DNA from: Neophaeotheca triangularis
Taxonomy: Eukaryota
DNA: 64,000 nucleotides
Direction: 5' to 3'
Assembly: GCA_054600435.1 (NCBI GenBank)
Contig: BAAIJX010000020.1
Location: 1-64,000, forward strand
The translations under genes and the position numbers were made by a program. This document shows positions 1 to 64,000 of this stretch, piece after piece. Under the pieces are notes generated by a model. It made no database searches. It worked only from the letters and a program-made list of their open reading frames with translations, and had not been told where the DNA came from. Position 1 is the first letter of the stretch, and each line of letters opens with the position of its first letter.

Positions 1-101
1 ATATTTAAACAACACAAACCTGGTTCTTAAAAAAAAAAAAACAACCAAAAAAAAAAAAAAAAAAATTTTTAAACTTTTGCCCCCCCCCCCCCCCCCCCCC
101 C
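1..101. repeat. Homopolymer runs (poly-A, poly-C); low complexity, possibly contig-edge artefact
   Basis: A-runs at about 29-65 and a C-run of about 20 nt ending at 101. Confidence 0.6.
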
Positions 102-422
102 AATCGGGTATATGGTAGAAGTAGAGGTAGGTACTGTACTAGTACTTAGGGCCAACACAGTGACACCCTACCACCCTACCATCCTATCCTACTCGTGAGT
201 CGTACCTCCTAATAACCTTGGAAGTCAGCTCTTCAGCTCACGTCGTACATGTTGTTATGGGCCGGTGCTACTAACCTTACGCTTCTCACTCTTTCCTACC
301 AGACCTTGTCACCTTACCACGCTGCAGTCTATCAACCACTTTCCTTTTCTTTCGCTTCCACTCGTCTTTCATTTGCTTCATCTCATCGCCTTCCCTTGCC
401 GCCCCCTCGAAGCTATCTCACA

Positions 423-1555
423 ATGCGGATCCCGCAGACTTCAATGCAACGCCTCAAGGTGGGCCTCCACTTCTTCCAAGGTCTCCTTGCCGCAATTGGA
501 GCATGTATGTCCCTCGCCGTGCTGGTCATGGAAGGGTCAAGCGACGGCCGAATCGGTCTATACTTTGCAATGGTAAGCCATCTATCCACCCGCTATTAGC
601 ATCGACTACAGCCAAACCAACCGACTTCCCTCAACAGTGCCTCCTCACCATTCCCGCCCTCATCTACCTCACAATGGTCCCGCTCTGGACCCGCGCCCGC
701 TTCTTCCAAAACGCCTACATCTACGCTTTAATCGACATCTCCTACGCTATCCTCTGGCTCGCGTCCTTCGCAGCCGTCGCAGCCTGGAACGCCAATGGCC
801 TCTCAAAAGGCAGCAAGAGCTCTGCCGACAATGATGACAACGACAAGGAAAAGCGTCAAGAGGATGGCGACGAGGCTGCCAGCGACGACAACGACTCGGA
901 GACCTCCGGCTGCGACGCCTTCGCTTTCGGCAGCGCAACAAAATGCCAAGTCAGCAAAGCCATGATCGGCTTCGGCGTGCTCCTCTGGCTCCTCTTCTGC
1001 CTGACCTCCTACCTCGCAATCCGGGGCATAATCCGGTACCGCGAAACCGGCGAGCTCCCTGGCTCCAAACGCGGCGTCCACCGACCCCGTCAACACCAAG
1101 AAGCACGCCAGACATCCCTCTCCTCCCACGCCGGCGACTCTGACGACGAAGCCGGCCCAGCAAGCAAAGAACACGACGCCTGGAGCACGCACACCGGCGA
1201 TATCGAACCCCCCGCTCCTCAGAACCCTTACGACTCCCTCCGATCTCACGACAGCGATCGCCTCCCCTTCCCAAGCGCTCAAACGCCCTCGCCTCCGCCT
1301 CCGCGTGTTCCTTCAAGAGCGAACGGGGCCAATAATCTTCTCCACCAGCAAAGCACAGAGTACAACCCTCACCCCGGGCGCCAGCTGAGCTATACCGGTA
1401 GTGAGAACAGCGGACCCCGTCCCTCGCAGAGGGTGCCCACGCCCAGCTACGATCCCGGTGTGCCCAGCGCTCTGAGTCCGGGTGTCTATGACCCGCGGGA
1501 TGCAATGGGCAGAGTGAGCTTCCCTCAGGGGCTGTATGGTTCTGAGTTTAGGTGA
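423..1555 (+). CDS. MARVEL-domain membrane protein (2 exons: 423-572, 638-1555)
   Basis: ATG 423; intron GTAAGC 573..CAG 637 joins two ORFs in frame; four hydrophobic helices with spacing typical of fungal MARVEL proteins (LHFFQGLL..., CLLTIPALIYL, IDISYAILWLASFAAVAAW, C..SKAMIGFGVLLWLLF); disordered Pro/Ser-rich tail. Confidence 0.75.
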
Positions 1556-2185
1556 TGATGTCGAAGGGATAAGACGACTATACGGTCTGACTGATTTTGA
1601 CTGGTTGTATTTATGACGTAGCCTTTTTGCTCGGAGTTGGTATGGTTGCTTTCGGAGGAATTGGGGAAATGGCGACAGGTATATACAGTACTGCATCACG
1701 TAGCATAGCATAGCGTAGCGAGATGGCCTATTGTATTTTTTAATTGTCTTTATTCTGTGTCAATCTCGCAATGGCCGAGCTGAAAGCAGACGCATGGCAG
1801 TGATTACAAGAGTCCTTCCATGACCATCCTGTCCCAACCTTCGATCGATTTCCTTAAAAGACTCTTTGATGCGGCTTCCTCAGTCTGATTGCGGTGCTCA
1901 GTGAGTGAGAGCTGGATCAAGCAGTCGACGTCGCTCTCACTATAACGCTTTGCTCCCCCAATCCACCGAGGCTGGCATGGAGCACCGCTTGGGCGCTAGT
2001 CACGCCTAGACGCAGCTCATGACACGGGCGTGCAGCATCCATCTGGCTGTCAAAATCGTACCAAAATAGCAAGCCGGGTCGAGACGCAAGCCTGACCTAG
2101 AAGAGCACCCCACCGCGACCCCTTCAAGACCCTCGGAACCCCCAGGTACTCCTTCACAACAACCGCAACCACCACGCCTCCACCA

Positions 2186-2683
2186 TCACCGCCCCTCCCC
2201 AAAAAGCCCCTGGACAAAAGATTCCAACCCGCCCTCAAAAAGCTCATTCCCGACGCCCTTGCCCGCCAGCCTCCCCGCCTCCTCCTCCCAAGGCACAAGC
2301 GGACTCTTGACAACAAACTCGACAAACAAGCTGGCCCAAATCTGATACAAGACGGTGCGCATACTCCCGACCGCCACCGACGTCAACATGACAAACTTCA
2401 GCTGCGTCGGCGTTTCAAAGTAGTGCAGTTTGTACTCGGCGGTGCGGTAGGAGAGGAAGCTGTCGCCGGCGCCGCCGAGCTGGCTGCAGATCCTGCGTAG
2501 CGAGAAGATGGTTCCGAAGATTAGTTTTGCGTCGTCTGAGTCGGAGAGTTGGGGTTTTTTCGCGGTGGCCGGGTTGTGAGGTTTGGCGGCCGTGTTGTTG
2601 GGGTTTTGTGGGGGCGGTTGGAAGCGTTTGCTGTAGATGCAGTTGGTGTGGCGGTCGAAGATGTAGAAGGAGTAGCAGGACAT
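2186..2683 (-). CDS. BET5: TRAPP complex subunit Bet5/TRAPPC1 (sybindin-like)
   Basis: ATG at 2683; YSFYIFDRHTNCIY, DDAKLIFGTIFSLR and YRTAEYKLHYFETPTQLKFVMLT are Bet5 motifs; 165 aa, no intron. Confidence 0.92.
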   Translation of the reverse strand: MSCYSFYIFDRHTNCIYSKRFQPPPQNPNNTAAKPHNPATAKKPQLSDSDDAKLIFGTIFSLRRICSQLGGAGDSFLSYRTAEYKLHYFETPTQLKFVMLTSVAVGSMRTVLYQIWASLFVEFVVKSPLVPWEEEAGRLAGKGVGNELFEGGLESFVQGLFGEGR

Positions 2684-3614
2684 TTTTAGTTTTGTTTTTT
2701 TGGTGAGGGGGGAGGGGGCACGGTGGCGTTGGAGTGGTGATTGGAGAGGATGGAGTGTATTGCTGGTGTCGTGGTGCCCGAGTCGTGATATCGTTCCTCG
2801 GCGAGATCTAAGTAGGGCGATCTCGGAAGCACCTGTCGCGTACTGAGGATTGGACCAGTCAGGTGAGCGTGTAGATGCCTTACGGTACTGTCGCTCGACC
2901 GCTCTGCTTTGGTGTTTAACTGGGTATTCAGGGTTCGGAGTGCAGATATCGTGGCGTTTGAAGTGGTCTTGATGTCTCAAGTGTACCTCGGGTCGTCTGT
3001 TTCGGTTCCAGCTCAACGGTATCAAGGATTGCTCCCCGGTATGTCGACCAATAATTCGAACTGCCTGTTATGCTATGTGATGAACAAACTGTCACTGTAG
3101 TCACAACTGTAGATGTTCTGCCGTCCTTTGGAGGTGCGAGTATATGTGTAGCCTACCTATATTGGAGCTCTTCGACCATGCCATTGGCTCACGCCGAGAT
3201 GAGGTCCAATACCAAGCCTCCGCTACCCCTGCTCCGGGCCGCTCTACCTACAGACCCTTGCCTTTCCCCACTTCACACGTGCGAATGAGATGACGGGGAA
3301 AGTGAATTGAGACGACAACTGCCCCTCGACACGGCCTGCCACCTGAGATTGATTGCTCTTTTTGGCGCAATTAGAACGACTCCTTCGTTATGCATCACTC
3401 TTCACGGTCAATCTCTGGAAATACCGCATAAGTGACGGCCTTATATATTCGAACTTCTCATGAAAGTTGATCTTTCGCATCATCTCTCCTCAAATCCGAC
3501 ATTCCCCGCGCTGCTCTGCCTGTCCCCTCGCCAAAAGATTCGTCTCAGCCTTATCAGCACGTCCACGGTCTAGACTAGACTACGACAAGACCGACCAAAA
3601 ACTTTCAAACAACC

Positions 3615-6250
3615 ATGGCCGATGCGTCAGAGCAACAGCCACAACCTCACGCGTCGCACCCTGCACAGCCAGATGAAGCAGCCGAAGAGATACCAGGTCT
3701 AGTCCCGAGTCATGGCATTACCCTCCGACTACCGCCAACAGCTCAGCAGACGGACGTCAGGCCGCCAGCTGTCAGGCAAACGTAAAGCACTCCTTACTTA
3801 CCCCGTCCAAAATCAATACTGATGTTTGCTAGCTCGCTGCCTACCTACCACTCTCCGATCAGACATCACCGACGGGCTCCCTCGAGGACCAAAGGCGTGA
3901 AAGAGACGCTCAATGCGCGCTCCAACTACGGCAGCTCGGAAGACGATGGAGCTTCGGTGAGACGCATCAACCAGTATGTGATCAAGCAAGAGATTGGAAG
4001 AGGCAGTTTTGGAGCAGTCCACTTGGCAACGGATCAGCAAGGGAATGAGTTTGTATGTCTTGCTCATCCACGACCCGCCTGCTGGGTGGAGTCAGCTAAT
4101 ACCATATCATCTAGGCCGTCAAAGAGTTTTCCAAATCGCGATTACGCCGAAGAGCCCAGTCTAATCTTCTGCGACGTCCGAATGCGGCGGCCCGTCGACC
4201 AGGGGGCCATCTGGCGGCCGGCCTTGGTTTCAACAGCCCTCTGCATCGCTCCGCATCACCTTCAAAAGGGGACCTTTCAGATCCTCGCGAGTCCCTCGCT
4301 CTGATTCGAGAAGAAATTGCGATTATGAAGAAGCTCAGTCATAACAACCTCGTATCGCTGATCGAGGTGCTCGACGACCCACAGGAAGATTCGCTTTACA
4401 TGGTACTGGAAATGTGCAAGAAGGGGGTAGTTATGAAGGTTGGAATCGAGCACGAACGTGCTGAGCCATACGAGGAGGAAGCTTGTCGATGTTGGTTCAG
4501 GGACATGATACTGGGGATCGAGTACCTGCACGCTCAAGGCATCATACACCGCGACATTAAGCCGGACAACTGCTTGATAACAGGGGACGACGTTCTGAAG
4601 ATTGTGGATTTTGGTGTGAGCGAAATGTTTGAGAAGGAATCGGACATGGCGACGGCCAAGTCTGCAGGAAGTCCGGCTTTCATGCCGCCAGAGCTATGTG
4701 TGGCTAAACATGGGCATGTCAGTGGCAAGGCGGCGGACTGTTGGTCTATGGGCGTAACACTGTACTGTCTCAAGTATGGTCGCATACCATTTGAAAAGAC
4801 AGGGATGTTGGAAATGTACGAGGCTATTCGAAACGACGACGTCCCTTTTGAGACAGAGACCAACGGCGATTTCGAGGATTTGATACGCAGGATACTCGAC
4901 AAGGACCCAGCTACTCGCATTACCATCGATGGAATGCGCGAACATCCTTGGGTGACAAAGCGTGGTCAGGATCCTCTGCTGAGTTCGGCTGAAAATTGTG
5001 CCGATATCATCGAGCCTCCCAGCCAAGATGAAATGGACAACGCCATTACAGGGAATATGGCACATATATTGGTGGTTATGAAAGCGGTCAAACGGTTCAA
5101 GAAGCTCTTGACCTCTAAACGCCCTCAACTCATGGAAGCACATTTCGGGCGAGACCGTCGAATCGTGAACCCGCCAGACGATCTGAGAGATCTCAAGCCC
5201 AACCACCAAGTCCGGCAGTCTCGCAGTACAGACGCTGATGACCGCAGACCTATCGACCGAGTCTTGGTAACGGAAGGCGTGCATCGCGACTACCCCTTAT
5301 CGGACAACCTGGAGAAAGAGCCCCCAGGCCTGAACGCCCTCGCAACCCTCTCCTCGCGCCCAGCCGATGACAGCGACTCAGACGAGAAACAGCGTGGTCC
5401 CAGTCTCGCAGAAGACGGCCTACAAATGAAGCAAATGCCCGGCGAATCCGACGCACGCTTCATGCAACGCATCGAAACCATGAAGCACAAGCCCTTCCCC
5501 TCAGCGCCCTCACCTTCCGACACCGACGACGTGCAAGAGCAAGCAGCGGCCATCGTCCGCCGCCGCGAAGCCTACGCCAAGGGCCACGCCCACGACATCC
5601 TCTCCGACACCCTCTTCCTCGACATCGGCCCGGACCCGGGACACGCGGGCCCCGAGCCCGACTCCACCGATACCCCCATCATCTCCGAGTCGCCCTCGGC
5701 TGTCGACGAAAACGTATACGAACAAGCGTACCAGGAGGAAATGCGCCGCATACTCGAAGAGCGCGGTAGGTCCGCGACGCTGTACATAAACCGCCGGGTC
5801 GAGCATCGCGAGGACATCAAGAGGCATGCGAACGTTGTGATTAATAAGAGTAGGGATTTTCGCGATCGCGGGGTCGCTTTTGGTAAGGCTGGGGGTGAGA
5901 AGGCGGGCAGGGCCAAGGATAAGATTGGGGATTTGGTTCGGAGGGCTCGGGAGAAGGCGGGGAGGGATGTTGATGCTGATGAGGCTGAGATGGAACAGGG
6001 GGAGATTTCTGGGAAGAAAGAGGAGGGTGCGGGGATTGAGGCGACAGATGCTGCGAGGCATGGAGAAAGTCAAGGCGAGAAAGAGGATGTGGCTGCAAAG
6101 GCTGCTATGGATGCTGTTGAGCAAGAGGGAGAAGTTGAGGGAAGGAAGTCTACGCAGGTTTTGAAAGGGGAGAAGTCGGCGAAGTTGATGGAGAAGTTGC
6201 CTGGGAGGCCGAAGATGCCTGGGGGTTGGTTGAACGAGTCGGTGAAGTGA
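3615..6250 (+). CDS. Ca2+/calmodulin-dependent protein kinase kinase (CaMKK, CmkC/Ssp1-like); exons 3615-3781, 3833-4052, 4115-6250
   Basis: Phase-compatible GT-AG introns; INQYVIKQEIGRGSFGAVH, AVKEFSKSRLRRR, HRDIKPDN, DFG, GSPAFMPPE; VMKAVKRFKKLL CaM-binding-like segment. Confidence 0.9.
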
Positions 6251-6317
6251 TGGGGAACTTGAAGGTGGTGGTATTGTATTCTTTTTTGGGCAGGAGACTC
6301 GAGATGAGGGTTATTGG

Positions 6318-6420
6318 TCGACGGTGGGCGGATCAATAGGACTGTCGGTTAAGACTGGGAGACACAGTGAGGGCCATTGCTCGACGGTGGGCGGATCAAT
6401 AGGACTGTCGGTTAAGACTG
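6318..6420 (+). repeat. Exact 40-bp direct repeat, two copies (6318-6357, 6381-6420; period 63)
   Basis: TCGACGGTGGGCGGATCAATAGGACTGTCGGTTAAGACTG occurs twice. Confidence 0.95.
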
Positions 6421-6479
6421 CTGCGCTGGTCGCTTGCGGTCGACTGGGTTGGGATGATTCCTTAGCGTGGGCGTTTGGG

Positions 6480-6526
6480 ACGGCCTCTGTCTACGGCCTT
6501 TGTCTACGGCCTTTGTCTACGGCCTT
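6480..6526 (+). repeat. 13-bp minisatellite, about 3.6 copies
   Basis: ACGGCCT(C/T)TGTCT tandem units. Confidence 0.9.
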
Positions 6527-7567
6527 GAGGTTGAAGGAGCCATGCGGTATCGAATCGTTACATACCGTAGAATGCTCATAGCTGGTCAGAGATTTGAGCC
6601 TTTCGATTGTCTGTGTCAGCTAAAATGCCGTAAAATCTCTTGGATAAGACCGCCTTTGTCATGAAGTACCTCGTTTATAAGGGCCAGTCTTGGCACGGCC
6701 TGATTGGTTCAGAGGTAGTGTCTGGATATAAGATCCTTTAGCGGTATTATCTTTGGTTTTAGGAATGCCTCAGGCATGCGTTTCCCCGTCTCAGCCAAGG
6801 CCGGACAGATTCAGTTTCGGTCGCACAGCTCAGTGGATAGTTCTCTCCTATTCAACAACCGATCCCACGCCCATAGAACCGCATATTAGTTGAGCTGATA
6901 TCACGTGATTGCGGATGTCCCGCCGGGACACTCCTCCACATCCCAATACTAGCGCTAGATCAGACTGGTCAATCACAGCTCACAAACTTATCGATAAGAT
7001 CTTTGGCAATTGACTGCATCCCGTTTCCTTGGTATGCCAAGAGCAAAGTACCTACATGTAAAAGACCCAGCACCACCACTGAAAATAGTACCAAACAGTT
7101 ATGAAACCAGGTCTTTTCCGAGAGTACATTTGAAAGGCTCAGACCTCTGAACAGCTATGAGGATCTCACAGAAGCAGTTGGTGGCGAGGGTGAGGTCTCC
7201 ATGCGCACGCTGACCCTCGAGCGGTTACACCCCTCCCCGGGATGTGTGCAGAATGCTCCAAGGGACCTCGATGGCCTGGGCCGCTCCGCGAGGTAAGCCC
7301 CACCTAACATTATCGTCCTGATGGATGCGTGTGCTACTATTGTGGCGTTGACAGCTCATGAGAGACTGCATATGGGTGTCCAATGAGGAGGCGACCCCTA
7401 CCTCCAAAGCTGACCCTGCATGATCCTGCGAGCAGCTCAGCCTGATCGAGTCTGACAGAGCTATTTTGCAGCGTGCCCCCGCCGTCTTTCTAAGTGTAGG
7501 CAGCACGTCTTGATCTTTTTACTGTAATCTGACAAGCGAAAGTCGTTAACACGAACGTTTGACAACG

Positions 7568-10500
7568 ATGCCAAAGCCGAAGTTGAAAGAGCGGCTCAAG
7601 GCGTGGAAAAGCTCTCGGGCCGGCTCGCCGCTGCCGCCGCCGTCTCGACACACGGTATCTCCACCAGCACCAACCGCCACAACTACAGCAACGTCGACAC
7701 CAACGGCTTCTGCAACCTCTTTGAGCTCTAAGGCGCCCGGGACGATCTTGTCGGAAGCCCTTGCAAAACTGACTCCTGATGAGCAGCAAGTCGTTCGCCA
7801 GCATGCTGGATCCACCGCCAGCGATGCAGCCAAGGCCGTCGATGAGGTTTACGCGGCCACGAGGCTTCTCCAGCCGCAGGACGCGGATAGGAGCCGACAC
7901 TGGATCTACAACGGCCGCAAGGTATATCTCAAAGACCAGACAGACAAGGTCTTGCGCTTTCTCGACAAGTTCAAAGCCGTCGGCGACGTGATCTCGAGCG
8001 CCGATCCTGTACATGTGGGACTGCCGTGGGTAGGTGTCCGCGTACTGTTACAGGTCGCTTTGTCCGATAGGGAGCAGCAAATGTCAATCTGCACGGGCTT
8101 GGAGCTTGCTCTGCAGGTTAGCAGTCGACTCAAGGTGTATATCGGGTATCACGAAGAGCTGTCTGCCTCGCCGTCGAAAGAGAACTTGCGTGAAGCTCTC
8201 GTGAACCTATATTCTCACATCTTACGCTTTTTGGCAAACGCCATTGGTGTCTACGCGAAAGGCTCAGCTGCCCGGGCTGTCCACGCTCTCTGGAGCGCGG
8301 ACAATGTAGCCACGTTCGAAGAGCAATGCGACAAGCTCTGTATCAGGGCCGAAACGGAGGCGAGCAACTGCGACAGGGACAAGATGAACGAGCTTTCTGC
8401 CAAGATAGAGCCACTGAAGGATATTCACAGCATTCAAAGTTCCATTGCGATAATGCAAGACAAACTCGACCTGTCGAACCTCGTGATAGCCCACGAGGCA
8501 ACGCATGACTCTTTTGACGAAGGAGAGCTCCCCCGATGTCTTCCTGGCACTCGGACTGATCTTCTCGACACTGTTACCAATTGGGCGTCCGATCCGAACA
8601 GCAAGAAGATCTTCTGGCTATGTGGCAAGGCCGGAACCGGGAAGTCCACGATATCCCGCACTGTAGCCGAGAACCTCAAACAGGCAGGACTACTTGGAGC
8701 GAGCTTCTTCTTCAAGAAAGGCCATGAAACTCGAAGCAATGCCAAACTCCTTTTCCCTACACTTGCGGATCAGCTCGTGAGAGTCGTGCCAGGCATCCGT
8801 CAGAGCCTCGTCATCGCTCTCGACAAGGAGCCCAACTTGTGCCATCAACACTTGAAAGCCCAATTCGATGGGTTGCTGGGAGGGCCGTTTCAAAATCTCA
8901 AGACTCATGGCATGACGTCTAAGGCTATTGTGGTGGTCATCGATGCCCTTGATGAATGTGCAGGCTCCGAGAGTATCAGAACAGTGTTGAGACTTCTCTC
9001 ACAGATCGGCATCGTGACTTCAATCCGCCTACTCATCTTCGTGACCAGTCGACCGGAGGTTGATGTGGAGTCAGGGTTCAGCACTTTCTCCAGAGGGCTT
9101 CTCGAGGATGTTCGACTAGAAAATGTTCAAGCCAGCTCGATTCGGCGCGATATTCAAATCTTTTACCAAAGCAAGTTCGCCGATGTAAGGCAGAGCAACC
9201 CAAGGCTGCCGTCAGACTGGCCCAGTAAGGATACTGTCAACTCCCTTGTCAAGCTCACGGAACCGCTTTTCATCTTTGCAGCGACTGTGGTTCGGTACAT
9301 CTCTGAAAGATATCCACGCCAGCGTCTCGAGCTCATGATGAAAGAGGGCTCCAGCACAACTATCACTGGCATCGAATCTACATATCGGCCCATCCTCGAT
9401 CAATCCCTTGGGCTTGACAAAGATCGAACCAAAAAACGAGACAACGACATCATCGCGGAGTTCCAGACCGTAGTTGGTCCCATTGTCCTGCTGTTCAACC
9501 CTCTCACCGTCGCAGCGCTTGAAATCCTGCTCGCAATATGTATTGAAAATATTGAGACTGTCCTGAAGCAATTACATTCTGTCTTGATGGTTCCAAAGAA
9601 ACCTGACGGCCTGCTCGACGAGACAAAGGAGATCAGGTTGTTTCATCTCTCCTTCCGCGACTACCTTCTAGGTTGCAAGCCCGAAGATGGGAACCAATTC
9701 TGGATTGACGAAACCAAGATTCACAGCCGTCTGGCTGAAAGGTGCATTGACCTGCTTAACTCCGGTGCTCTGAAAGAAGATGTCTGCGACCTTGGCGCGC
9801 CAGGGACGGCAAGATTGGATGTCCCCATGTCCCGCATCGAAGAGCGCCTGCCCGCTGCTGTCGCGTACGCTTGTCGATACTGGGTACACCATGTGATTGC
9901 GGGCGAGGACGCTATGACCGGTGACCAGGGTCCAGTTCACCAGTTCTTACTAAAACACTTTCTTCATTGGACTGAGGCCATGAGTTGGCTCGGGAAAGCA
10001 GCTGATGTCATCCGGCAGTTGGCAGCACTGAAATCGCGAATCAAAGTGGGTAGCTCCGCACAAAGTCGAATGGAAACAAAGGCAGAGAAGTCACCCGGCT
10101 TGGTTGACTTGATTGAAGATCTCAGCCGCTTCATCCTGATGAACAGACCCGTCATCGACGAAGCACCCCTTCAGACGTACCTGGCCTTGATTTTTACGCC
10201 GTCTCAAAGCTTGACTAGGCAGCTCTTCCGTAGCACATTGGAGCAGACGTTTGAGAAGAAGTTGAAGGTTCCAGAGTACTGGAGCAATGAGCGCCTCCGC
10301 TTGCATCTCCGAGGAGTTGTCACCTCGATGGACTTCTCCGCAGATGGAAGTATTTTGGTAACTGGTTCTCGCGATGGAGCGGTGCGGCTTTGGTCAACGG
10401 AAACTGGCCAGGAGATTCTGAACCTCACAAAGGGCCGGGACTTGATCGGCGTCAGGGCTGTAGTAATCTCTGCTGACGGCAAGAAAGTCGTTTCATACCA

Positions 10501-12217
10501 CGCACGCGTTTTCGCCGATCCTTTTCAGGAATTGGTTCTTTGGTTCACGGATACGGGCGAGAAAGACGTTCTGCACAGCCCGGGTAGCTTTTATTCTGAT
10601 ATGACGAGCATAGCCATATCTGGCGACAGTAAGACAATCGCTTCATGTTGGATTGACGGACCAAGACACAAGGGTGTCAAGTCTCGTGAGATTTTTGTTG
10701 ACAGCGGAGAGGTCCACCATCGTTTCAGCTTGGTTTTGGCGGAGAACAACCCTTCCAAAATACTAGCACTCTCTCACGACGGCACCGTGCTTGCTGTGAT
10801 GGGCCCGCCCATAGGGTCGTTGTTACTGTTTAACACCGCGTTCCCGAGCCTAGAACCCACATTGGAGATTCAATTGCCTGGCGAGCACGAGTGGAAGATT
10901 TTCTTCGGCCGAGAAGGCAACACGCTTATAGCACTATTCCAGAACGGCGACTTGAGATACTGGGACGTAAATTCTGGCAGAGAGCTCAGCGTGGATGAAT
11001 CTGCCGTGGAGATGAGGCATCTCAAGCTGTTGGCCCAGGAATTAGTCGCATTCTCTTGGGAAGACAGATTTGGGGTTGTGGCAATATGCCCAAAGAGCTG
11101 CACTCTCGCACGTAAATCAGAGTACATGGTGGGTCTCTACGACGTCAGTTCAGGCTTCACAATCCCACTTCCGAAGGGACAAGATACGAACCCCAGGTCT
11201 CATATGAAGGATCGTATCCTCGACGTGGCTTACTCGCCGGACGGTACGTTCGTCGCTTCGGTAGGGACGAATTCACAAGTGGCCTTCTGGAACACATCCT
11301 CAGGTACACTAAGTCATGCCTTCGAAATTTTGACAGGTGCGGTTGTACCTTATCCTGACCTCAACGTATTGGCGCCTATCTTGGGCGAGGAGGTACGATC
11401 ACGGAACATGCGCCTACTCGAAAATGGCACCGCTGGTGAGCTTGACCAGATGCATCCGTCCCATGCTCGAGAAGTTGCGTTTTCCTGCGACGGTAATAGG
11501 ATCGCGATCATTGCTTCCTTTGTTGTTTGCAAGCGTTCCGCGAGAATTCGAACTGATTACTATTTACTTGTCTGGATCACAGCAACAGGCGAGCTGCACT
11601 CTGTGTCCCAGTTGCCTAATTGTTCGATATGTCTTTCTTTCCACCCGCACGGCCGCATCTTGGCAATTGGGGGCGCAAATGGAAGAGTCGATACAGTGAG
11701 CGTTGATGATGGACGTACTCTCAATACAGTGGGGCAATGTTCTGATGAAGAAGATCCAGGTGGTAAAGGTGCACTCTCTGTGGCGTTCTCCCCTAACGGT
11801 GATCTACTTGCGAGCTTTCTTGTTGATTCTGGCGTTACGGTTTGGGGAACATCCGACTACTCTGTGGTTTTCTGCCAAGGTACGGTTGGGCGATTGGGTG
11901 ACTTGATGTCAGTTCGCGAGAAATTCTTGCGTTTCTCTGGAGACAGCACCGTCGTCGCTTCACACGAAGGTCGTTTTCGCGTCGATACAGAAGTGCCTGA
12001 AAGTCAAGCGTCAGAGGAAGGTCTTCCACTCGCTGTGGTGAACCAGTTCTGGATCGTACTGAGAGGCGAGAGGTTTCTCTTCCTGCCGGAGGAGTATCGG
12101 GGTAGTTTTTTCGACGCAAGAGGGTCCTCTCTTGCCATTGGTCGTCAAGACGAGAAGGAATTGTCACTCTTCGACTTTGCCAAATGGGCGAAGTTAGAGA
12201 GCACGGACAGCCCTTGA
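7568..12217 (+). CDS. Fungal NLR, HET-E-like NACHT-WD40 (NWD) protein with N-terminal helical (NACHT_N/Goodbye-like) domain
   Basis: Intronless ORF of about 1549 aa; CLPGTRTDLL, FWLCGKAGTGKSTISRTVA (Walker A), LGASFFF, VVVIDALDEC (Walker B), FVTSRPE, FHLSFRDYL, YACRYWVHH, HFLHWTEAMSWLG; degenerate WD40 repeats (FSADGSILVTGSRDGAVRLW, YSPDGTFVASVG, FSPNGDLLAS). Confidence 0.9.
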   Translation: MPKPKLKERLKAWKSSRAGSPLPPPSRHTVSPPAPTATTTATSTPTASATSLSSKAPGTILSEALAKLTPDEQQVVRQHAGSTASDAAKAVDEVYAATRLLQPQDADRSRHWIYNGRKVYLKDQTDKVLRFLDKFKAVGDVISSADPVHVGLPWVGVRVLLQVALSDREQQMSICTGLELALQVSSRLKVYIGYHEELSASPSKENLREALVNLYSHILRFLANAIGVYAKGSAARAVHALWSADNVATFEEQCDKLCIRAETEASNCDRDKMNELSAKIEPLKDIHSIQSSIAIMQDKLDLSNLVIAHEATHDSFDEGELPRCLPGTRTDLLDTVTNWASDPNSKKIFWLCGKAGTGKSTISRTVAENLKQAGLLGASFFFKKGHETRSNAKLLFPTLADQLVRVVPGIRQSLVIALDKEPNLCHQHLKAQFDGLLGGPFQNLKTHGMTSKAIVVVIDALDECAGSESIRTVLRLLSQIGIVTSIRLLIFVTSRPEVDVESGFSTFSRGLLEDVRLENVQASSIRRDIQIFYQSKFADVRQSNPRLPSDWPSKDTVNSLVKLTEPLFIFAATVVRYISERYPRQRLELMMKEGSSTTITGIESTYRPILDQSLGLDKDRTKKRDNDIIAEFQTVVGPIVLLFNPLTVAALEILLAICIENIETVLKQLHSVLMVPKKPDGLLDETKEIRLFHLSFRDYLLGCKPEDGNQFWIDETKIHSRLAERCIDLLNSGALKEDVCDLGAPGTARLDVPMSRIEERLPAAVAYACRYWVHHVIAGEDAMTGDQGPVHQFLLKHFLHWTEAMSWLGKAADVIRQLAALKSRIKVGSSAQSRMETKAEKSPGLVDLIEDLSRFILMNRPVIDEAPLQTYLALIFTPSQSLTRQLFRSTLEQTFEKKLKVPEYWSNERLRLHLRGVVTSMDFSADGSILVTGSRDGAVRLWSTETGQEILNLTKGRDLIGVRAVVISADGKKVVSYHARVFADPFQELVLWFTDTGEKDVLHSPGSFYSDMTSIAISGDSKTIASCWIDGPRHKGVKSREIFVDSGEVHHRFSLVLAENNPSKILALSHDGTVLAVMGPPIGSLLLFNTAFPSLEPTLEIQLPGEHEWKIFFGREGNTLIALFQNGDLRYWDVNSGRELSVDESAVEMRHLKLLAQELVAFSWEDRFGVVAICPKSCTLARKSEYMVGLYDVSSGFTIPLPKGQDTNPRSHMKDRILDVAYSPDGTFVASVGTNSQVAFWNTSSGTLSHAFEILTGAVVPYPDLNVLAPILGEEVRSRNMRLLENGTAGELDQMHPSHAREVAFSCDGNRIAIIASFVVCKRSARIRTDYYLLVWITATGELHSVSQLPNCSICLSFHPHGRILAIGGANGRVDTVSVDDGRTLNTVGQCSDEEDPGGKGALSVAFSPNGDLLASFLVDSGVTVWGTSDYSVVFCQGTVGRLGDLMSVREKFLRFSGDSTVVASHEGRFRVDTEVPESQASEEGLPLAVVNQFWIVLRGERFLFLPEEYRGSFFDARGSSLAIGRQDEKELSLFDFAKWAKLESTDSP

Positions 12218-13446
12218 ATTTAACCGACTTAGTCTGCTCTCGGCCGATGCGGACCCTTTCCAGAGTACAGTTCGATCTTTGGACCGATATCGTTGAACTC
12301 GCAACCCTGCCATGCTACAACATGCACTACAAGCCAGATCCGGACCGCTTTTTTCGGCGTGAAAGGCACTGTTGAGGCGATGTGTGGGAGGTGCTCTCCA
12401 GGAAGGGGTGGGTGATGGAGGCCGGGGGTCCCAGATACGTTACGTACTTTGAGCAAAAGTCAGCAAGAGATGGGCACAATCAGACGACGATCATTTGCAA
12501 CTGAGCCTCGAGCTCCATAGCTTTCCATGTGAGAGAACAAGACACAAGCATCCTGCCTCGCGAATCGTCGAGATTCTGCCTTGCCTAGGTAGCCACACAT
12601 TGGATGCCCGCAAAAACTTATCTTCCGCCGCGCCAGGAGCTCCGCGACAATGTTGTGTTGACGACTCCCAGCTGTGCCAGAGATCGATCCTATGCGCGAG
12701 AGGAGCGTCTCAATAAGGCTCTCGACTGTGTCAACCCTCCTAGGAAATGGGAGTAGGTCTCCATCTGCAGGTCCCATTAAACTCACTACCTCCACGCAGC
12801 CTGACTGTCCCGCGCCGTAGCCTATCCTTCGGAGAGCCGGCAATTGCACGCGGCTCGAGATATGCGTCGGCGATGTGTGGTAGCGAGGAAGCATACGAAG
12901 AACACAACCTAGATGATCCGGATATAACGCCCCCAGCACCAACCCGATTGAACTATGTTCTGTCACTGCCATCAACCCCTGAGCTCACGCAGCTAAACCG
13001 CAATCACGAAGAATCGAGAGCCGTATGAATCTCGAGAAGACTCAGGTGAGTGAAAGAGTGGCAAGAGTTGGTCGTCTATCTACGTCTTCGTTCACATTTG
13101 CAAGCTTTCCTTGCCGCTTGACCCTGCACCCTCATCAAGCCTCTGCAACGATTCGCATGACTCTCGTACACTGCACCCAGTCTCGCATCATGAAACCAAA
13201 ACTGCCTGAAGATGCGAGACCACGAGTCGAGCATGAACGGCCTCCTGACTCCCATCTTAGCCTCGATATCCGCAAAGACCAAAAACAGAGAAGCACCACG
13301 CTATCAAGACAACACCGTCAAACCAAGAACGCCTCGCTAAACCCGAAAACCTCCGGAACCCAATACGATCGCGCAGTTCCGCAATTCCGCAAGCCCTCAA
13401 AACCAAAAATCCAAAACTTAGAAACCTCTCACACGTGATGTCCACG

Positions 13447-15147
13447 TTACGAAGTCCCATTCAACTTCAGCATCCTACGCAAACTGTCTTCCATAGCGCT
13501 GACGTCTTTGCCCGGAGCGCTACCGTTTGTATGCTGGCTCGGAGCGGTAGATTCTGAAATCTGGTTCGAGTAGGATTGTAGCGGTTGCTGTTGCGGTTGC
13601 TGATGCGGTTGCTGTTGTGGATGCGAAAAGGGGAGCTGTGGCGGCGGCCCCGAATCGCGAACGCTCTGGTCTAGAAATTGCCGTGAAAAGATATAAGGGT
13701 CCATGTGCCCACTCTGTCGATTCTGCTGTGGGCCTTGCTGCGACGGGAATCGCTGTGAGTGATGCTGTTGATACGGCTGTTGCGACTGCGGTTGCGGTTG
13801 ATGCGCCTGCTGAGGACTAGCATACCCGTGACCCTGGCCCGAGGCATTCGAAACCCGTGGCGACATTCCACTTGCACCACCAATGTTAGCAAAAGCTGGA
13901 AAAGGTATTGAATTGCTGGAGGGAGTGTTGTCTACTTCTTGTCGCAGACTAGAAGGGCGTGAGGGCGTCTGGCTGTCAAGGCCGTTGCCATTGCCGCCCG
14001 TGCGTGTGGAACGGAAGAGGGGCGAGAGGTTCTTGTTGCCGTATTGAAGGGCGTAGTGTTGGGATTGGGCCTCGCTGGACGGTGGCCCGGCGGGGTTCGG
14101 GCGGGTCGTGGGGGGTGAGGGCGTGCCGAAGGGTTGGCCTAGGTTTTGGGCTCGGTGGGAAGATTGTTGTGGTTGCTGAGGTGGCGGCGTTTGAGTGGGA
14201 GAGGCAGGCGCGTCTCCTGTCATCAGCATGGCTTTCAGACTGCGCGTCATGGCTTCCTTTTCTTCTTCGATATTTCTTGCGCCGTCGACTTGCGGGACTT
14301 GTCCTGGGCTGGATTGCGCGCGTGATTGTGATGGTCTAGTCTCTTTCGGCCCAACGGTCTTCGGGCTCGGCGCATTATCACTATCACCGTCTAGTTCGCT
14401 GAGAAAGACGCTGCGACCATTCTGCGCAAATGGGTTCCTCGGCTCAGTCGCAGGTGGTGCGCGCGTTGCATTCTCCGGTGACAGCATACCTCCTGCTTGA
14501 CTCCTCTTCCTGTCCTTCTCCGCCTTGTCCGCTTTGAAAAACATGTCCAACGGTGACTGCTGCTGTACCCCACTAGGTGACACGTGGTCTGGGCCAGGCG
14601 AGACCTTCTGCTCAGGCGTCTTCTCCCCTTCCATCCTCCCAGCCAAACTCGGTTGCGTGCCTTGGGGTGCAGCGTTGGGTACACTCTTGGAGAAGAATTT
14701 GGGCATAGGAAGCGAGCTCGCAGCGGGTGAGGCCTGGAATGTCGGACCGGCGTAGGCTTGCTCCTTTGCGGGTGTCGTAGGTAGCATCGATCCGCCCATA
14801 GAAGCAGGTCTATTGTTCTTCTGCGCGCTTGGCATGTTCTGACCGATCTGCTGCGCACTGTTGTAGGGAACACTTTGTCTTTGTTTTGCTGGGGTCTGCC
14901 TTGATGATTGGGGGTTCGTGACTGAGTCCGACATGCTGCCGCTGTAGTCTGGCTGACCTTGCGAGAAGCTTTGATTCGGCTTTTTGCGGTTATTGCGCGG
15001 TTTAGTCTGGCCTTGCTGTTGCTGTGCGGCTGAAGGAGTCCGCTGACCCTTATTGCTATTGTTGTTGTTGTTTGGCCGCGCTGGCGATCCGTTCATGGCT
15101 GCCGGTCCTGTCGGGGCAGACAAGTCTGAGCTATAGGGATGCGACAT
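13447..15147 (-). CDS. Edc1/PNRC-type mRNA decapping activator (disordered, Q/P/S-rich)
   Basis: YAGPTFQASPAASSLPMPKF matches the Edc1/PNRC2 decapping-activator plus Dcp1-binding proline motif; 566 aa, no intron. Confidence 0.75.
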   Translation of the reverse strand: MSHPYSSDLSAPTGPAAMNGSPARPNNNNNSNKGQRTPSAAQQQQGQTKPRNNRKKPNQSFSQGQPDYSGSMSDSVTNPQSSRQTPAKQRQSVPYNSAQQIGQNMPSAQKNNRPASMGGSMLPTTPAKEQAYAGPTFQASPAASSLPMPKFFSKSVPNAAPQGTQPSLAGRMEGEKTPEQKVSPGPDHVSPSGVQQQSPLDMFFKADKAEKDRKRSQAGGMLSPENATRAPPATEPRNPFAQNGRSVFLSELDGDSDNAPSPKTVGPKETRPSQSRAQSSPGQVPQVDGARNIEEEKEAMTRSLKAMLMTGDAPASPTQTPPPQQPQQSSHRAQNLGQPFGTPSPPTTRPNPAGPPSSEAQSQHYALQYGNKNLSPLFRSTRTGGNGNGLDSQTPSRPSSLRQEVDNTPSSNSIPFPAFANIGGASGMSPRVSNASGQGHGYASPQQAHQPQPQSQQPYQQHHSQRFPSQQGPQQNRQSGHMDPYIFSRQFLDQSVRDSGPPPQLPFSHPQQQPHQQPQQQPLQSYSNQISESTAPSQHTNGSAPGKDVSAMEDSLRRMLKLNGTS

Positions 15148-15996
15148 GATGGTAGTGGTCTTGGTGAAGTGATAAGAACGGCCTTATCTTGGAGGGAGCT
15201 GATAGTGCGGCCAGATGATAGTCAATGTCTGTGGGTTCGTCGAGGCGGTATTGGCTACGGTAGACATTTGGGTGTTGATGGGGATAAGACAGCGAGAGAT
15301 GTGTGGTAGAGGAAGCGACCGGTGTAGTGGCTTCTTCCGTGAGTAGTAGGGGTAGTGATTGTTTGCGTCTTGTCTCAGTAGAAGAGTCAATACTTGATAG
15401 AACGTCCGGAGGTAGCTGGAGGTCAGTGTCGTCGCGCTGCGCCGTGACGAAGTCGAATTGACTGACGTTCCCTTGTTGATTGTGGCTGATGCCCCTGCTG
15501 TCCAAAGCCACAAGACCTGACGCAACTGTGGCGTCGACTGCCGGAGGTATAGATAGATAAGATAAGCACCTGCAGGCAGCTTCACCTTAACCACATGCAT
15601 GCAGTTGATTAGAAACACCTCGACATGCCGACTCTGCGACGCAACACCAACTTCCCAGTACCATCTCTACCATAGCTTGGAAGCTTCATAGAACGCCGAC
15701 AACCAGACATCTTCCTTCACGAGTCCAACGGTACGCCACTCAAAGTTTCAAGCCAAAACAACGCACACCTTCCACTAACATCTTCACCGCGCAAAGACCA
15801 CGACCCCATCTACGCCCTCAAGAACACTCTCGGGGACCACTACCTTCCAGTTCTCTACATCAAACACTGCGCACGGCACCTCCTCGAAACAGAATTTCGC
15901 ATCAGACTCGAGCAAGGGACACAAGGCTGGCACGTTTGGCAAACACAGCAACGACGCAAACGAAACCGTGATTTCCAACAAGCATTAATCAGAGCC

Positions 15997-16482
<486 letters not shown>

Positions 16483-16964
16483 GGGCATGGTCTGGGACAC
16501 CGTCACGCAAAGCTAGCAAATGTGTCCGCGAGCGAGGCTGAGCGAGCGAGGTGCGAACCCGAGACATCGCCCGCCCCTTGCTAGAAGGCTTACCCTTCCC
16601 GGTTATGTTGGTTGCACAACGGGTTGACGAGGAGCATGAAGAAAAAAGGAGCGAAAGATTAGCTGAAACAATGAAGATCACGGGCATGGGCAATGGCGTA
16701 TGGAGTAAAAAGAGCATGCATCAATATCCACGTCTTCTCAGTAAGCCGTGGCTAGCTTAAAAAGTAGTGCTCGCAGCCCTAAGGAAACAATATGACACCT
16801 TCCAAACCCCTCTTTCTGGGGAAAGATGCCATCCCTCTCCCAAAGCGCCAGTAACACCTCGCTTACAAGCCCACCCTGGATGAACCAATCCCCGCACCCT
16901 CTGACCGGCCATAGCATCGCGGCCCCTTTCCCAACCACTCTTCCCCTCCCTCCAAACCCCCTTT

Positions 16965-17336
16965 TCAACTAGCCACAACCCTCACATCCCCGTACCCGCT
17001 CGCCCCCTTAGCCGGTGGCAACCACTTCTCCGGCTTCCGATTGTAGACCGGCCACGGCGGCACAACCACCAAAAACGCCAATCCCGTGCCTCCCAACCCA
17101 ACATACAGGGTTTTGTAAATGTCGCCCGAGATGTAGCCGGCGAAGAAAGCGAGGAGGCCGGTAAGTGTTAGGAGAGTGTATTGGAGGGTTTCGGCTAGGG
17201 ATTGGCCTGCGAAGTCCTAAACGGGGAGGAAGGGGGGGTTAGTGAGATGGCTTGTGGGGTGTGGATGGGTGGATGGGTGGAGGTTTACGATTTCGCCTTC
17301 CCAGATTGTGCGGGCTTGGTCGAGGAGGGCGTCCAT
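16965..17336 (-). CDS. SPC1: Signal peptidase complex subunit Spc1/SPC12 (exons 17336-17289, 17216-16965)
   Basis: MDALLDQARTIWEGEI|DFAGQSLAE...LAFFAGYI...LVVVPPWPVYNRKPEKWLP; two TM helices; in-frame GT-AG intron; missed by the ORF track. Confidence 0.9.
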
Positions 17337-18458
17337 GGTTTGTTGTGAGCTGGCTGTTCTTGGTGCAGGTCGAGTTGCGGTTGGCTTGTTGGAGTGAGTC
17401 TGCTTCTGTGGCTACTAAGATACCTACTTGGCTCTATAGCTTGCTGCTGCCAGCTGGAGGTGTTTGAGTGAAGTGTGGAACTGCGGGAGGGACTAGACAC
17501 GCTAATGCACGTCTAATCTGGGGACGTTTGAGCCTCTTCTTTGAGCTTATGTCATCAGGTAAAGGAGACGTGAGGCGCAGGAGTGTGCAAACGTCGTGTA
17601 ACCCGAGTCGAGTCTGGATCTTGGAGTTCGAGATTGTCTCACTTTGTCGTGGTGGACTGAAAAGGAAAGCAGACCTTGATGTGAAGAGATTTCTATCTCA
17701 AAAGAGGTTCAGTCAAGTATCGCTTAGACTGGCACGTGCAACAGTCGTTGGTGTATAATGTCACCTCACCGTTTGGGCCCTGCAGTGGCCCTGTAAGTTT
17801 GTGAGGCTTTTACGGCTGCGGCTGGAGCTCCGCGCAAGCCTTTACATAACTCACTCCCTTTCTTTCCGCTTGTGACAATACTGCTTCTTCTTCTTCTTCT
17901 CCTCTCCCTCTTCACCATACACTTGTGTATACATTACAACCTCTGCCAATTTCACACCAATCCAACAAATGGACAACCATTGACTATCCGACCTTTTACA
18001 CCACGATACCGACTCCACCCGATACCGAACCCACTCGCCGCCACTACTCACTGAAGAGTTGAAACTGGCTGCGACACCCCCAAACGCACACTGCCTTCCT
18101 TTCTCGCCGCTCGAGGAAGACGACCGTCGCAAAGGCGACTCATACTCCAACACCACCAAGTTGGCGGGGCTCCAAGTTACCGGGTTCTCCCACGTCCGCC
18201 CGTTGCTCGGACCTGTCTGGTTCGGGGGCGACATCAAGCAGCCGCCATAACTGGGCCGGCCATACTACCGTAAGCTAGGGATACGAATGATAGAATTTGA
18301 GGGACTCTAGAGTATAGACGGCGCAAATTCAATGGGCTAAGTGCATTCACTGAATAGAGTGATTGCTGAGGAAATAGGAGGTCGAGAACAGCGGGATCGA
18401 TCGCTGCAAGGAAATACACATCGTTGAACAAAGAAGGTTAACTCCGACACTCGCTACA

Positions 18459-20501
18459 ATGTCTTACACGCCGCGCTCCCAATCGCGCCCGAACACCAGG
18501 TTCAGCACGCCTGAGCCGGAATTGGATGACCACCGTCACCAGGAAGAGAGCCTCCCGCTCGCTAATGAGGACCGTCAGGGTCACCGACGCGGTACCCTCG
18601 CCAGTCTCGCGGAAGGAGAAAGGCCGAACATGCAGCAGCTTGCCGTGCCGGGCCCGGAGGAGTTTGGATCGGTCTCAAGGGACTTTGAGCAGGCAATCGT
18701 GGACGATGACAAGAGCGTGAAGTCCAACAAGTCCACGGGCTCAAACAGATCGCAGATGTCGAAGAAGAGCCACCGATCTGCGGATGAGGACTGGCACCGT
18801 GACCGTCGAGGCTCACACAGCCCCATTGTGGCCAGGCGCAGCACTTTTCGACAGGCTGTCCGCAACCGCGGCCGCGACATGCGAAGAGCTCAGGGTTCAC
18901 GCGAGTCTTCAAAGTCTCGCTCGACATCACCGCCAAACTCGGTCGATGCCTTTGCGCCTCCGAAGAGGGGACGTGCGGGTACCATGAACAGTCATGCAAG
19001 AGGCTCAATAGATGAAGCCACTCTGCAGCGCACTGCCAGCAATGTCAGCAATGCTTCGAGTCAGCCTCGCACTTTCAGAGGCACTGCCGGTCAGCGCACG
19101 GATGTTGCATCTGTCCGGAGCTCCGTCGAGGAAGATGTCTGCTTTCCCCCGGAAGAGGCGAACAACACTTACACCATCGACTTCGAGGACCTTGAGGAAT
19201 TCGTCGCTCAGGAGCATGACAAGACGCCGGTCGCTCACCCTTTCATGCCAAACTACGGCCAGCAGCCGGTCGAAAAGCGTGTCTTTCCCGATTTGACCAA
19301 GAGTGCAGCAGCAGGCAATGTACCAATTGACGGTATCGAGAAGTACGGCAACGACACCGATCTCGCATCGGCCATGGACCGCAATGAGAAGGAAGCCGGG
19401 TTGGCGTCCTCTTCAGAAGACGTCAGCAAGGTTGCTAGCAACTCCCCGAAGCCCAACCGCTTCACATTCTTCTCCTCGGAAATTGACGAGACCATTCACG
19501 CACCCGAGCTCGGCGGTCTCCTCATGCCCGGCGAGACCTTCCGCGACATCTTCGAGCTCGGCCCTGAAGGCGGTGTCTGGTGGCTCGACATGCTTAACCC
19601 AAGCGAGGAAGAAGTCTTCGCCATCTGCGGCGCCTTCCGCGTCCATCCCCTGACCCGCGAAGACATCACGACCCAAGAAACGCGCGAAAAAGTCGAACTC
19701 TTCAAATCGTACTACTTCGTCTGCTTCCGCAGCTTCTACGCCGTGGACAAGACCTCGGAAAACTACCTCGAGCCCATCAACGTCTACGCCGTCGTCTTCC
19801 GCGAAGGCCTGCTGACCTTTTCCTTCTGCACCAACCCACACGCCGCCAACGTCCGCAAGCGTATCTCCCGGCTCCGCGACTACGTCAACCTCTCGGCCGA
19901 CTGGATCTGCTACGCCCTGATCGACGAAATCGTCGACGCCTTCGCCCCCGTCCTCCGCGACGTCGAACACGAGACCGAAAGCGTCGAAGACGAAGTCTTC
20001 ACCGCGCGCTTCGAAGACTCTCGCGCCGTGCTCATGAAAATGGGCGACATTCGCAAACGCGTCATGTCGCTGATGCGCTTGCTCGGCGGTAAAGCCGACG
20101 TCATCAAGGGTTTCGCGAAAAAGTGCAACGAGCAATACTCCATCGCCCCTCGCGGCGACGTCGGCCTCTACCTCTCCGACGTCCAGGACCACGTCGTCAC
20201 TATGATGTCCAACTTGACGCATTTTGAGAAGATGCTGTCGCGCAGCCATTCCAACCACTTGTCGCAGATTTCGCTCAATCATATTGAGCAGGGCAGTCGT
20301 GCAAACCAGTTGCTCAACAAGGTTACGGTTCTCGCTACGATTCTGGTTCCGCTCAATTTGATTGCTGGGTTGTTTGGGATGAACGTTGAGGTTCCTGGAC
20401 AGCACGCTACCGGGCTCGGGTGGTGGTTTGGCATTATCGGGATTATTTTCTTTGTTACCGTTAGTGCGCTGTCGATTGCTAAGAAGCTGAGGTGGATTTA
20501 G
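18459..20501 (+). CDS. ALR1: CorA-family Mg2+ transporter, Alr1-like
   Basis: RFTFFSSE..ETIHA, WWLD, HPLTREDI..QETREKVELFKSYYFVCF, DWICYALIDEIVDAFAP, GLFGMNV (GMN) between two C-terminal TM helices. Confidence 0.9.
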   Translation: MSYTPRSQSRPNTRFSTPEPELDDHRHQEESLPLANEDRQGHRRGTLASLAEGERPNMQQLAVPGPEEFGSVSRDFEQAIVDDDKSVKSNKSTGSNRSQMSKKSHRSADEDWHRDRRGSHSPIVARRSTFRQAVRNRGRDMRRAQGSRESSKSRSTSPPNSVDAFAPPKRGRAGTMNSHARGSIDEATLQRTASNVSNASSQPRTFRGTAGQRTDVASVRSSVEEDVCFPPEEANNTYTIDFEDLEEFVAQEHDKTPVAHPFMPNYGQQPVEKRVFPDLTKSAAAGNVPIDGIEKYGNDTDLASAMDRNEKEAGLASSSEDVSKVASNSPKPNRFTFFSSEIDETIHAPELGGLLMPGETFRDIFELGPEGGVWWLDMLNPSEEEVFAICGAFRVHPLTREDITTQETREKVELFKSYYFVCFRSFYAVDKTSENYLEPINVYAVVFREGLLTFSFCTNPHAANVRKRISRLRDYVNLSADWICYALIDEIVDAFAPVLRDVEHETESVEDEVFTARFEDSRAVLMKMGDIRKRVMSLMRLLGGKADVIKGFAKKCNEQYSIAPRGDVGLYLSDVQDHVVTMMSNLTHFEKMLSRSHSNHLSQISLNHIEQGSRANQLLNKVTVLATILVPLNLIAGLFGMNVEVPGQHATGLGWWFGIIGIIFFVTVSALSIAKKLRWI

Positions 20502-21574
20502 GGAGGGGAACGAGGGTTGCTATGATGGGTGAGGAGTGTTTTTTTTTTTTTTGGAGGGCGCGTGGCAGGATTGGTGGCGGTGCTGGGGGTCCTTGGGCTG
20601 CTGCATGTAATGTCGTCGATGGAGTGCCGCGGGCGTCCGAGGGTTGGATCACTGCGTTTATGCAAATGCTTTAATTTCGGTATGTCAACAAACTCGCTTT
20701 TTGAAAGCCTTCTCCTTGAGACTGTCGACGTTATCTCTCGATGTTTGCGTCGGGCGCTTATGGCACAGGGATAGAGGGAACCCTTTTGATCAGTGGTAGG
20801 TGATTGCACACATCTGCTGTGTTGACGGCCTTGAACGCTTTCTAGTCGATGTAGTGTCACGGGGCAGATTCTCGGGACTATCGGTATAGTAGGTGGGAAA
20901 GGATCGGTGAGGTTCGAAAGATTGGGCTAAGCTAGAACGGGTAAAGACGAGAAAATCGACTGCCTTTCTTCATTCAGCCGCGCGGGCACACTTTGTAGGA
21001 TATTGTAAAATTATCGAAAAGCATAAGACTACAGATGTGTTCCCTCTGAACGGGCAAAGATTTAAGCTTGAGTACAAGACAACAGACACAACGGGTCGAA
21101 TTCCTGGGTGGTCATCCCCGCGAAAACTCATCAGACAGTCTCACGAAACTCCGAGGCTCCTGTCGTCGCTCTCTGAATGGCTTATCACCACTAACAGCGA
21201 ATCTCCTGAGGCCACCGTGAGCCTTGTGCCGCCCGCTATGAGGTTAGAAAGCTGGCAGAGGGTGCCTCTAGTTACGACTTGAGCGGACCAGGTCACTCCC
21301 GAGGTTTGGTACCTTTTAGGTGAGTGGCTGTGATTTCTCCATCGACGTCACTCCATAACTCAAAAGCTTCTAAGGTTAGCGAGTATCCGAGCACACCTAG
21401 GTGACGAGCAATCATTTATGATTATGGCAAGACAACACAGCCTCGTTGCTTCAAGCGAAAAGGCGACGAATAAGTAAGAGAGTATATCCTTCACTCGCAT
21501 AACAAGCCAAATTTTCGTGAACTCGACTCCGTCTAAGGGAAACTAGAATTGTCAACGATCAAACCATCAAAACA

Positions 21575-22501
21575 ATGTCAACCACAAAGACACCGCTGCT
21601 CCCTAACAAAGGAGGCGTAACCAGCGACGACAGCGATAGCGTCTCCATCGATTCCCTCGACTCCATCGACGCTCCTTCATCAAATAACAAGCATACCACA
21701 GCCCCCGGTTTTCCAACTGACGCCTCCGGCCTGGTCCCCAACGGCACAAGCCTCCTGGTCAGCCGCACAGGCTCCCGCTGCAAATACACGGGCTTGGTTT
21801 TCACGCTGCCCGAAACCTATCAACAGAGCTACGTTGCCGAGTTTCTCAACTGCAACGCCAGCGCCAAACGCAACGAGATAGTCCTGCACCGTGGCGGCGT
21901 CGACGGAGAGCCAAGCGGGCACGACGGCGATGTCGTCGGGGCGATCAATTTCCACCATTGGCTGCAGGACCAAAGCCGGAGCGTGGAAATCAGCGTTCCC
22001 GGCGGCGGCGACGGCGGCGCCGTTATTGATGCGCCCGAAATCAGTACCGGCAGCGGCAGCGAGGGAGGGGGGGTGGCTAACGCTGCTCCAGTCGCGGGCG
22101 ATCGCGGCGGCTCCGAAATCATCGCCGAGATCAAACGGCCGCACGTTGCTGCCAAACATTCGTTCTCGCTGGGAGGGCGGGAGATGACTTGGCGCCAGAG
22201 CAAGGGGGAAGGGGAGCGCAAAGTGCGGCGGTTTTACCAGCGGCATTTGAAGTGTCAAGACAGCGAGGGGAGGGAGGTGGCGACTTTTTTCCTTGAGAGC
22301 TATCGGGGCAAGGGGGAGGAGAGGACGGTCGGGAGGTTTGAGGTTCAGCAAGAGGGGGGTTTGGAAAGGGACGTGGCTGAGGCGTTGTTGCTGACGTTTG
22401 TGGCGGTTTATATCAAGTTGAGGAAAAGGGCGGGGCAGGGGATGCAGGCCGGGAACTTGGGGGGGTTGGTTACGACCGCGTTGTATGTCGCGCAGGGCTA
22501 G
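21575..22501 (+). CDS. Hypothetical protein, 308 aa (pattern recalls fungal DUF6593/tubby-LOR-like proteins)
   Basis: Good start context (AAACAATG); GC3-rich coding-like ORF; HSFSLGGREMTWR, LKCQDSEGREVATF, C-terminal hydrophobic helix followed by KLRKR; family call tentative. Confidence 0.65.
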   Translation: MSTTKTPLLPNKGGVTSDDSDSVSIDSLDSIDAPSSNNKHTTAPGFPTDASGLVPNGTSLLVSRTGSRCKYTGLVFTLPETYQQSYVAEFLNCNASAKRNEIVLHRGGVDGEPSGHDGDVVGAINFHHWLQDQSRSVEISVPGGGDGGAVIDAPEISTGSGSEGGGVANAAPVAGDRGGSEIIAEIKRPHVAAKHSFSLGGREMTWRQSKGEGERKVRRFYQRHLKCQDSEGREVATFFLESYRGKGEERTVGRFEVQQEGGLERDVAEALLLTFVAVYIKLRKRAGQGMQAGNLGGLVTTALYVAQG

Positions 22502-22918
22502 AATTTCCTGGCGATGGACACGCCCGCCTTATCATAACGAAGTAGAGAGGCGGGCCATTAGCATTATGGTAAATGATCACGTATGAATCTTGCTTGTTGT
22601 ATTTATGACTGCCTTTAGATCCTCTAAGCCACAGCCACATCCGAACTAAACGATCACAGAGATCTTTCTAGCTTACCTCAAAATATCGTTACGTTGTCAA
22701 TACCTATTCGTACGGATAAGACAAGGGATCCAACTCGCAGAGACTTGGAAAAGACAGACAACTACCTACCTAAGGAAAGGAAAGGAAAGGATATATTGTG
22801 ATTTGTAAGCAAACCGGCCCAGCCGAAAGCGCGCACGGACTCTATCAAAAAGCTTCCCCAGCGCACAGCTTCACTAAAGGCCTAAACACGCACGGAAAGC
22901 CACCAAGTTTTTTTTGAA

Positions 22919-22924
22919 ATATAT
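22919..22924 (+). promoter_or_regulatory. TATA-like element at -29 of the 5S gene
   Basis: ATATAT at -29..-24 of the inferred 5S start, the position described for Neurospora 5S genes. Confidence 0.5.
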
Positions 22925-22947
22925 TGCATCAGCCCACCTTCATCTTC

Positions 22948-23067
22948 AGATACGACCATAGCTCAATGACAACTAGCCGATCCCGTCCGCTCTCGGGTAC
23001 TCAAGCATTGAAGCGGGTGATTAGTACTACGGTGGGTGACCACGTGGGAATCCCACCTGTTGTATCT
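22948..23067 (+). rRNA. Dispersed 5S rRNA gene
   Basis: 120 nt; ATACGACCATA start, TCCCGTCCGCTC loop, TTAGTA..GGGTGACCAC..GAATCCC..CTGTTGTAT; terminal helix AGATAC/GTATCT; GCTCAATG/CATTGAAGC and CCGA/TCGG pair; followed by an oligo-T Pol III terminator. Confidence 0.93.
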
Positions 23068-23087
23068 TTTTTTTTTCTCTGCCAAAT

Positions 23088-23151
23088 TCAAGCATTGTAG
23101 CGGGTGATTAGTACTACGATGGGCTACCACATGGGAATTCCACCTGTTGTA
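23088..23151 (+). pseudogene. 5'-truncated tandem copy of the 5S gene (3' half)
   Basis: 58/64 identity to 23001-23064 at an 87-bp offset; GTGA tetraloop changed to GCTA; followed by a T-run. Confidence 0.88.
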
Positions 23152-23929
23152 ATGGTTTCTTTTTTTTGGTTAGCTCTCGGCTTGGGTCCTTTTCGCAACC
23201 ATTACCTCCCTCTATTGCTTTTGAGGCTTCTTAGGTCAGTAGTGACTCTGCTCGATGAGATATAATGAGTAGTCTGAGTGCACGAGTGGAGAGTAGAGCT
23301 ATCAGATATCGTTTTACGTTTCTTTTTACAAGAAGCCTCGGTCATTGCAAGCGTCCGCTGATGTTCACTTGTTCAAGAATCAAGAAGCTCTAGATTGATC
23401 CACCAAATCCGAGTGCGCGGAGCGCCACTCGTGCCGTAGAAGCCCGATAGACGGTCCCGAGTAAAAGAAAACTTGTAAGAGATGAGCGATGAACGACTGC
23501 CAGGAAAGCTTCTTGAGGGGCTCCTTTAGCAGCCATGGCTAACCGCACACGGTGTGTACCGCGCTTAAAGAGGCCTTCGGCACCATGTGCAGCCTCGTTG
23601 CAGGGTGTAGTGGTCTACGAAGCACAAGGCTACAGATTGGCGCCCTTCAAGACAGCAAAAACGAAGCCAGCGATCGCATGAAATAGTACGGCAAGTAGGA
23701 CTCTTGCGTAGTCACCTTCCGTGGTACTAGTCACTCGCATCGGTATTTGAACATGGGTAGAACGGACGGCAACCTGCGCTGAGCAAAACTCGAGTCATCC
23801 GGCTTCCGAGCGTTCCTATAGCTCCTCAAACCTCGTGGTGAGCCATTCAGATGATGTTTCGTTAAAGAGGAGATCGCTCTCCTTAAGCGTCGTTGGGGCA
23901 CGTATCTCTGGCTACTTTCCCTACTCTGG

Positions 23930-26281
23930 TCATACTTCCTGAACCTCCTGCATCCGCTCCAACTCGGCCGACTTGTCCTCTTCTCTCCTCTTCGTCTCCT
24001 CTATCTCTTCAAGGGTCTTTTGCTTCCCTAGCTTCTGGTAGACTTTAGCTAGACGCTGATGCCAAGGGACATGTGTGTAATCGTATCCGCTGGCTCGGAG
24101 CTCATCGATGATGGCATTGGGGATGTGGAAACGATGTTGCTCGAGTGTCCGCTTGTAGGCGGTAAGCAAGGGCGAGATAAACTCCCACATCGTGTACCAA
24201 CATCCCGCATCGTACGAGGGCCCCCAACCCCTCTCCGCTCTATCTTCTTCCTTTTTCTCGACTTCTTCTTTCCTCTCGTCCATCCATTGGATTGTATGCC
24301 CCAGCGCTACCAGAAGCTGTGACGGCTGTCTAGATGCGGCAACCTGCAAAATGACATCTAGAGAGGTCCCATCCAACATCAATTCCTCGAATTCCCACTC
24401 CAGCATTTCGCTAACACAGCTGGTCAGTGCTGAATGACAAAGAAGCTCGCCGGTTCCGGCATGTGTACTGAGCAACATCGCCATGGCATCTGCAGATGCA
24501 GATATCCAAGATGTGAATAGAGGACCGACTTCAGGTTCTTGGTATTGCGCACCGGCCTCAAGTAACAGCTGCACATAACGCTCGGCACCATCTTCATGGT
24601 AAGAGGTAGCAGCATAAAATAAGGCACTGTGGCCGTTTGTGTCGAGTTCGTTAATCAGACCAGCTGCCTTGGTGTCGAGTAGCAGCTTCAGCATGTCAAT
24701 CCAGTCACTCGTGGCGGCAAAGTGTAGGACAGTGCTCTTGGACTGGTGCGTGAGCAACGTGACATTTGCTCCATGTTTGAGCAACGATCGGACCAAATCG
24801 TCTTTTTCAAGACTCACGGCTGTATGTAGTGCTGACATGCCGGACTGCTCGCGGACATCGATGCTGTCTCCACTCCCGACAAGCATCTGGATCACGTCCT
24901 GATCATGTTCGAAGTAACGCGGAGTTTTTGCATAGAGGATCAAAGGCGTCGTCCCCTCGTCGTCTCTTTTATGAACATCTGCGCCGGCAGAAAGCAGTGT
25001 ATAGATGCATTCGCGACAACTCCGCGCCTTTAATGCGTCATGTAGAGGCGTCGATTTGTACACGTCCACATGGTTAACGTCTGCGCCACGATCCAGAAAG
25101 AGTTGTATTGCACGTACAGGGCAGTTACTGTCTCCAAAAATGTGATCGCGGAACATCCAATGCAAAGCTGTCATCCGGTAGCGTGTGTCTTGCATGTTTA
25201 CGTCGACGCCTTGATTGAGAAGCGATTCGATGCGTTCCAAGTTTCTGCCGCATTTCCTATAGGTCTCGTCGCAGAAGCACGTGCTCAGGTATGCAGCGTT
25301 GTTGGTGAGCCGTTCGCTTTCATCGATTGCTTTGTAAAGGTCTACACGATTATCACTTGTCGTACGCTCCCGCACGGGCTCAGGACCTTGAGCGGAAGCG
25401 ACTTCAACAAGCGTAGCAGGTCCCGTTCCCTCGAAGAAAGAAGAGCCACTCGCTTGGCCTAGATCCAGTTGCTGGAAGATTTGAACTGTCCTCTCTGCCG
25501 GGTGTTCTGTCCACTGGCTTGAAACGCTGTTGCCAAAAGCCATGAGCTGATCGGAAGCGTCCCAGACCTCCGGGGCCTCGTTTGACCTGCCGGACTGTGG
25601 TTGTTTTTCTGGTAGAGGATCGAACTGGTTCGGCTGCAGGAGAGCACTTGTATTGCGATGTAGGTCAGAGCGCATCAGAGACCCCGGTTCGGACAACGTC
25701 CGCTCGTCACGCTCGTGCATCAATACCAAGGAATGGACGTCGTTCGTGGCCGACGGCCTGTCGTTTTCAGTGGTGAACGCTGTTCGGAACTCCAATGTTG
25801 TGTTCTGTCCAGGTTCAAGATAGCTAATGGACATCTCGTTTTCTTCGTGACCCACGAGATCTTCGACACCGCCGTGCTCGCCCCTGTCCGCATTCTGTTG
25901 CGGTAAAACTGATGGCCCGGGAGATGGTAGCAGACAATGGGAACCAGGGGCTCTAGAGATAGACTGAGTGCTTGCAGCGTTCCCGTCTGCCGTGGTACGC
26001 CTCTTCTTAGCTGAACGGCCTTTACAAGTCTTCAAGTGTTCGAGCAAAGCGTTCTTACGCTTCTCTCCCTGACAAACGGGGCAAGTGGCGAGATTGCTTT
26101 TTTTGTGGAACTGAGCTTCGTGTCTCTGGAGAATGTCGAGTCGAGCAAATGAGTTCGAACAGTAGCTGCATTTGTGTCGTTGATAGCTTGAATTGTGCGA
26201 CTGTCTTTCATGGCGTCGAAGTGATTTCGGCACCGTGAATGTAGCAGTACACGGTGAGCATCGGTGTCTTGTTGTAGACAT
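23930..26281 (-). CDS. C2H2 zinc-finger + ankyrin-repeat protein
   Basis: N-terminal CSPC..HERQSH, CSYC..F.RLDILQRHEAQFH, CPVC..HLKTC, then KKRR NLS-like motif; about six ankyrin repeats (MTALHW, STPLHDA, TTPLILY, MSALHTA, TVLHFAA, HSALFYA). Confidence 0.82.
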   Translation of the reverse strand: MSTTRHRCSPCTATFTVPKSLRRHERQSHNSSYQRHKCSYCSNSFARLDILQRHEAQFHKKSNLATCPVCQGEKRKNALLEHLKTCKGRSAKKRRTTADGNAASTQSISRAPGSHCLLPSPGPSVLPQQNADRGEHGGVEDLVGHEENEMSISYLEPGQNTTLEFRTAFTTENDRPSATNDVHSLVLMHERDERTLSEPGSLMRSDLHRNTSALLQPNQFDPLPEKQPQSGRSNEAPEVWDASDQLMAFGNSVSSQWTEHPAERTVQIFQQLDLGQASGSSFFEGTGPATLVEVASAQGPEPVRERTTSDNRVDLYKAIDESERLTNNAAYLSTCFCDETYRKCGRNLERIESLLNQGVDVNMQDTRYRMTALHWMFRDHIFGDSNCPVRAIQLFLDRGADVNHVDVYKSTPLHDALKARSCRECIYTLLSAGADVHKRDDEGTTPLILYAKTPRYFEHDQDVIQMLVGSGDSIDVREQSGMSALHTAVSLEKDDLVRSLLKHGANVTLLTHQSKSTVLHFAATSDWIDMLKLLLDTKAAGLINELDTNGHSALFYAATSYHEDGAERYVQLLLEAGAQYQEPEVGPLFTSWISASADAMAMLLSTHAGTGELLCHSALTSCVSEMLEWEFEELMLDGTSLDVILQVAASRQPSQLLVALGHTIQWMDERKEEVEKKEEDRAERGWGPSYDAGCWYTMWEFISPLLTAYKRTLEQHRFHIPNAIIDELRASGYDYTHVPWHQRLAKVYQKLGKQKTLEEIEETKRREEDKSAELERMQEVQEV

Positions 26282-27298
26282 GACGAGCCGGCCGGCGCCT
26301 TCGAATTGTCTAAAGACAAGGGATCACAAGCGCGGTGATTTGGTCGTTTGGACGCTGTAGAGTAATGTCGCAGGTTCCCAGGTAGTAAACAGCTCTCTTC
26401 CTGGCAGCCTTGCGTTCTTAACATGTTACTGACAAGGCAGCACTCCAAGCACCGCCAGGACCCATCATGAGACTTGATTCGCTGCCATGTCGGCGGCCCT
26501 CAATACATGTACTGTACATAGCCACGCTCGCCGCAGCACTTGGCACGCTAACGTATGCAAGTGAGCACCGCCAGCGATAAATAGCTCTTGGAAGAACGTT
26601 GGAGGTAGGCAAGACCGGACCTCATTTGAGGAGCCTCATGATTCGAGGAAGCTCAATCGAAAAGCCAGACGGCTCAAATTCCAGTCCCGATTCTTATAGA
26701 GTGTCATATTCCTTCTACGCCTGGCTTGTAGGATGGCGTATGGGCAATCTTGAACCCTGCGCCATGGCGTCGTGGCCCGGGTAGAGGCGTCGAAAGGGGG
26801 GGCGGACGCTTTTGTCAAGAGTGAGGTAGTATGTACTAGGCACACATCAGGGCACCTGCCATGGAGGTAGTAAGCTTGCTGTTGCAGATTGAGGGAATCG
26901 GACGGTGGTCATGGCCTCAGGCATGTCGTTGGCTTGCTTACTCAGCAAATCCATTGGTTACCTAAGGTAGTCACGTAGGTAGATACCTCCAGGTATCAGT
27001 TGCGAGTGCTTCCAGATTACCTTGTCTGCAACGTGAAGATGCTTTCCATTTGTACGAGGTTCAGGCCAGTGATGAAGCGGAGAGTATGCTCTCCTGGAAT
27101 GATGAGTATCTCGGGAAGGTATGCACACACCCATTCCCTTTGGCAATCATTGATCTCGACGATGAGCTTTCTACACCAAACTTCTCGGCAACACAGTAAA
27201 TCATCAAAACAGTCCCCTCGTCCCATCATATATACATTCACGTCGTAATCCCCGTCAAGACAAGCCGAACGCGGCTTCGACCTTCAACCCCGGACGCC

Positions 27299-27833
27299 TC
27301 AACAATCATCCGGAATCCCAGCAATAGCCTCGATCTCCACTAGGAAATCTCCCGGAAGCCGACCAACTTCCACTGCAGTGCGGGCGGGTTTGGGATCCGG
27401 TAGCATGGCGCCGTAGACCTCGTTCATCGCCGAGTAGTCGTCCATGTCGGCGAGGAAGACCGTCGTCTTCATCACGTAGTCCCACGAAGTGCCGGCTTCC
27501 TCGAGCACGGCGCCGATGTTCTTGATGACTTGGGCCTGCGTTTGTGTTAGTGTGGCCCCGCAACTTTGGCGGATGGGCGAGGGTTGTGGCTGTGGTGGTT
27601 TGGCTTACGGTTTGTGCCTCGATGCCGCCGTCGATGATGGAGCCGTTCAAGGTTGGCACCGTGCCGGAGGTGTAGACGATGGCTTTGGAAGTCCAGGCGC
27701 CGCTTGAGAGGATGGGGCCTTGGGTTCCTAGGTGGGTTATCACGGGTTGCTTTGCGAGTTTGGGCGTGGGTTTGGCAATGGCGGCGCCGGTGACGGCGAG
27801 GAAGCTCGCGAGGATGGATGTGAAGGCGACCAT
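27299..27833 (-). CDS. RidA/YjgF/YER057c/UK114-family imine deaminase with N-terminal signal peptide (exons 27833-27609, 27535-27299; 153 aa)
   Basis: In-frame intron GTAAGC..ACTAAC..GCAG; VYTSGTVP, GGIEAQT|AQVIKNIGAVLEEAG, VMKTTVFLADMDDYSAMNEVY, PARTAVEVGRLP, LVEIEAIA; leader MVAFTSILASFLAVTGAAIA|KPTP. Confidence 0.92.
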
Positions 27834-28131
27834 GGTTGGATAGCTATGAGGTTGCTATAAGGATGCTACGAGTGTTCGACTAAAGGACTGGAGAGGAAGT
27901 TGACGCCAGGAATGCTTTGAATGCCATCGTCTTCGCTTCTCGCTTTATAACAATCGACCCCTTCAGCAACTTCCGGTTCGTAGGCATTTGGTTGAAGTTC
28001 AGCAACTACGCTACGCGAGTTGCCATGTCTTCCAAGAGCTGCGAGGGCCACTAGTCGTATCTTCATACAGCTGTGAGACCCCATGCAGCCGCTTGGTAGT
28101 GACACGGAAGAAAGCACAGCGGCTCTGAACG

Positions 28132-29479
28132 CTATCAATCTCCCCGTCGGCCTTGCGATCCCAGACGTCTTTAGAGGGTCGACGCCCTACTTCGGCCAAG
28201 CTCGGGTGCATCCCCCAGAATCACTACAACAGTGCATACTAGGGCCAGAATTCTTATCTCTTGGGTATTGGATCATGCAGCGAAAGACGTGTTGAGCGAA
28301 TTCTGACTCTTCCAGATCAAAGAGCGAATTCGATTGAGGCCAATCATAAAGGGCAAGATAAGGGACATGCATGCACACACGCAGGAATATCACAGTTATC
28401 ACTCATCATAGTAGATCTTCGGCATGAGGTTGATAAGGTCGATATGTAAAACGCTCTTTTCGAACCCTCCCAGCCACTCGGCGTTTTTAAACTCCACAGC
28501 AAACCCCACAGTCGACCCGCATCGCATGGTGACAACGTGGTGAAGACGATAAGGTAGTACTACTAGTAAGTGCCGCTGCTACTTGTAGAAGCATTCCAAG
28601 GTTGGAACAACGTCCTCGCCGAGACCTTGTAGTTTAGTCGATTCGATACACCTCCACTTGACCAGTTACAGTAGTAGCGGTAGTAGTCTTTTTACTACTA
28701 CTACCGACTTCTCCATCTGCGCGCGGCAGATTCTCGCTACAGTACAGACAGTATCCACCCGAACTTCATCGTATCTCTCGCAACCCTAAACACTTGCCAC
28801 AGGCATTACGGGTTACAATTCCATAATAATACGACGGCTCGACCCTCCAAGGACTGACTACCTTTGATGCTATCGAACCTCGCTTGAAGAAATGCTCGCC
28901 AAGCTCCCTATCTTGCCTTGCCATCAAATCAGGTAGAAGGTAGGTGTTCAAGGATTTACCTGGGTACTTCATCTGCAGCTTGATGCACACCCAAGTCCGA
29001 CTGCTCGTGGCTACTTGGTCTTCTTATCACGGTATGCGTTGTTGAATTCGGGACTGCTTCGCGATGAAGCGAGTGCTGTCGTCCCGTCTTTCTGGCTTGA
29101 GATAGGCCACCAACCCCCATCCACTATCCCACTCCAACCCGGAATACGAGGTACCGATTCATGCATGCAGCATCGTGGATACCATTGTCTGTAAACGAAC
29201 ATCTCGCGTTATTCCTTGACCGTCTCTCGATGCGTGCTCTAGGCTACTCCACGCTGGATCAACCACGAATAGCTTGCGTACTGCGACTCTAGTTGTCATG
29301 CAAAGCGATCCTTCAAGATATCCTTTGATAGCCCATCTACCGGGCTTCTTATCGCAGCTGCACCATCGAGAAGATAGGCTATAGCTAGCAGGCCCAATGG
29401 AGCCACCTTCAAACCCGAGATCATGTCTATTGGAGTGGAGCGTCCTGCGACATATCCTCGCATCGGACTGCCTTGATAA
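28132..29479. promoter_or_regulatory. Cluster of HGATAR (AreA/NIT2-type) sites in the Rid-LAAO divergent promoter
   Basis: 14 matches counted by eye on both strands, starting near 28132, 28254, 28356, 28396, 28431, 28547, 28870, 28908, 29024, 29100, 29326, 29349, 29372, 29474; outward-facing TATA boxes at 27944-27949 (-) and 29557-29563 (+). Confidence 0.6.
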
Positions 29480-29633
29480 ATACATTATGACCAATTGCAA
29501 TGAGAAATTTCGCGGACTAGAAAATTCAAGGCCTTAGGGGGCCGGGCTGGACCAAGTATATATGAGGCAAGGCCCCTGTCTCCTTGAGCTCAGATTCTCC
29601 TGATCAGCACATTCACCTCCTCTTCAAGGCAAT

Positions 29634-31750
29634 ATGAAAAGTCGTTTCACAGCTTCCTTTGCGGCGCTTTCTGTGGCGGGCGGCGCTCTCGCTAGCCCAA
29701 TCACTCCTCGTTCAGACTCTTTGTCTTTCATCAAGCCTTCTTCGGTTACGTCTGACTCCGTACATAACGTCCATGTCGGCTACGGCGATGATGATCTCGA
29801 AGGCGAGGTCCGGCTGGTGTACGGAGACTGCGGTATGAAAGCCCACCACGAAAGACATCACGACGTCGCTTCACACCACGTCGATCGTTCGGCACGACCA
29901 GAGCGGTTCGTTTGGATCGTGCCCGAGGATGCCTTTTCCGGTGGCTGTCTGCACGCTTACTCCGGACAAGAACTCATTGGTCGATCGGCACCAATCTCTA
30001 TCACTCACCAGCCCAAGAAGCGGCAGGAGATCTCAGAAGTCGCAGATGCTATGGGTCCTTGGTTCGACGGTGTGGCGTACATGCAGTCCAAGAAGAACAA
30101 TGCCTCCTACGTCGCCGAGGCAAAGAGCAAGCAGATCGCCATCGTTGGCGGAGGTATGGCAGGCCTGCTGACCAGTCTACTCCTCGACTCTGTGGGCGTT
30201 CATGATTGGCACATCATCGAATCCTCTGACCGTATCGGTGGCCGTGTCCGAACAAAGTACCTTGCCAACTCCACACCAGACGAGTACCAATACCAGGAAA
30301 TGGGACCCATGCGATTCCCGGTATCAGCCTTTTACGAAGAATTCAACGAGACGGTGGAGATTCAAGACCACAAGATGGTGTTCCAACTGGGAGATGTGCT
30401 TAATCAGATGAACGGAGGTGACGAGAGCCTTGCCGTCAACTTTATTCCTTGGATCCAATCTAGCCCCAACACACCCGGCAACTCGAACGGCTACCGTCTC
30501 CCTAACGGACGCATTCCCAGCATCGCGCAGATTCGGGCAAACAGTACAGAATATACTCTGCCAAGCGTCGAAGGACCCGACGAGGAAGCAGTGGAGGAGG
30601 CAGAGGAAGCTCTTGAAGAATTCATCGGCACTTCGCCAGAGACCCTCCGCAATATATCCACCAACGTCTACCAGGCCCACAAAGACTACGTTGAGAACGG
30701 CTACTTTCACTTCTCCGAGGCAGCCTACTTGAGGTATGCGCTCAACACGAGTGACGATGTAATAGACTATGTGACCGGCAACGGTAACAGCCCGATCTGG
30801 GAGTACGACGCGGCCTACTTCAACGCAGACAAATGGCTCACAATCGACAAGGGCCTCGAGTCTCTACCCCGAGCCTTCCATCCTCTCGTCAAAGACCGGC
30901 TGACATTGGGACGCAAAATCACCGGGCTCAAACACAACAACGACAGCGACAAGATCTCGGTCCAGTGGCGTGACGACCCCTTCGCCATGGAGCCCCAAAG
31001 CAAAGAATACGACTACGCAGTCATCTCCGCGCCCTTCTCCAAAGTCCGGCTCTGGGACCTGCCGGACTACTCCTCCCTCCTCTCCCGCGCCATCGCCTCC
31101 CTCAACTACCAACAATCCTGCAAAGTCTCGCTCCACTACAAGACCCGTTTCTGGGAACACCTCTCCCCGCCCATCATCGGCGGCTGCGGCTCCACCGACA
31201 TCTCCGGCATCGGCAGCGTCTGCTACCCAGCCTACGAGATCAACTCGACAGGCCCGGGCGTCCTACTCGCCTCCTACAGCTCCGGCACCGCCGCCCGCTC
31301 CCTCGCCGCTCTCAGCGAAACCGACCACATCGCCATGGTGCAGCGCGCCATGGTCCAAGTCCACGGCGAGATCGCCCAAGAGCAGTGGACGGGTGCCTTC
31401 GACCGCCAGTGCTGGGAAGTCGATGAGCATCAGGCCGGTGCCTGGGCGAGTCCGTACATCGGCCAGCAGGACTTGTATTTGCCGGCGTACTACGAGACGG
31501 AGTTCAAGTCCATCTTCATTGGCGAGCATAGTAAGTTTTCTTCCCTCCCCCCACCACCCAACCCCTCGTCTTTCCTTCAAACGTCCCGATTACTGACTTT
31601 GTGCCCCTAGCCTCTTACACACACGCCTGGATTTTCTCGGCGCTGGATTCAGCGGTGCGCGGCTCGACGCAGCTGTTGCTGGACATGGGGTTGGTGGACG
31701 AGGCGAAGCAGATTGTGGACGAGTGGATGGGGAGGTGGATTTCCATTTAG
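29634..31750 (+). CDS. Secreted L-amino-acid oxidase (flavin amine oxidase family); exons 29634-31530, 31611-31750; 678 aa
   Basis: Signal peptide; pro-region ending KKR at residue 130; IAIVGGGMAGL FAD motif, IIESSDRIGGRV, YQEMGPMRFP; spliced FIGEHTSYTHAWIFSALDSAVRG; architecture as in Neurospora LAO. Confidence 0.9.
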
Positions 31751-32893
31751 AGCTTGGCAGCCACGAAGGGCTCGGAGAAGTATTTAACGATTGAATGCCT
31801 ATGAAAGTCATGTACATAGAGGTGAATGAATGATATTGATTCCGATGGAAGAAGGTAGGAATTGGAATCGCTCGGTATTGTGAGGCTGCCGTTTTCCGGC
31901 CGCGAGGCAGATCTTGCCGCCAGCCATAGTGGAGGGAGTGTTGGACGATTGATTGAAGCAAGATTGGTTCGGCGGATCGAAGGCTTCTGTTGTGTTCAAA
32001 CTTCGGAACCTAGTGGCAGTGTTCATTATGGGCACGCGTACTCTTGCCCTGTGTCAAGACCCCCAACAACCCCCCTTAAAGCTGATGCACATTTCTCCGT
32101 CTTCGCTTAAACGCAGTTGGTAAAGAAAGCATTTGAGAACAAATGTCGGACAAGAAATAAAGAAACCATATTCGCCTCTGTCATACATCAAGAGGCTCTG
32201 TTCTCAGGCACGCGGGCGCGCGGACACGCAAGTGGGTAAGCAGGCCCTTCTACCTAGCCCGAAACCCACCCGTTCCCTATGCAATCCGCCCGCATTCTCA
32301 ATGTACAAGCACAACGCAAAGAGAAGTGAAACAACAACGCTCAAATGTTCCCAGTCGCTATGCCATAAAGAAACCCGCCATACCCATTCCGAGTCTGAAT
32401 CCCATGTATGCGCCGTTCGCTATGCATTTCCATCTTGATTCCTTCTGACGTTCTTGGGATCTTCACCCGTCAAATCCCCCTTCCGTTAGAATGGTTCTTT
32501 ACCCCTGCCGGTCCGCCTCCGTATGTCGAAACCAGTGTCACGCTTGTTGTACTTCCTCGGCCCGACCCGCCTTCTCACTCTTTCCTCTACGCGCTCGCTT
32601 GGTTCTTGCCCGTGGGTGGCCCTATTGTGACCACGATGCTCCTTCTCTACTTTTGCTGGTTGCGGGCTTCGAGAATCGTGCCTTTTGCGCTCATGCTCAC
32701 GCTCACGCCGCAGCTTATCCTTGTATTTCTGCGCATCAACTTCGCGTTTACGCCGAGGGGAAGGTTTATAGCGGTCGATATTCCCACCCTCAGCGGGCTC
32801 ATGCTCGTGCTCACGATCGTCGTGTCTCGGGGCGTCGACTGCAAGGTCGGTGTTAGCACTTGGACGACTTCCACGAAATCTAAGTTCTTCATC

Positions 32894-35800
32894 CTACGAT
32901 TGCTTGGATCTCTTGTAGCCGTCCGCTGCTTCGCCACTTTGTTGCTGAGAAAAAGCACCAGGCCCAGCAACCTCGTCGATCCCGCGCTTCCTAGGGCCAG
33001 AAGCCAGAGGTCCGCCACGCTGCATGCGCTCGTCATCGCCAGCACGAGAAGAGCGACCGCCTCGCATACCCTCTTCGCGACGGGGTCTGCTGTCATGGCC
33101 TTCGTAGTCGTAACCGGAAGGTGGCTGGCCGTAGCCAGCTACCTGCCGAGAAGGTGGGTAGTCGCCGGCTCTGCCTGGCGGGCCTTCGCGCAATTCGCCG
33201 CGACGGGAAGAAGGTCCGTAGCTCCTTTCATCTCTGCCGCGACGTTCGTCTTGGGGCTGCATGGAACTGGGGGCGCGGCCGTTGTAGGGCTCGTTGCCGG
33301 GTTGAGGGCCTTGGAGGCGGCGCTCGCGGCTCGAGTTGCGGCTGTGACGGTGGCGTTCGGCGCGTTCTTCTTCATAGTGTCGGCGCGTGGCGTCTTCGGT
33401 GCGGTGCTCGAAGGTGCTGGGGCGGTCTGATCTGCTCTGGAGAAGATCTTGGCGTGACTCTGGTCGGCTCGGTGGAGCGGAGTCTCTGGGTCCTTCGAGG
33501 CGAGAAGATGGTGCAGGAGGCTGCGTCTGCGCATGAGATGATGGGAAGGCAGACGAAGGGGGTGCGTTGGCGTTGGCGTTGCGCGCGGCTGCTGCTGCTC
33601 CACGGACGTTGACGCCCTGGCTAGCACTGGCTGGGGTTACGTTATTGCTCTGCTGGACACTGTTAATTGGGTTCCTGGCGTTCCTGTCGTTCCGTCTCTG
33701 CCCCCCTGGTCCGCTCGGCGGACCTGCTGGGTTGGCGGGCGGCGCATTTGGCGTTCCAGGTTGCTGGGCGCCATTACGAGGCCCCGAAGGCGGATGGCTA
33801 GCCATCGGGGAGCCTGCAGCTGCACTACTCACGCTTGCCGTGTTTGTCTGCAGTCTCGAAGATTGAGCCGCGAATGCTGCTTGGCGATCGGGATGGACAT
33901 TGGCAGTAACCCGGTCGTTGGACGCAGGCTGCACCGGCACAGAGGTCGAGGAAGACTGGCGCTCGACCTGCCCGGAGCTACGACGATTGGAAGGCTCCTG
34001 GGGCGTACCGCGCATGACGGCAGGCGATTCGGGAGCTCTCGAAGCGGGAGAAGGTTGCGTCGGCGCTTGAGAACTGAAACCACGGCCACGAGAGGCAGGC
34101 TGGGATGCTGGACCATTGGGCTGCCTAGGCCCAGTTGGCGGGGCATCCTGGGGGCGCATGTCTTGAGGCCCACCAAGACGACCGTAGGAAGATTCTTGCT
34201 GGACAGGCGGAGCCATGCTCTGATTGAATCTACCCCTAGGCTCACTGAGGCGTGCTGACTGCGAAGGAGACTCGAAGAGATCGCGAGCTTGGTTGGGACG
34301 ACCAAAGCGCGGTCCCGTGGGCGCCTCGTCGTTAGTATTGTTTTGACTAGGCTGGCGCTGTGGTTCCGCAGCTGTCGAGGGTTTGCCACTGGTAGCGCTG
34401 TCCGCTCGAGTTGAAACATAATCAGATGGCCTGGAGGAGCTACTTCTCGTACCAAGCCTTTCCTGGTTCACTGATGGAGGCGTTCTCCCACCACGCTCTT
34501 CGCTCTTGTTGATCATCGCCAAGCGCGAAGGATCAATCGCTGGCCCTGCGCCGTTAGGAGGCGTTGGAGCACTTGAAGCACAACGAAGTGGCTCCCTATT
34601 GGATGAAGATGGCTGAAGGGCTGCGGCTCTATCAGGATGCGGGCTTTGAGATGGCGGTGGACCCATGCTGCTGTCTATCCTATCGCCGCGACCGTACTGC
34701 GAGCGTGGGGGAGGAGCTTGTCTCGAACCCGCGTAGTACTCGTCCTGGCTGTAACGTGAATCGTGGGAAGGATAGCGCAGAGCGTGTTCGGAGCCACCCG
34801 GACCACGAGATGCGTAGTAGTCTCTCTCTCTTTCTACAGGTCTCGGCCCGATGGCTTTGGCAGGAGAACGCTCCCGATCACGCGAGGACTGTCCATACGG
34901 CGTCTCTGGCCTACTACGGCTGTCCTGTCTACTACTCTCGTAAGACCTGCGCTCGTTGGGAGGCGTGGGCAGTGGACCTCGTGGAGGTGCAGTTTGAGGG
35001 GGCCCGGGGACGTTCGATGGCTTCGAAGGTAGGTCGTGCGACGGCCTCGACGGAGGTAGAGGTTTCGCTGGGAGAGTACCAGGGGCCGGAGTAGGGGGCT
35101 TTGAAGGTCCCCTCTGCTCAGACTTCGCTGGAGCTTGTGGCGTTGCTCTTCCGGACTCAGGCACTGCCGACTTCTCTCTTTTCTCTGACCGCACAGCTGG
35201 TGCGTCGGTCATTTTGACGTCTTCCTTGGGTGCATCGACCTTCTCGTCCCTGACCTCGCCGTCTTCAGCCACGCTCTCCTTACGAGCATCACCGTTGACT
35301 GCAATCGGTTTGAATTCTGGCGCAGAAGCATTGAGCTTGGGAGTCGACTCTTTGGCTGTTGGCTGAGGCGTCTCAGGCTTCGCAGACGATGCTTTGTTCT
35401 CCCCAGGAGCAGGCTTCACACCCTCTTTCGGGATTCTGAAGGCCTGCGGCATGATCCAATTCTTCTCTCCCTTCTTCAAAGTACCAATTAAAGCCAATGC
35501 AGCAAGCTTCAAATCCGCTCGTTCGTCTTGTTCTGCCTGTTTCTTCAGATGGCTTGACATGTCTTTACCCATGAAGTTGAGCTGCGGGAAGACGTCGCTG
35601 ACAGCGCGAAGCACGTTCATAGCGTTGTAGATTTGCATGTACTCCTTGCCTTCGAAGCAAATCTTGAAAGCGCCGTTGAGCGCAGCGTGGAAGTTGAACA
35701 AATTGCGACGAAAGTCCTCGTACTCGAGCGCGTTGACTGGCGCACCATTTTCGTCGACCTTGCGCGCGAAGCCGATGATGTTCGTTAAGCTGTCTTTACC

Positions 35801-38800
35801 GAGCCCGTTCTTCTCGTAGAGATCTTGGTCCTTGTGGAAACCGTCGAGCCACTTGAGCACTCCTCCGATGAAGCGGCCAAAGTTCTCAGATTCCTTGGAA
35901 GTGAACTGGAACATGAGCGTGGCCATGCCGGTCTTGTTGAACAAGAGGTTCAAAAGCAAATTGACTCGAAAACCCGGCGTGCCAATCTCATGAAGGACTT
36001 CGAGCATGCGTACACAGAAGAGCGCGTCCACGGGCGAGAGGACGCATCTCGTCAGGAAGCACTCTTGCAAAATAGCCGAATGCCGTTGCTCGAGCACTGT
36101 TTTGTCGTCTTCGTGCGGTTTCTCGAACCAATGCATCTTCTCCGCTTGCAAACGCTTGTCCGCTCGTTCGCGAATCTTGAGCATCTGTGCCTTCTCCTTC
36201 TCTAGGTCCTTCTTGACATCTTCACGGTTGCGTCTCTTTCTCTCTTGGTCACTCTTTTCCGTCTTCGTGAGACCAGAGCGAATCACCTTTAGCTTGTTGA
36301 TCTCATCTCCGACCTTTTTGATTTGCGCGTTGTAGGCGTCTTCGAACCACAATATGTCCCTCGCGTTCAAAGTCCAAAAAGTAACGAAAAATGGATCGCT
36401 GCTACGCTCCGTATGATCGTCGAAAACCTGGGGAAGAGCCGCAATAAGAGGCTGCAATACAGAGTGCCACGGGGTCGCTTCCTTGTCGTTCTCAGTTCCT
36501 AGCGGCAAGGCACCATCAGCCGTCTCGTCCGTCTTGTCATCGTCGCCTTCAGTCATTTCAATGTCCTCGCCCTCCGCGTCCTTTTTCGTCTCTTCGGCAT
36601 CGCTAGCCTCGAGAATTCGCTGAGAAAGCGCGTCACGGTGAACAGTGAACGCTGCACCAGCGGGTATGCCAAATTCTGAAATCAACTCAAGTACGCCAGG
36701 TACATGGCTCGCAAAATCCGGTGGCTGCAAGTTGGACTTCAAAACCTCGAGGTATTGCCCGATAACCATGTGAATTTTGTCGAGGTTGCTTCCCAGAACC
36801 TTGAGAGGCATGCTCTCATTGCCGCCATGGTGAGGATACATGTGTCGTTCTTGCTCGAGCGAAAGAAGCATCTGACCGGCCAGCTTCGGCTCCTGGAGAG
36901 CTTTCATGAGCCTAGTCGCAGGCTTCGTCCTTTCGTGTCTGGCGTCCTCGAGTTGTTTCATCGTTTCCTCGCGTAGCTTGACGCCCTGAGTCATGGCTTT
37001 GACTTGACTATCATTGGGTTGATACTCGGCCTTGATGCCCGCCATCTCAGAGAGAATCTGCTCCAAGAGCTCGAGGTCCGTGGAGTCGCCCTGACGCAGC
37101 TCGGAGCAGACATATTGCAGGACGGGCGAACTGTTGATGTACGAGTAGCGCGAAAATAGCAGCGCGGCAAATCGAGCCAAGGCTTTGAGCCAAGGGGAGG
37201 TGAGCATGCCGTCTCCTTGCATCCGGTCACGGCCAGCTCCAGACAAAGCGTTGATGAGGTGCCACGTCAAGACATCGAAACCGAAGTTGTTCAAGAAGCG
37301 CATCGAGTCGACAATGTATGGCACCATGTTGCTGTAGGACTCCAGCTGACTGACCAGTGTCTGCATGACAATACCGGGACTGCACAGTGTAGCCTTCCAG
37401 AGAGCGCGGCTTTGGGGGATTACAGACTCTCCACTGATGCGGCGTAGGTATTTGAGAGTTTCTTGTCGAGTCTGGCCGAAAGCTTCCATCATGTCTGGTA
37501 GACGGGCGGTCCTACCCATGAACCACTCGGCGTAGATGTTGTAGCGAGTGGTCTGCGGGTAGACTTGAAGAAGGCTCCAGATTTCGTTGTTGAGACTGGC
37601 ATTGTGCTTGGTCAAGCTCAGTGCAGGCACAAGGAGCCGCTTCATGAGCTCCAACCAGCGGGCCTTGTTCTGCTCTGACTTGTCCCCATCAAGACTCTGA
37701 CGAGCCCATCGAACAAGGCGAGAAAGTAGCAACGTATCTTGGCCGATCTTAATGCCCAAGAAGCCGATTATGGTCTTGCAAAGTACAAAAACGTCCTCTA
37801 TATTCTGGCAGACCGGAATGTTGATGGTCCAGTCGTCGTAGTAGTACTTGTAGGAAACACCGCTCCCATCATCTTCCTGGTCGAGTTGCAGATGACGGAG
37901 AGTGCGCTTTGCCGGTCTGAGTACAGCCAATGCATCGTTCTTCCCTTGGGCGCAACTGCCCTTGCCCTCTTGCATACCTGGACGATCTTGAAGAGGCCTG
38001 GTAGAGTCGGAGAGCTTGCCTAGCATGTGGTTGATGATGCGGTGGAAGTAGGATGGCATGGCCACGTCAACCTCCATAAGCCAAGGAAATCTTCCAAGAA
38101 GGAACAATGCTTCCGGCAAGGCGCCAACCAGCAGCAAAGCCTTCAACAAGAGAAGCTTCTGATTCTGTGGTGCGGGAAGTTCCTCCTTGGGTTCGGCCTC
38201 TTTAGCATCAACCTTTGGCGTGGCTCCTCCGCTCTTTACAGCATCTGGACGCCTGGAAGCGGGCAGAGTGTCATCCACCAGAGCTCCAGCAGCTGCCAAG
38301 GCGTTGGCCGGTCCTGTCGATCGCTCCTTCTTCTTCTTTTCTACCCTCTCTTTCTCCAGCCTCTGTCTCTCCTCTGGCATTTGCTCATCGGTTGGATGGA
38401 GATGCGGGTACAGGTCGCGTAGTGAAATGAAGCCAACCTTGATGAGTAGCGCCGCGAGGTGGATCAGGTTCTCTGGAAGTACGTCTGTAGCGTCACGAGC
38501 CGCAGAGGCATAGAATCGGAGCTTGAAGCCAAGCAATTGTGCGGCGTCCGTGTTGCCGCGCGGTGGCAGCATCTTGGTTTCCTTCATATACTGGCGGTCC
38601 TGATCGGTGCGTCTGCGCTTATTTTCGTTCGCCTCTTTGCCTCTCGAGTCGAGTTCCGGTTCTACTTTGGTGTTCAAGAGTGATACTACGGATTCGTAGT
38701 TGGTGATAGGCCGGCCTCCAAGCTCGAAGAATGCGGCGATGCCCTTGTCGTGAGCTTGATCCCAAAAGGTGCGATCGTTCTTCTCTTGGATGGTAGCAAG

Positions 38801-40027
38801 CTCTTCCTTATCTTGCTCGCTGTAGCCCCAAGACTTCGAAGCAGGGAGGGCCCAGCGAGGGAAAGCGTCCACTCCTGGCTCGGCCCAACGGATGTCTTCC
38901 AGGACAGGGTCCTCCGGCCACCACGAACTGCAACGAAGAAACCTGAGAGAGAAGCGGTACTCGCGCACGAGCGACGCCGCACTTTCATCAAGTATGATAT
39001 CCAGTACACGGCCTACATCCAGATCGAACGCGCCAACCAGAGCCTTGACCCTCTGAAAGGCGTCTTCGGGTACTTGTAAAGTTGCCCGAGACTGCGCCAG
39101 ATTGTAGAACTCTGTGATCAGTTTCGCGTAACCCTCCGTCTCTTCCCGTAGTAAGTTGAAGTTGGCCTGACGATAAAGCTGATTCGTGGTCTTCCTCATC
39201 TTCATGCGTTCGAAGGTTGAGCGAACGAGTGCAAGAGATTGCAGTTGAGACACATCAAGGTTTTCGCGAATCAACTCTGGAGCAATGTCTGTAGCCGCGA
39301 GGATGTGCAATAGTTCTCGACTCTTTGTATCCGCCTCGTCGAGCAGGGAGATTGTGTCGAGGAAGGACTCTTGAGTTTCCTTCCTTTCCGATTCCTCAGC
39401 CGCCGCGATGATCTGTGAGACCGTTTCGCCTGCCTCTGAGGCTTCAAGCCTATTGTCCAATCCTGACCGTAGCAGCTCTTGTATTATATCAGAAGCAACT
39501 AACTCATCCCCTGTCTTGAAGGCCTCGAGCACCGCCTGCTTCCCGGATTCCTGCCATGTCTTCACAGCTTCGTCGGTCAGGTACTCATAGAAGTAGTCCG
39601 CGACCGGCGTTCTTGGCTCCTGTGGGGCTTGCTGTGAGGCGGGCTCTGGCTGCGGCGGCGGCTGCGGCTGAGGGGTCTGCGCTGCTGTACTAGCTGTCTG
39701 CGATTGGGAGGTAGTCCAAGGTCCAGGGCTTTCCACTCCGTTTGATTGTGGAGTTGGCTGAGGCTGTGTAGAGCGCGCGTTCCTCCTAGAAGCATTGACA
39801 GGCGTGGAGTTGACATCCCCAGATGGGCTCGATGGTGTGTAGTCGTGGCGGCTGGAACGCCTGCTGTTGTTCCTAGCGCCACCACCGCCTCTGCCTCCTC
39901 TAGCGCTCTGGTGCTGGTTCTGTTGCGCAAGATTGAGGTCTTGCGGTTTGTGAGGTGAAGAACGGCTCGAGCCTTCATCCTGCGCTGACTGGCGATCTGC
40001 ACCGGGCCGCTTGCGCTTGGGCGGCAT
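32894..40027 (-). CDS. THO2: THO complex subunit 2 (Tho2/Rlr1); C-terminus uncertain (see findings)
   Basis: ATG 40027 (MPPKRKR); LYRQANFNLLREETEGYAKL, LVGAFDLDVGRVLDIIL, AAQLLGFKLRFY, FFVTFWTL, KEYMQIYNAMNVL; long disordered tail. Confidence 0.93.
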   Translation of the reverse strand: MPPKRKRPGADRQSAQDEGSSRSSPHKPQDLNLAQQNQHQSARGGRGGGGARNNSRRSSRHDYTPSSPSGDVNSTPVNASRRNARSTQPQPTPQSNGVESPGPWTTSQSQTASTAAQTPQPQPPPQPEPASQQAPQEPRTPVADYFYEYLTDEAVKTWQESGKQAVLEAFKTGDELVASDIIQELLRSGLDNRLEASEAGETVSQIIAAAEESERKETQESFLDTISLLDEADTKSRELLHILAATDIAPELIRENLDVSQLQSLALVRSTFERMKMRKTTNQLYRQANFNLLREETEGYAKLITEFYNLAQSRATLQVPEDAFQRVKALVGAFDLDVGRVLDIILDESAASLVREYRFSLRFLRCSSWWPEDPVLEDIRWAEPGVDAFPRWALPASKSWGYSEQDKEELATIQEKNDRTFWDQAHDKGIAAFFELGGRPITNYESVVSLLNTKVEPELDSRGKEANENKRRRTDQDRQYMKETKMLPPRGNTDAAQLLGFKLRFYASAARDATDVLPENLIHLAALLIKVGFISLRDLYPHLHPTDEQMPEERQRLEKERVEKKKKERSTGPANALAAAGALVDDTLPASRRPDAVKSGGATPKVDAKEAEPKEELPAPQNQKLLLLKALLLVGALPEALFLLGRFPWLMEVDVAMPSYFHRIINHMLGKLSDSTRPLQDRPGMQEGKGSCAQGKNDALAVLRPAKRTLRHLQLDQEDDGSGVSYKYYYDDWTINIPVCQNIEDVFVLCKTIIGFLGIKIGQDTLLLSRLVRWARQSLDGDKSEQNKARWLELMKRLLVPALSLTKHNASLNNEIWSLLQVYPQTTRYNIYAEWFMGRTARLPDMMEAFGQTRQETLKYLRRISGESVIPQSRALWKATLCSPGIVMQTLVSQLESYSNMVPYIVDSMRFLNNFGFDVLTWHLINALSGAGRDRMQGDGMLTSPWLKALARFAALLFSRYSYINSSPVLQYVCSELRQGDSTDLELLEQILSEMAGIKAEYQPNDSQVKAMTQGVKLREETMKQLEDARHERTKPATRLMKALQEPKLAGQMLLSLEQERHMYPHHGGNESMPLKVLGSNLDKIHMVIGQYLEVLKSNLQPPDFASHVPGVLELISEFGIPAGAAFTVHRDALSQRILEASDAEETKKDAEGEDIEMTEGDDDKTDETADGALPLGTENDKEATPWHSVLQPLIAALPQVFDDHTERSSDPFFVTFWTLNARDILWFEDAYNAQIKKVGDEINKLKVIRSGLTKTEKSDQERKRRNREDVKKDLEKEKAQMLKIRERADKRLQAEKMHWFEKPHEDDKTVLEQRHSAILQECFLTRCVLSPVDALFCVRMLEVLHEIGTPGFRVNLLLNLLFNKTGMATLMFQFTSKESENFGRFIGGVLKWLDGFHKDQDLYEKNGLGKDSLTNIIGFARKVDENGAPVNALEYEDFRRNLFNFHAALNGAFKICFEGKEYMQIYNAMNVLRAVSDVFPQLNFMGKDMSSHLKKQAEQDERADLKLAALALIGTLKKGEKNWIMPQAFRIPKEGVKPAPGENKASSAKPETPQPTAKESTPKLNASAPEFKPIAVNGDARKESVAEDGEVRDEKVDAPKEDVKMTDAPAVRSEKREKSAVPESGRATPQAPAKSEQRGPSKPPTPAPGTLPAKPLPPSRPSHDLPSKPSNVPGPPQTAPPRGPLPTPPNERRSYESSRQDSRSRPETPYGQSSRDRERSPAKAIGPRPVERERDYYASRGPGGSEHALRYPSHDSRYSQDEYYAGSRQAPPPRSQYGRGDRIDSSMGPPPSQSPHPDRAAALQPSSSNREPLRCASSAPTPPNGAGPAIDPSRLAMINKSEERGGRTPPSVNQERLGTRSSSSRPSDYVSTRADSATSGKPSTAAEPQRQPSQNNTNDEAPTGPRFGRPNQARDLFESPSQSARLSEPRGRFNQSMAPPVQQESSYGRLGGPQDMRPQDAPPTGPRQPNGPASQPASRGRGFSSQAPTQPSPASRAPESPAVMRGTPQEPSNRRSSGQVERQSSSTSVPVQPASNDRVTANVHPDRQAAFAAQSSRLQTNTASVSSAAAGSPMASHPPSGPRNGAQQPGTPNAPPANPAGPPSGPGGQRRNDRNARNPINSVQQSNNVTPASASQGVNVRGAAAAARNANANAPPSSAFPSSHAQTQPPAPSSRLEGPRDSAPPSRPESRQDLLQSRSDRPSTFEHRTEDATRRHYEEERAERHRHSRNSSRERRLQGPQPGNEPYNGRAPSSMQPQDERRGRDERSYGPSSRRGELREGPPGRAGDYPPSRQVAGYGQPPSGYDYEGHDSRPRREEGMRGGRSSRAGDDERMQRGGPLASGPRKRGIDEVAGPGAFSQQQSGEAADGYKRSKQS

Positions 40028-40660
40028 GGTGTCGTGCTTGCAGTCGGTCGAGCTCAGTAGGTTTGGGTTAATGTACAGAGGTGGACTGCTGGTCAATCGC
40101 GCCTAGCGAAGGTGAAGTTTCACGATTAGCGATTGAGTTGCGTCGGAGGGGTAATGTTCGCTGTCGCGGTCCGGTATTTGCTAACAATGGGGTATCACGG
40201 AGAACAGAGCTGCAAGTAGCGAAATCGACAGAACGGTGAGTGTTGTCGATGTGGGTTACGGAACGGCTCGTATGAAGGAGTGTGGGAAAGGATGGGTTTG
40301 CGGAAGTGAAGGTGGTGGTGGTGACTTTACAAGTTCACGCGAAGCTGCTTTGAGTGACAGCATGCGGCATCGGAACTTAAGCCCGAGACATGGTCTGAGC
40401 TTCGATAGCCTCATATCTCAGGCATCAAACAAAACACAGTCTACTAAAGATCCTATTACAAAAGGTCAGCCCCCTGATGCCTTTCTCCCAACCAAGGAAA
40501 TTGGACTCGCTATCCCTTGGGAAAGAGGTGATAGATGTATTCAAATATACAGTATAGAGTACAACCCTCCTACAGTCGCGGACCTAAGCACGCCTGTTTC
40601 CGCAATCAAACGCCCTCGCTATGCACCAAATCCCGTGGTATCTCATCCCAGAAAATCTAA

Positions 40661-42795
40661 CTACGCAACAGCGCCCGCCTCTTGTCCAAACCCATGACCC
40701 TCACTGGTCTCCTTGACGGCGCTCGCAAAAGCCTCTTCTTTCCTCCTCGTCCGGCTCTTCCCCCTAACATAAGCGAGCAACCTAAGCGCTCCCGCCGGCG
40801 TCACACCCTCAACTCTCCTCGCCTGGCCAACGCTCTCGGGTCTAGTAACACTCAAAACCTTCTTCTCTTCCGTGCTCAAGCCGAAGATCGCATGGTAGTC
40901 TAGGTCTGTCGGTAACTGCAGGCTCTCGTCGCGGGCGAAAGAGGCTGCCGTGGCCTCTTGTTGTTGGATGTAGGGCGCGTAAGTGCCTTCGATGTCCATG
41001 CGGGCGAGTACGCGGGGCGAATAGTTGGCCAAGAAGGGGAAGTACGGCGCTAGGGACGATGTGGTGATGGCGGCGTGTCGGAGCATTTCGAAAGCGGATC
41101 TTTTGGCACTGTCGCTGCGCACGGGGAAACCGTATTCTATCCAGCGCGGCGAAGGGAGCTTCTGCTGTTCAAGCAGTGTGCGTAGCTCTCCCAGCTGTGC
41201 TCGCTCGTCGCTGAATGCTGCCCAGCGCTTATCTCCTACCACACCGGCTTCACGTCCCTTTGCTGTTAGTCGCAGGTCGGCGTTGTCGGCTCGTGCAGAC
41301 ATTCGATACTCGCTGCGGCTTGTGAACATGCGATAGGGCTCGCTGACCCCCTTAGTGACAAGATCATCAATCATGATGCCGATGTAACTGTCCGCACGAG
41401 ACATGATGAACGGTTGCCTGCCAACTGCCGCATTTCCAGCATTGATGCCGGCGAGCACACCTTGTGCTGCTGCTTCTTCGTAGCCAGTCGTGCCGTTGAT
41501 CTGACCGGCAAGGTAGAGCCCGCTTATGGCTTTCGTCTCCAAGGTTGACTTTAGATTGCGGGGATCCACATAGTCATATTCGACGCCGTAGCCTGGCTGG
41601 GTCATTTTGGCATTTTCCAGTCCAACGATACTCTTGAGTACAGCTTCCTGCGCGTCCGCTGGCACAGTCATGCTAATGCCGTTGGGATATATGACATCGC
41701 TGTCAAACCCCTCCGGTTCCAGCCAGATGAGATGCTGGTCTTTCGAGGCAAAGCGCAGGACTTTGCTCTCCAAACTTGGGCAATATCTCGGGCCTTTGAC
41801 AGTCTCGCGAATGTGAATACTGCGGTCGAGGTTCTTGCGAATGACATCGTGCGTTGCTGGATTCGTGTAAGTAGAGTAACAGTCCAGCTGTTTCTCTACC
41901 GCGACGCGATCATTCAAGTAGGAAAAGGGAACGGGTGGCTTGTCGCCAGGCTGCTCTTGTAAGCGCGAAAAGTCGATTGTCTTTCTATCGAGTCTGGGTG
42001 GAGTGCCAGTCTTCAGCCTCCCAAGCTGGAAGCCTGCTTCCTTGAGCGAGCTGGACAGGCCGGTTGTGGCGGCTTCACCCATACGTCCAGATGGAAAGAC
42101 ATCGAGCCCCACGTGTATTTCTCCGCCCAAGAACGTGCCAGTCGTGATTACCACGTTGTTCGCGCTCAATATTTCTCCAGATTCAAGCCGAATGCCTGTG
42201 ATCCTGCCGTGGCTTCCTGCAGTAGCAGCCGCCTCTCCCTTGTCTACGATGATGTCTGCCACCTTTCCTTCCTTGACTTCCAAGCCCGCCACTTCGAGCA
42301 TCTCTTCTCTCATGTGTTTCTTGTAGAGCGCTCGATCAATCTGGGCACGAGGGCCCCAAACGGCTGGCCCCTTCTTCTTGTTGAGCATCCGGAATTGCAA
42401 CCCAGCCTTATCCGTTATCCGCCCCACCAGACCGTCCAAGGCATCGATCTCCCTCATCATGGTACCCTTGCCGATACCTCCAAACGAGGGATTGCAAGAG
42501 CATACTCCTAGATTTTCAATGGAAGGTGTCACGAGAGTTGTTCGAGCACCTGCGCGTGCGGCTGCGGCTGATGCCTCACAGCCGGCATGGCCACCTCCAA
42601 TTACTACAACGTCAATTGGCGGACTGTGGGCGAATTAGCAGTAGTCGTAGCAGTCAGGACAGTCAGAGGCGCATACGGGGCATCCGTGGGCAGGTCGGCG
42701 ACAGTGGCAAGAGACCGCTTAAAGGCTGCCGCCGACCTAACTCGGGGCGCATGACCCCAGAGCAATCGTGCTCTAGCCGAGAAGATCAAGGACAT
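40661..42795 (-). CDS. MTO1: Mitochondrial tRNA modification enzyme Mto1 (GidA/MnmG); exons 42795-42677, 42623-40661
   Basis: Arg-rich presequence; phase-2 intron [80 protein letters not shown]. Confidence 0.95.
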
Positions 42796-43076
42796 TCTAC
42801 AGCCGTATGGTATGAGTAGATAGATAACAAAGGTGTGAAGTGTTGCTTGTCGCAAAGTCAAGATGGAGGAGGTTAAGAATGTTGCTCCACTTTTATTATT
42901 TCCTAATCCGTCTCCGACGATGGATGTTTTGGGAACCTAGGCGTTTCGGCAAAGAGATTGACACTTGTGCACTGCGGACCGCCGGTGAGAGGACATCTGA
43001 AGATAAAAGACCTGCCATCTTGTCGTCTGGAGACAGTATCATCAGTGGTAGTTGATTGCCACGATGCAGCGGCGAG

Positions 43077-46055
43077 ATGCTTGAGCTGCTGCTGCGACTT
43101 GCTGTCCTCGTATCCCTACCCGTTCACGTCACTTCCGAAGCCGTCAATCAGACCAGCACTACTGCATCGGCCTCCTACGATGGCGGCGAAGTTGTCGCCA
43201 GTACTATTGGTCCAGAATGGCCAGCATCCCGTGTCTCTGCCACTGGCCTTCTCTCGCCCACGGACAGCGCCACATGTGAGAGCCGGACGGTGAACTATAT
43301 CACTCACACCTTACCGCAGCAATGCCTGAGGACCGAACGGGTAACTGCAGGGCCCGGAACCCAAGCGGAGGAAATCACCATGTCTTCATCTTCCACTGAG
43401 CACGCAGAATCCGTAGCTTCGCCGTCGGCATCGGACTCTCATGTGTCAATTGCTACGACCAGTCCTGAAGCCGCAGCTCCGGCCAACACCGTTGCCCAGT
43501 CTTCGTCGAAAGGCAATGATACTTCGAGCTCGAGTACGCCACTAACAGGGAGCACGGCATCGGAGAGCAAGGCGGCAGAAAGCACAGTGCCAGAGAGTAC
43601 ACCAACTTCCGAGACCGAGAATGATTCGCCTCTGGATAATGCCAACTTCCTCTCCTTCGAAGACTGGAAGAAGCAAAATCTCGCAAAAGCCGGCCAGTCT
43701 CCGGAAAATCTAGCTCAGGGTCGCTCCGGAGGCGGTGAGAGACAGCGTCCGGGCATCAGCAATGCTCTCGATACGCTTGGCGAAGAGAGCGAGATAGATC
43801 TCGACTTCTCTGGCTTCGTGACTGGGCCTATGCGGGAAGCTGAACGACCTATCGAGCCCGAATCGCACTCTTCGGAATCTCCCGAATCTATGCCAGAGGG
43901 CCAAGATGCGTCCGCCTTGTCCTCGACGCTCAGAAGTAGAGACGCCGGTCGAATTTGCAAAGAGCGCACGAACTATGCCAGCTTTGATTGCGCTGCAACT
44001 GTACTCAAGTCTAACCCAGAGTGCAAGTCGGCTTCTTCGGTCCTAGTCGAAAACAAAGACAGCTATATGCTCAACATTTGCTCTGCCGAGAACAAATTCT
44101 TCATAATCGAACTCTGCAATGACATTCTCATCGACACCATCGTGTTGGCCAACTACGAATTCTTCTCCAGCATCTTCAGGCAATTCAGAGTCTCCGTCTC
44201 GGACCGCTATCCGGTCAAGCTCGACAAGTGGAAAGACTTGGGTACATTCGAGGCCCGGTCAACCCGCGAGGTGCAAGCTTTCCTGGTAGAGAATCCACTC
44301 ATCTGGGCGCGGTACCTGCGTATCGAGTTTTTGAGTCAGTATGGCAACGAATACTACTGCCCTGTGTCACTGCTCCGAGTTCACGGTACGACGATGATGG
44401 AAGAGTTCAGGCATCAAGAGGAAATTGCCAAAGGCTTGGCGGATGATGAGCCTGCGATTGAGGCAGAGGTCGCACCTCCAAGCATAGCGCAAGAGCCTGA
44501 GACTTCTACCGATGAATCTTTGACACCTACCATGCAGTCGATACCAGTGGTAGAAGACAAGGTCAACGATACCGGTATAGCAGAAGCTCCGAACCAAACA
44601 GAAGCAGGCCCTCATGCAGCTGACCAGCTGGAGGCCAAAAAGAGCCATCCCAGTCAACGCAACTATTCTGCTGTCAGGCAGGAGCTTCTTGGCCAGCAAG
44701 ATCTGGGACCCTCCGAGGTACCGTCTGGGGAGGCAAATGATCCATCCGCAAGCTTCAGTGTTACTGAGCCTAAGGAGTATGAGCATCCAATCACGGTGCC
44801 TATGAGTGCTAGCTCCTTGACAAGCAATGATCAAGTACCCTTGACTACCACCATGAGCGTACCGGAGCCTTCTGTAAGCACACCAAAAAGTAGCGCTTCC
44901 GCCGTCAACGAAGGCAACGAGCTCGCACAAAGCCAGCAAGTTACAACAAGTCAGACGAGCATCGCCACAAGCTCAGCTGTGTCAATGGTCTCGGAAGCAA
45001 CGGATATGGACGGTACCTTTTCACCTCCTCCACCTCTACCCGATGACAAATCCACCAAACAACCAGAACCCAGCACAGCCAAACCCATCAAATCCACCAA
45101 ACCCGCCTCATCACCCTCGTACCCCACACAGTCCCAGCCGCAACCCTCTACCCAAGAATCCTTCTACAAATCCATCCACAAACGCCTCCAACAGCTGGAA
45201 AGCAACAGCACACTTTCCCTTCAATACATCGAAGAACAATCGCGCATCCTCCGCGACGCCTTCAGCAAAGTGGAAAAACGGCAAATCTCCGCCACCAGCA
45301 ACTTCCTCACGCACATCAACTCCACCGTCCTAACCGAACTGCAAGGTTTCCGCACCGCTTACGACCAAATCTGGCAAAGCACAGTCATCGAGCTCGAAGG
45401 CCAGCGGGAGCAGTACCAGCGGGAGATGCTGGCGCTCAGCTCCCGGCTCACTCTCGTCGCGGACGAGCTATTATGGCAGAAGCGGCTTGGGATCGCGCAA
45501 TCCACGCTCCTGCTGCTCTGTCTGGTGCTCGTCCTGTTTGCCAGAGCGGGCAGCGGAAATTTGGAAATACCCCTTTTGCAACAGATGGTGCACCGCTCGC
45601 AGCTTGCGCTGAAGAGTGGCGTGGGGTATGGTTTCGATAGCGAGCCTCACAGCCCGGCAGTTTCGGATAGTAGAAGCCCGGTCAGTCTTTTTAGACGCAA
45701 GATTTGGCGGTCGAGTAATGGGGAGGGTAGGGCGGAGGGAGGGAGTGTGGTTGACGAGGGTGATAGTCGGCCTGGGAGTAAGGATGGGTCGACTGTGGGT
45801 GCGGTCGGGGCGGAGATGCGGTTCCAACCGCTTGCGTCGGAGATTAGAGAGGAGGAGAGTGATGGGGAGGAGGACGTGGCGGATGATGAAGATGAGGAGT
45901 ATGGGGAGGAAGACGAGGCTGAGAAGCTCAAGGGCACCCAGAGTGGTCCTGCTACGCCGAGCGGAACGAGAGGTGCTGCTAAGGGACCACGAGGTTGGCC
46001 AGGTTCAGCTACGGAAGGGGTCGAAAGGGCGTCGAGTCCTCTGCAATTTGACTGA
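43077..46055 (+). CDS. SLP1: SUN (Sad1/UNC-84)-like domain ER membrane protein, Slp1/SUCO-like
   Basis: Signal peptide; FLSFEDWKKQNL, NYASFDCAATVLKSN, ENKDSYMLN, ANYEFFSS, YCPVSLLRVHGTTMMEEF, QESFYKSIHKRLQQLESNSTLSLQYIEEQS; C-terminal TM. Confidence 0.88.
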   Translation: MLELLLRLAVLVSLPVHVTSEAVNQTSTTASASYDGGEVVASTIGPEWPASRVSATGLLSPTDSATCESRTVNYITHTLPQQCLRTERVTAGPGTQAEEITMSSSSTEHAESVASPSASDSHVSIATTSPEAAAPANTVAQSSSKGNDTSSSSTPLTGSTASESKAAESTVPESTPTSETENDSPLDNANFLSFEDWKKQNLAKAGQSPENLAQGRSGGGERQRPGISNALDTLGEESEIDLDFSGFVTGPMREAERPIEPESHSSESPESMPEGQDASALSSTLRSRDAGRICKERTNYASFDCAATVLKSNPECKSASSVLVENKDSYMLNICSAENKFFIIELCNDILIDTIVLANYEFFSSIFRQFRVSVSDRYPVKLDKWKDLGTFEARSTREVQAFLVENPLIWARYLRIEFLSQYGNEYYCPVSLLRVHGTTMMEEFRHQEEIAKGLADDEPAIEAEVAPPSIAQEPETSTDESLTPTMQSIPVVEDKVNDTGIAEAPNQTEAGPHAADQLEAKKSHPSQRNYSAVRQELLGQQDLGPSEVPSGEANDPSASFSVTEPKEYEHPITVPMSASSLTSNDQVPLTTTMSVPEPSVSTPKSSASAVNEGNELAQSQQVTTSQTSIATSSAVSMVSEATDMDGTFSPPPPLPDDKSTKQPEPSTAKPIKSTKPASSPSYPTQSQPQPSTQESFYKSIHKRLQQLESNSTLSLQYIEEQSRILRDAFSKVEKRQISATSNFLTHINSTVLTELQGFRTAYDQIWQSTVIELEGQREQYQREMLALSSRLTLVADELLWQKRLGIAQSTLLLLCLVLVLFARAGSGNLEIPLLQQMVHRSQLALKSGVGYGFDSEPHSPAVSDSRSPVSLFRRKIWRSSNGEGRAEGGSVVDEGDSRPGSKDGSTVGAVGAEMRFQPLASEIREEESDGEEDVADDEDEEYGEEDEAEKLKGTQSGPATPSGTRGAAKGPRGWPGSATEGVERASSPLQFD

Positions 46056-46653
46056 TGACTTCTTGACATCATCCAAATGTTCAGTACACAATATGCAAAC
46101 ACAATGAGTCCAGCCCGTCTGCCGCGTCTAAACCTCGTCTTATCGGTTCGTAAAGAACACGTAAGAGGCCCGGCTATAGCATATCTGGATTGGAGGCAAT
46201 AGAGCGCCATGTTTGGAGAAGAAAAAAGCCATTTTGACATGAATACAGAACAAAGACTATTCGACATGCCCAAGACACGCTCAACCCCAGCAAACGCCTC
46301 CCCAACCAAGAACCCAGCAAATCAAGACGAAACAAGACGCCACTCAAGTCTCCACATCCAACACTGGTGAGCAACGTATGACGAAGCAAGATGAACCGAA
46401 GTTTCTAGGAAGAAAGAAAAAAAGGTAGAGACCGAAAAGAACGACCAAACGCAAGCGATGCACCAGGGGAACAGCCAACAGTAACCCAGCAACGGCGACG
46501 AAGGGGCTACGACACCAAAACTCTGCAGCGAATAGGACGACGAAGAGGAAGAGGAAGAGGAAGACGAAGACGACGACGAAGACAAAGACAAAGACAAAAA
46601 CACCGCCGACGCCCCAAAACCGCCGCGCGGCGTGCATCATCATCAACCCGCTA

Positions 46654-46900
46654 GCAAACATTTGCACACCCACGCATCCCAACTCTCCGCCCAAAAGACG
46701 GCATAAGTCATCATACCTTCCGCAAGTTCCCAAGAAACCGAGACAGCAAACCTCAGAGCCATCACCAACCGACAAAACCAGCCAGCCGGCAAATGTTTGC
46801 AAACCCACGCTTCCCAGCTCGCCGCCCAGAAGACGGTGTAGTCTCCACACCTTCCGCGCGTGACCGTGGACTCGGCGTGACAAAACCTCAGAGCCGTCGG
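46654..46900 (+). repeat. Degenerate tandem duplication (about 135-bp period), preceded by purine-rich simple repeats at about 46535-46600
   Basis: GCAAACATTTGCACACCCACGCATCCCAACTCTCCGCCCAAAAGACGG vs GCAAATGTTTGCAAACCCACGCTTCCCAGCTCGCCGCCCAGAAGACGG; AAACCTCAGAGCC occurs twice. Confidence 0.7.
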
Positions 46901-47441
46901 TCGCCAACACACTGGCCAAGACCCCCTGGTGCTCCCGTCCTTCGCCCAGTCTAAGAGATGAAGGAAAAACTCCACATTGTCATCAGCAACACCCCCCCGG
47001 GGACAAAAGTTACAGAGCCCAGGCTCCAGCGAGCGAGGCCTCGATACGGAGCTAGCGCCGCTCCGCTCCTTTAGATATTAAGGTGATCTGGCATCGCAAG
47101 TGGGGTGTTGGTTGTAGATGGTAGATGAAGCAGGGGTTACCTTACGAGGATCAAGGCGGAAGACCATTCTTGAGAGCACGTGACGTAGCTTCGAATTCGG
47201 AGGTGTGTGAATTGAGGCGGAAGCAGAAAGGGATGATACGGAGAGGAAGACGTCGGGTGAACTTACTCCGCACTAGCGACAAGGGATATAACGTGTCAAA
47301 TGCGGCGAGTATAGCAAAAGCACTCGCCGCGTGATATTCAAACATGGCCGTAGAGGCAGTTTTCATTTCCTTAGATTACCATCCAATCGGCCATCACAAT
47401 CACATCGTGCCATTATCAACTAAGACGTGTCGCCAAGTCAT

Positions 47442-49328
47442 TTAAGCAGCCGCGGCCACAGCCTGCGCAACCTGCACCCGTTCCTTCTCCAAAATGCTCT
47501 CAAGCACTGGCAGTGCCTCCCTTCGACTCCCCTGCGGCAGCTCGGCTTTCAACTCGCTCAGACCAAGCTGCTCGCTAGTCCAAAGGGGCTCGACAACCTC
47601 GGCACCCTTCTCGCCGACTCCAACGAACCCGCCCTCGCGAGCCCAGTCCGAAGTGCGCTTGATGCCGAGTTCGCGCCAGACGCTATCGAGAGCGGTGACG
47701 AGCTCGTCGCGGTACTCTTTGATGTGGCCGGGTGTTGGAGTGATGCGGAGGCGTTCCTGGCCAACGGGAACGGTGGGGTAGTTGATGGCTTGGACGTAGA
47801 TTTGGTGTTTCTCAAGCAGGAGATCCGAGGCGGCTTTGGCGGTTTCGGCGTTGCCGACAAGGACGGGGATGATGTGCGAGGGGTTGGGCATCACGGGTAT
47901 GTCTAGGCCTTCGAGCTGCTGTTTGACGGCGCGCGTGTGCAGTTGTTGCAGCCGCCGGTCGCCGCCGTAGCTCATTTGGTATTCGATGGCGGCTTTGGCG
48001 CCGGCCATGGTGGCCGGGGGAAGGGAGGTGGTGAAGATGAAACCCGGTGCTAGCGAGCGAATAGTGTCAACCATGCGTGCGGAGCCGGCGATGTAGCCGC
48101 CCACGCAGCCATAGGCTTTGCCGAGGGTGCCGGTGATGATGTCGATACGGTCTTGGACCGTGCCCTTGGTGCTGCGGCCGTGGGCGTAGGTTTCGTAGTC
48201 GAGGTGCTCGGCGACGCCGGCGCCGTTTGGTCCGTACATGCCGACGGCGTGGACTTCGTCCAAAAAGGTGATGGCGCCGTATTTCTCGGCGAGGTCGCAG
48301 ATTTCTTCAATGGGACCGATGCTGCCGCACATACTGTAGACACTTTCAAAGGCAATGATCTTGGGCACGTTGGGCGGAAGCGAGGCCAGTTTCGATTCAA
48401 GGTCCGCTACATCGTTATGTTTGAAGACCATTTTCTTGGCGCCAGAGTGCCGGATGCCTTGGATCATGGAAGCGTGGTTCATGCTGTCGCTGAGAATGAC
48501 ACAGTCGGGGAGTTTGCTACCCAGGGTTGCCAGAGTAGCGTCGTTTGCAACATAGCAAGATGAAAAAACGAGCGCAGCTTCCTTGGCATGCAACTTTGCC
48601 ACTGTCTTTTCCAGGCTCATGGCGTGCTGGTTATGTCCTGAGATGTTTCTTGTTCCTCCCGCACCAGCTCCGTACATATCCAAGGTCTCGTGCATCTGCT
48701 TCAGGACCTGGGGGTTTCGGCCCATGCCCAGGTAATCGTTGGAGCACCACACTGTAACTTTCTCCTCGGGAGTCGACATGTGCGCGCGAGGGAACTCCTG
48801 GGCCAAGCGGTTGATGTTGTTGAAGTACCGGTAGCTCTTATCTTTATGCTTCTTGTCGAGCTCGGTCTGGTAGAATCCGTCATAGTTGAATTGGGCGGCC
48901 TTGGGTGGCGCTGGTGGTCCGGCATTCATCTGCCTCTTGTTGCTTTGCTCCTGTGTACCGACATTTGCGCCGCGTGCAGTAGGCATGGCAAACTCTCGCC
49001 TCTCCCTCCTGACTTCGTCCACCTGGGCTTCCTTGGGGGCGGTCGTGTGCAATTTGGCGGCCCTGGCGTGTGGAACTTTGGCGTGGTAGGCTCTGGCGCC
49101 ACCAAAGGCACCGGATAAAGCGGCGTTGCCGGTGCGAGCGCTCTGCACGCTCAATGCCTTACCCATGACGGGGCATCGGCGAGCAATAAGCTGCAAGTTC
49201 GACATGGCGCCACCGCCGGGAGCGGCATGCTGGACGGTGGAACTGGTGGAGAGGGATCGAAGGTGTGCGGGAGAGGTTTTGGAGAGAAAGGGGCACATTG
49301 TGCGGGATTGGCGGAGAAGGGTCTCCAT
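47442..49328 (-). CDS. HEM1: 5-aminolevulinate synthase, mitochondrial
   Basis: ATG 49328 (METLLRQS); heme-regulatory CP motifs (MCPF, RCPV); [40 protein letters not shown] (PLP lysine). Confidence 0.97.
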
Positions 49329-49557
49329 GATTCTGCGTTGACGAGTGTGTAGAGAGAGAGAGAGAGAGGAGTGTAGACAGCTGGGGGAGTGTATCAAGAG
49401 AAGGAAGAAGGAGGGAAAGTGAGAGGAAACGGGCTGGTTATACGGCCCACTACTAACTTTACTGTGCTGAGTGAGAGTCTGAGAGAGTGAGAGAGTTTAG
49501 GGTAGAGTGTGTTGCATGACGGGCGCCATCGAGTCGGACTACTGTGGAGAAAAGGGC

Positions 49558-49582
49558 TCAGTAATGCAGACGTGCTGATTGG
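49558..49582 (-). promoter_or_regulatory. Bipartite CCAAT-binding complex/HapX site upstream of HEM1
   Basis: Minus strand CCAAT-cagcacgtctgc-ATTACTGA fits CSAAT-N12-RWT; about 250 bp upstream of the ATG. Confidence 0.6.
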
Positions 49583-50390
49583 CTGCCGGCGGGATCGGCA
49601 AAAATCCAGACGAGCAGACTACTAAGGTTGGACTTTGGTGACAGATCTTTGTCGTTGTCGTCTACAGAATCATCACATTTGCCTCGGTCTTTTGTTTCTT
49701 GAACCAACATGGACATATCCATTTCTCCCCCTCTTCTCTCTCCTCTTTCTTGGGATGGGCGATCATTTGCGGGGGTGTTGCGTTGCTTCGACTAGTCCGA
49801 GTAGAAGTCCAATTATCCAATGCATCTGCCCATTGTCAAAAGGCTGTCCATGTTAACGTTGTGTCGTATCGTATTCCGTGCATGAGCCGAGATGGTGTTG
49901 GTGTTGGTGTTAGTTGGCGTTAGTGTTGGTATTGATGCTGGTGGAAAACAAAGCCGGTTCATACATACCTCTCTCTCTCTCTCTCTCTCTCACACTGCCT
50001 TCTCCATCCCGTCGGTCTATTGTGACGATTATTGTGAGGTTATGCCTGCCGCCGGATACCAATAACAAAAAGCTCGAGGTTTCATAACTAAAGAGGAGGG
50101 GAAAAGAAAGTTGAATGCTCGCTCGTGCTAACAAAGACTGGCTGGACATGAGAAGCTACATAAAGAGCCGGCTAGCGAAACGTCCAGGAATCTACTGTAG
50201 TATAGCGTGATAGACGACACATCGCCAAGTTTGCTGCTCAGCTGGGTATATATATCTTGCTCCAAAAACGCAACCCCAAATATTCCGCTCCTCTTTCCCA
50301 CGTCCATTCCTCCTGATCAAAACATCTCAGCCCATCGCTCGCTGTTGAAATCAGCACACTCATTACCCATCTCTTATCCCCCATCCCCCC

Positions 50391-52985
50391 TCAAAAATCT
50401 CCATAAGCATCATCCCCATACCCACCGACATCATCATCCCTCCTTTTACCATAATAAGCGGCGTCAATATCGTCGTCGTAGCCGCCTTCGTCGTAATCCT
50501 CTTCCGCCGGCTCCTCCTCGTCGTATTCTTCTTCGTCGTACTCTTCTTCCCCGCCCTCGCCGCCCTCAGCCGCTTCTTCGACGTTCGTTTGGTCGCCAGC
50601 TGCTTGCTCGTCGGGCTCGGGAGTGACGAGACCTTCCATGGGGTCTGCTTCTTCTTCTTCCTCCGCGATGGCGCCGTCGGCTGTGTAGTCGGCTACGTCT
50701 TCTTGCTCTTCAGGTGCAGGCTCTTCGACGTCAGCAGCGGTTTCGTTGTCCGCAGCCTCCATGCCATCCCCAGCGGCAGCAGCGCCATGATCACCGCCAG
50801 CCTCGGCCGCGCCCTCTTCCTCCTCCTGCTCATCAGCAGGCGCACCCCCCATAGTCCCGCTCCCAACAACCTTGCCCTTATTTAGCTTCTTCAGCTGCCT
50901 CTTCTTCGCCGCCTCCGCCTTCTTCCTCTCCTTCTTCTGCTCCTTACTCTCCTCCAGCAAAGCCCTCTGCCTCTCAACCTCCTGATCCTCCTCAACCTGC
51001 CTGCGATACTCAGCCTCCAAATCCGCCATCTCGACCTTCATCTTCGCCTGAAAATCGTCCAAACCCTCGTAAGCGTCGAAATTCCGACGATCTTGATCCG
51101 TCTCGCGAGCATAAAAGTCGAGGTCAATCTTCTTCGTCTTCTCACCCATCATCGCCCTATCGACGCGGGACTTGTCGATGCGCTCTTCGCGCACGAATTT
51201 GAGCTTGATCTGCCGACGTGTCTTGGGCGGGAACATCTCGGCAATCATGAAGAAGTCGCTGCCGAACATGGAGAGGGCGTCGAAGAAACGGTCGGTTTCT
51301 TCTTCGCTCCACGGGTCGCTCTTGTACTTGACGCGTTCTTTTGGGTCGCGCTTGTTTTGGTTTAGGTAGCTGTGCTGGTTGGCGAAGTTGGTGTAGTCGT
51401 TGTCGGGCTCCTGCGTCATGTCGGTCGTTTCGATAAAGTCTTCGGCTTGTTGCGCGCGGTCGATAACTAGGTCGTTATCGTCGGCGACGATTTCGCCGTT
51501 GACAATGCGGAGCTGGACTTCGCCTGCGCCGCGTTTACGGTTTACGGGTTGGGCATCAGAGGGGCCGGTTTCATCTTCTTCCTCGTGTTCCTCGTTATCG
51601 GTATTGCCGTCTGCGTCCTCTCCAGCGGCGCCATCGTTCTCGCCTTCGGCCTCTTCGCCGTCTTTTTTCTTCTTCTTCTGTTTGCCCTTTCCTTTGGCTT
51701 TCTTCTTGCCTTTGTTATCCTTTTCGGTATTTTCCTCGTTCCCTTCATCGTGCTGTTCGTTGCCCTGTCCATTTGCAAGTCTGTTCCGCTCCGCCTCCTC
51801 CCGTGCCCTCTCCTCCTCCCTGTACTTCCATCGATTCTTCCTCCTGTCCTCCTGTTCTTCCAGAAAATGCTCGAATGTTTGCTCCATATCATCAGTGTAC
51901 CCAGCCGCTACCTTTCGAGCTGCCAGGTCGCGTTTCGCTTTTTCTTCTGGCCAGTTGATCTTGCGCAGCTCCGTCTCCGTCCGGCTTCTCTTGCCATATT
52001 GCTTTCCGCTTGCTAGTTCCCACATGGTGACTTTGTCCGGGTTTATCTCGCCCAAGTCTGAGTCTGAATCCCGGCCAGCCTCGTCCTCGTTGTTTTCGCC
52101 CTCTTCTTGTTCTCCTTCGCCATCTTGGCGCTGTTCGCGCATAGTGTTCTTACGCCTGGGCTTGCGAGGCTTTCCTGCGGGTTTCGGGTTTTGGGCAGCG
52201 GATTCTCCTTGTTCTTCGGCAGCCCGTCCCTCTCCAGCATTGGCCTCCGTCTCCTCTCCAATGGCCTCCGCATGCTCTTCATGCTGCTCTTGACTGGCGG
52301 AAGGATTTGCAGTCTTCTTCTTCCTAGGCTTTCGCGGTTGACTTGACCCATCTTGGTTCGCGTTGTCTTTCTGAGCCGCCTTGCCTCGCTTCCTATTGGC
52401 AGGAGCTGCGGTCTCGCCATTCACTTCGCTAGCCTGAGTTGTTTGTGTTATAGCAGAAGAGGCCTGCCCCTCCGGCAAAGCCTCGCCATCGTCGTCCTCG
52501 CGAACAGTCTCTGCAGACAGGGCGCCCTTTCTCTGCCCTGCCTTTTGCTTACGCTTCTGCAGATTGGCTGCTCGCTTTGCCGCTGCTGCGTCTGTCACTC
52601 CGTTGCTCGTTCCTTCATTCTGCGGCAATTCTGCTCCTTCTCCATTAGGACCAGCGGTCGCATTTGATCCGTCTGACGCCGCTTTGCTTCTGGCAGAGTT
52701 GCGCTTCTTGGCCGGTCTTTGGCTTGCACCGTTAGCACCCTTGCGCTTTTTGCTCGGTGCTGCTGCCTGGGGACTATCGGTCGGACCTGGAGCATTGGAT
52801 TGAGCAAACTGATCTAGCAAGCGGTTTGCGGGCTCCGGAGCCTGTGCTTCTCTGGCAAAGTCCCTCGTCGTGACCTGGCCTCGGTCTGTCTGCGGTACTG
52901 TGCCGTCTGACTCGCGGTACTGCTCTTGTTGGTAGACTGGTTGTGCCGCACTGAGCGAGCCCCACGTGCCCGTTGACGAGTCCAT
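50391..52985 (-). CDS. BDP1: RNA polymerase III transcription factor TFIIIB B'' subunit (Bdp1)
   Basis: SANT/Myb domain WSEEETDRFFDALSMFGSDFFMIAEMFPPKTRRQIKLKFVREER; VQLRIVNGEIVAD..LVIDR; first in-frame ATG at 52985. Confidence 0.88.
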   Translation of the reverse strand: MDSSTGTWGSLSAAQPVYQQEQYRESDGTVPQTDRGQVTTRDFAREAQAPEPANRLLDQFAQSNAPGPTDSPQAAAPSKKRKGANGASQRPAKKRNSARSKAASDGSNATAGPNGEGAELPQNEGTSNGVTDAAAAKRAANLQKRKQKAGQRKGALSAETVREDDDGEALPEGQASSAITQTTQASEVNGETAAPANRKRGKAAQKDNANQDGSSQPRKPRKKKTANPSASQEQHEEHAEAIGEETEANAGEGRAAEEQGESAAQNPKPAGKPRKPRRKNTMREQRQDGEGEQEEGENNEDEAGRDSDSDLGEINPDKVTMWELASGKQYGKRSRTETELRKINWPEEKAKRDLAARKVAAGYTDDMEQTFEHFLEEQEDRRKNRWKYREEERAREEAERNRLANGQGNEQHDEGNEENTEKDNKGKKKAKGKGKQKKKKKDGEEAEGENDGAAGEDADGNTDNEEHEEEDETGPSDAQPVNRKRGAGEVQLRIVNGEIVADDNDLVIDRAQQAEDFIETTDMTQEPDNDYTNFANQHSYLNQNKRDPKERVKYKSDPWSEEETDRFFDALSMFGSDFFMIAEMFPPKTRRQIKLKFVREERIDKSRVDRAMMGEKTKKIDLDFYARETDQDRRNFDAYEGLDDFQAKMKVEMADLEAEYRRQVEEDQEVERQRALLEESKEQKKERKKAEAAKKRQLKKLNKGKVVGSGTMGGAPADEQEEEEGAAEAGGDHGAAAAGDGMEAADNETAADVEEPAPEEQEDVADYTADGAIAEEEEEADPMEGLVTPEPDEQAAGDQTNVEEAAEGGEGGEEEYDEEEYDEEEPAEEDYDEGGYDDDIDAAYYGKRRDDDVGGYGDDAYGDF

Positions 52986-53292
52986 GGCTGCGTCTTTGGG
53001 TAGCAAGTGGTCAAGTGTTGAGCATGTGTAGTGATTGGATTCCAGTGATGAATGTACACCTGAGTTGGTAGAAAGTAGAGAGAGGGTCTTCAAACTTCAT
53101 CTAATACCCCGCTGCCAGAATTGCTCGTTCCGCGCTAGTGCTAGTGCTAGGACGGTCGTATAAGCCTACGAAGACTCGGATTCCTATCCCAACAGCCCCG
53201 CGGTTACTCCTACCTTTAACTTTCCTAGTTTTGAGCTAATCACCCGTAACTCGGCATACAAACAACAACAACAACAGAAAATCCAGGATAGT

Positions 53293-55164
53293 ATGACTCG
53301 CCGTAAGGTTAACCTCGAGCCTTTTAGGGACGACATCAAGGCTCTTATGCGCGATAAGGTCAGATAGTAAGACATTATTACTTACCTACGAGACAACCAC
53401 AATTGCAAGGTAGGCCTTATACGCCTTCGCGAGTCGCTCTATAACTAGGGGGTAGTAGTACAGCACTACAATGCTAGTATGTTTAACGGACCTACGCTTC
53501 GCGCGAGACTCGCCTATATGTTCGTAGAACACCTTATTACGGATAAGCAAATCGCGCAGATTTTACTAGCCGACGGCCTAGCGGACATTAGTAGCCGCAA
53601 AATCGCAGAGCTGCGTAAAGAGATAGGTCTGAAAAAGCGAATCGAGAGAGGGACGGTTAAAGAGTAGGAAATAGAGACCACTATACACGTAGTATTGACC
53701 TAGGAGTACGAGGACGGCTCTATTAAGGACCTTAGAATAGGCTACCTATACTAAAAGATGCGGTCTAAGTACAACATAGTAGGTAGGTAAGCGAGTCTCG
53801 CATTAGGTCCCTACGAGTTATAGCCTGTCTACTATCTACGGGCTCCGTCCGAACTCTATCTCGTCTAAACTTTATGCTAAGACTAGTAAGATTTCTTTAA
53901 GGGCGCTCTATTAGAGTTTACGAGGCTCATATTACGCGAGAATCACTGTAGACTCTTAGGCTAACAACTCCTTTAGGACTCGACTTTAGAAGATCGTAAA
54001 ACAGCTTAATCTAGTAGTATTCGAGCGCTATAGTCGTACCGTGCGCTATATATGCGGCGCCGTTAACTATCCTAGTCCTAATTACATCTAGTCTATAGAC
54101 GTCTATTACAAGCTCGAGTTATACGGGATCTAGGTCTACGGCGCTATAGACGTATATTTACGTAAGATCATGTAGATCTATTATGGTATATCTAGCTATA
54201 TAGGGGTTTTAGTTACGGCGTAATACCTTAAGACTGTCTCGGAGACAGGTATCGCTCCGGAAATTATCACTACTAATAGGGGGGGTAAGACTACTATAAT
54301 AGTAGACGCTTACTACTAGATCGTAGAGCAATTAAGGCTAGGACCTAATGGCAAACCCTTAGGCTTTAAGGACTGTTTCTAGTATAGTACTAGTAAGTAA
54401 AACTAGCGCATTGAATTATGGTAGGGCTAGGTAACTAAAGGAGCAATTAACGTATAGAAGTTGTACTTCGAGTTACTAGTGAGGAGGGGTATCTATAGGC
54501 CGGCCTTGCTCTATTACCGCATTGCCTTCCTTGTAGTCTATGTACCTATTATTCGCGACTAACTCATTAAGTTTACGAAGCTCTAGAACAGACACACTAT
54601 AAGGAAGCAGCTAAAAGCGCCTCACTCGACGCTAGGGGTCCTAGATCTAGTCTTCGAGTACCTATAGATGTAAGGGAAACGAGACTATAGCTATACCGTG
54701 CCTACTAAACTCATCCTTCCGTTATAGGCCGAGTTAGCGGATTTCCGTAAGCAAAAGTGCGCGAGTTACACAATATCTAGTAGCTAACTAAGCATTTAGA
54801 CATCGACGCCTACCTACTAGAGCCTACTAAGCAGTTTTGCACTACTACTCTAGAGGAGCTCGGATTTGTAGGACTCGACGGTATATAGACCGCTATAGAC
54901 GGCTCGCGGTTATATCGATATATGTTTTTAGCCCTCGTAGATCGAGTTTATAGCTATATGTAGAACGGAGAGGCCCCGGATCTTAGTAAGCTCGCGCGAC
55001 TACTAGCGGCGGCACGGTAGCGAGCCGCTAACGTAGCTAAGGGGGTATTTAATACGGTAAGGGAGCCATTCATTAGTAGTGCTAGCCTAGGTAACGCTAA
55101 ATTGCTAGAGCTAGGTGATATGAACTATGCCCCTATAGCATTCATTGACCCTAGCCTAGAGTGA
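53293..55164 (+). pseudogene. Transposase: Clr5-like/HTH N-terminus + integrase-core DDE domain, with introns (about 53787-53976 and 54747-54799)
   Basis: MTRRKVNLEPFRDDIKALM...; PSPNYI*SIDVYYKLELYGI*VYGAIDVYLRKIM*IY, PEIITTNRGGKT, FKDCF*YSTSK*N*RIELW*, L*NRHTIRKQ; reverting transitions gives WSID / TDRG.E / NQRIESWW. Confidence 0.85.
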
Positions 55165-55545
55165 ATCGTTTATGTCTCAGGGTGCTACTCGTAAGGGCAT
55201 CTAGTCTAGATTGTACTACACTTACTAGATTCAACATCCTATATAAAGTATAGGGGTTAGTACCGCTGTTTTGGAAATTTTACCTCGGATTTACGACACA
55301 TTACGCGTAAATCGCGCCTATATAGTTCTATATATAAGGGTAAGTAACACACCGCTACTAGTCGTCCTATTATTTAATAAGATAGCCGCCCCCCCCTCCC
55401 TCTTTCTTCTTCCTTTTACTCTCTTCTACCTCGTAGTTGTCTCTATATACGTATAGCTTTACTTCTTACTCTTTTTTAACATCATCTTTCGTCTTAACCT
55501 TGCTCACGCGTACATCTCTAATACCGAGCCACTATAGACAACTAA

Positions 55546-57111
55546 ATGCCGACATAGGCTAACAATCCGATTTGCCCGCGCTCGAAGGGGAATCACGAGC
55601 GACTCTATGGCTACCTAGATACGTGTCCTACATACGGACTCCGTAACCCCTACCCCCTAGATAGGAGGGGTGTCCGCTATTCGTTAGTAGTCCCTATTAC
55701 TACTACCCTAAGAGGCCTACTACGAGATAGCGCCTATCTAGACTAGTATATATCCTCGACAAACACCTCTAACTATACCGGTAGTAGCTCCTAGACCTCC
55801 TCCTATCGGGAACTAGCGAATCGAGAGCATAGCTATAGGAACCTAGTAGTAGGAGTTATAGACCGAGACGACAGCGATCTAGGCCGCTAAATCCGTCCTA
55901 TATACACCGTCTTCCAAAAATCCTATACTAATAAGTACTATACGCTAGCCGGTAATCGACTACAAAACCTCTAGGGTAGGCCTTATACGGGCTCGATAGC
56001 TTTAAGCTTACGTAACTCGGAGGCGACTTAGCGTAGTAATAGCTCCGGACCTCTAGCTCCGAAGCCTATTAAGTTCCGGATAGAGGTTACTTTTTAGTTA
56101 TAAGAGGTTACTATTATTACTTATGGCGGCGACGAGCCTAGTATAGACCTATAGAAGTACGACGAGCTACGTAAGATCTAGGAGGTTACGGACGGCTTTA
56201 TAGAGCAGGCCTTCGTCGAGTCCGGCTTACCTCTTTTAGGCTTCTTAACTACGTAGTATAGTAATAAGTAGACGAGGGACCTTAAATCGACCTAGACTCG
56301 GTACTACACTTATCGCTTTGTTAATAGTTTCGACGATGACGATTGTCTACGCGACTATAGTAGTGTAGTCGAGAGCATGTCGGTCCGAGAAGCACTAATC
56401 CCCTTTAAGGCTAGTAAAAACAAGCCTTATAAGGTAGTAATCGTCGTCTAGTTACGTACTAACCGTTAGAGCAAAAAGAAGAAGAGTAAGAAGAGCAAGA
56501 TAATAGTGACACCCTAGAACCACTAGACTAGCGACGACGCTAGCGAAGATATACGCTATAGTATAGAGACCGGAGATACGCCGATTAAGAAGGAGCAGTT
56601 ATAGACTTCGAGGGTATAGCTCCCTAACGTGATTAGGGAGTTCATAGACCTAATAGGCTATATACTAACCCTACGAGCTATACGAGCTACTACGCGAGGC
56701 GGTAACGAGTCGTTCTATTGCGATCTAGTCCCTAGGCCGACCTTTAATGCATTTATAGGGTACGGAGGGGATACGGAGTAAGAGGGGGAGTAAGAGGGGG
56801 AAGCGGACAGCAAATCTACTACGCGAGATAAGCAAGATGTGACTAGTACTAGTAACGACGGTTCCGAGTCGTCGCGCTTATCGAGTCTACTGTCTTTAGA
56901 CCCCCTCGACCCTCTTACCTATAGTAACGGGGGTTCTAGCGGCATACGGACCGGCGATAAGTTACACGGTAAGGAAGGGGAGATGCCTCGCCGCTCTAAA
57001 CGAGCTAGGCCTGTCGATAAAGAAGATAGAGGTTAGTAGGGGGGATAGGGGTAGGGAAAGTCTAGGGGTAAGGGTAAGGGTAAGGGCAAAGGAAGGGGGA
57101 AGAAGGGGTGA
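55546..57111 (+). pseudogene. Transposon ORF2, unknown function (Cys/His N-terminus, basic GK-rich C-terminus)
   Basis: 522 codons ATG-to-TGA in one frame interrupted by RIP-type stops; NPICPRSKGNHERL..DTCPT(Y/C)GLRNP; KKKKSKKSK; ends GKGKGKGKGRGKKG. Confidence 0.6.
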
Positions 57112-57230
57112 ATAGTAGGAGACTTATAGTACCTATACCCTACATAGGTATAGGGGGGAGCCGTAGGACTTAGTGCTTATGATTGCTGCTTTTTTTCGTT
57201 TTTTTTTCGTTTTTTTTATAAGAAATATGT

Positions 57231-57579
57231 TTACGAGTCAGCCACTATATACGCATAAATATCAACAAAATCTCGGTTTTTTTCTTCTCATAATGATAGG
57301 GCGCTTTAAGAGGCTTTTTTTTTGATTTTTAGTCTTTTTTTAGTCTTTTTTTGATTAATTTTGTTTTTTAGGGTAGGAGTTTAGTTTAGTCTATTTTGCG
57401 AGTCAACCACTATATAGGCATGAGTATTAATAATATACTTTTTTTTTCTTTTTTTTTTCGCGGATTTGCTCTTAAATTAAGTGTTTTTTTCTTTTAGTTA
57501 CTAGTTTTTCCTTCTTTTCTTATCCTTTTTATTATGTAAATTTGCGAGTTAGCCACTATTTGCGTATAAGTATCAATAA
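57231..57579 (+). repeat. Three copies of a ~38-bp motif within the T-rich spacer of the transposon
   Basis: TTRCGAGTYARCCACTAT... at 57231, 57396 and 57542. Confidence 0.85.
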
Positions 57580-57825
57580 ATCGTTCTTTTTTTGCTTCTT
57601 AATTCATAACATAAGAGAAATTCTTAAAATTCGAGTTTATAGCGATTTTTCATAGATTTTAAGGGGTAAAATCAAGGTTTATAGGGTCAATTAGTTGAAT
57701 TTAGGTAAGATTTAATGAATTCATTGATTTTTAAAGTAAATAAACTCCGACTCGTAGTTAACTTAGGGTATAATAGCTAGATTCAGCTCTTAAAACCTAA
57801 AACTCCTTATTTAACCTCCCCTTAC

Positions 57826-58400
57826 TTAGGTACCGGGCCTCCTAAACTCGAGCGCACGGATTCTAGTAGAGAGAGTCTAGATCGCAGCCTCTACTAATAC
57901 TAATCGCTCCTTAATTGAGGGGGGACTCTTATTATAGTTAGTAGTATAGCGAGACTTACTCTACCTTTTGTAAAGCGCGTATGTCTGCCCCTTATCGACT
58001 ACTATACCGCTCTCGAGCTTAAGGCGCTTATAAACACGGTAAGGTAGCTAATTACTATAGCGAGTACACTCTAAGTAAGGCTCCGCCGTATCTATCCTAA
58101 CCTCCTTATCCTCTGTAATCTTACTAGCCGTAGCAAACTTCCTTAACTTATTAGCTGCATTTTTATGTATCGTACCTACTTTTAACTTGCTAAGCTACTC
58201 GTCCTAAGTCTCTTGCTTTACGAACTAAAAGTCGCTCGAGTCGGTAGTTTTAGGGCGGTAGAGCCTTATAAGGTCGTAGATAGTGATATCGCTCGGGTCC
58301 GGCTCGGGACTAACTTTACGTCTATTTATGCGTGAGTTAGTATAGAGTGTGCTTAAAAGGTGTTTAATTTAGGAAAAAACACCTACTTTTTAGGGGGTAT
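57826..58400 (-). pseudogene. Transposon ORF3: NLS + Cys cluster + coiled-coil (exons 58400-58387, 58321-57826)
   Basis: Phase-2 intron GTAGGT..CTAAC..TAG yields (M>I)PPKKRKVSPEPD; EPYLEC..LPYRVY..TYALYKR..SRY reverts (TAC/TAT to TGC/TGT) to CxxC..C..CxxC..C; IKERLVLVEAAI*TLSTRIRALE heptads. Confidence 0.65.
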
Positions 58401-59116
58401 AGCAAGTAAATTTTAGCTAGTGGTTTTATTAGTATAATATATAGCCTATAAGCTAGTAGATGCTTAATAGACTATGACTGCTATGCCCTAACGAGGGAGG
58501 CTTAGTGTGATCGAGTGAAGGGACCGGTAGTGGTGGTAGTGGTGGTGGTAGGTAGAAGGTAGACGAGGTAGTAAGGTCGCGACTTTATGGCTGTCGCGCG
58601 CCGCGTAAAATAATGCCTTAGGCCGCATGCGGCCATAATCGCAATTTGCGGCATGAAAGAAATGTAGGACTTGAACTATTATAACAAAGGTGCGCATAGT
58701 GTGTAAATAAAGAGGGAGTAGTACCGTAAGGAAAAACAAAGAAGTTTAAAAGTTCAGTGAAGCCGCGGGGCCGCGGGAAAAAAATCCGAGTCTTCGTAGG
58801 AGTGTACGACCGTCCTAGCCACGACTTCTGCCTGTGATGCCTTAGGGTTTTTGGCCAAGCCTAACAAAGTCGACCGACGACATTCTCCTTTCCGCCTCTA
58901 CTGCTGCTGACTGTCCCCTTCCACCACCATCATCACCCTTCCACCCGCCTTCCCTCTCGTCTTCACCGCCATCAGAATGTGCTCGTCGCCATTATTCTGA
59001 ACATGCGAGCAGCGCCGCGAACACCAACGGCTAATCCACCGCGCTTGCGCCTGCAGTGAAGCAGCGCGACAACTTTCACCTCACCCTCTCCCTTCAGCCT
59101 GATCTTACTTCACCCA

Positions 59117-61523
59117 ATGACCGCTACCGCTCGCAAGACAGCTGCGCCTCCGTCTTTTGCTCCTTCTGCCAAGATGGACGAACGCAAGAGATCGCTCGCC
59201 GTTGACATGGACGTGGACGTTGCCCCAAGTCGCAAGAGGCTGGCCAAGGATGAAAATGGTCAACCTATGCGCATGGACGCTGAGAAGGAGAAGGATGTCG
59301 AGGTGAGATCCCGCTGCCGTTTGATCACGCAGCTACGCTCTCTTGGTATACTAACATGCCGTTTCACAGAGCTACCAGAAGGACTCGATTCTGCGACAGA
59401 TGAAGGAATACAAACGCGAAAAGAAGGTTTACGAGGAACGTGCTTCTGAACTTCTGAAGAAGTCGCAGTACCACGATGATCATCTCCGCACCACCGATGC
59501 CTGGTTCTCCCAATTGCTTGACGAAGTTCGCGTGCTCGCCGGCGAAATCCTCCCGGCGCCACCTGCCAGCGCAACATCCAACGGTAAGATAAATTGCCTC
59601 TTTCTTCACAAAGTATCGCATTTGCTAAGAGATGGTTTTAGGTACCGAACTGTTCAGATCTGCTCTCGAGTTTTCCGACAACGAGACTTTCTCCGTACAT
59701 CTCGCTGATCGCTCTTCGCAAATTAGGTCTGCCATTCGCGATCTTTTCGGCAGATTTTCTTCTGCAACCCCAGAGATCAAGGACCTACAGGAGAAGGTTG
59801 CCACGGCGTTGGCTCAAGAGAAGTCGGCGATTGTGCAATGTCAGGCTCTGAGCTCGGAAAAGCAATCACTTGATGAAAGGCTAGAGGAAGCTTCGTATCG
59901 CTACATGATGGCCGAGAAGAAGCTGGACAGGGCGAAAAGCGCGCAGGTACAGAAGCTGGAGAGACAAGCAATGTTTGGTGGCGGAAACGGCGAATCCTCG
60001 TCCGGAGACAAAGCTGGCACGCCTGTCAAGAAGGAACAATCTGTTAACGGTGAATTAGAGAATGGTGTTACCAGCGTTGAAAGCGAGCACGCTCGCAAGG
60101 AGGCGGAGGCTCAGGCCGCGCAGCGCAAACAACAGCTCGACGAAATGGAGGCGGACAACTCACGACTTACGAACGAACTGAGCGCGGCTAGGACGAAACT
60201 GGCTAGTCTTTCAGACGACGACTATGCCGAGACGTCGTTGTTCAAGACTTTCAAATCGCAGCACTCGGAAATGATTAAAAAGCTCAACGATTTGGAGGCT
60301 ATCAACTTGACCCTGCAAGAGGAAGCCAAGAAGTCACAAGCACAGCGTACTGCCTACCGGCAGAGCGTGGACACGGAGCTACGCACACAAACCGAGGATT
60401 TGGAGTCTCAGATCGGCCGTCTTGAATCAGATCTCGCACGTGTTCGAGGCGGCAGAGATGAGGCGATAGCTGAGCGAGATATGCGCAAAGCCAACGAGGA
60501 GAACCGCAGAACATCTGCAGACCAGGCGAAGGAGCTAGCCGAAGCTCGCGATTCACGAATCCGAGCTTTGGAGTCCGAAGTAGAGCGTTTGAAACTACAG
60601 CGGGGTGAAGCCAGCGTCATGGAAACCGACACTGAAGAGATGGATGCCGAAGCGCTTAGAATGAAGGTCCGTAATCTGGAGAGCCAATACGCCATGCTCA
60701 GCAACGAACTGCCATCGATGGAAGCCGCGTGGAAGAAGACGCAAGCTCTAGCCGCGAAGAAGGTCACAGATGTTGCGAGCTGGGAAGAGCAAATTGCCCG
60801 TCTCAGCGCTGAAAAAGCCAAAGCAGATCAGAAATACTTCTCCACCATGAAAGCCAAAGAAGCTCGCGAGGGCGAGTTGCGCCTCCTCGTCAATACCAAC
60901 AAACGCTCGGGAGAGATCGTTTCTCAGCTCAAAGATTCTGATGGCAAGAACAAGGAACTTATCATGGGTCTTGAGCGACAGGTTGCCGAAGCTCGTGAAG
61001 CGCTCGGCAAGCTAGAAACTCAATACCGCGGTATGGAGCAAAAGCACAAGGAAGTCAACTTGTCGAGCGAGGGTTTGCGCAAGCAGATTGAGGAGTTGAA
61101 GGCCATTGTCAGCAGCAAGGACAAGGACCTTTTGGAGTCAGGCAAGCTGAAGCGCGAGGCGGAGGAGTCGCTTTCTTCGGTCACACTCAAGCTGGAGGAC
61201 GCCAAGAAGGCCAACGACACTCTCAAGAAGCAGAAGAGTAGCTGGCAGACCTCGGATTCGGACGATTGGCGCGTGAGTCTTATCCTCTTTGCAACATGCA
61301 CTTCACATTGGAAAGCACTTTTCACTAACTTATTTCTTTACAGGCCCTAGCAATCTGTTCCGTCTGCAACGGCAACATCCGCGACACGGTCCTCAAGCAA
61401 TGCGGCCACGTGTTCTGCAGCGAGTGCGTCGCCAAGCTCGTCGCACAGCGCTCCAGGCGTTGTCCGAGCTGTCAGAAGACTTTCGGCAGCAACGACTCCC
61501 TGCGGATTCATTTGACCGGGTGA
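59117..61523 (+). CDS. BRE1: Histone H2B E3 ubiquitin ligase Bre1 (exons 59117-59302, 59370-59583, 59642-61272, 61344-61523)
   Basis: YQKDSILRQMKEYKREK; long coiled coil; EKAKADQKYFSTMK; terminal C3HC4 RING CSVC..CGHVFCSEC..CPSC; all introns phase-compatible. Confidence 0.95.
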
Positions 61524-62699
61524 TGGAGAGTAGGCAGGGGCTATGGGACGAGCTATGTTTCGAAGACTGCAGGGGGTGAAATTTCAAGCGCTCTTACGGT
61601 GCATGGTCCGCGCGCCGTTTGTCGGGCGTTGTTGGCAGAGCGGTGTTTGCACGCTTCGTCTTGAGGGCTGAGTTGAGTGCCATAAAGCTTTTGCCCGTCA
61701 GGTCGGACGTTTGCGGAGGGAGGGTCTGCGAGAGAGACCATGACGTGCCATGAAGCTGAATGGCATGGAAAGTTTTATCATTCGTCGGCCTCTTTTATTG
61801 AGGTTGGGCATGTATTCAAATCCCAACTATGAAACGAGCTGTGGGTTTCTGGTCTCATTCTTTCATTCTCCACTTCAGAGACTGACTTCTCCTGATTTTG
61901 GGACACGAGTTCCTGGGAACCTGCTTCTTCTGGGCCTTTTCCCTCTCCACGGAGACTTCTCATTTCCCTTGCCGCGAGCAGAATCGCCTCCCGCCTCCTG
62001 TGACTGCTCAGAGGAATTGTCGGCCGGTTGGGGTACATTGCACAGTGAGTCAATGGGTTTGTTCCTAGCCCCCTGAACACGAAAATTGCAATGTCTTGCA
62101 AACTTCAACAAGTCATGAGTGATCTTTCTATCAGCTGCTGCAACATTTGCTTCCGGCCTCCTTGCCTCGCAAATTCTGTCTTGTAATGTCTGCTCTTCTC
62201 GACAGTCCTGTCCCCTCTTTTCTTCCTTTCCCTACTTCCACTTGGCTCAGAGCAATCGCAGCTAGTGACGGTCCCTTGTAGGGGGCTTTACTATCGTGAC
62301 TCTCCACCTCCTGTCACCTATATTGACGACGAACGGGCAAAGAAGTACACGCCAGGGGCACCACGCGTCTTCCTCGTCCCTTTCTTTGTGGATTCATACC
62401 TCTCGACAAGTCACTATAACCAAACCTTCGCAGACCTATACCTTTGGACACCCTTTTCGCTTTCCCCTTAGACCTTTCCCCTTCCTCTCTTTTCCAACAA
62501 ACTCTCTAACCCCCCTTGAATCTTACCACTTGTTTCATCTACCAACTACTACCAATTCAACGACTCTCCCGATTCCGGCCACTCTCCCATTTCCAACCTT
62601 CTCTACCACTCAACCTTCCCGCTCCTCCCCACTCTCCTAACCAACACCCTCCTACTCCATCAACAAACCTTCCAAAACAACCCCAAACACCCGCCTGCC

Positions 62700-63470
62700 A
62701 TGCACCCCTACGCACGCGCGAAATTGCAGCAACGAGCCATGCTCCGACAGCAAGCCATGCTCCAACAGCAAGCAATGCTCGAAGCGCAAATGCAGGGCGC
62801 TGGCGCTATGGGCCAGATGGATCCGCGGCAGCAGATGATGCTTGCTCAGATGCAAGAGGGTGGCGGCAGGATCGGCAGTGAATTGGGCGGTGGAATGGGC
62901 GGCTTTCGAGGTATTGACCCACGGCAGCAGATGATGGCTGCGGTGCTGGGCGGCGGTATGGGCGGCATGGGTGGCGGCATGGGCGGCGGCGGCGGCATCG
63001 GAGGTGGACAGATGAATCCGCAGCAGCAAATGATGATGATGGCTGCTTTGCAGCAGCAACAGCAAATGCAAAGCGGCGGTATGGAGCCTCAGCAGATGAT
63101 GGGAAGCGGTATGGATCCCGGCCAGCAGCAGATGCAGGGTGGTGGTGTGGATCCTCAGCAGATGATGGGAAGGGGTATAGATCCCGGCCAGCAGCAGATG
63201 CAGGGTGGTGGTATGGATCCTCGGTCGATGATAGGAGGGGGGATGGGAGGGACCATGGATCCACGCCAGCAGCAGATGATGGCGCAGATGATGGGGGCCG
63301 GCGGCGCAGGCGGTATGGGTGGAATGGGCGCGCAGGGGGGCCAAGGGGGTGAGGGTTTTTGGGGAGGCGTGGGTGGCATGGGCGGAATGAGCGGGATGGA
63401 TGGCATGGGTGGCTTTGGTGGTGGCCCGAAGGGAGGTATGGGCGGACGACGTCGTCGCAGGCGCTTTTGA
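62700..63470 (+). CDS. Gly/Met/Gln-rich low-complexity repeat protein, 256 aa
   Basis: GCCATG start after a C/T-rich leader; about nine (M/I/V)(D/E/N)PxQQ(Q)M units; GGM tracts; ends RRRRRRF. Confidence 0.72.
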   Translation: MHPYARAKLQQRAMLRQQAMLQQQAMLEAQMQGAGAMGQMDPRQQMMLAQMQEGGGRIGSELGGGMGGFRGIDPRQQMMAAVLGGGMGGMGGGMGGGGGIGGGQMNPQQQMMMMAALQQQQQMQSGGMEPQQMMGSGMDPGQQQMQGGGVDPQQMMGRGIDPGQQQMQGGGMDPRSMIGGGMGGTMDPRQQQMMAQMMGAGGAGGMGGMGAQGGQGGEGFWGGVGGMGGMSGMDGMGGFGGGPKGGMGGRRRRRRF

Positions 63471-64000
63471 CGGGGTGGAGTTTGCGGAATTGCGGCCTGG
63501 AGGTTATTGGACTACCTGGAAGGGTCTACGGGACGGTTTTGACTAGGTTCGTGGAGTTAGGGTATAATTACTGGAAGAGGCGTTGATTTTGGTATCTACT
63601 ACTGTGACTACGTCTAATGGCCCTTGATTTTCGCACTCGCACCATAGCGCCGTACTCTTGTCTCTGGTTTAGACCGGTGAAAAAGGTACTAATTCACTTC
63701 CTTTACTCGCTTAATCTGCGCGTCGAGCATCGCATCCCCGACCGTCAGCAACGTTAATTGATGTGTCCGTTTCATCGAGCCATAGATGGATTTTGAAGGG
63801 TATGGATCTCAGATACTACCGAGACAACCACACACTCGCTACCACAACTACCTGAGGACGTCCCTCTCCAGCAGATTACTCTCCCAACCCCTCTCGCCAT
63901 CCCCAGATCCCTTACCCATTTACCTCACTTCATCTTCTTCCCCTCACCCCCTCTCTGACCACTAGCCCCTCCCCTTCCCCCAAATGCACTCCAAACAACC

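Follow-up and report, generated by a model that had tools for sequence, protein, structure and literature searches.

A divergent gene pair for an L-amino-acid oxidase and a Rid-family protein, both predicted to be secreted, in Neophaeotheca triangularis and other ascomycetes

L-amino-acid oxidases (LAAOs) generate the textbook substrate of Rid proteins. The window analyzed here, a stretch of 64,000 nucleotides from Neophaeotheca triangularis, contains a Rid gene and an LAAO gene side by side, both of which encode proteins with a hydrophobic leader. This locus raises the question of whether the two products act together outside the cell, as the initial annotation proposed, or whether the genes share little more than a promoter.

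The locus and its two predicted enzymes

The Rid/YjgF gene (-) and the LAAO gene (+) diverge head-to-head with an ATG-to-ATG distance of 1,800 bp (27834-29633), and the outer limits of the locus, 27299 and 31750, are the stop codons of the Rid and LAAO genes, respectively (Table 1). These gene models agree exactly with the initial annotation, which had described such a pair across 1.8 kb; the hydrophobic leaders of both proteins and the KKR-terminated pro-region of the LAAO that it reported are likewise seen in the translated sequences. Orthologous proteins and the metagenome contig L001 run uninterrupted across the point of the Rid splice junction. The C-terminus of the LAAO agrees with 18 of 19 aligned orthologues, which supports its intron, the exception (P0121) having a divergent predicted end.

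Table 1. Positions of the genes, their parts and the intergenic elements in the window
Feature	Position	Strand	Description
Rid gene	27299-27833	-	153 aa, one intron, ATG at 27833
Rid exon 1	27609..27833	-	75 codons; leader and N-terminal part of the Rid domain
Rid intron	27536..27608	-	73 nt, GTAAGC...CAG, CTAAC branch-like site
Rid exon 2	27299..27535	-	78 codons and TGA; bulk of the Rid domain
Arg127 codon of Rid	27382-27380	-	in exon 2; invariant residue
Rid signal peptide, predicted	27774..27833	-	residues 1-20, cleavage after A-I-A
Divergent promoter region	27834..29633	.	1,800 bp, 14 HGATAR sites
TATA-like box, Rid side	27944-27949	-	intergenic
24-nt element	28022..28045	-	some 190-210 nt before the start codon of Rid
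TATA-like box, LAAO side	29557	+	intergenic
LAAO gene	29634-31750	+	678 aa, one intron, ATG at 29634
LAAO exon 1	29634..31530	+	PF01593 match, 7.5e-37
LAAO signal peptide, predicted	29634..29693	+	residues 1-20
LAAO pro-region	29694..30023	+	residues 21-130 (~110 aa)
KKR, Kex2-type dibasic site	30015-30023	+	LAAO residues 128-130, end of the pro-region
LAAO intron	31531..31610	+	80 nt, GTAAGT...TAG
LAAO exon 2	31611..31750	+	46 C-terminal residues and TAG; codon of the first residue includes the final base of exon 1

Exon 2 of the Rid gene alone matches PF01042 (Rid/YjgF/YER057c/UK114) with 86.8 bits (1.4e-24; cut-off 27.3). Marks of the RidA subfamily are the TIGR00004 score, a conserved Arg, a chorismate-mutase-like fold in a homotrimer, and 2-imino-acid deaminase activity. 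The full-length sequences of the orthologues P0005, P0076 and P0107 score 100.8, 98.5 and 98.6 bits against TIGR00004, which is their top-scoring family despite an NCBIfam cut-off of 106.25 bits that they narrowly miss; profile positions 1-18 are unmatched. Arg127 is invariant in two alignments (20/20 and 29/29 orthologues) and is aligned with the Arg of Bacillus subtilis YabJ; we take its counterpart to be the active-site Arg105 in Salmonella numbering. YabJ is the nearest solved relative (5e-25), and the window protein is closer to it (91.4 bits) than to yeast Mmf1 (63.8) or Hmf1 (61.4). When the P. nodorum orthologue is modelled as a monomer (pLDDT 72.8), Foldseek matches it to YabJ/RidA chains with a probability of 1.00 and a TM of 0.7-0.8 on the target; residues 33-43 of the model have a pLDDT below 50. 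By the profile scores, the window Rid is a member of a borderline, divergent RidA-like clade. Homology points to imine deaminase activity; since an N-terminal segment is unaligned, the subfamily score lies below the cut-off and the pLDDT is locally low, the substrate range or the activity itself could differ.

The LAAO matches PF01593 with 128.1 bits (7.5e-37; cut-off 19.8), and its dinucleotide-binding motif G-G-G-x-x-G begins at residue 172. All nine solved chains that match it at E<=1e-16 are L-amino-acid oxidases, and next in order come oxidases of L-lysine, L-glutamate and other L-amino acids, so that the closest characterized relatives are not mono- or polyamine oxidases. Its G-P-M-R-F-P segment pairs with G-A-M-R-I-P of an ancestral LAAO, where the Arg following the FAD motif, invariant in the orthologue alignment, is presumably the carboxylate-binding residue. 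The sequence of the pro-region is conserved among orthologues; K-R occupies the pro/mature boundary column in each of the 20 aligned LAAOs, and [RK]-K-R in 19 of them. No characterized enzyme of this exact clade was found in the literature searched, and LAAO activity is predicted from the homology described above.

Predicted secretory leaders, conserved linkage and the shared promoter region

Residues 1-20 of the Rid contain no charged residue, include a hydrophobic 12-mer with a mean of 2.09, and end in A-I-A, followed by K-P; the corresponding residues of the LAAO likewise form a hydrophobic leader, with A-L-A followed by S-P. In all 22 full-length Rid orthologues picked for comparison from 120 listed, positions 1-20 have a hydrophobic core, no acidic residue and at most one basic residue. 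Each of the 22 also retains an N-x-S/T sequon, represented in the window Rid by N-G-S at residue 63 (exon 1). A dibasic site is located downstream of the leader in three Chaetothyriales orthologues, and none of the Rid proteins examined has a KDEL or SKL-type C-terminus. Both window proteins thus display a hydrophobic core, small residues at -3/-1 and no retention signal, as expected for Sec signal peptides. For the P. nodorum orthologues, SignalP v4 returned YES for the Rid (0.762) and the LAAO (0.585), as listed in Additional file 7 of PMC8146201. A secretory nature of the Rid leader, on which the initial annotation had relied, is supported by the 22 orthologues and by this SignalP result. 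In the available portions of the literature and supplements searched, no secretome record was found by locus tag, and the passages retrieved concern other Rid proteins. The sequence features suggest that both proteins are secreted.

The pairing is not peculiar to this genome, a point on which the initial annotation had depended. In 14 named species, which belong to the Dothideomycetes, the Chaetothyriales or Fusarium, the locus tags or accession numbers of the Rid and LAAO genes follow directly on one another. Adjacency is thus found across three classes of Pezizomycotina, and its recurrence in many genomes places it far beyond chance. The layout is divergent in 3/3 informative metagenome loci (L003, L005 and L008), and a head-to-head arrangement with a gap of 1.5-1.8 kb is established by DNA or coordinates for five loci, namely the window, these three contigs and P. 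nodorum chr22, the last by the coordinates published for P. nodorum Sn15 (PMC8146201, in part). The main clades are common to the Rid and LAAO trees, and the flanking genes vary, the gene past Rid not being the same between loci. The pairing is real and conserved in ascomycetes. Its carriers include many plant pathogens, rock-inhabiting or saprotrophic Chaetothyriales, and marine and soil metagenome contigs. In two Stachybotrys species, the Rid and LAAO genes are unlinked and an orthologous LAAO is still present; in F. solani-melongenae, the two genes lie far apart. No Rid counterpart for the LAAOs of this family in Colletotrichum, Penicillium and Aspergillus was found among the best 120 Rid matches of each list, and not every LAAO of the family may need a Rid.

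The intergenic region contains no conserved coding sequence. The 24-nt element within it is matched at 23/24 positions in L003 and is recognizable in L005 and L001. HGATAR sites of the AreA/NIT2 type number 14 in the window versus 6.2+-2.4 in shuffled sequences, of which 1/200 reach 14; enrichment is similarly observed in L005 (8 versus 2.9; 1/200) and L008 (13 versus 4.1; 0/200) and is weak in L003 (8 versus 4.7; 16/200). The HGATAR motif is also bound by other GATA factors. According to the available part of PMC8146201, the P. nodorum pair is expressed at 2.65 versus 0.027 and 4.07 versus 0.40 FPKM in planta versus in vitro, values that are low and cover two conditions only. The proposal that the two genes are co-regulated thus gains indirect support from the HGATAR enrichment and from the same-direction change across these two conditions, and both co-regulation and nitrogen control are suggested.

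Comparison with algal, bacterial and fungal systems

In Chlamydomonas reinhardtii, LAO1 and LAO2/RIDA comprise an extracellular LAAO with an adjoining RidA gene, induced by nitrogen limitation (available text of PMC10805672), and the two proteins are drawn as cooperating in the periplasm (PMC10805672 and PMC5053998, both in excerpt). The fungal pair, likened to this system by description and not by sequence comparison, would similarly combine an extracellular LAAO with a neighboring RidA-family gene for the use of amino-acid nitrogen. Unlike the algal pair, it belongs to another kingdom and diverges from a single 1.5-1.8-kb region. The pro-LAAO family of the window enzyme is fungus-wide: among 20 members looked up from 150 listed, 16 are fungal, one is bacterial, and no named algal protein occurs.

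Bacterial lao-ridA clusters are exemplified by lao-cccA-ridA of G. diazotrophicus, with a predicted periplasmic LAAO (excerpts of PMC5053998), and Rid genes in bacteria cluster with FAD amine oxidases generally (PMC4433059, in part). The fungal pair shares with these clusters the genomic linkage of LAAO and RidA. However, the bacterial operon also includes a gene for cytochrome c, and no such gene lies between the fungal pair. A Rid ORF was found within 6 kb of the closest bacterial LAAO relatives in 0/13 loci, which indicates that the fungal pairing was not inherited from the nearest bacterial LAAO clade. Common descent with the bacterial clusters was considered and rejected on the basis of these 13 loci and the missing cytochrome c gene.

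Among fungal enzymes, the LAAO of Neurospora crassa is made as a precursor that loses about 130 N-terminal residues. The secreted L-lysine alpha-oxidase of Trichoderma viride likewise starts out as a pro-enzyme, its propeptide being N-terminal, and we know of no Rid partner for it. It resembles the window LAAO as a fungal flavin enzyme of the LAAO type (solved-relative match of 1.7e-16 to 1.9e-16), whereas the alignment is C-terminal only (query 484-611) and the pro-regions are unrelated by sequence in this comparison. Yeast has a mitochondrial RidA protein, Mmf1, and a cytosolic one, Hmf1, with which the window Rid shares the PF01042 fold and the conserved Arg; in contrast to their presequence or lack of a leader, it has a leader of the signal-peptide type. 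N. crassa lao and Aspergillus nidulans laoA encode broad-range LAAOs that are induced by nitrogen limitation and serve in the use of amino-acid nitrogen (PMC4699246, in part). The window enzyme is comparable to them as a fungal LAAO, several of its orthologues being deposited as 'L-amino-acid oxidase precursor'. A partner Rid gene for lao or laoA is not mentioned in the available portions of the literature searched, and Neurospora and Aspergillus are absent among the best 120 matches of each Rid list.

No description of a secreted fungal LAAO-Rid pair was found in the literature searched. The novelty suggested in the initial annotation would thus be limited to the fungal pair, as the concept already exists for an alga and for bacteria, as the accessible parts of PMC10805672, PMC5053998 and PMC4433059 attest. 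The fungal LAAO-Rid module is an extension of this concept and not a new principle.

A candidate extracellular deamination module and its alternatives

The most likely reading, which we hold with moderate confidence, is that of a nitrogen-regulated, co-secreted two-enzyme deamination module. Cleavable signal peptides would carry the Rid and the LAAO into the ER, the LAAO moving as a pro-enzyme from which a Kex2-type cut after KKR130 would free the enzyme in the late secretory pathway. Once outside the cell, whether in the medium, the cell wall or the apoplast, the LAAO would convert L-amino acids to 2-imino acids and H2O2. The secreted Rid, in which the invariant Arg127 is kept, would speed the hydrolysis of these products into 2-oxo acids and ammonium, and the ammonium would then be taken up by the fungus. 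The shared 1.8-kb region would drive both genes, probably through an AreA/NIT2-type GATA factor under nitrogen limitation. Such would be the physiological role of the pair. Imino acids also hydrolyze spontaneously, which may limit the benefit from the Rid; the pairing probably speeds the extracellular release of ammonium from amino acids. In vitro, LAAO-made imines are hydrolyzed by RidA (PMC4433059, in part).

A rather unlikely alternative is that the Rid serves mainly as a stably bound, possibly non-catalytic subunit that stabilizes or tunes the extracellular LAAO holoenzyme, as in the periplasmic enzyme of Chlamydomonas, a complex of a catalytic LAAO and a non-catalytic subunit of the RidA type (excerpts of PMC5053998). 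The tight linkage and co-inheritance of the two genes suit such a role, but the invariant catalytic Arg and its surrounding motif argue that catalysis has been kept, and the genes are unlinked in Stachybotrys. That the genes only share a promoter, the secreted Rid being independent of the LAAO and acting on other imines or enamines, outside the cell or in the secretory pathway, or in some other role, appears very unlikely in view of the LAAO product being the classical Rid substrate and of a linkage held in three classes though the flanking genes change. Rid proteins do accept many imines (PMC4433059, in part), and Stachybotrys retains the Rid without linkage, yet it still has the orthologous LAAO. 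We regard as most improbable a Rid leader that is a mitochondrial presequence or membrane anchor, which would leave the Rid inside the cell and only the LAAO exported. Canonical fungal Rid proteins are indeed mitochondrial or cytosolic, but the leaders observed here are hydrophobic with 0-1 basic residues and small -3/-1 residues, unlike Arg-rich amphipathic presequences, and the conserved sequon, the dibasic sites of some orthologues and the C-termini free of KDEL or SKL-type signals also argue for export. The SignalP v4 result for the P. nodorum Rid (YES at 0.762; PMC8146201, in part) speaks against an intracellular Rid as well.

It is quite unlikely that the module serves interaction and not nutrition, through H2O2 antagonism or host damage or through 2-oxo acids in planta, with the Rid setting the product ratio and protecting wall proteins. 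One such 2-oxo acid is indole-3-pyruvate, an auxin precursor. A role in interaction is favored by the 10- to 100-fold higher expression of both P. nodorum genes in planta than in vitro (PMC8146201), by the association of LAAO-RidA clusters with indole-3-pyruvate/IAA in G. diazotrophicus and Chlamydomonas (PMC5053998 and PMC10805672; all three sources in part), and by the number of plant pathogens among the carriers. However, the pair is also carried by Chaetothyriales that inhabit rock or live as saprotrophs and by metagenome contigs of marine and soil origin, the GATA-site enrichment is compatible with nitrogen control, and nitrogen limitation may by itself account for the induction in planta. 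A broader proposal, doubtful in our view but worth stating, is that the pairing arose independently in fungi, that the secreted Rid is required for ammonium release and protein protection, that extracellular imine stress is a general selective force, and that pathogens possess an apoplastic auxin route. The required Rid would then be a bound partner or obligate helper of the LAAO in a two-protein unit, where it would guard the proteins of the wall and those secreted against 2-imino acids, and in plant pathogens tryptophan would be turned through indole-3-pyruvate into auxin in the apoplast.

Rid proteins have so far been studied as intracellular guards against reactive imines and enamines. If the two-enzyme deamination module that we favor is correct, this protection would extend outside the fungal cell through a signal-peptide Rid clade that is conserved in three or more classes of ascomycetes and paired head-to-head with a secreted pro-LAAO. 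The nitrogen-regulated LAAO long known from fungi would gain a partner. The module would bear on fungal nitrogen mineralization and on the H2O2 and oxo-acid chemistry of the hyphal surface, with a possible bearing on auxin-precursor formation by plant pathogens, and thousands of annotations reading 'hypothetical protein' or 'translation initiation inhibitor' could receive new names.

Gene models and protein families

The initial annotation had set a Rid/YjgF gene (-) head-to-head with an L-amino-acid oxidase (LAAO) gene (+) between 27299 and 31750, an arrangement that is borne out: these positions mark the two stop codons, and the two ATGs lie 1,800 bp apart. Each gene contains a single intron, and splicing yields a Rid protein of 153 aa and an LAAO of 678 aa. 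The orthologous Rid proteins are contiguous over the splice junction, as is the intron-free ORF of the metagenome contig L001. The spliced C-terminus of LAAO agrees with 18 of 19 aligned orthologues, the exception being the record P0121, which has a divergent predicted end. No second copy of either gene was found within the 64-kb window.

Coordinates of the Rid-LAAO gene pair and of elements in the spacer
Feature	Position	Strand	Detail
Rid ATG	27833	-	
Rid exon 1	27833-27609	-	75 codons
Rid intron	27608-27536	-	73 nt, GTAAGC...CAG
Rid exon 2	27535-27299	-	78 codons + TGA
Codon of the P-A-R motif Arg	27382-27380	-	Rid residue 127
TATA-like box for Rid	27944-27949		
24-nt element	28022-28045	-	upstream of the Rid TATA-like box
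TATA-like box for LAAO	29557		
LAAO ATG	29634	+	
LAAO exon 1	29634-31530	+	
LAAO intron	31531-31610	+	80 nt, GTAAGT...TAG
LAAO exon 2	31611-31750	+	

The ORF of L001 (426-881 of a 1,079-bp contig) is full-length without an intron; the contig stems either from a long-leader transcript after splicing or from an allele that lacks the intron. Deposited Rid models vary in length: P0064 (SNOG_13150, an older record of Parastagonospora nodorum SN15) has 142 aa, 10 residues below the 152 aa of P0052 from other strains, and further models reach 183-211 aa (P0284, P0255). Such inconsistent gene models may have obscured the leader in some annotations.

Against PF01042, Rid exon 2 scores 86.8 bits (cut-off 27.3), and LAAO scores 128.1 bits against PF01593 (cut-off 19.8). 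The top NCBIfam model for Rid is the RidA subfamily TIGR00004, for which full-length orthologues score 98.5-100.8 bits, slightly under the cut-off of 106.25, because profile positions 1-18 are unaligned. The Arg of the P-A-R motif is unchanged in 20 of 20 and in 29 of 29 aligned Rid orthologues. The nearest solved relatives of Rid are bacterial YabJ (5e-25, 91.4 bits), and plant RidA (78.1 bits) is also closer than yeast Mmf1 (63.8) or Hmf1 (61.4 bits). The signal-peptide Rid clade may not have arisen by recent duplication of the canonical fungal genes. AlphaFold models the P. nodorum orthologue (mean pLDDT 72.8) with an N-terminal helix at residues 4-19, an ill-defined segment at 33-43, and then the Rid beta-alpha fold, and Foldseek matched this structure to YabJ/RidA chains with a probability of 1.00; a search of the ESM Atlas returned only the protein's own ascomycete cluster. 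For LAAO, all nine solved chains matched at E<=1e-16 are L-amino-acid oxidases, with L-lysine, L-glutamate, and further L-amino-acid oxidases next, and the Arg of its G-P-M-R-F-P motif, which is unchanged across 30 orthologues, pairs with the Arg of an ancestral LAAO.

Secretory signatures

Both proteins had been proposed to start with signal peptides, and the features of the Rid leader agree with this. Among the best 120 homologues listed, 22 full-length entries (146-156 aa) that represent named Dothideomycetes, Eurotiomycetes, and Sordariomycetes were picked, with short-contig fragments left out. All 22, as well as the window protein, begin with about 20 hydrophobic residues of variable sequence, in which the top 12-residue Kyte-Doolittle mean is 1.94-3.10, and positions 1-20 hold no acidic and at most one basic residue. 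In each of them, the leader ends in small residues that are followed by a mature N-terminus with Pro, and none carries a KDEL- or SKL-like C-terminus. An N-x-S/T sequon (N63 in the window protein) is retained in all 22 orthologues. In P. nodorum, SignalP v4 calls are positive for both SNOG_13150 (Rid, 0.762) and SNOG_13149 (LAAO, 0.585), as listed in Additional file 7 of PMC8146201. In three Chaetothyriales records from Rhinocladiella and Exophiala (P0076, P0091, P0105), a K-R or R-R pair lies about five residues past the leader, which suggests a short pro-peptide of Rid's own, removed by Kex2.

For LAAO, the window protein was aligned with 19 orthologues picked from the best 120 listed, and all 20 share a leader of the same kind and a pro-region that is ~110 residues long and conserved. 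The KKR terminus ascribed to this pro-region (residues 128-130 in the window) also holds up across the alignment, K-R occupying the same column in 20/20 and [RK]-K-R in 19/20.

Rid proteins reported from secretome studies of A. niger and F. oxysporum were set aside as evidence since they are without signal peptides or not assignable to the clade, and the supplements of PMC5913888 (12 of 24 files) and PMC3914424 gave no match.

Conservation and origin of the pairing

The adjacency extends beyond this genome, as Rid and LAAO carry consecutive locus tags or accession numbers in at least 14 named species. These include Rhinocladiella mackenziei, Cyphellophora europaea, P. nodorum SN15, Pyrenophora tritici-repentis, Alternaria rosae, and Curvularia clavata, together with the Fusarium species F. 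piperis, F. solani, F. phalaenopsidis, F. lateritium, F. kuroshium, F. euwallaceae, Fusarium sp. AF-6, and F. falciforme. On chr22 of P. nodorum, Rid (799567-800130, -) and LAAO (801760-803793, +) are laid out as in the window (PMC8146201). For Plenodomus biglobosus and a second P. nodorum strain, the tags differ by two steps. In at least 11 further named species, the contigs recorded for the two proteins are equal in length, which is a proxy for adjacency only, and the same proxy holds in at least eight more assemblies, with contigs down to 5,051, 8,448, 12,600, and 13,152 bp. At the DNA level, metagenome contigs were scanned with a Rid profile and then searched by tblastn with the spliced window proteins, giving 80 loci, ten of which are fungal-like. 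Among the ten, the sequence upstream of Rid exceeds 2.5 kb only in L003, L005, and L008, and LAAO is head-to-head with Rid in all three, at a distance of 1.5-1.8 kb. Exceptions are Stachybotrys chlorohalonatus and S. elegans, with the two genes on separate contigs, and F. solani-melongenae, with tags 313 apart; in F. vanettenii, the linkage is ambiguous. The linkage is real and old.

A different junction occurs in L007 (671-1373 of a 2,090-bp contig), where LAAO residues 518-678 (-), encoded without the intron of the window gene, meet residues ~71-150 of Rid, from exon 2 (+), near position 1140. Neither the promoter nor the 5' half of either gene is present, and L007 is either an assembly chimera or a form of the pair derived by deletion.

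Linkage is specific to Rid and LAAO. The window pair sits between an ankyrin/C2H2 gene and THO2, and none of the genes around it in the window was found in the fungal metagenome loci, in which the gene past Rid encodes a TauD-type dioxygenase (L005) or an alpha/beta hydrolase (L003 and L002). Membership in a larger cluster was ruled out, the neighbours being the ankyrin/C2H2 gene, THO2, MnmG/GidA, CorA, and others. A class I/II aminotransferase ORF with ~245 residues before its domain lies 16 kb from the pair (47442-49496, -), and no sign of linkage between the two was found. Elsewhere in the window, a 1,555-aa ORF (7550-12217, +) with a NACHT_N/NACHT-type NTPase and WD40 repeats represents a fungal NLR-like (NWD) gene. 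The stretch at 53001-59000 is gene-poor and AT-rich (GC 0.35-0.46), with a strong dinucleotide bias of RIP type (TpA/ApT 1.6-2.5; (CpA+TpG)/(ApC+GpT) 0.23-0.62), and is probably a RIP-degraded repeat.

Maximum-likelihood trees of Rid and LAAO were built for the window and 18 chosen species pairs, with further Fusarium, Alternaria, and Curvularia pairs left out. The supported groupings are common to both, namely a Sordariomycete clade (100/100 in each), Rhinocladiella with Eremomyces, and P. nodorum with Setomelanomma; the Rid tree is weakly resolved elsewhere, with 12 of 16 inner branches open. The two topologies fit co-inheritance, and they place the LAAO of Stachybotrys as an orthologue retained after loss of the linkage. 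With 110 representatives at 50% identity (E<=1e-30), the LAAO family is small. Among 150 representatives listed, 20 were looked up, of which 16 are fungal and one is bacterial (Arhodomonas, 33% identity); the fungal ones span Ascomycota, Mucoromycota, Glomeromycota, and Basidiomycota. No Rid-like ORF occurs within up to 6 kb of the bacterial LAAO relatives at any of 13 loci; on this sample, an origin from a bacterial operon was rejected, and the pairing was therefore probably put together inside fungi. The other 70 of the 80 metagenome Rid loci, which look bacterial, gave no match to fungal LAAO (E<=1e-5).

Shared promoter and proposed function

A hidden gene in the spacer was ruled out, since the top tblastx match against three orthologous spacers has an E of 0.059 and no ORF in the spacer of the window exceeds 125 aa. 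HGATAR, the consensus site for GATA factors of the AreA/NIT2 type, is over-represented in three of four spacers relative to 200 shuffles: 14 sites are observed in the window against 6.2+-2.4 expected (reached in 1/200 shuffles), 8 against 2.9 in L005 (1/200), and 13 against 4.1 in L008 (0/200), compared with 8 against 4.7 in L003 (16/200). Its density in the window spacer is 7.8 per kb versus 2.0 per kb window-wide. CCAAT, CreA-, PacC-, and CpcA-type motifs show no enrichment in the spacer, and just two 8-mers are common to all four spacers, inside the shuffle range (maximum 2). The 24-nt element, which includes an ATG, matches L003 at 23 of 24 positions and can be recognised in L005 and, ~180 nt upstream of the Rid ATG, in L001; it is a possible shared regulatory site. 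In P. nodorum, where expression of the pair is weak, FPKM values in planta exceed those in vitro for both Rid (2.65 versus 0.027) and LAAO (4.07 versus 0.40; PMC8146201), a comparison of two conditions only and thus weak evidence of co-regulation.

RidA hydrolyses LAAO-made imines in vitro, and in prokaryotes Rid genes lie in clusters with genes for FAD amine oxidases, as described in PMC4433059. G. diazotrophicus has a lao-cccA-ridA operon (PMC5053998). In N. crassa and A. nidulans, LAAO is subject to nitrogen regulation and serves amino-acid nitrogen use (PMC4699246, section 2.5). We consider it reasonably likely that the pair encodes a nitrogen-regulated, co-secreted oxidase and imine deaminase. 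LAAO would be made as a pro-enzyme and activated late in the secretory pathway, and Rid, at the cell surface, would act on the 2-imino acids set free by LAAO, yielding 2-oxo acids and ammonium. This two-enzyme reading is the most economical, its support coming from prediction and homology. Counting against it are the sub-threshold TIGR00004 score of Rid with its divergent and poorly modelled N-terminal segment, some genera in which the two genes are unlinked, and some LAAO-bearing genera that are not among the Rid matches listed.

For Chlamydomonas, PMC5053998 describes a periplasmic enzyme in which an LAAO subunit and a RidA-type one form a complex, and LAO1 and LAO2/RIDA are both drawn acting in the periplasm (PMC10805672). 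That the fungal Rid is likewise a bound subunit with a chiefly structural role is unlikely, its P-A-R Arg being unchanged throughout the alignments; a role centred on interactions, via H2O2, oxo acids, or auxin precursors, in favour of which stand the in planta values, is quite unlikely. Both alternatives refine the reading as a secreted oxidase and imine deaminase rather than contradict it. It is improbable that Rid just shares a promoter with LAAO, against which speaks the linkage retained across species. A non-secretory Rid leader is highly improbable, given the hydrophobic segment in all 22 picked orthologues and the positive SignalP call in P. nodorum.

Full texts of openly available papers, with a minority of supplements, yielded no description of a fungal LAAO-Rid pair and no mention of six locus tags of the pair. 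The Rid-LAAO pair is a new fungal variant of an already known kind of system, and as such is of moderate interest.
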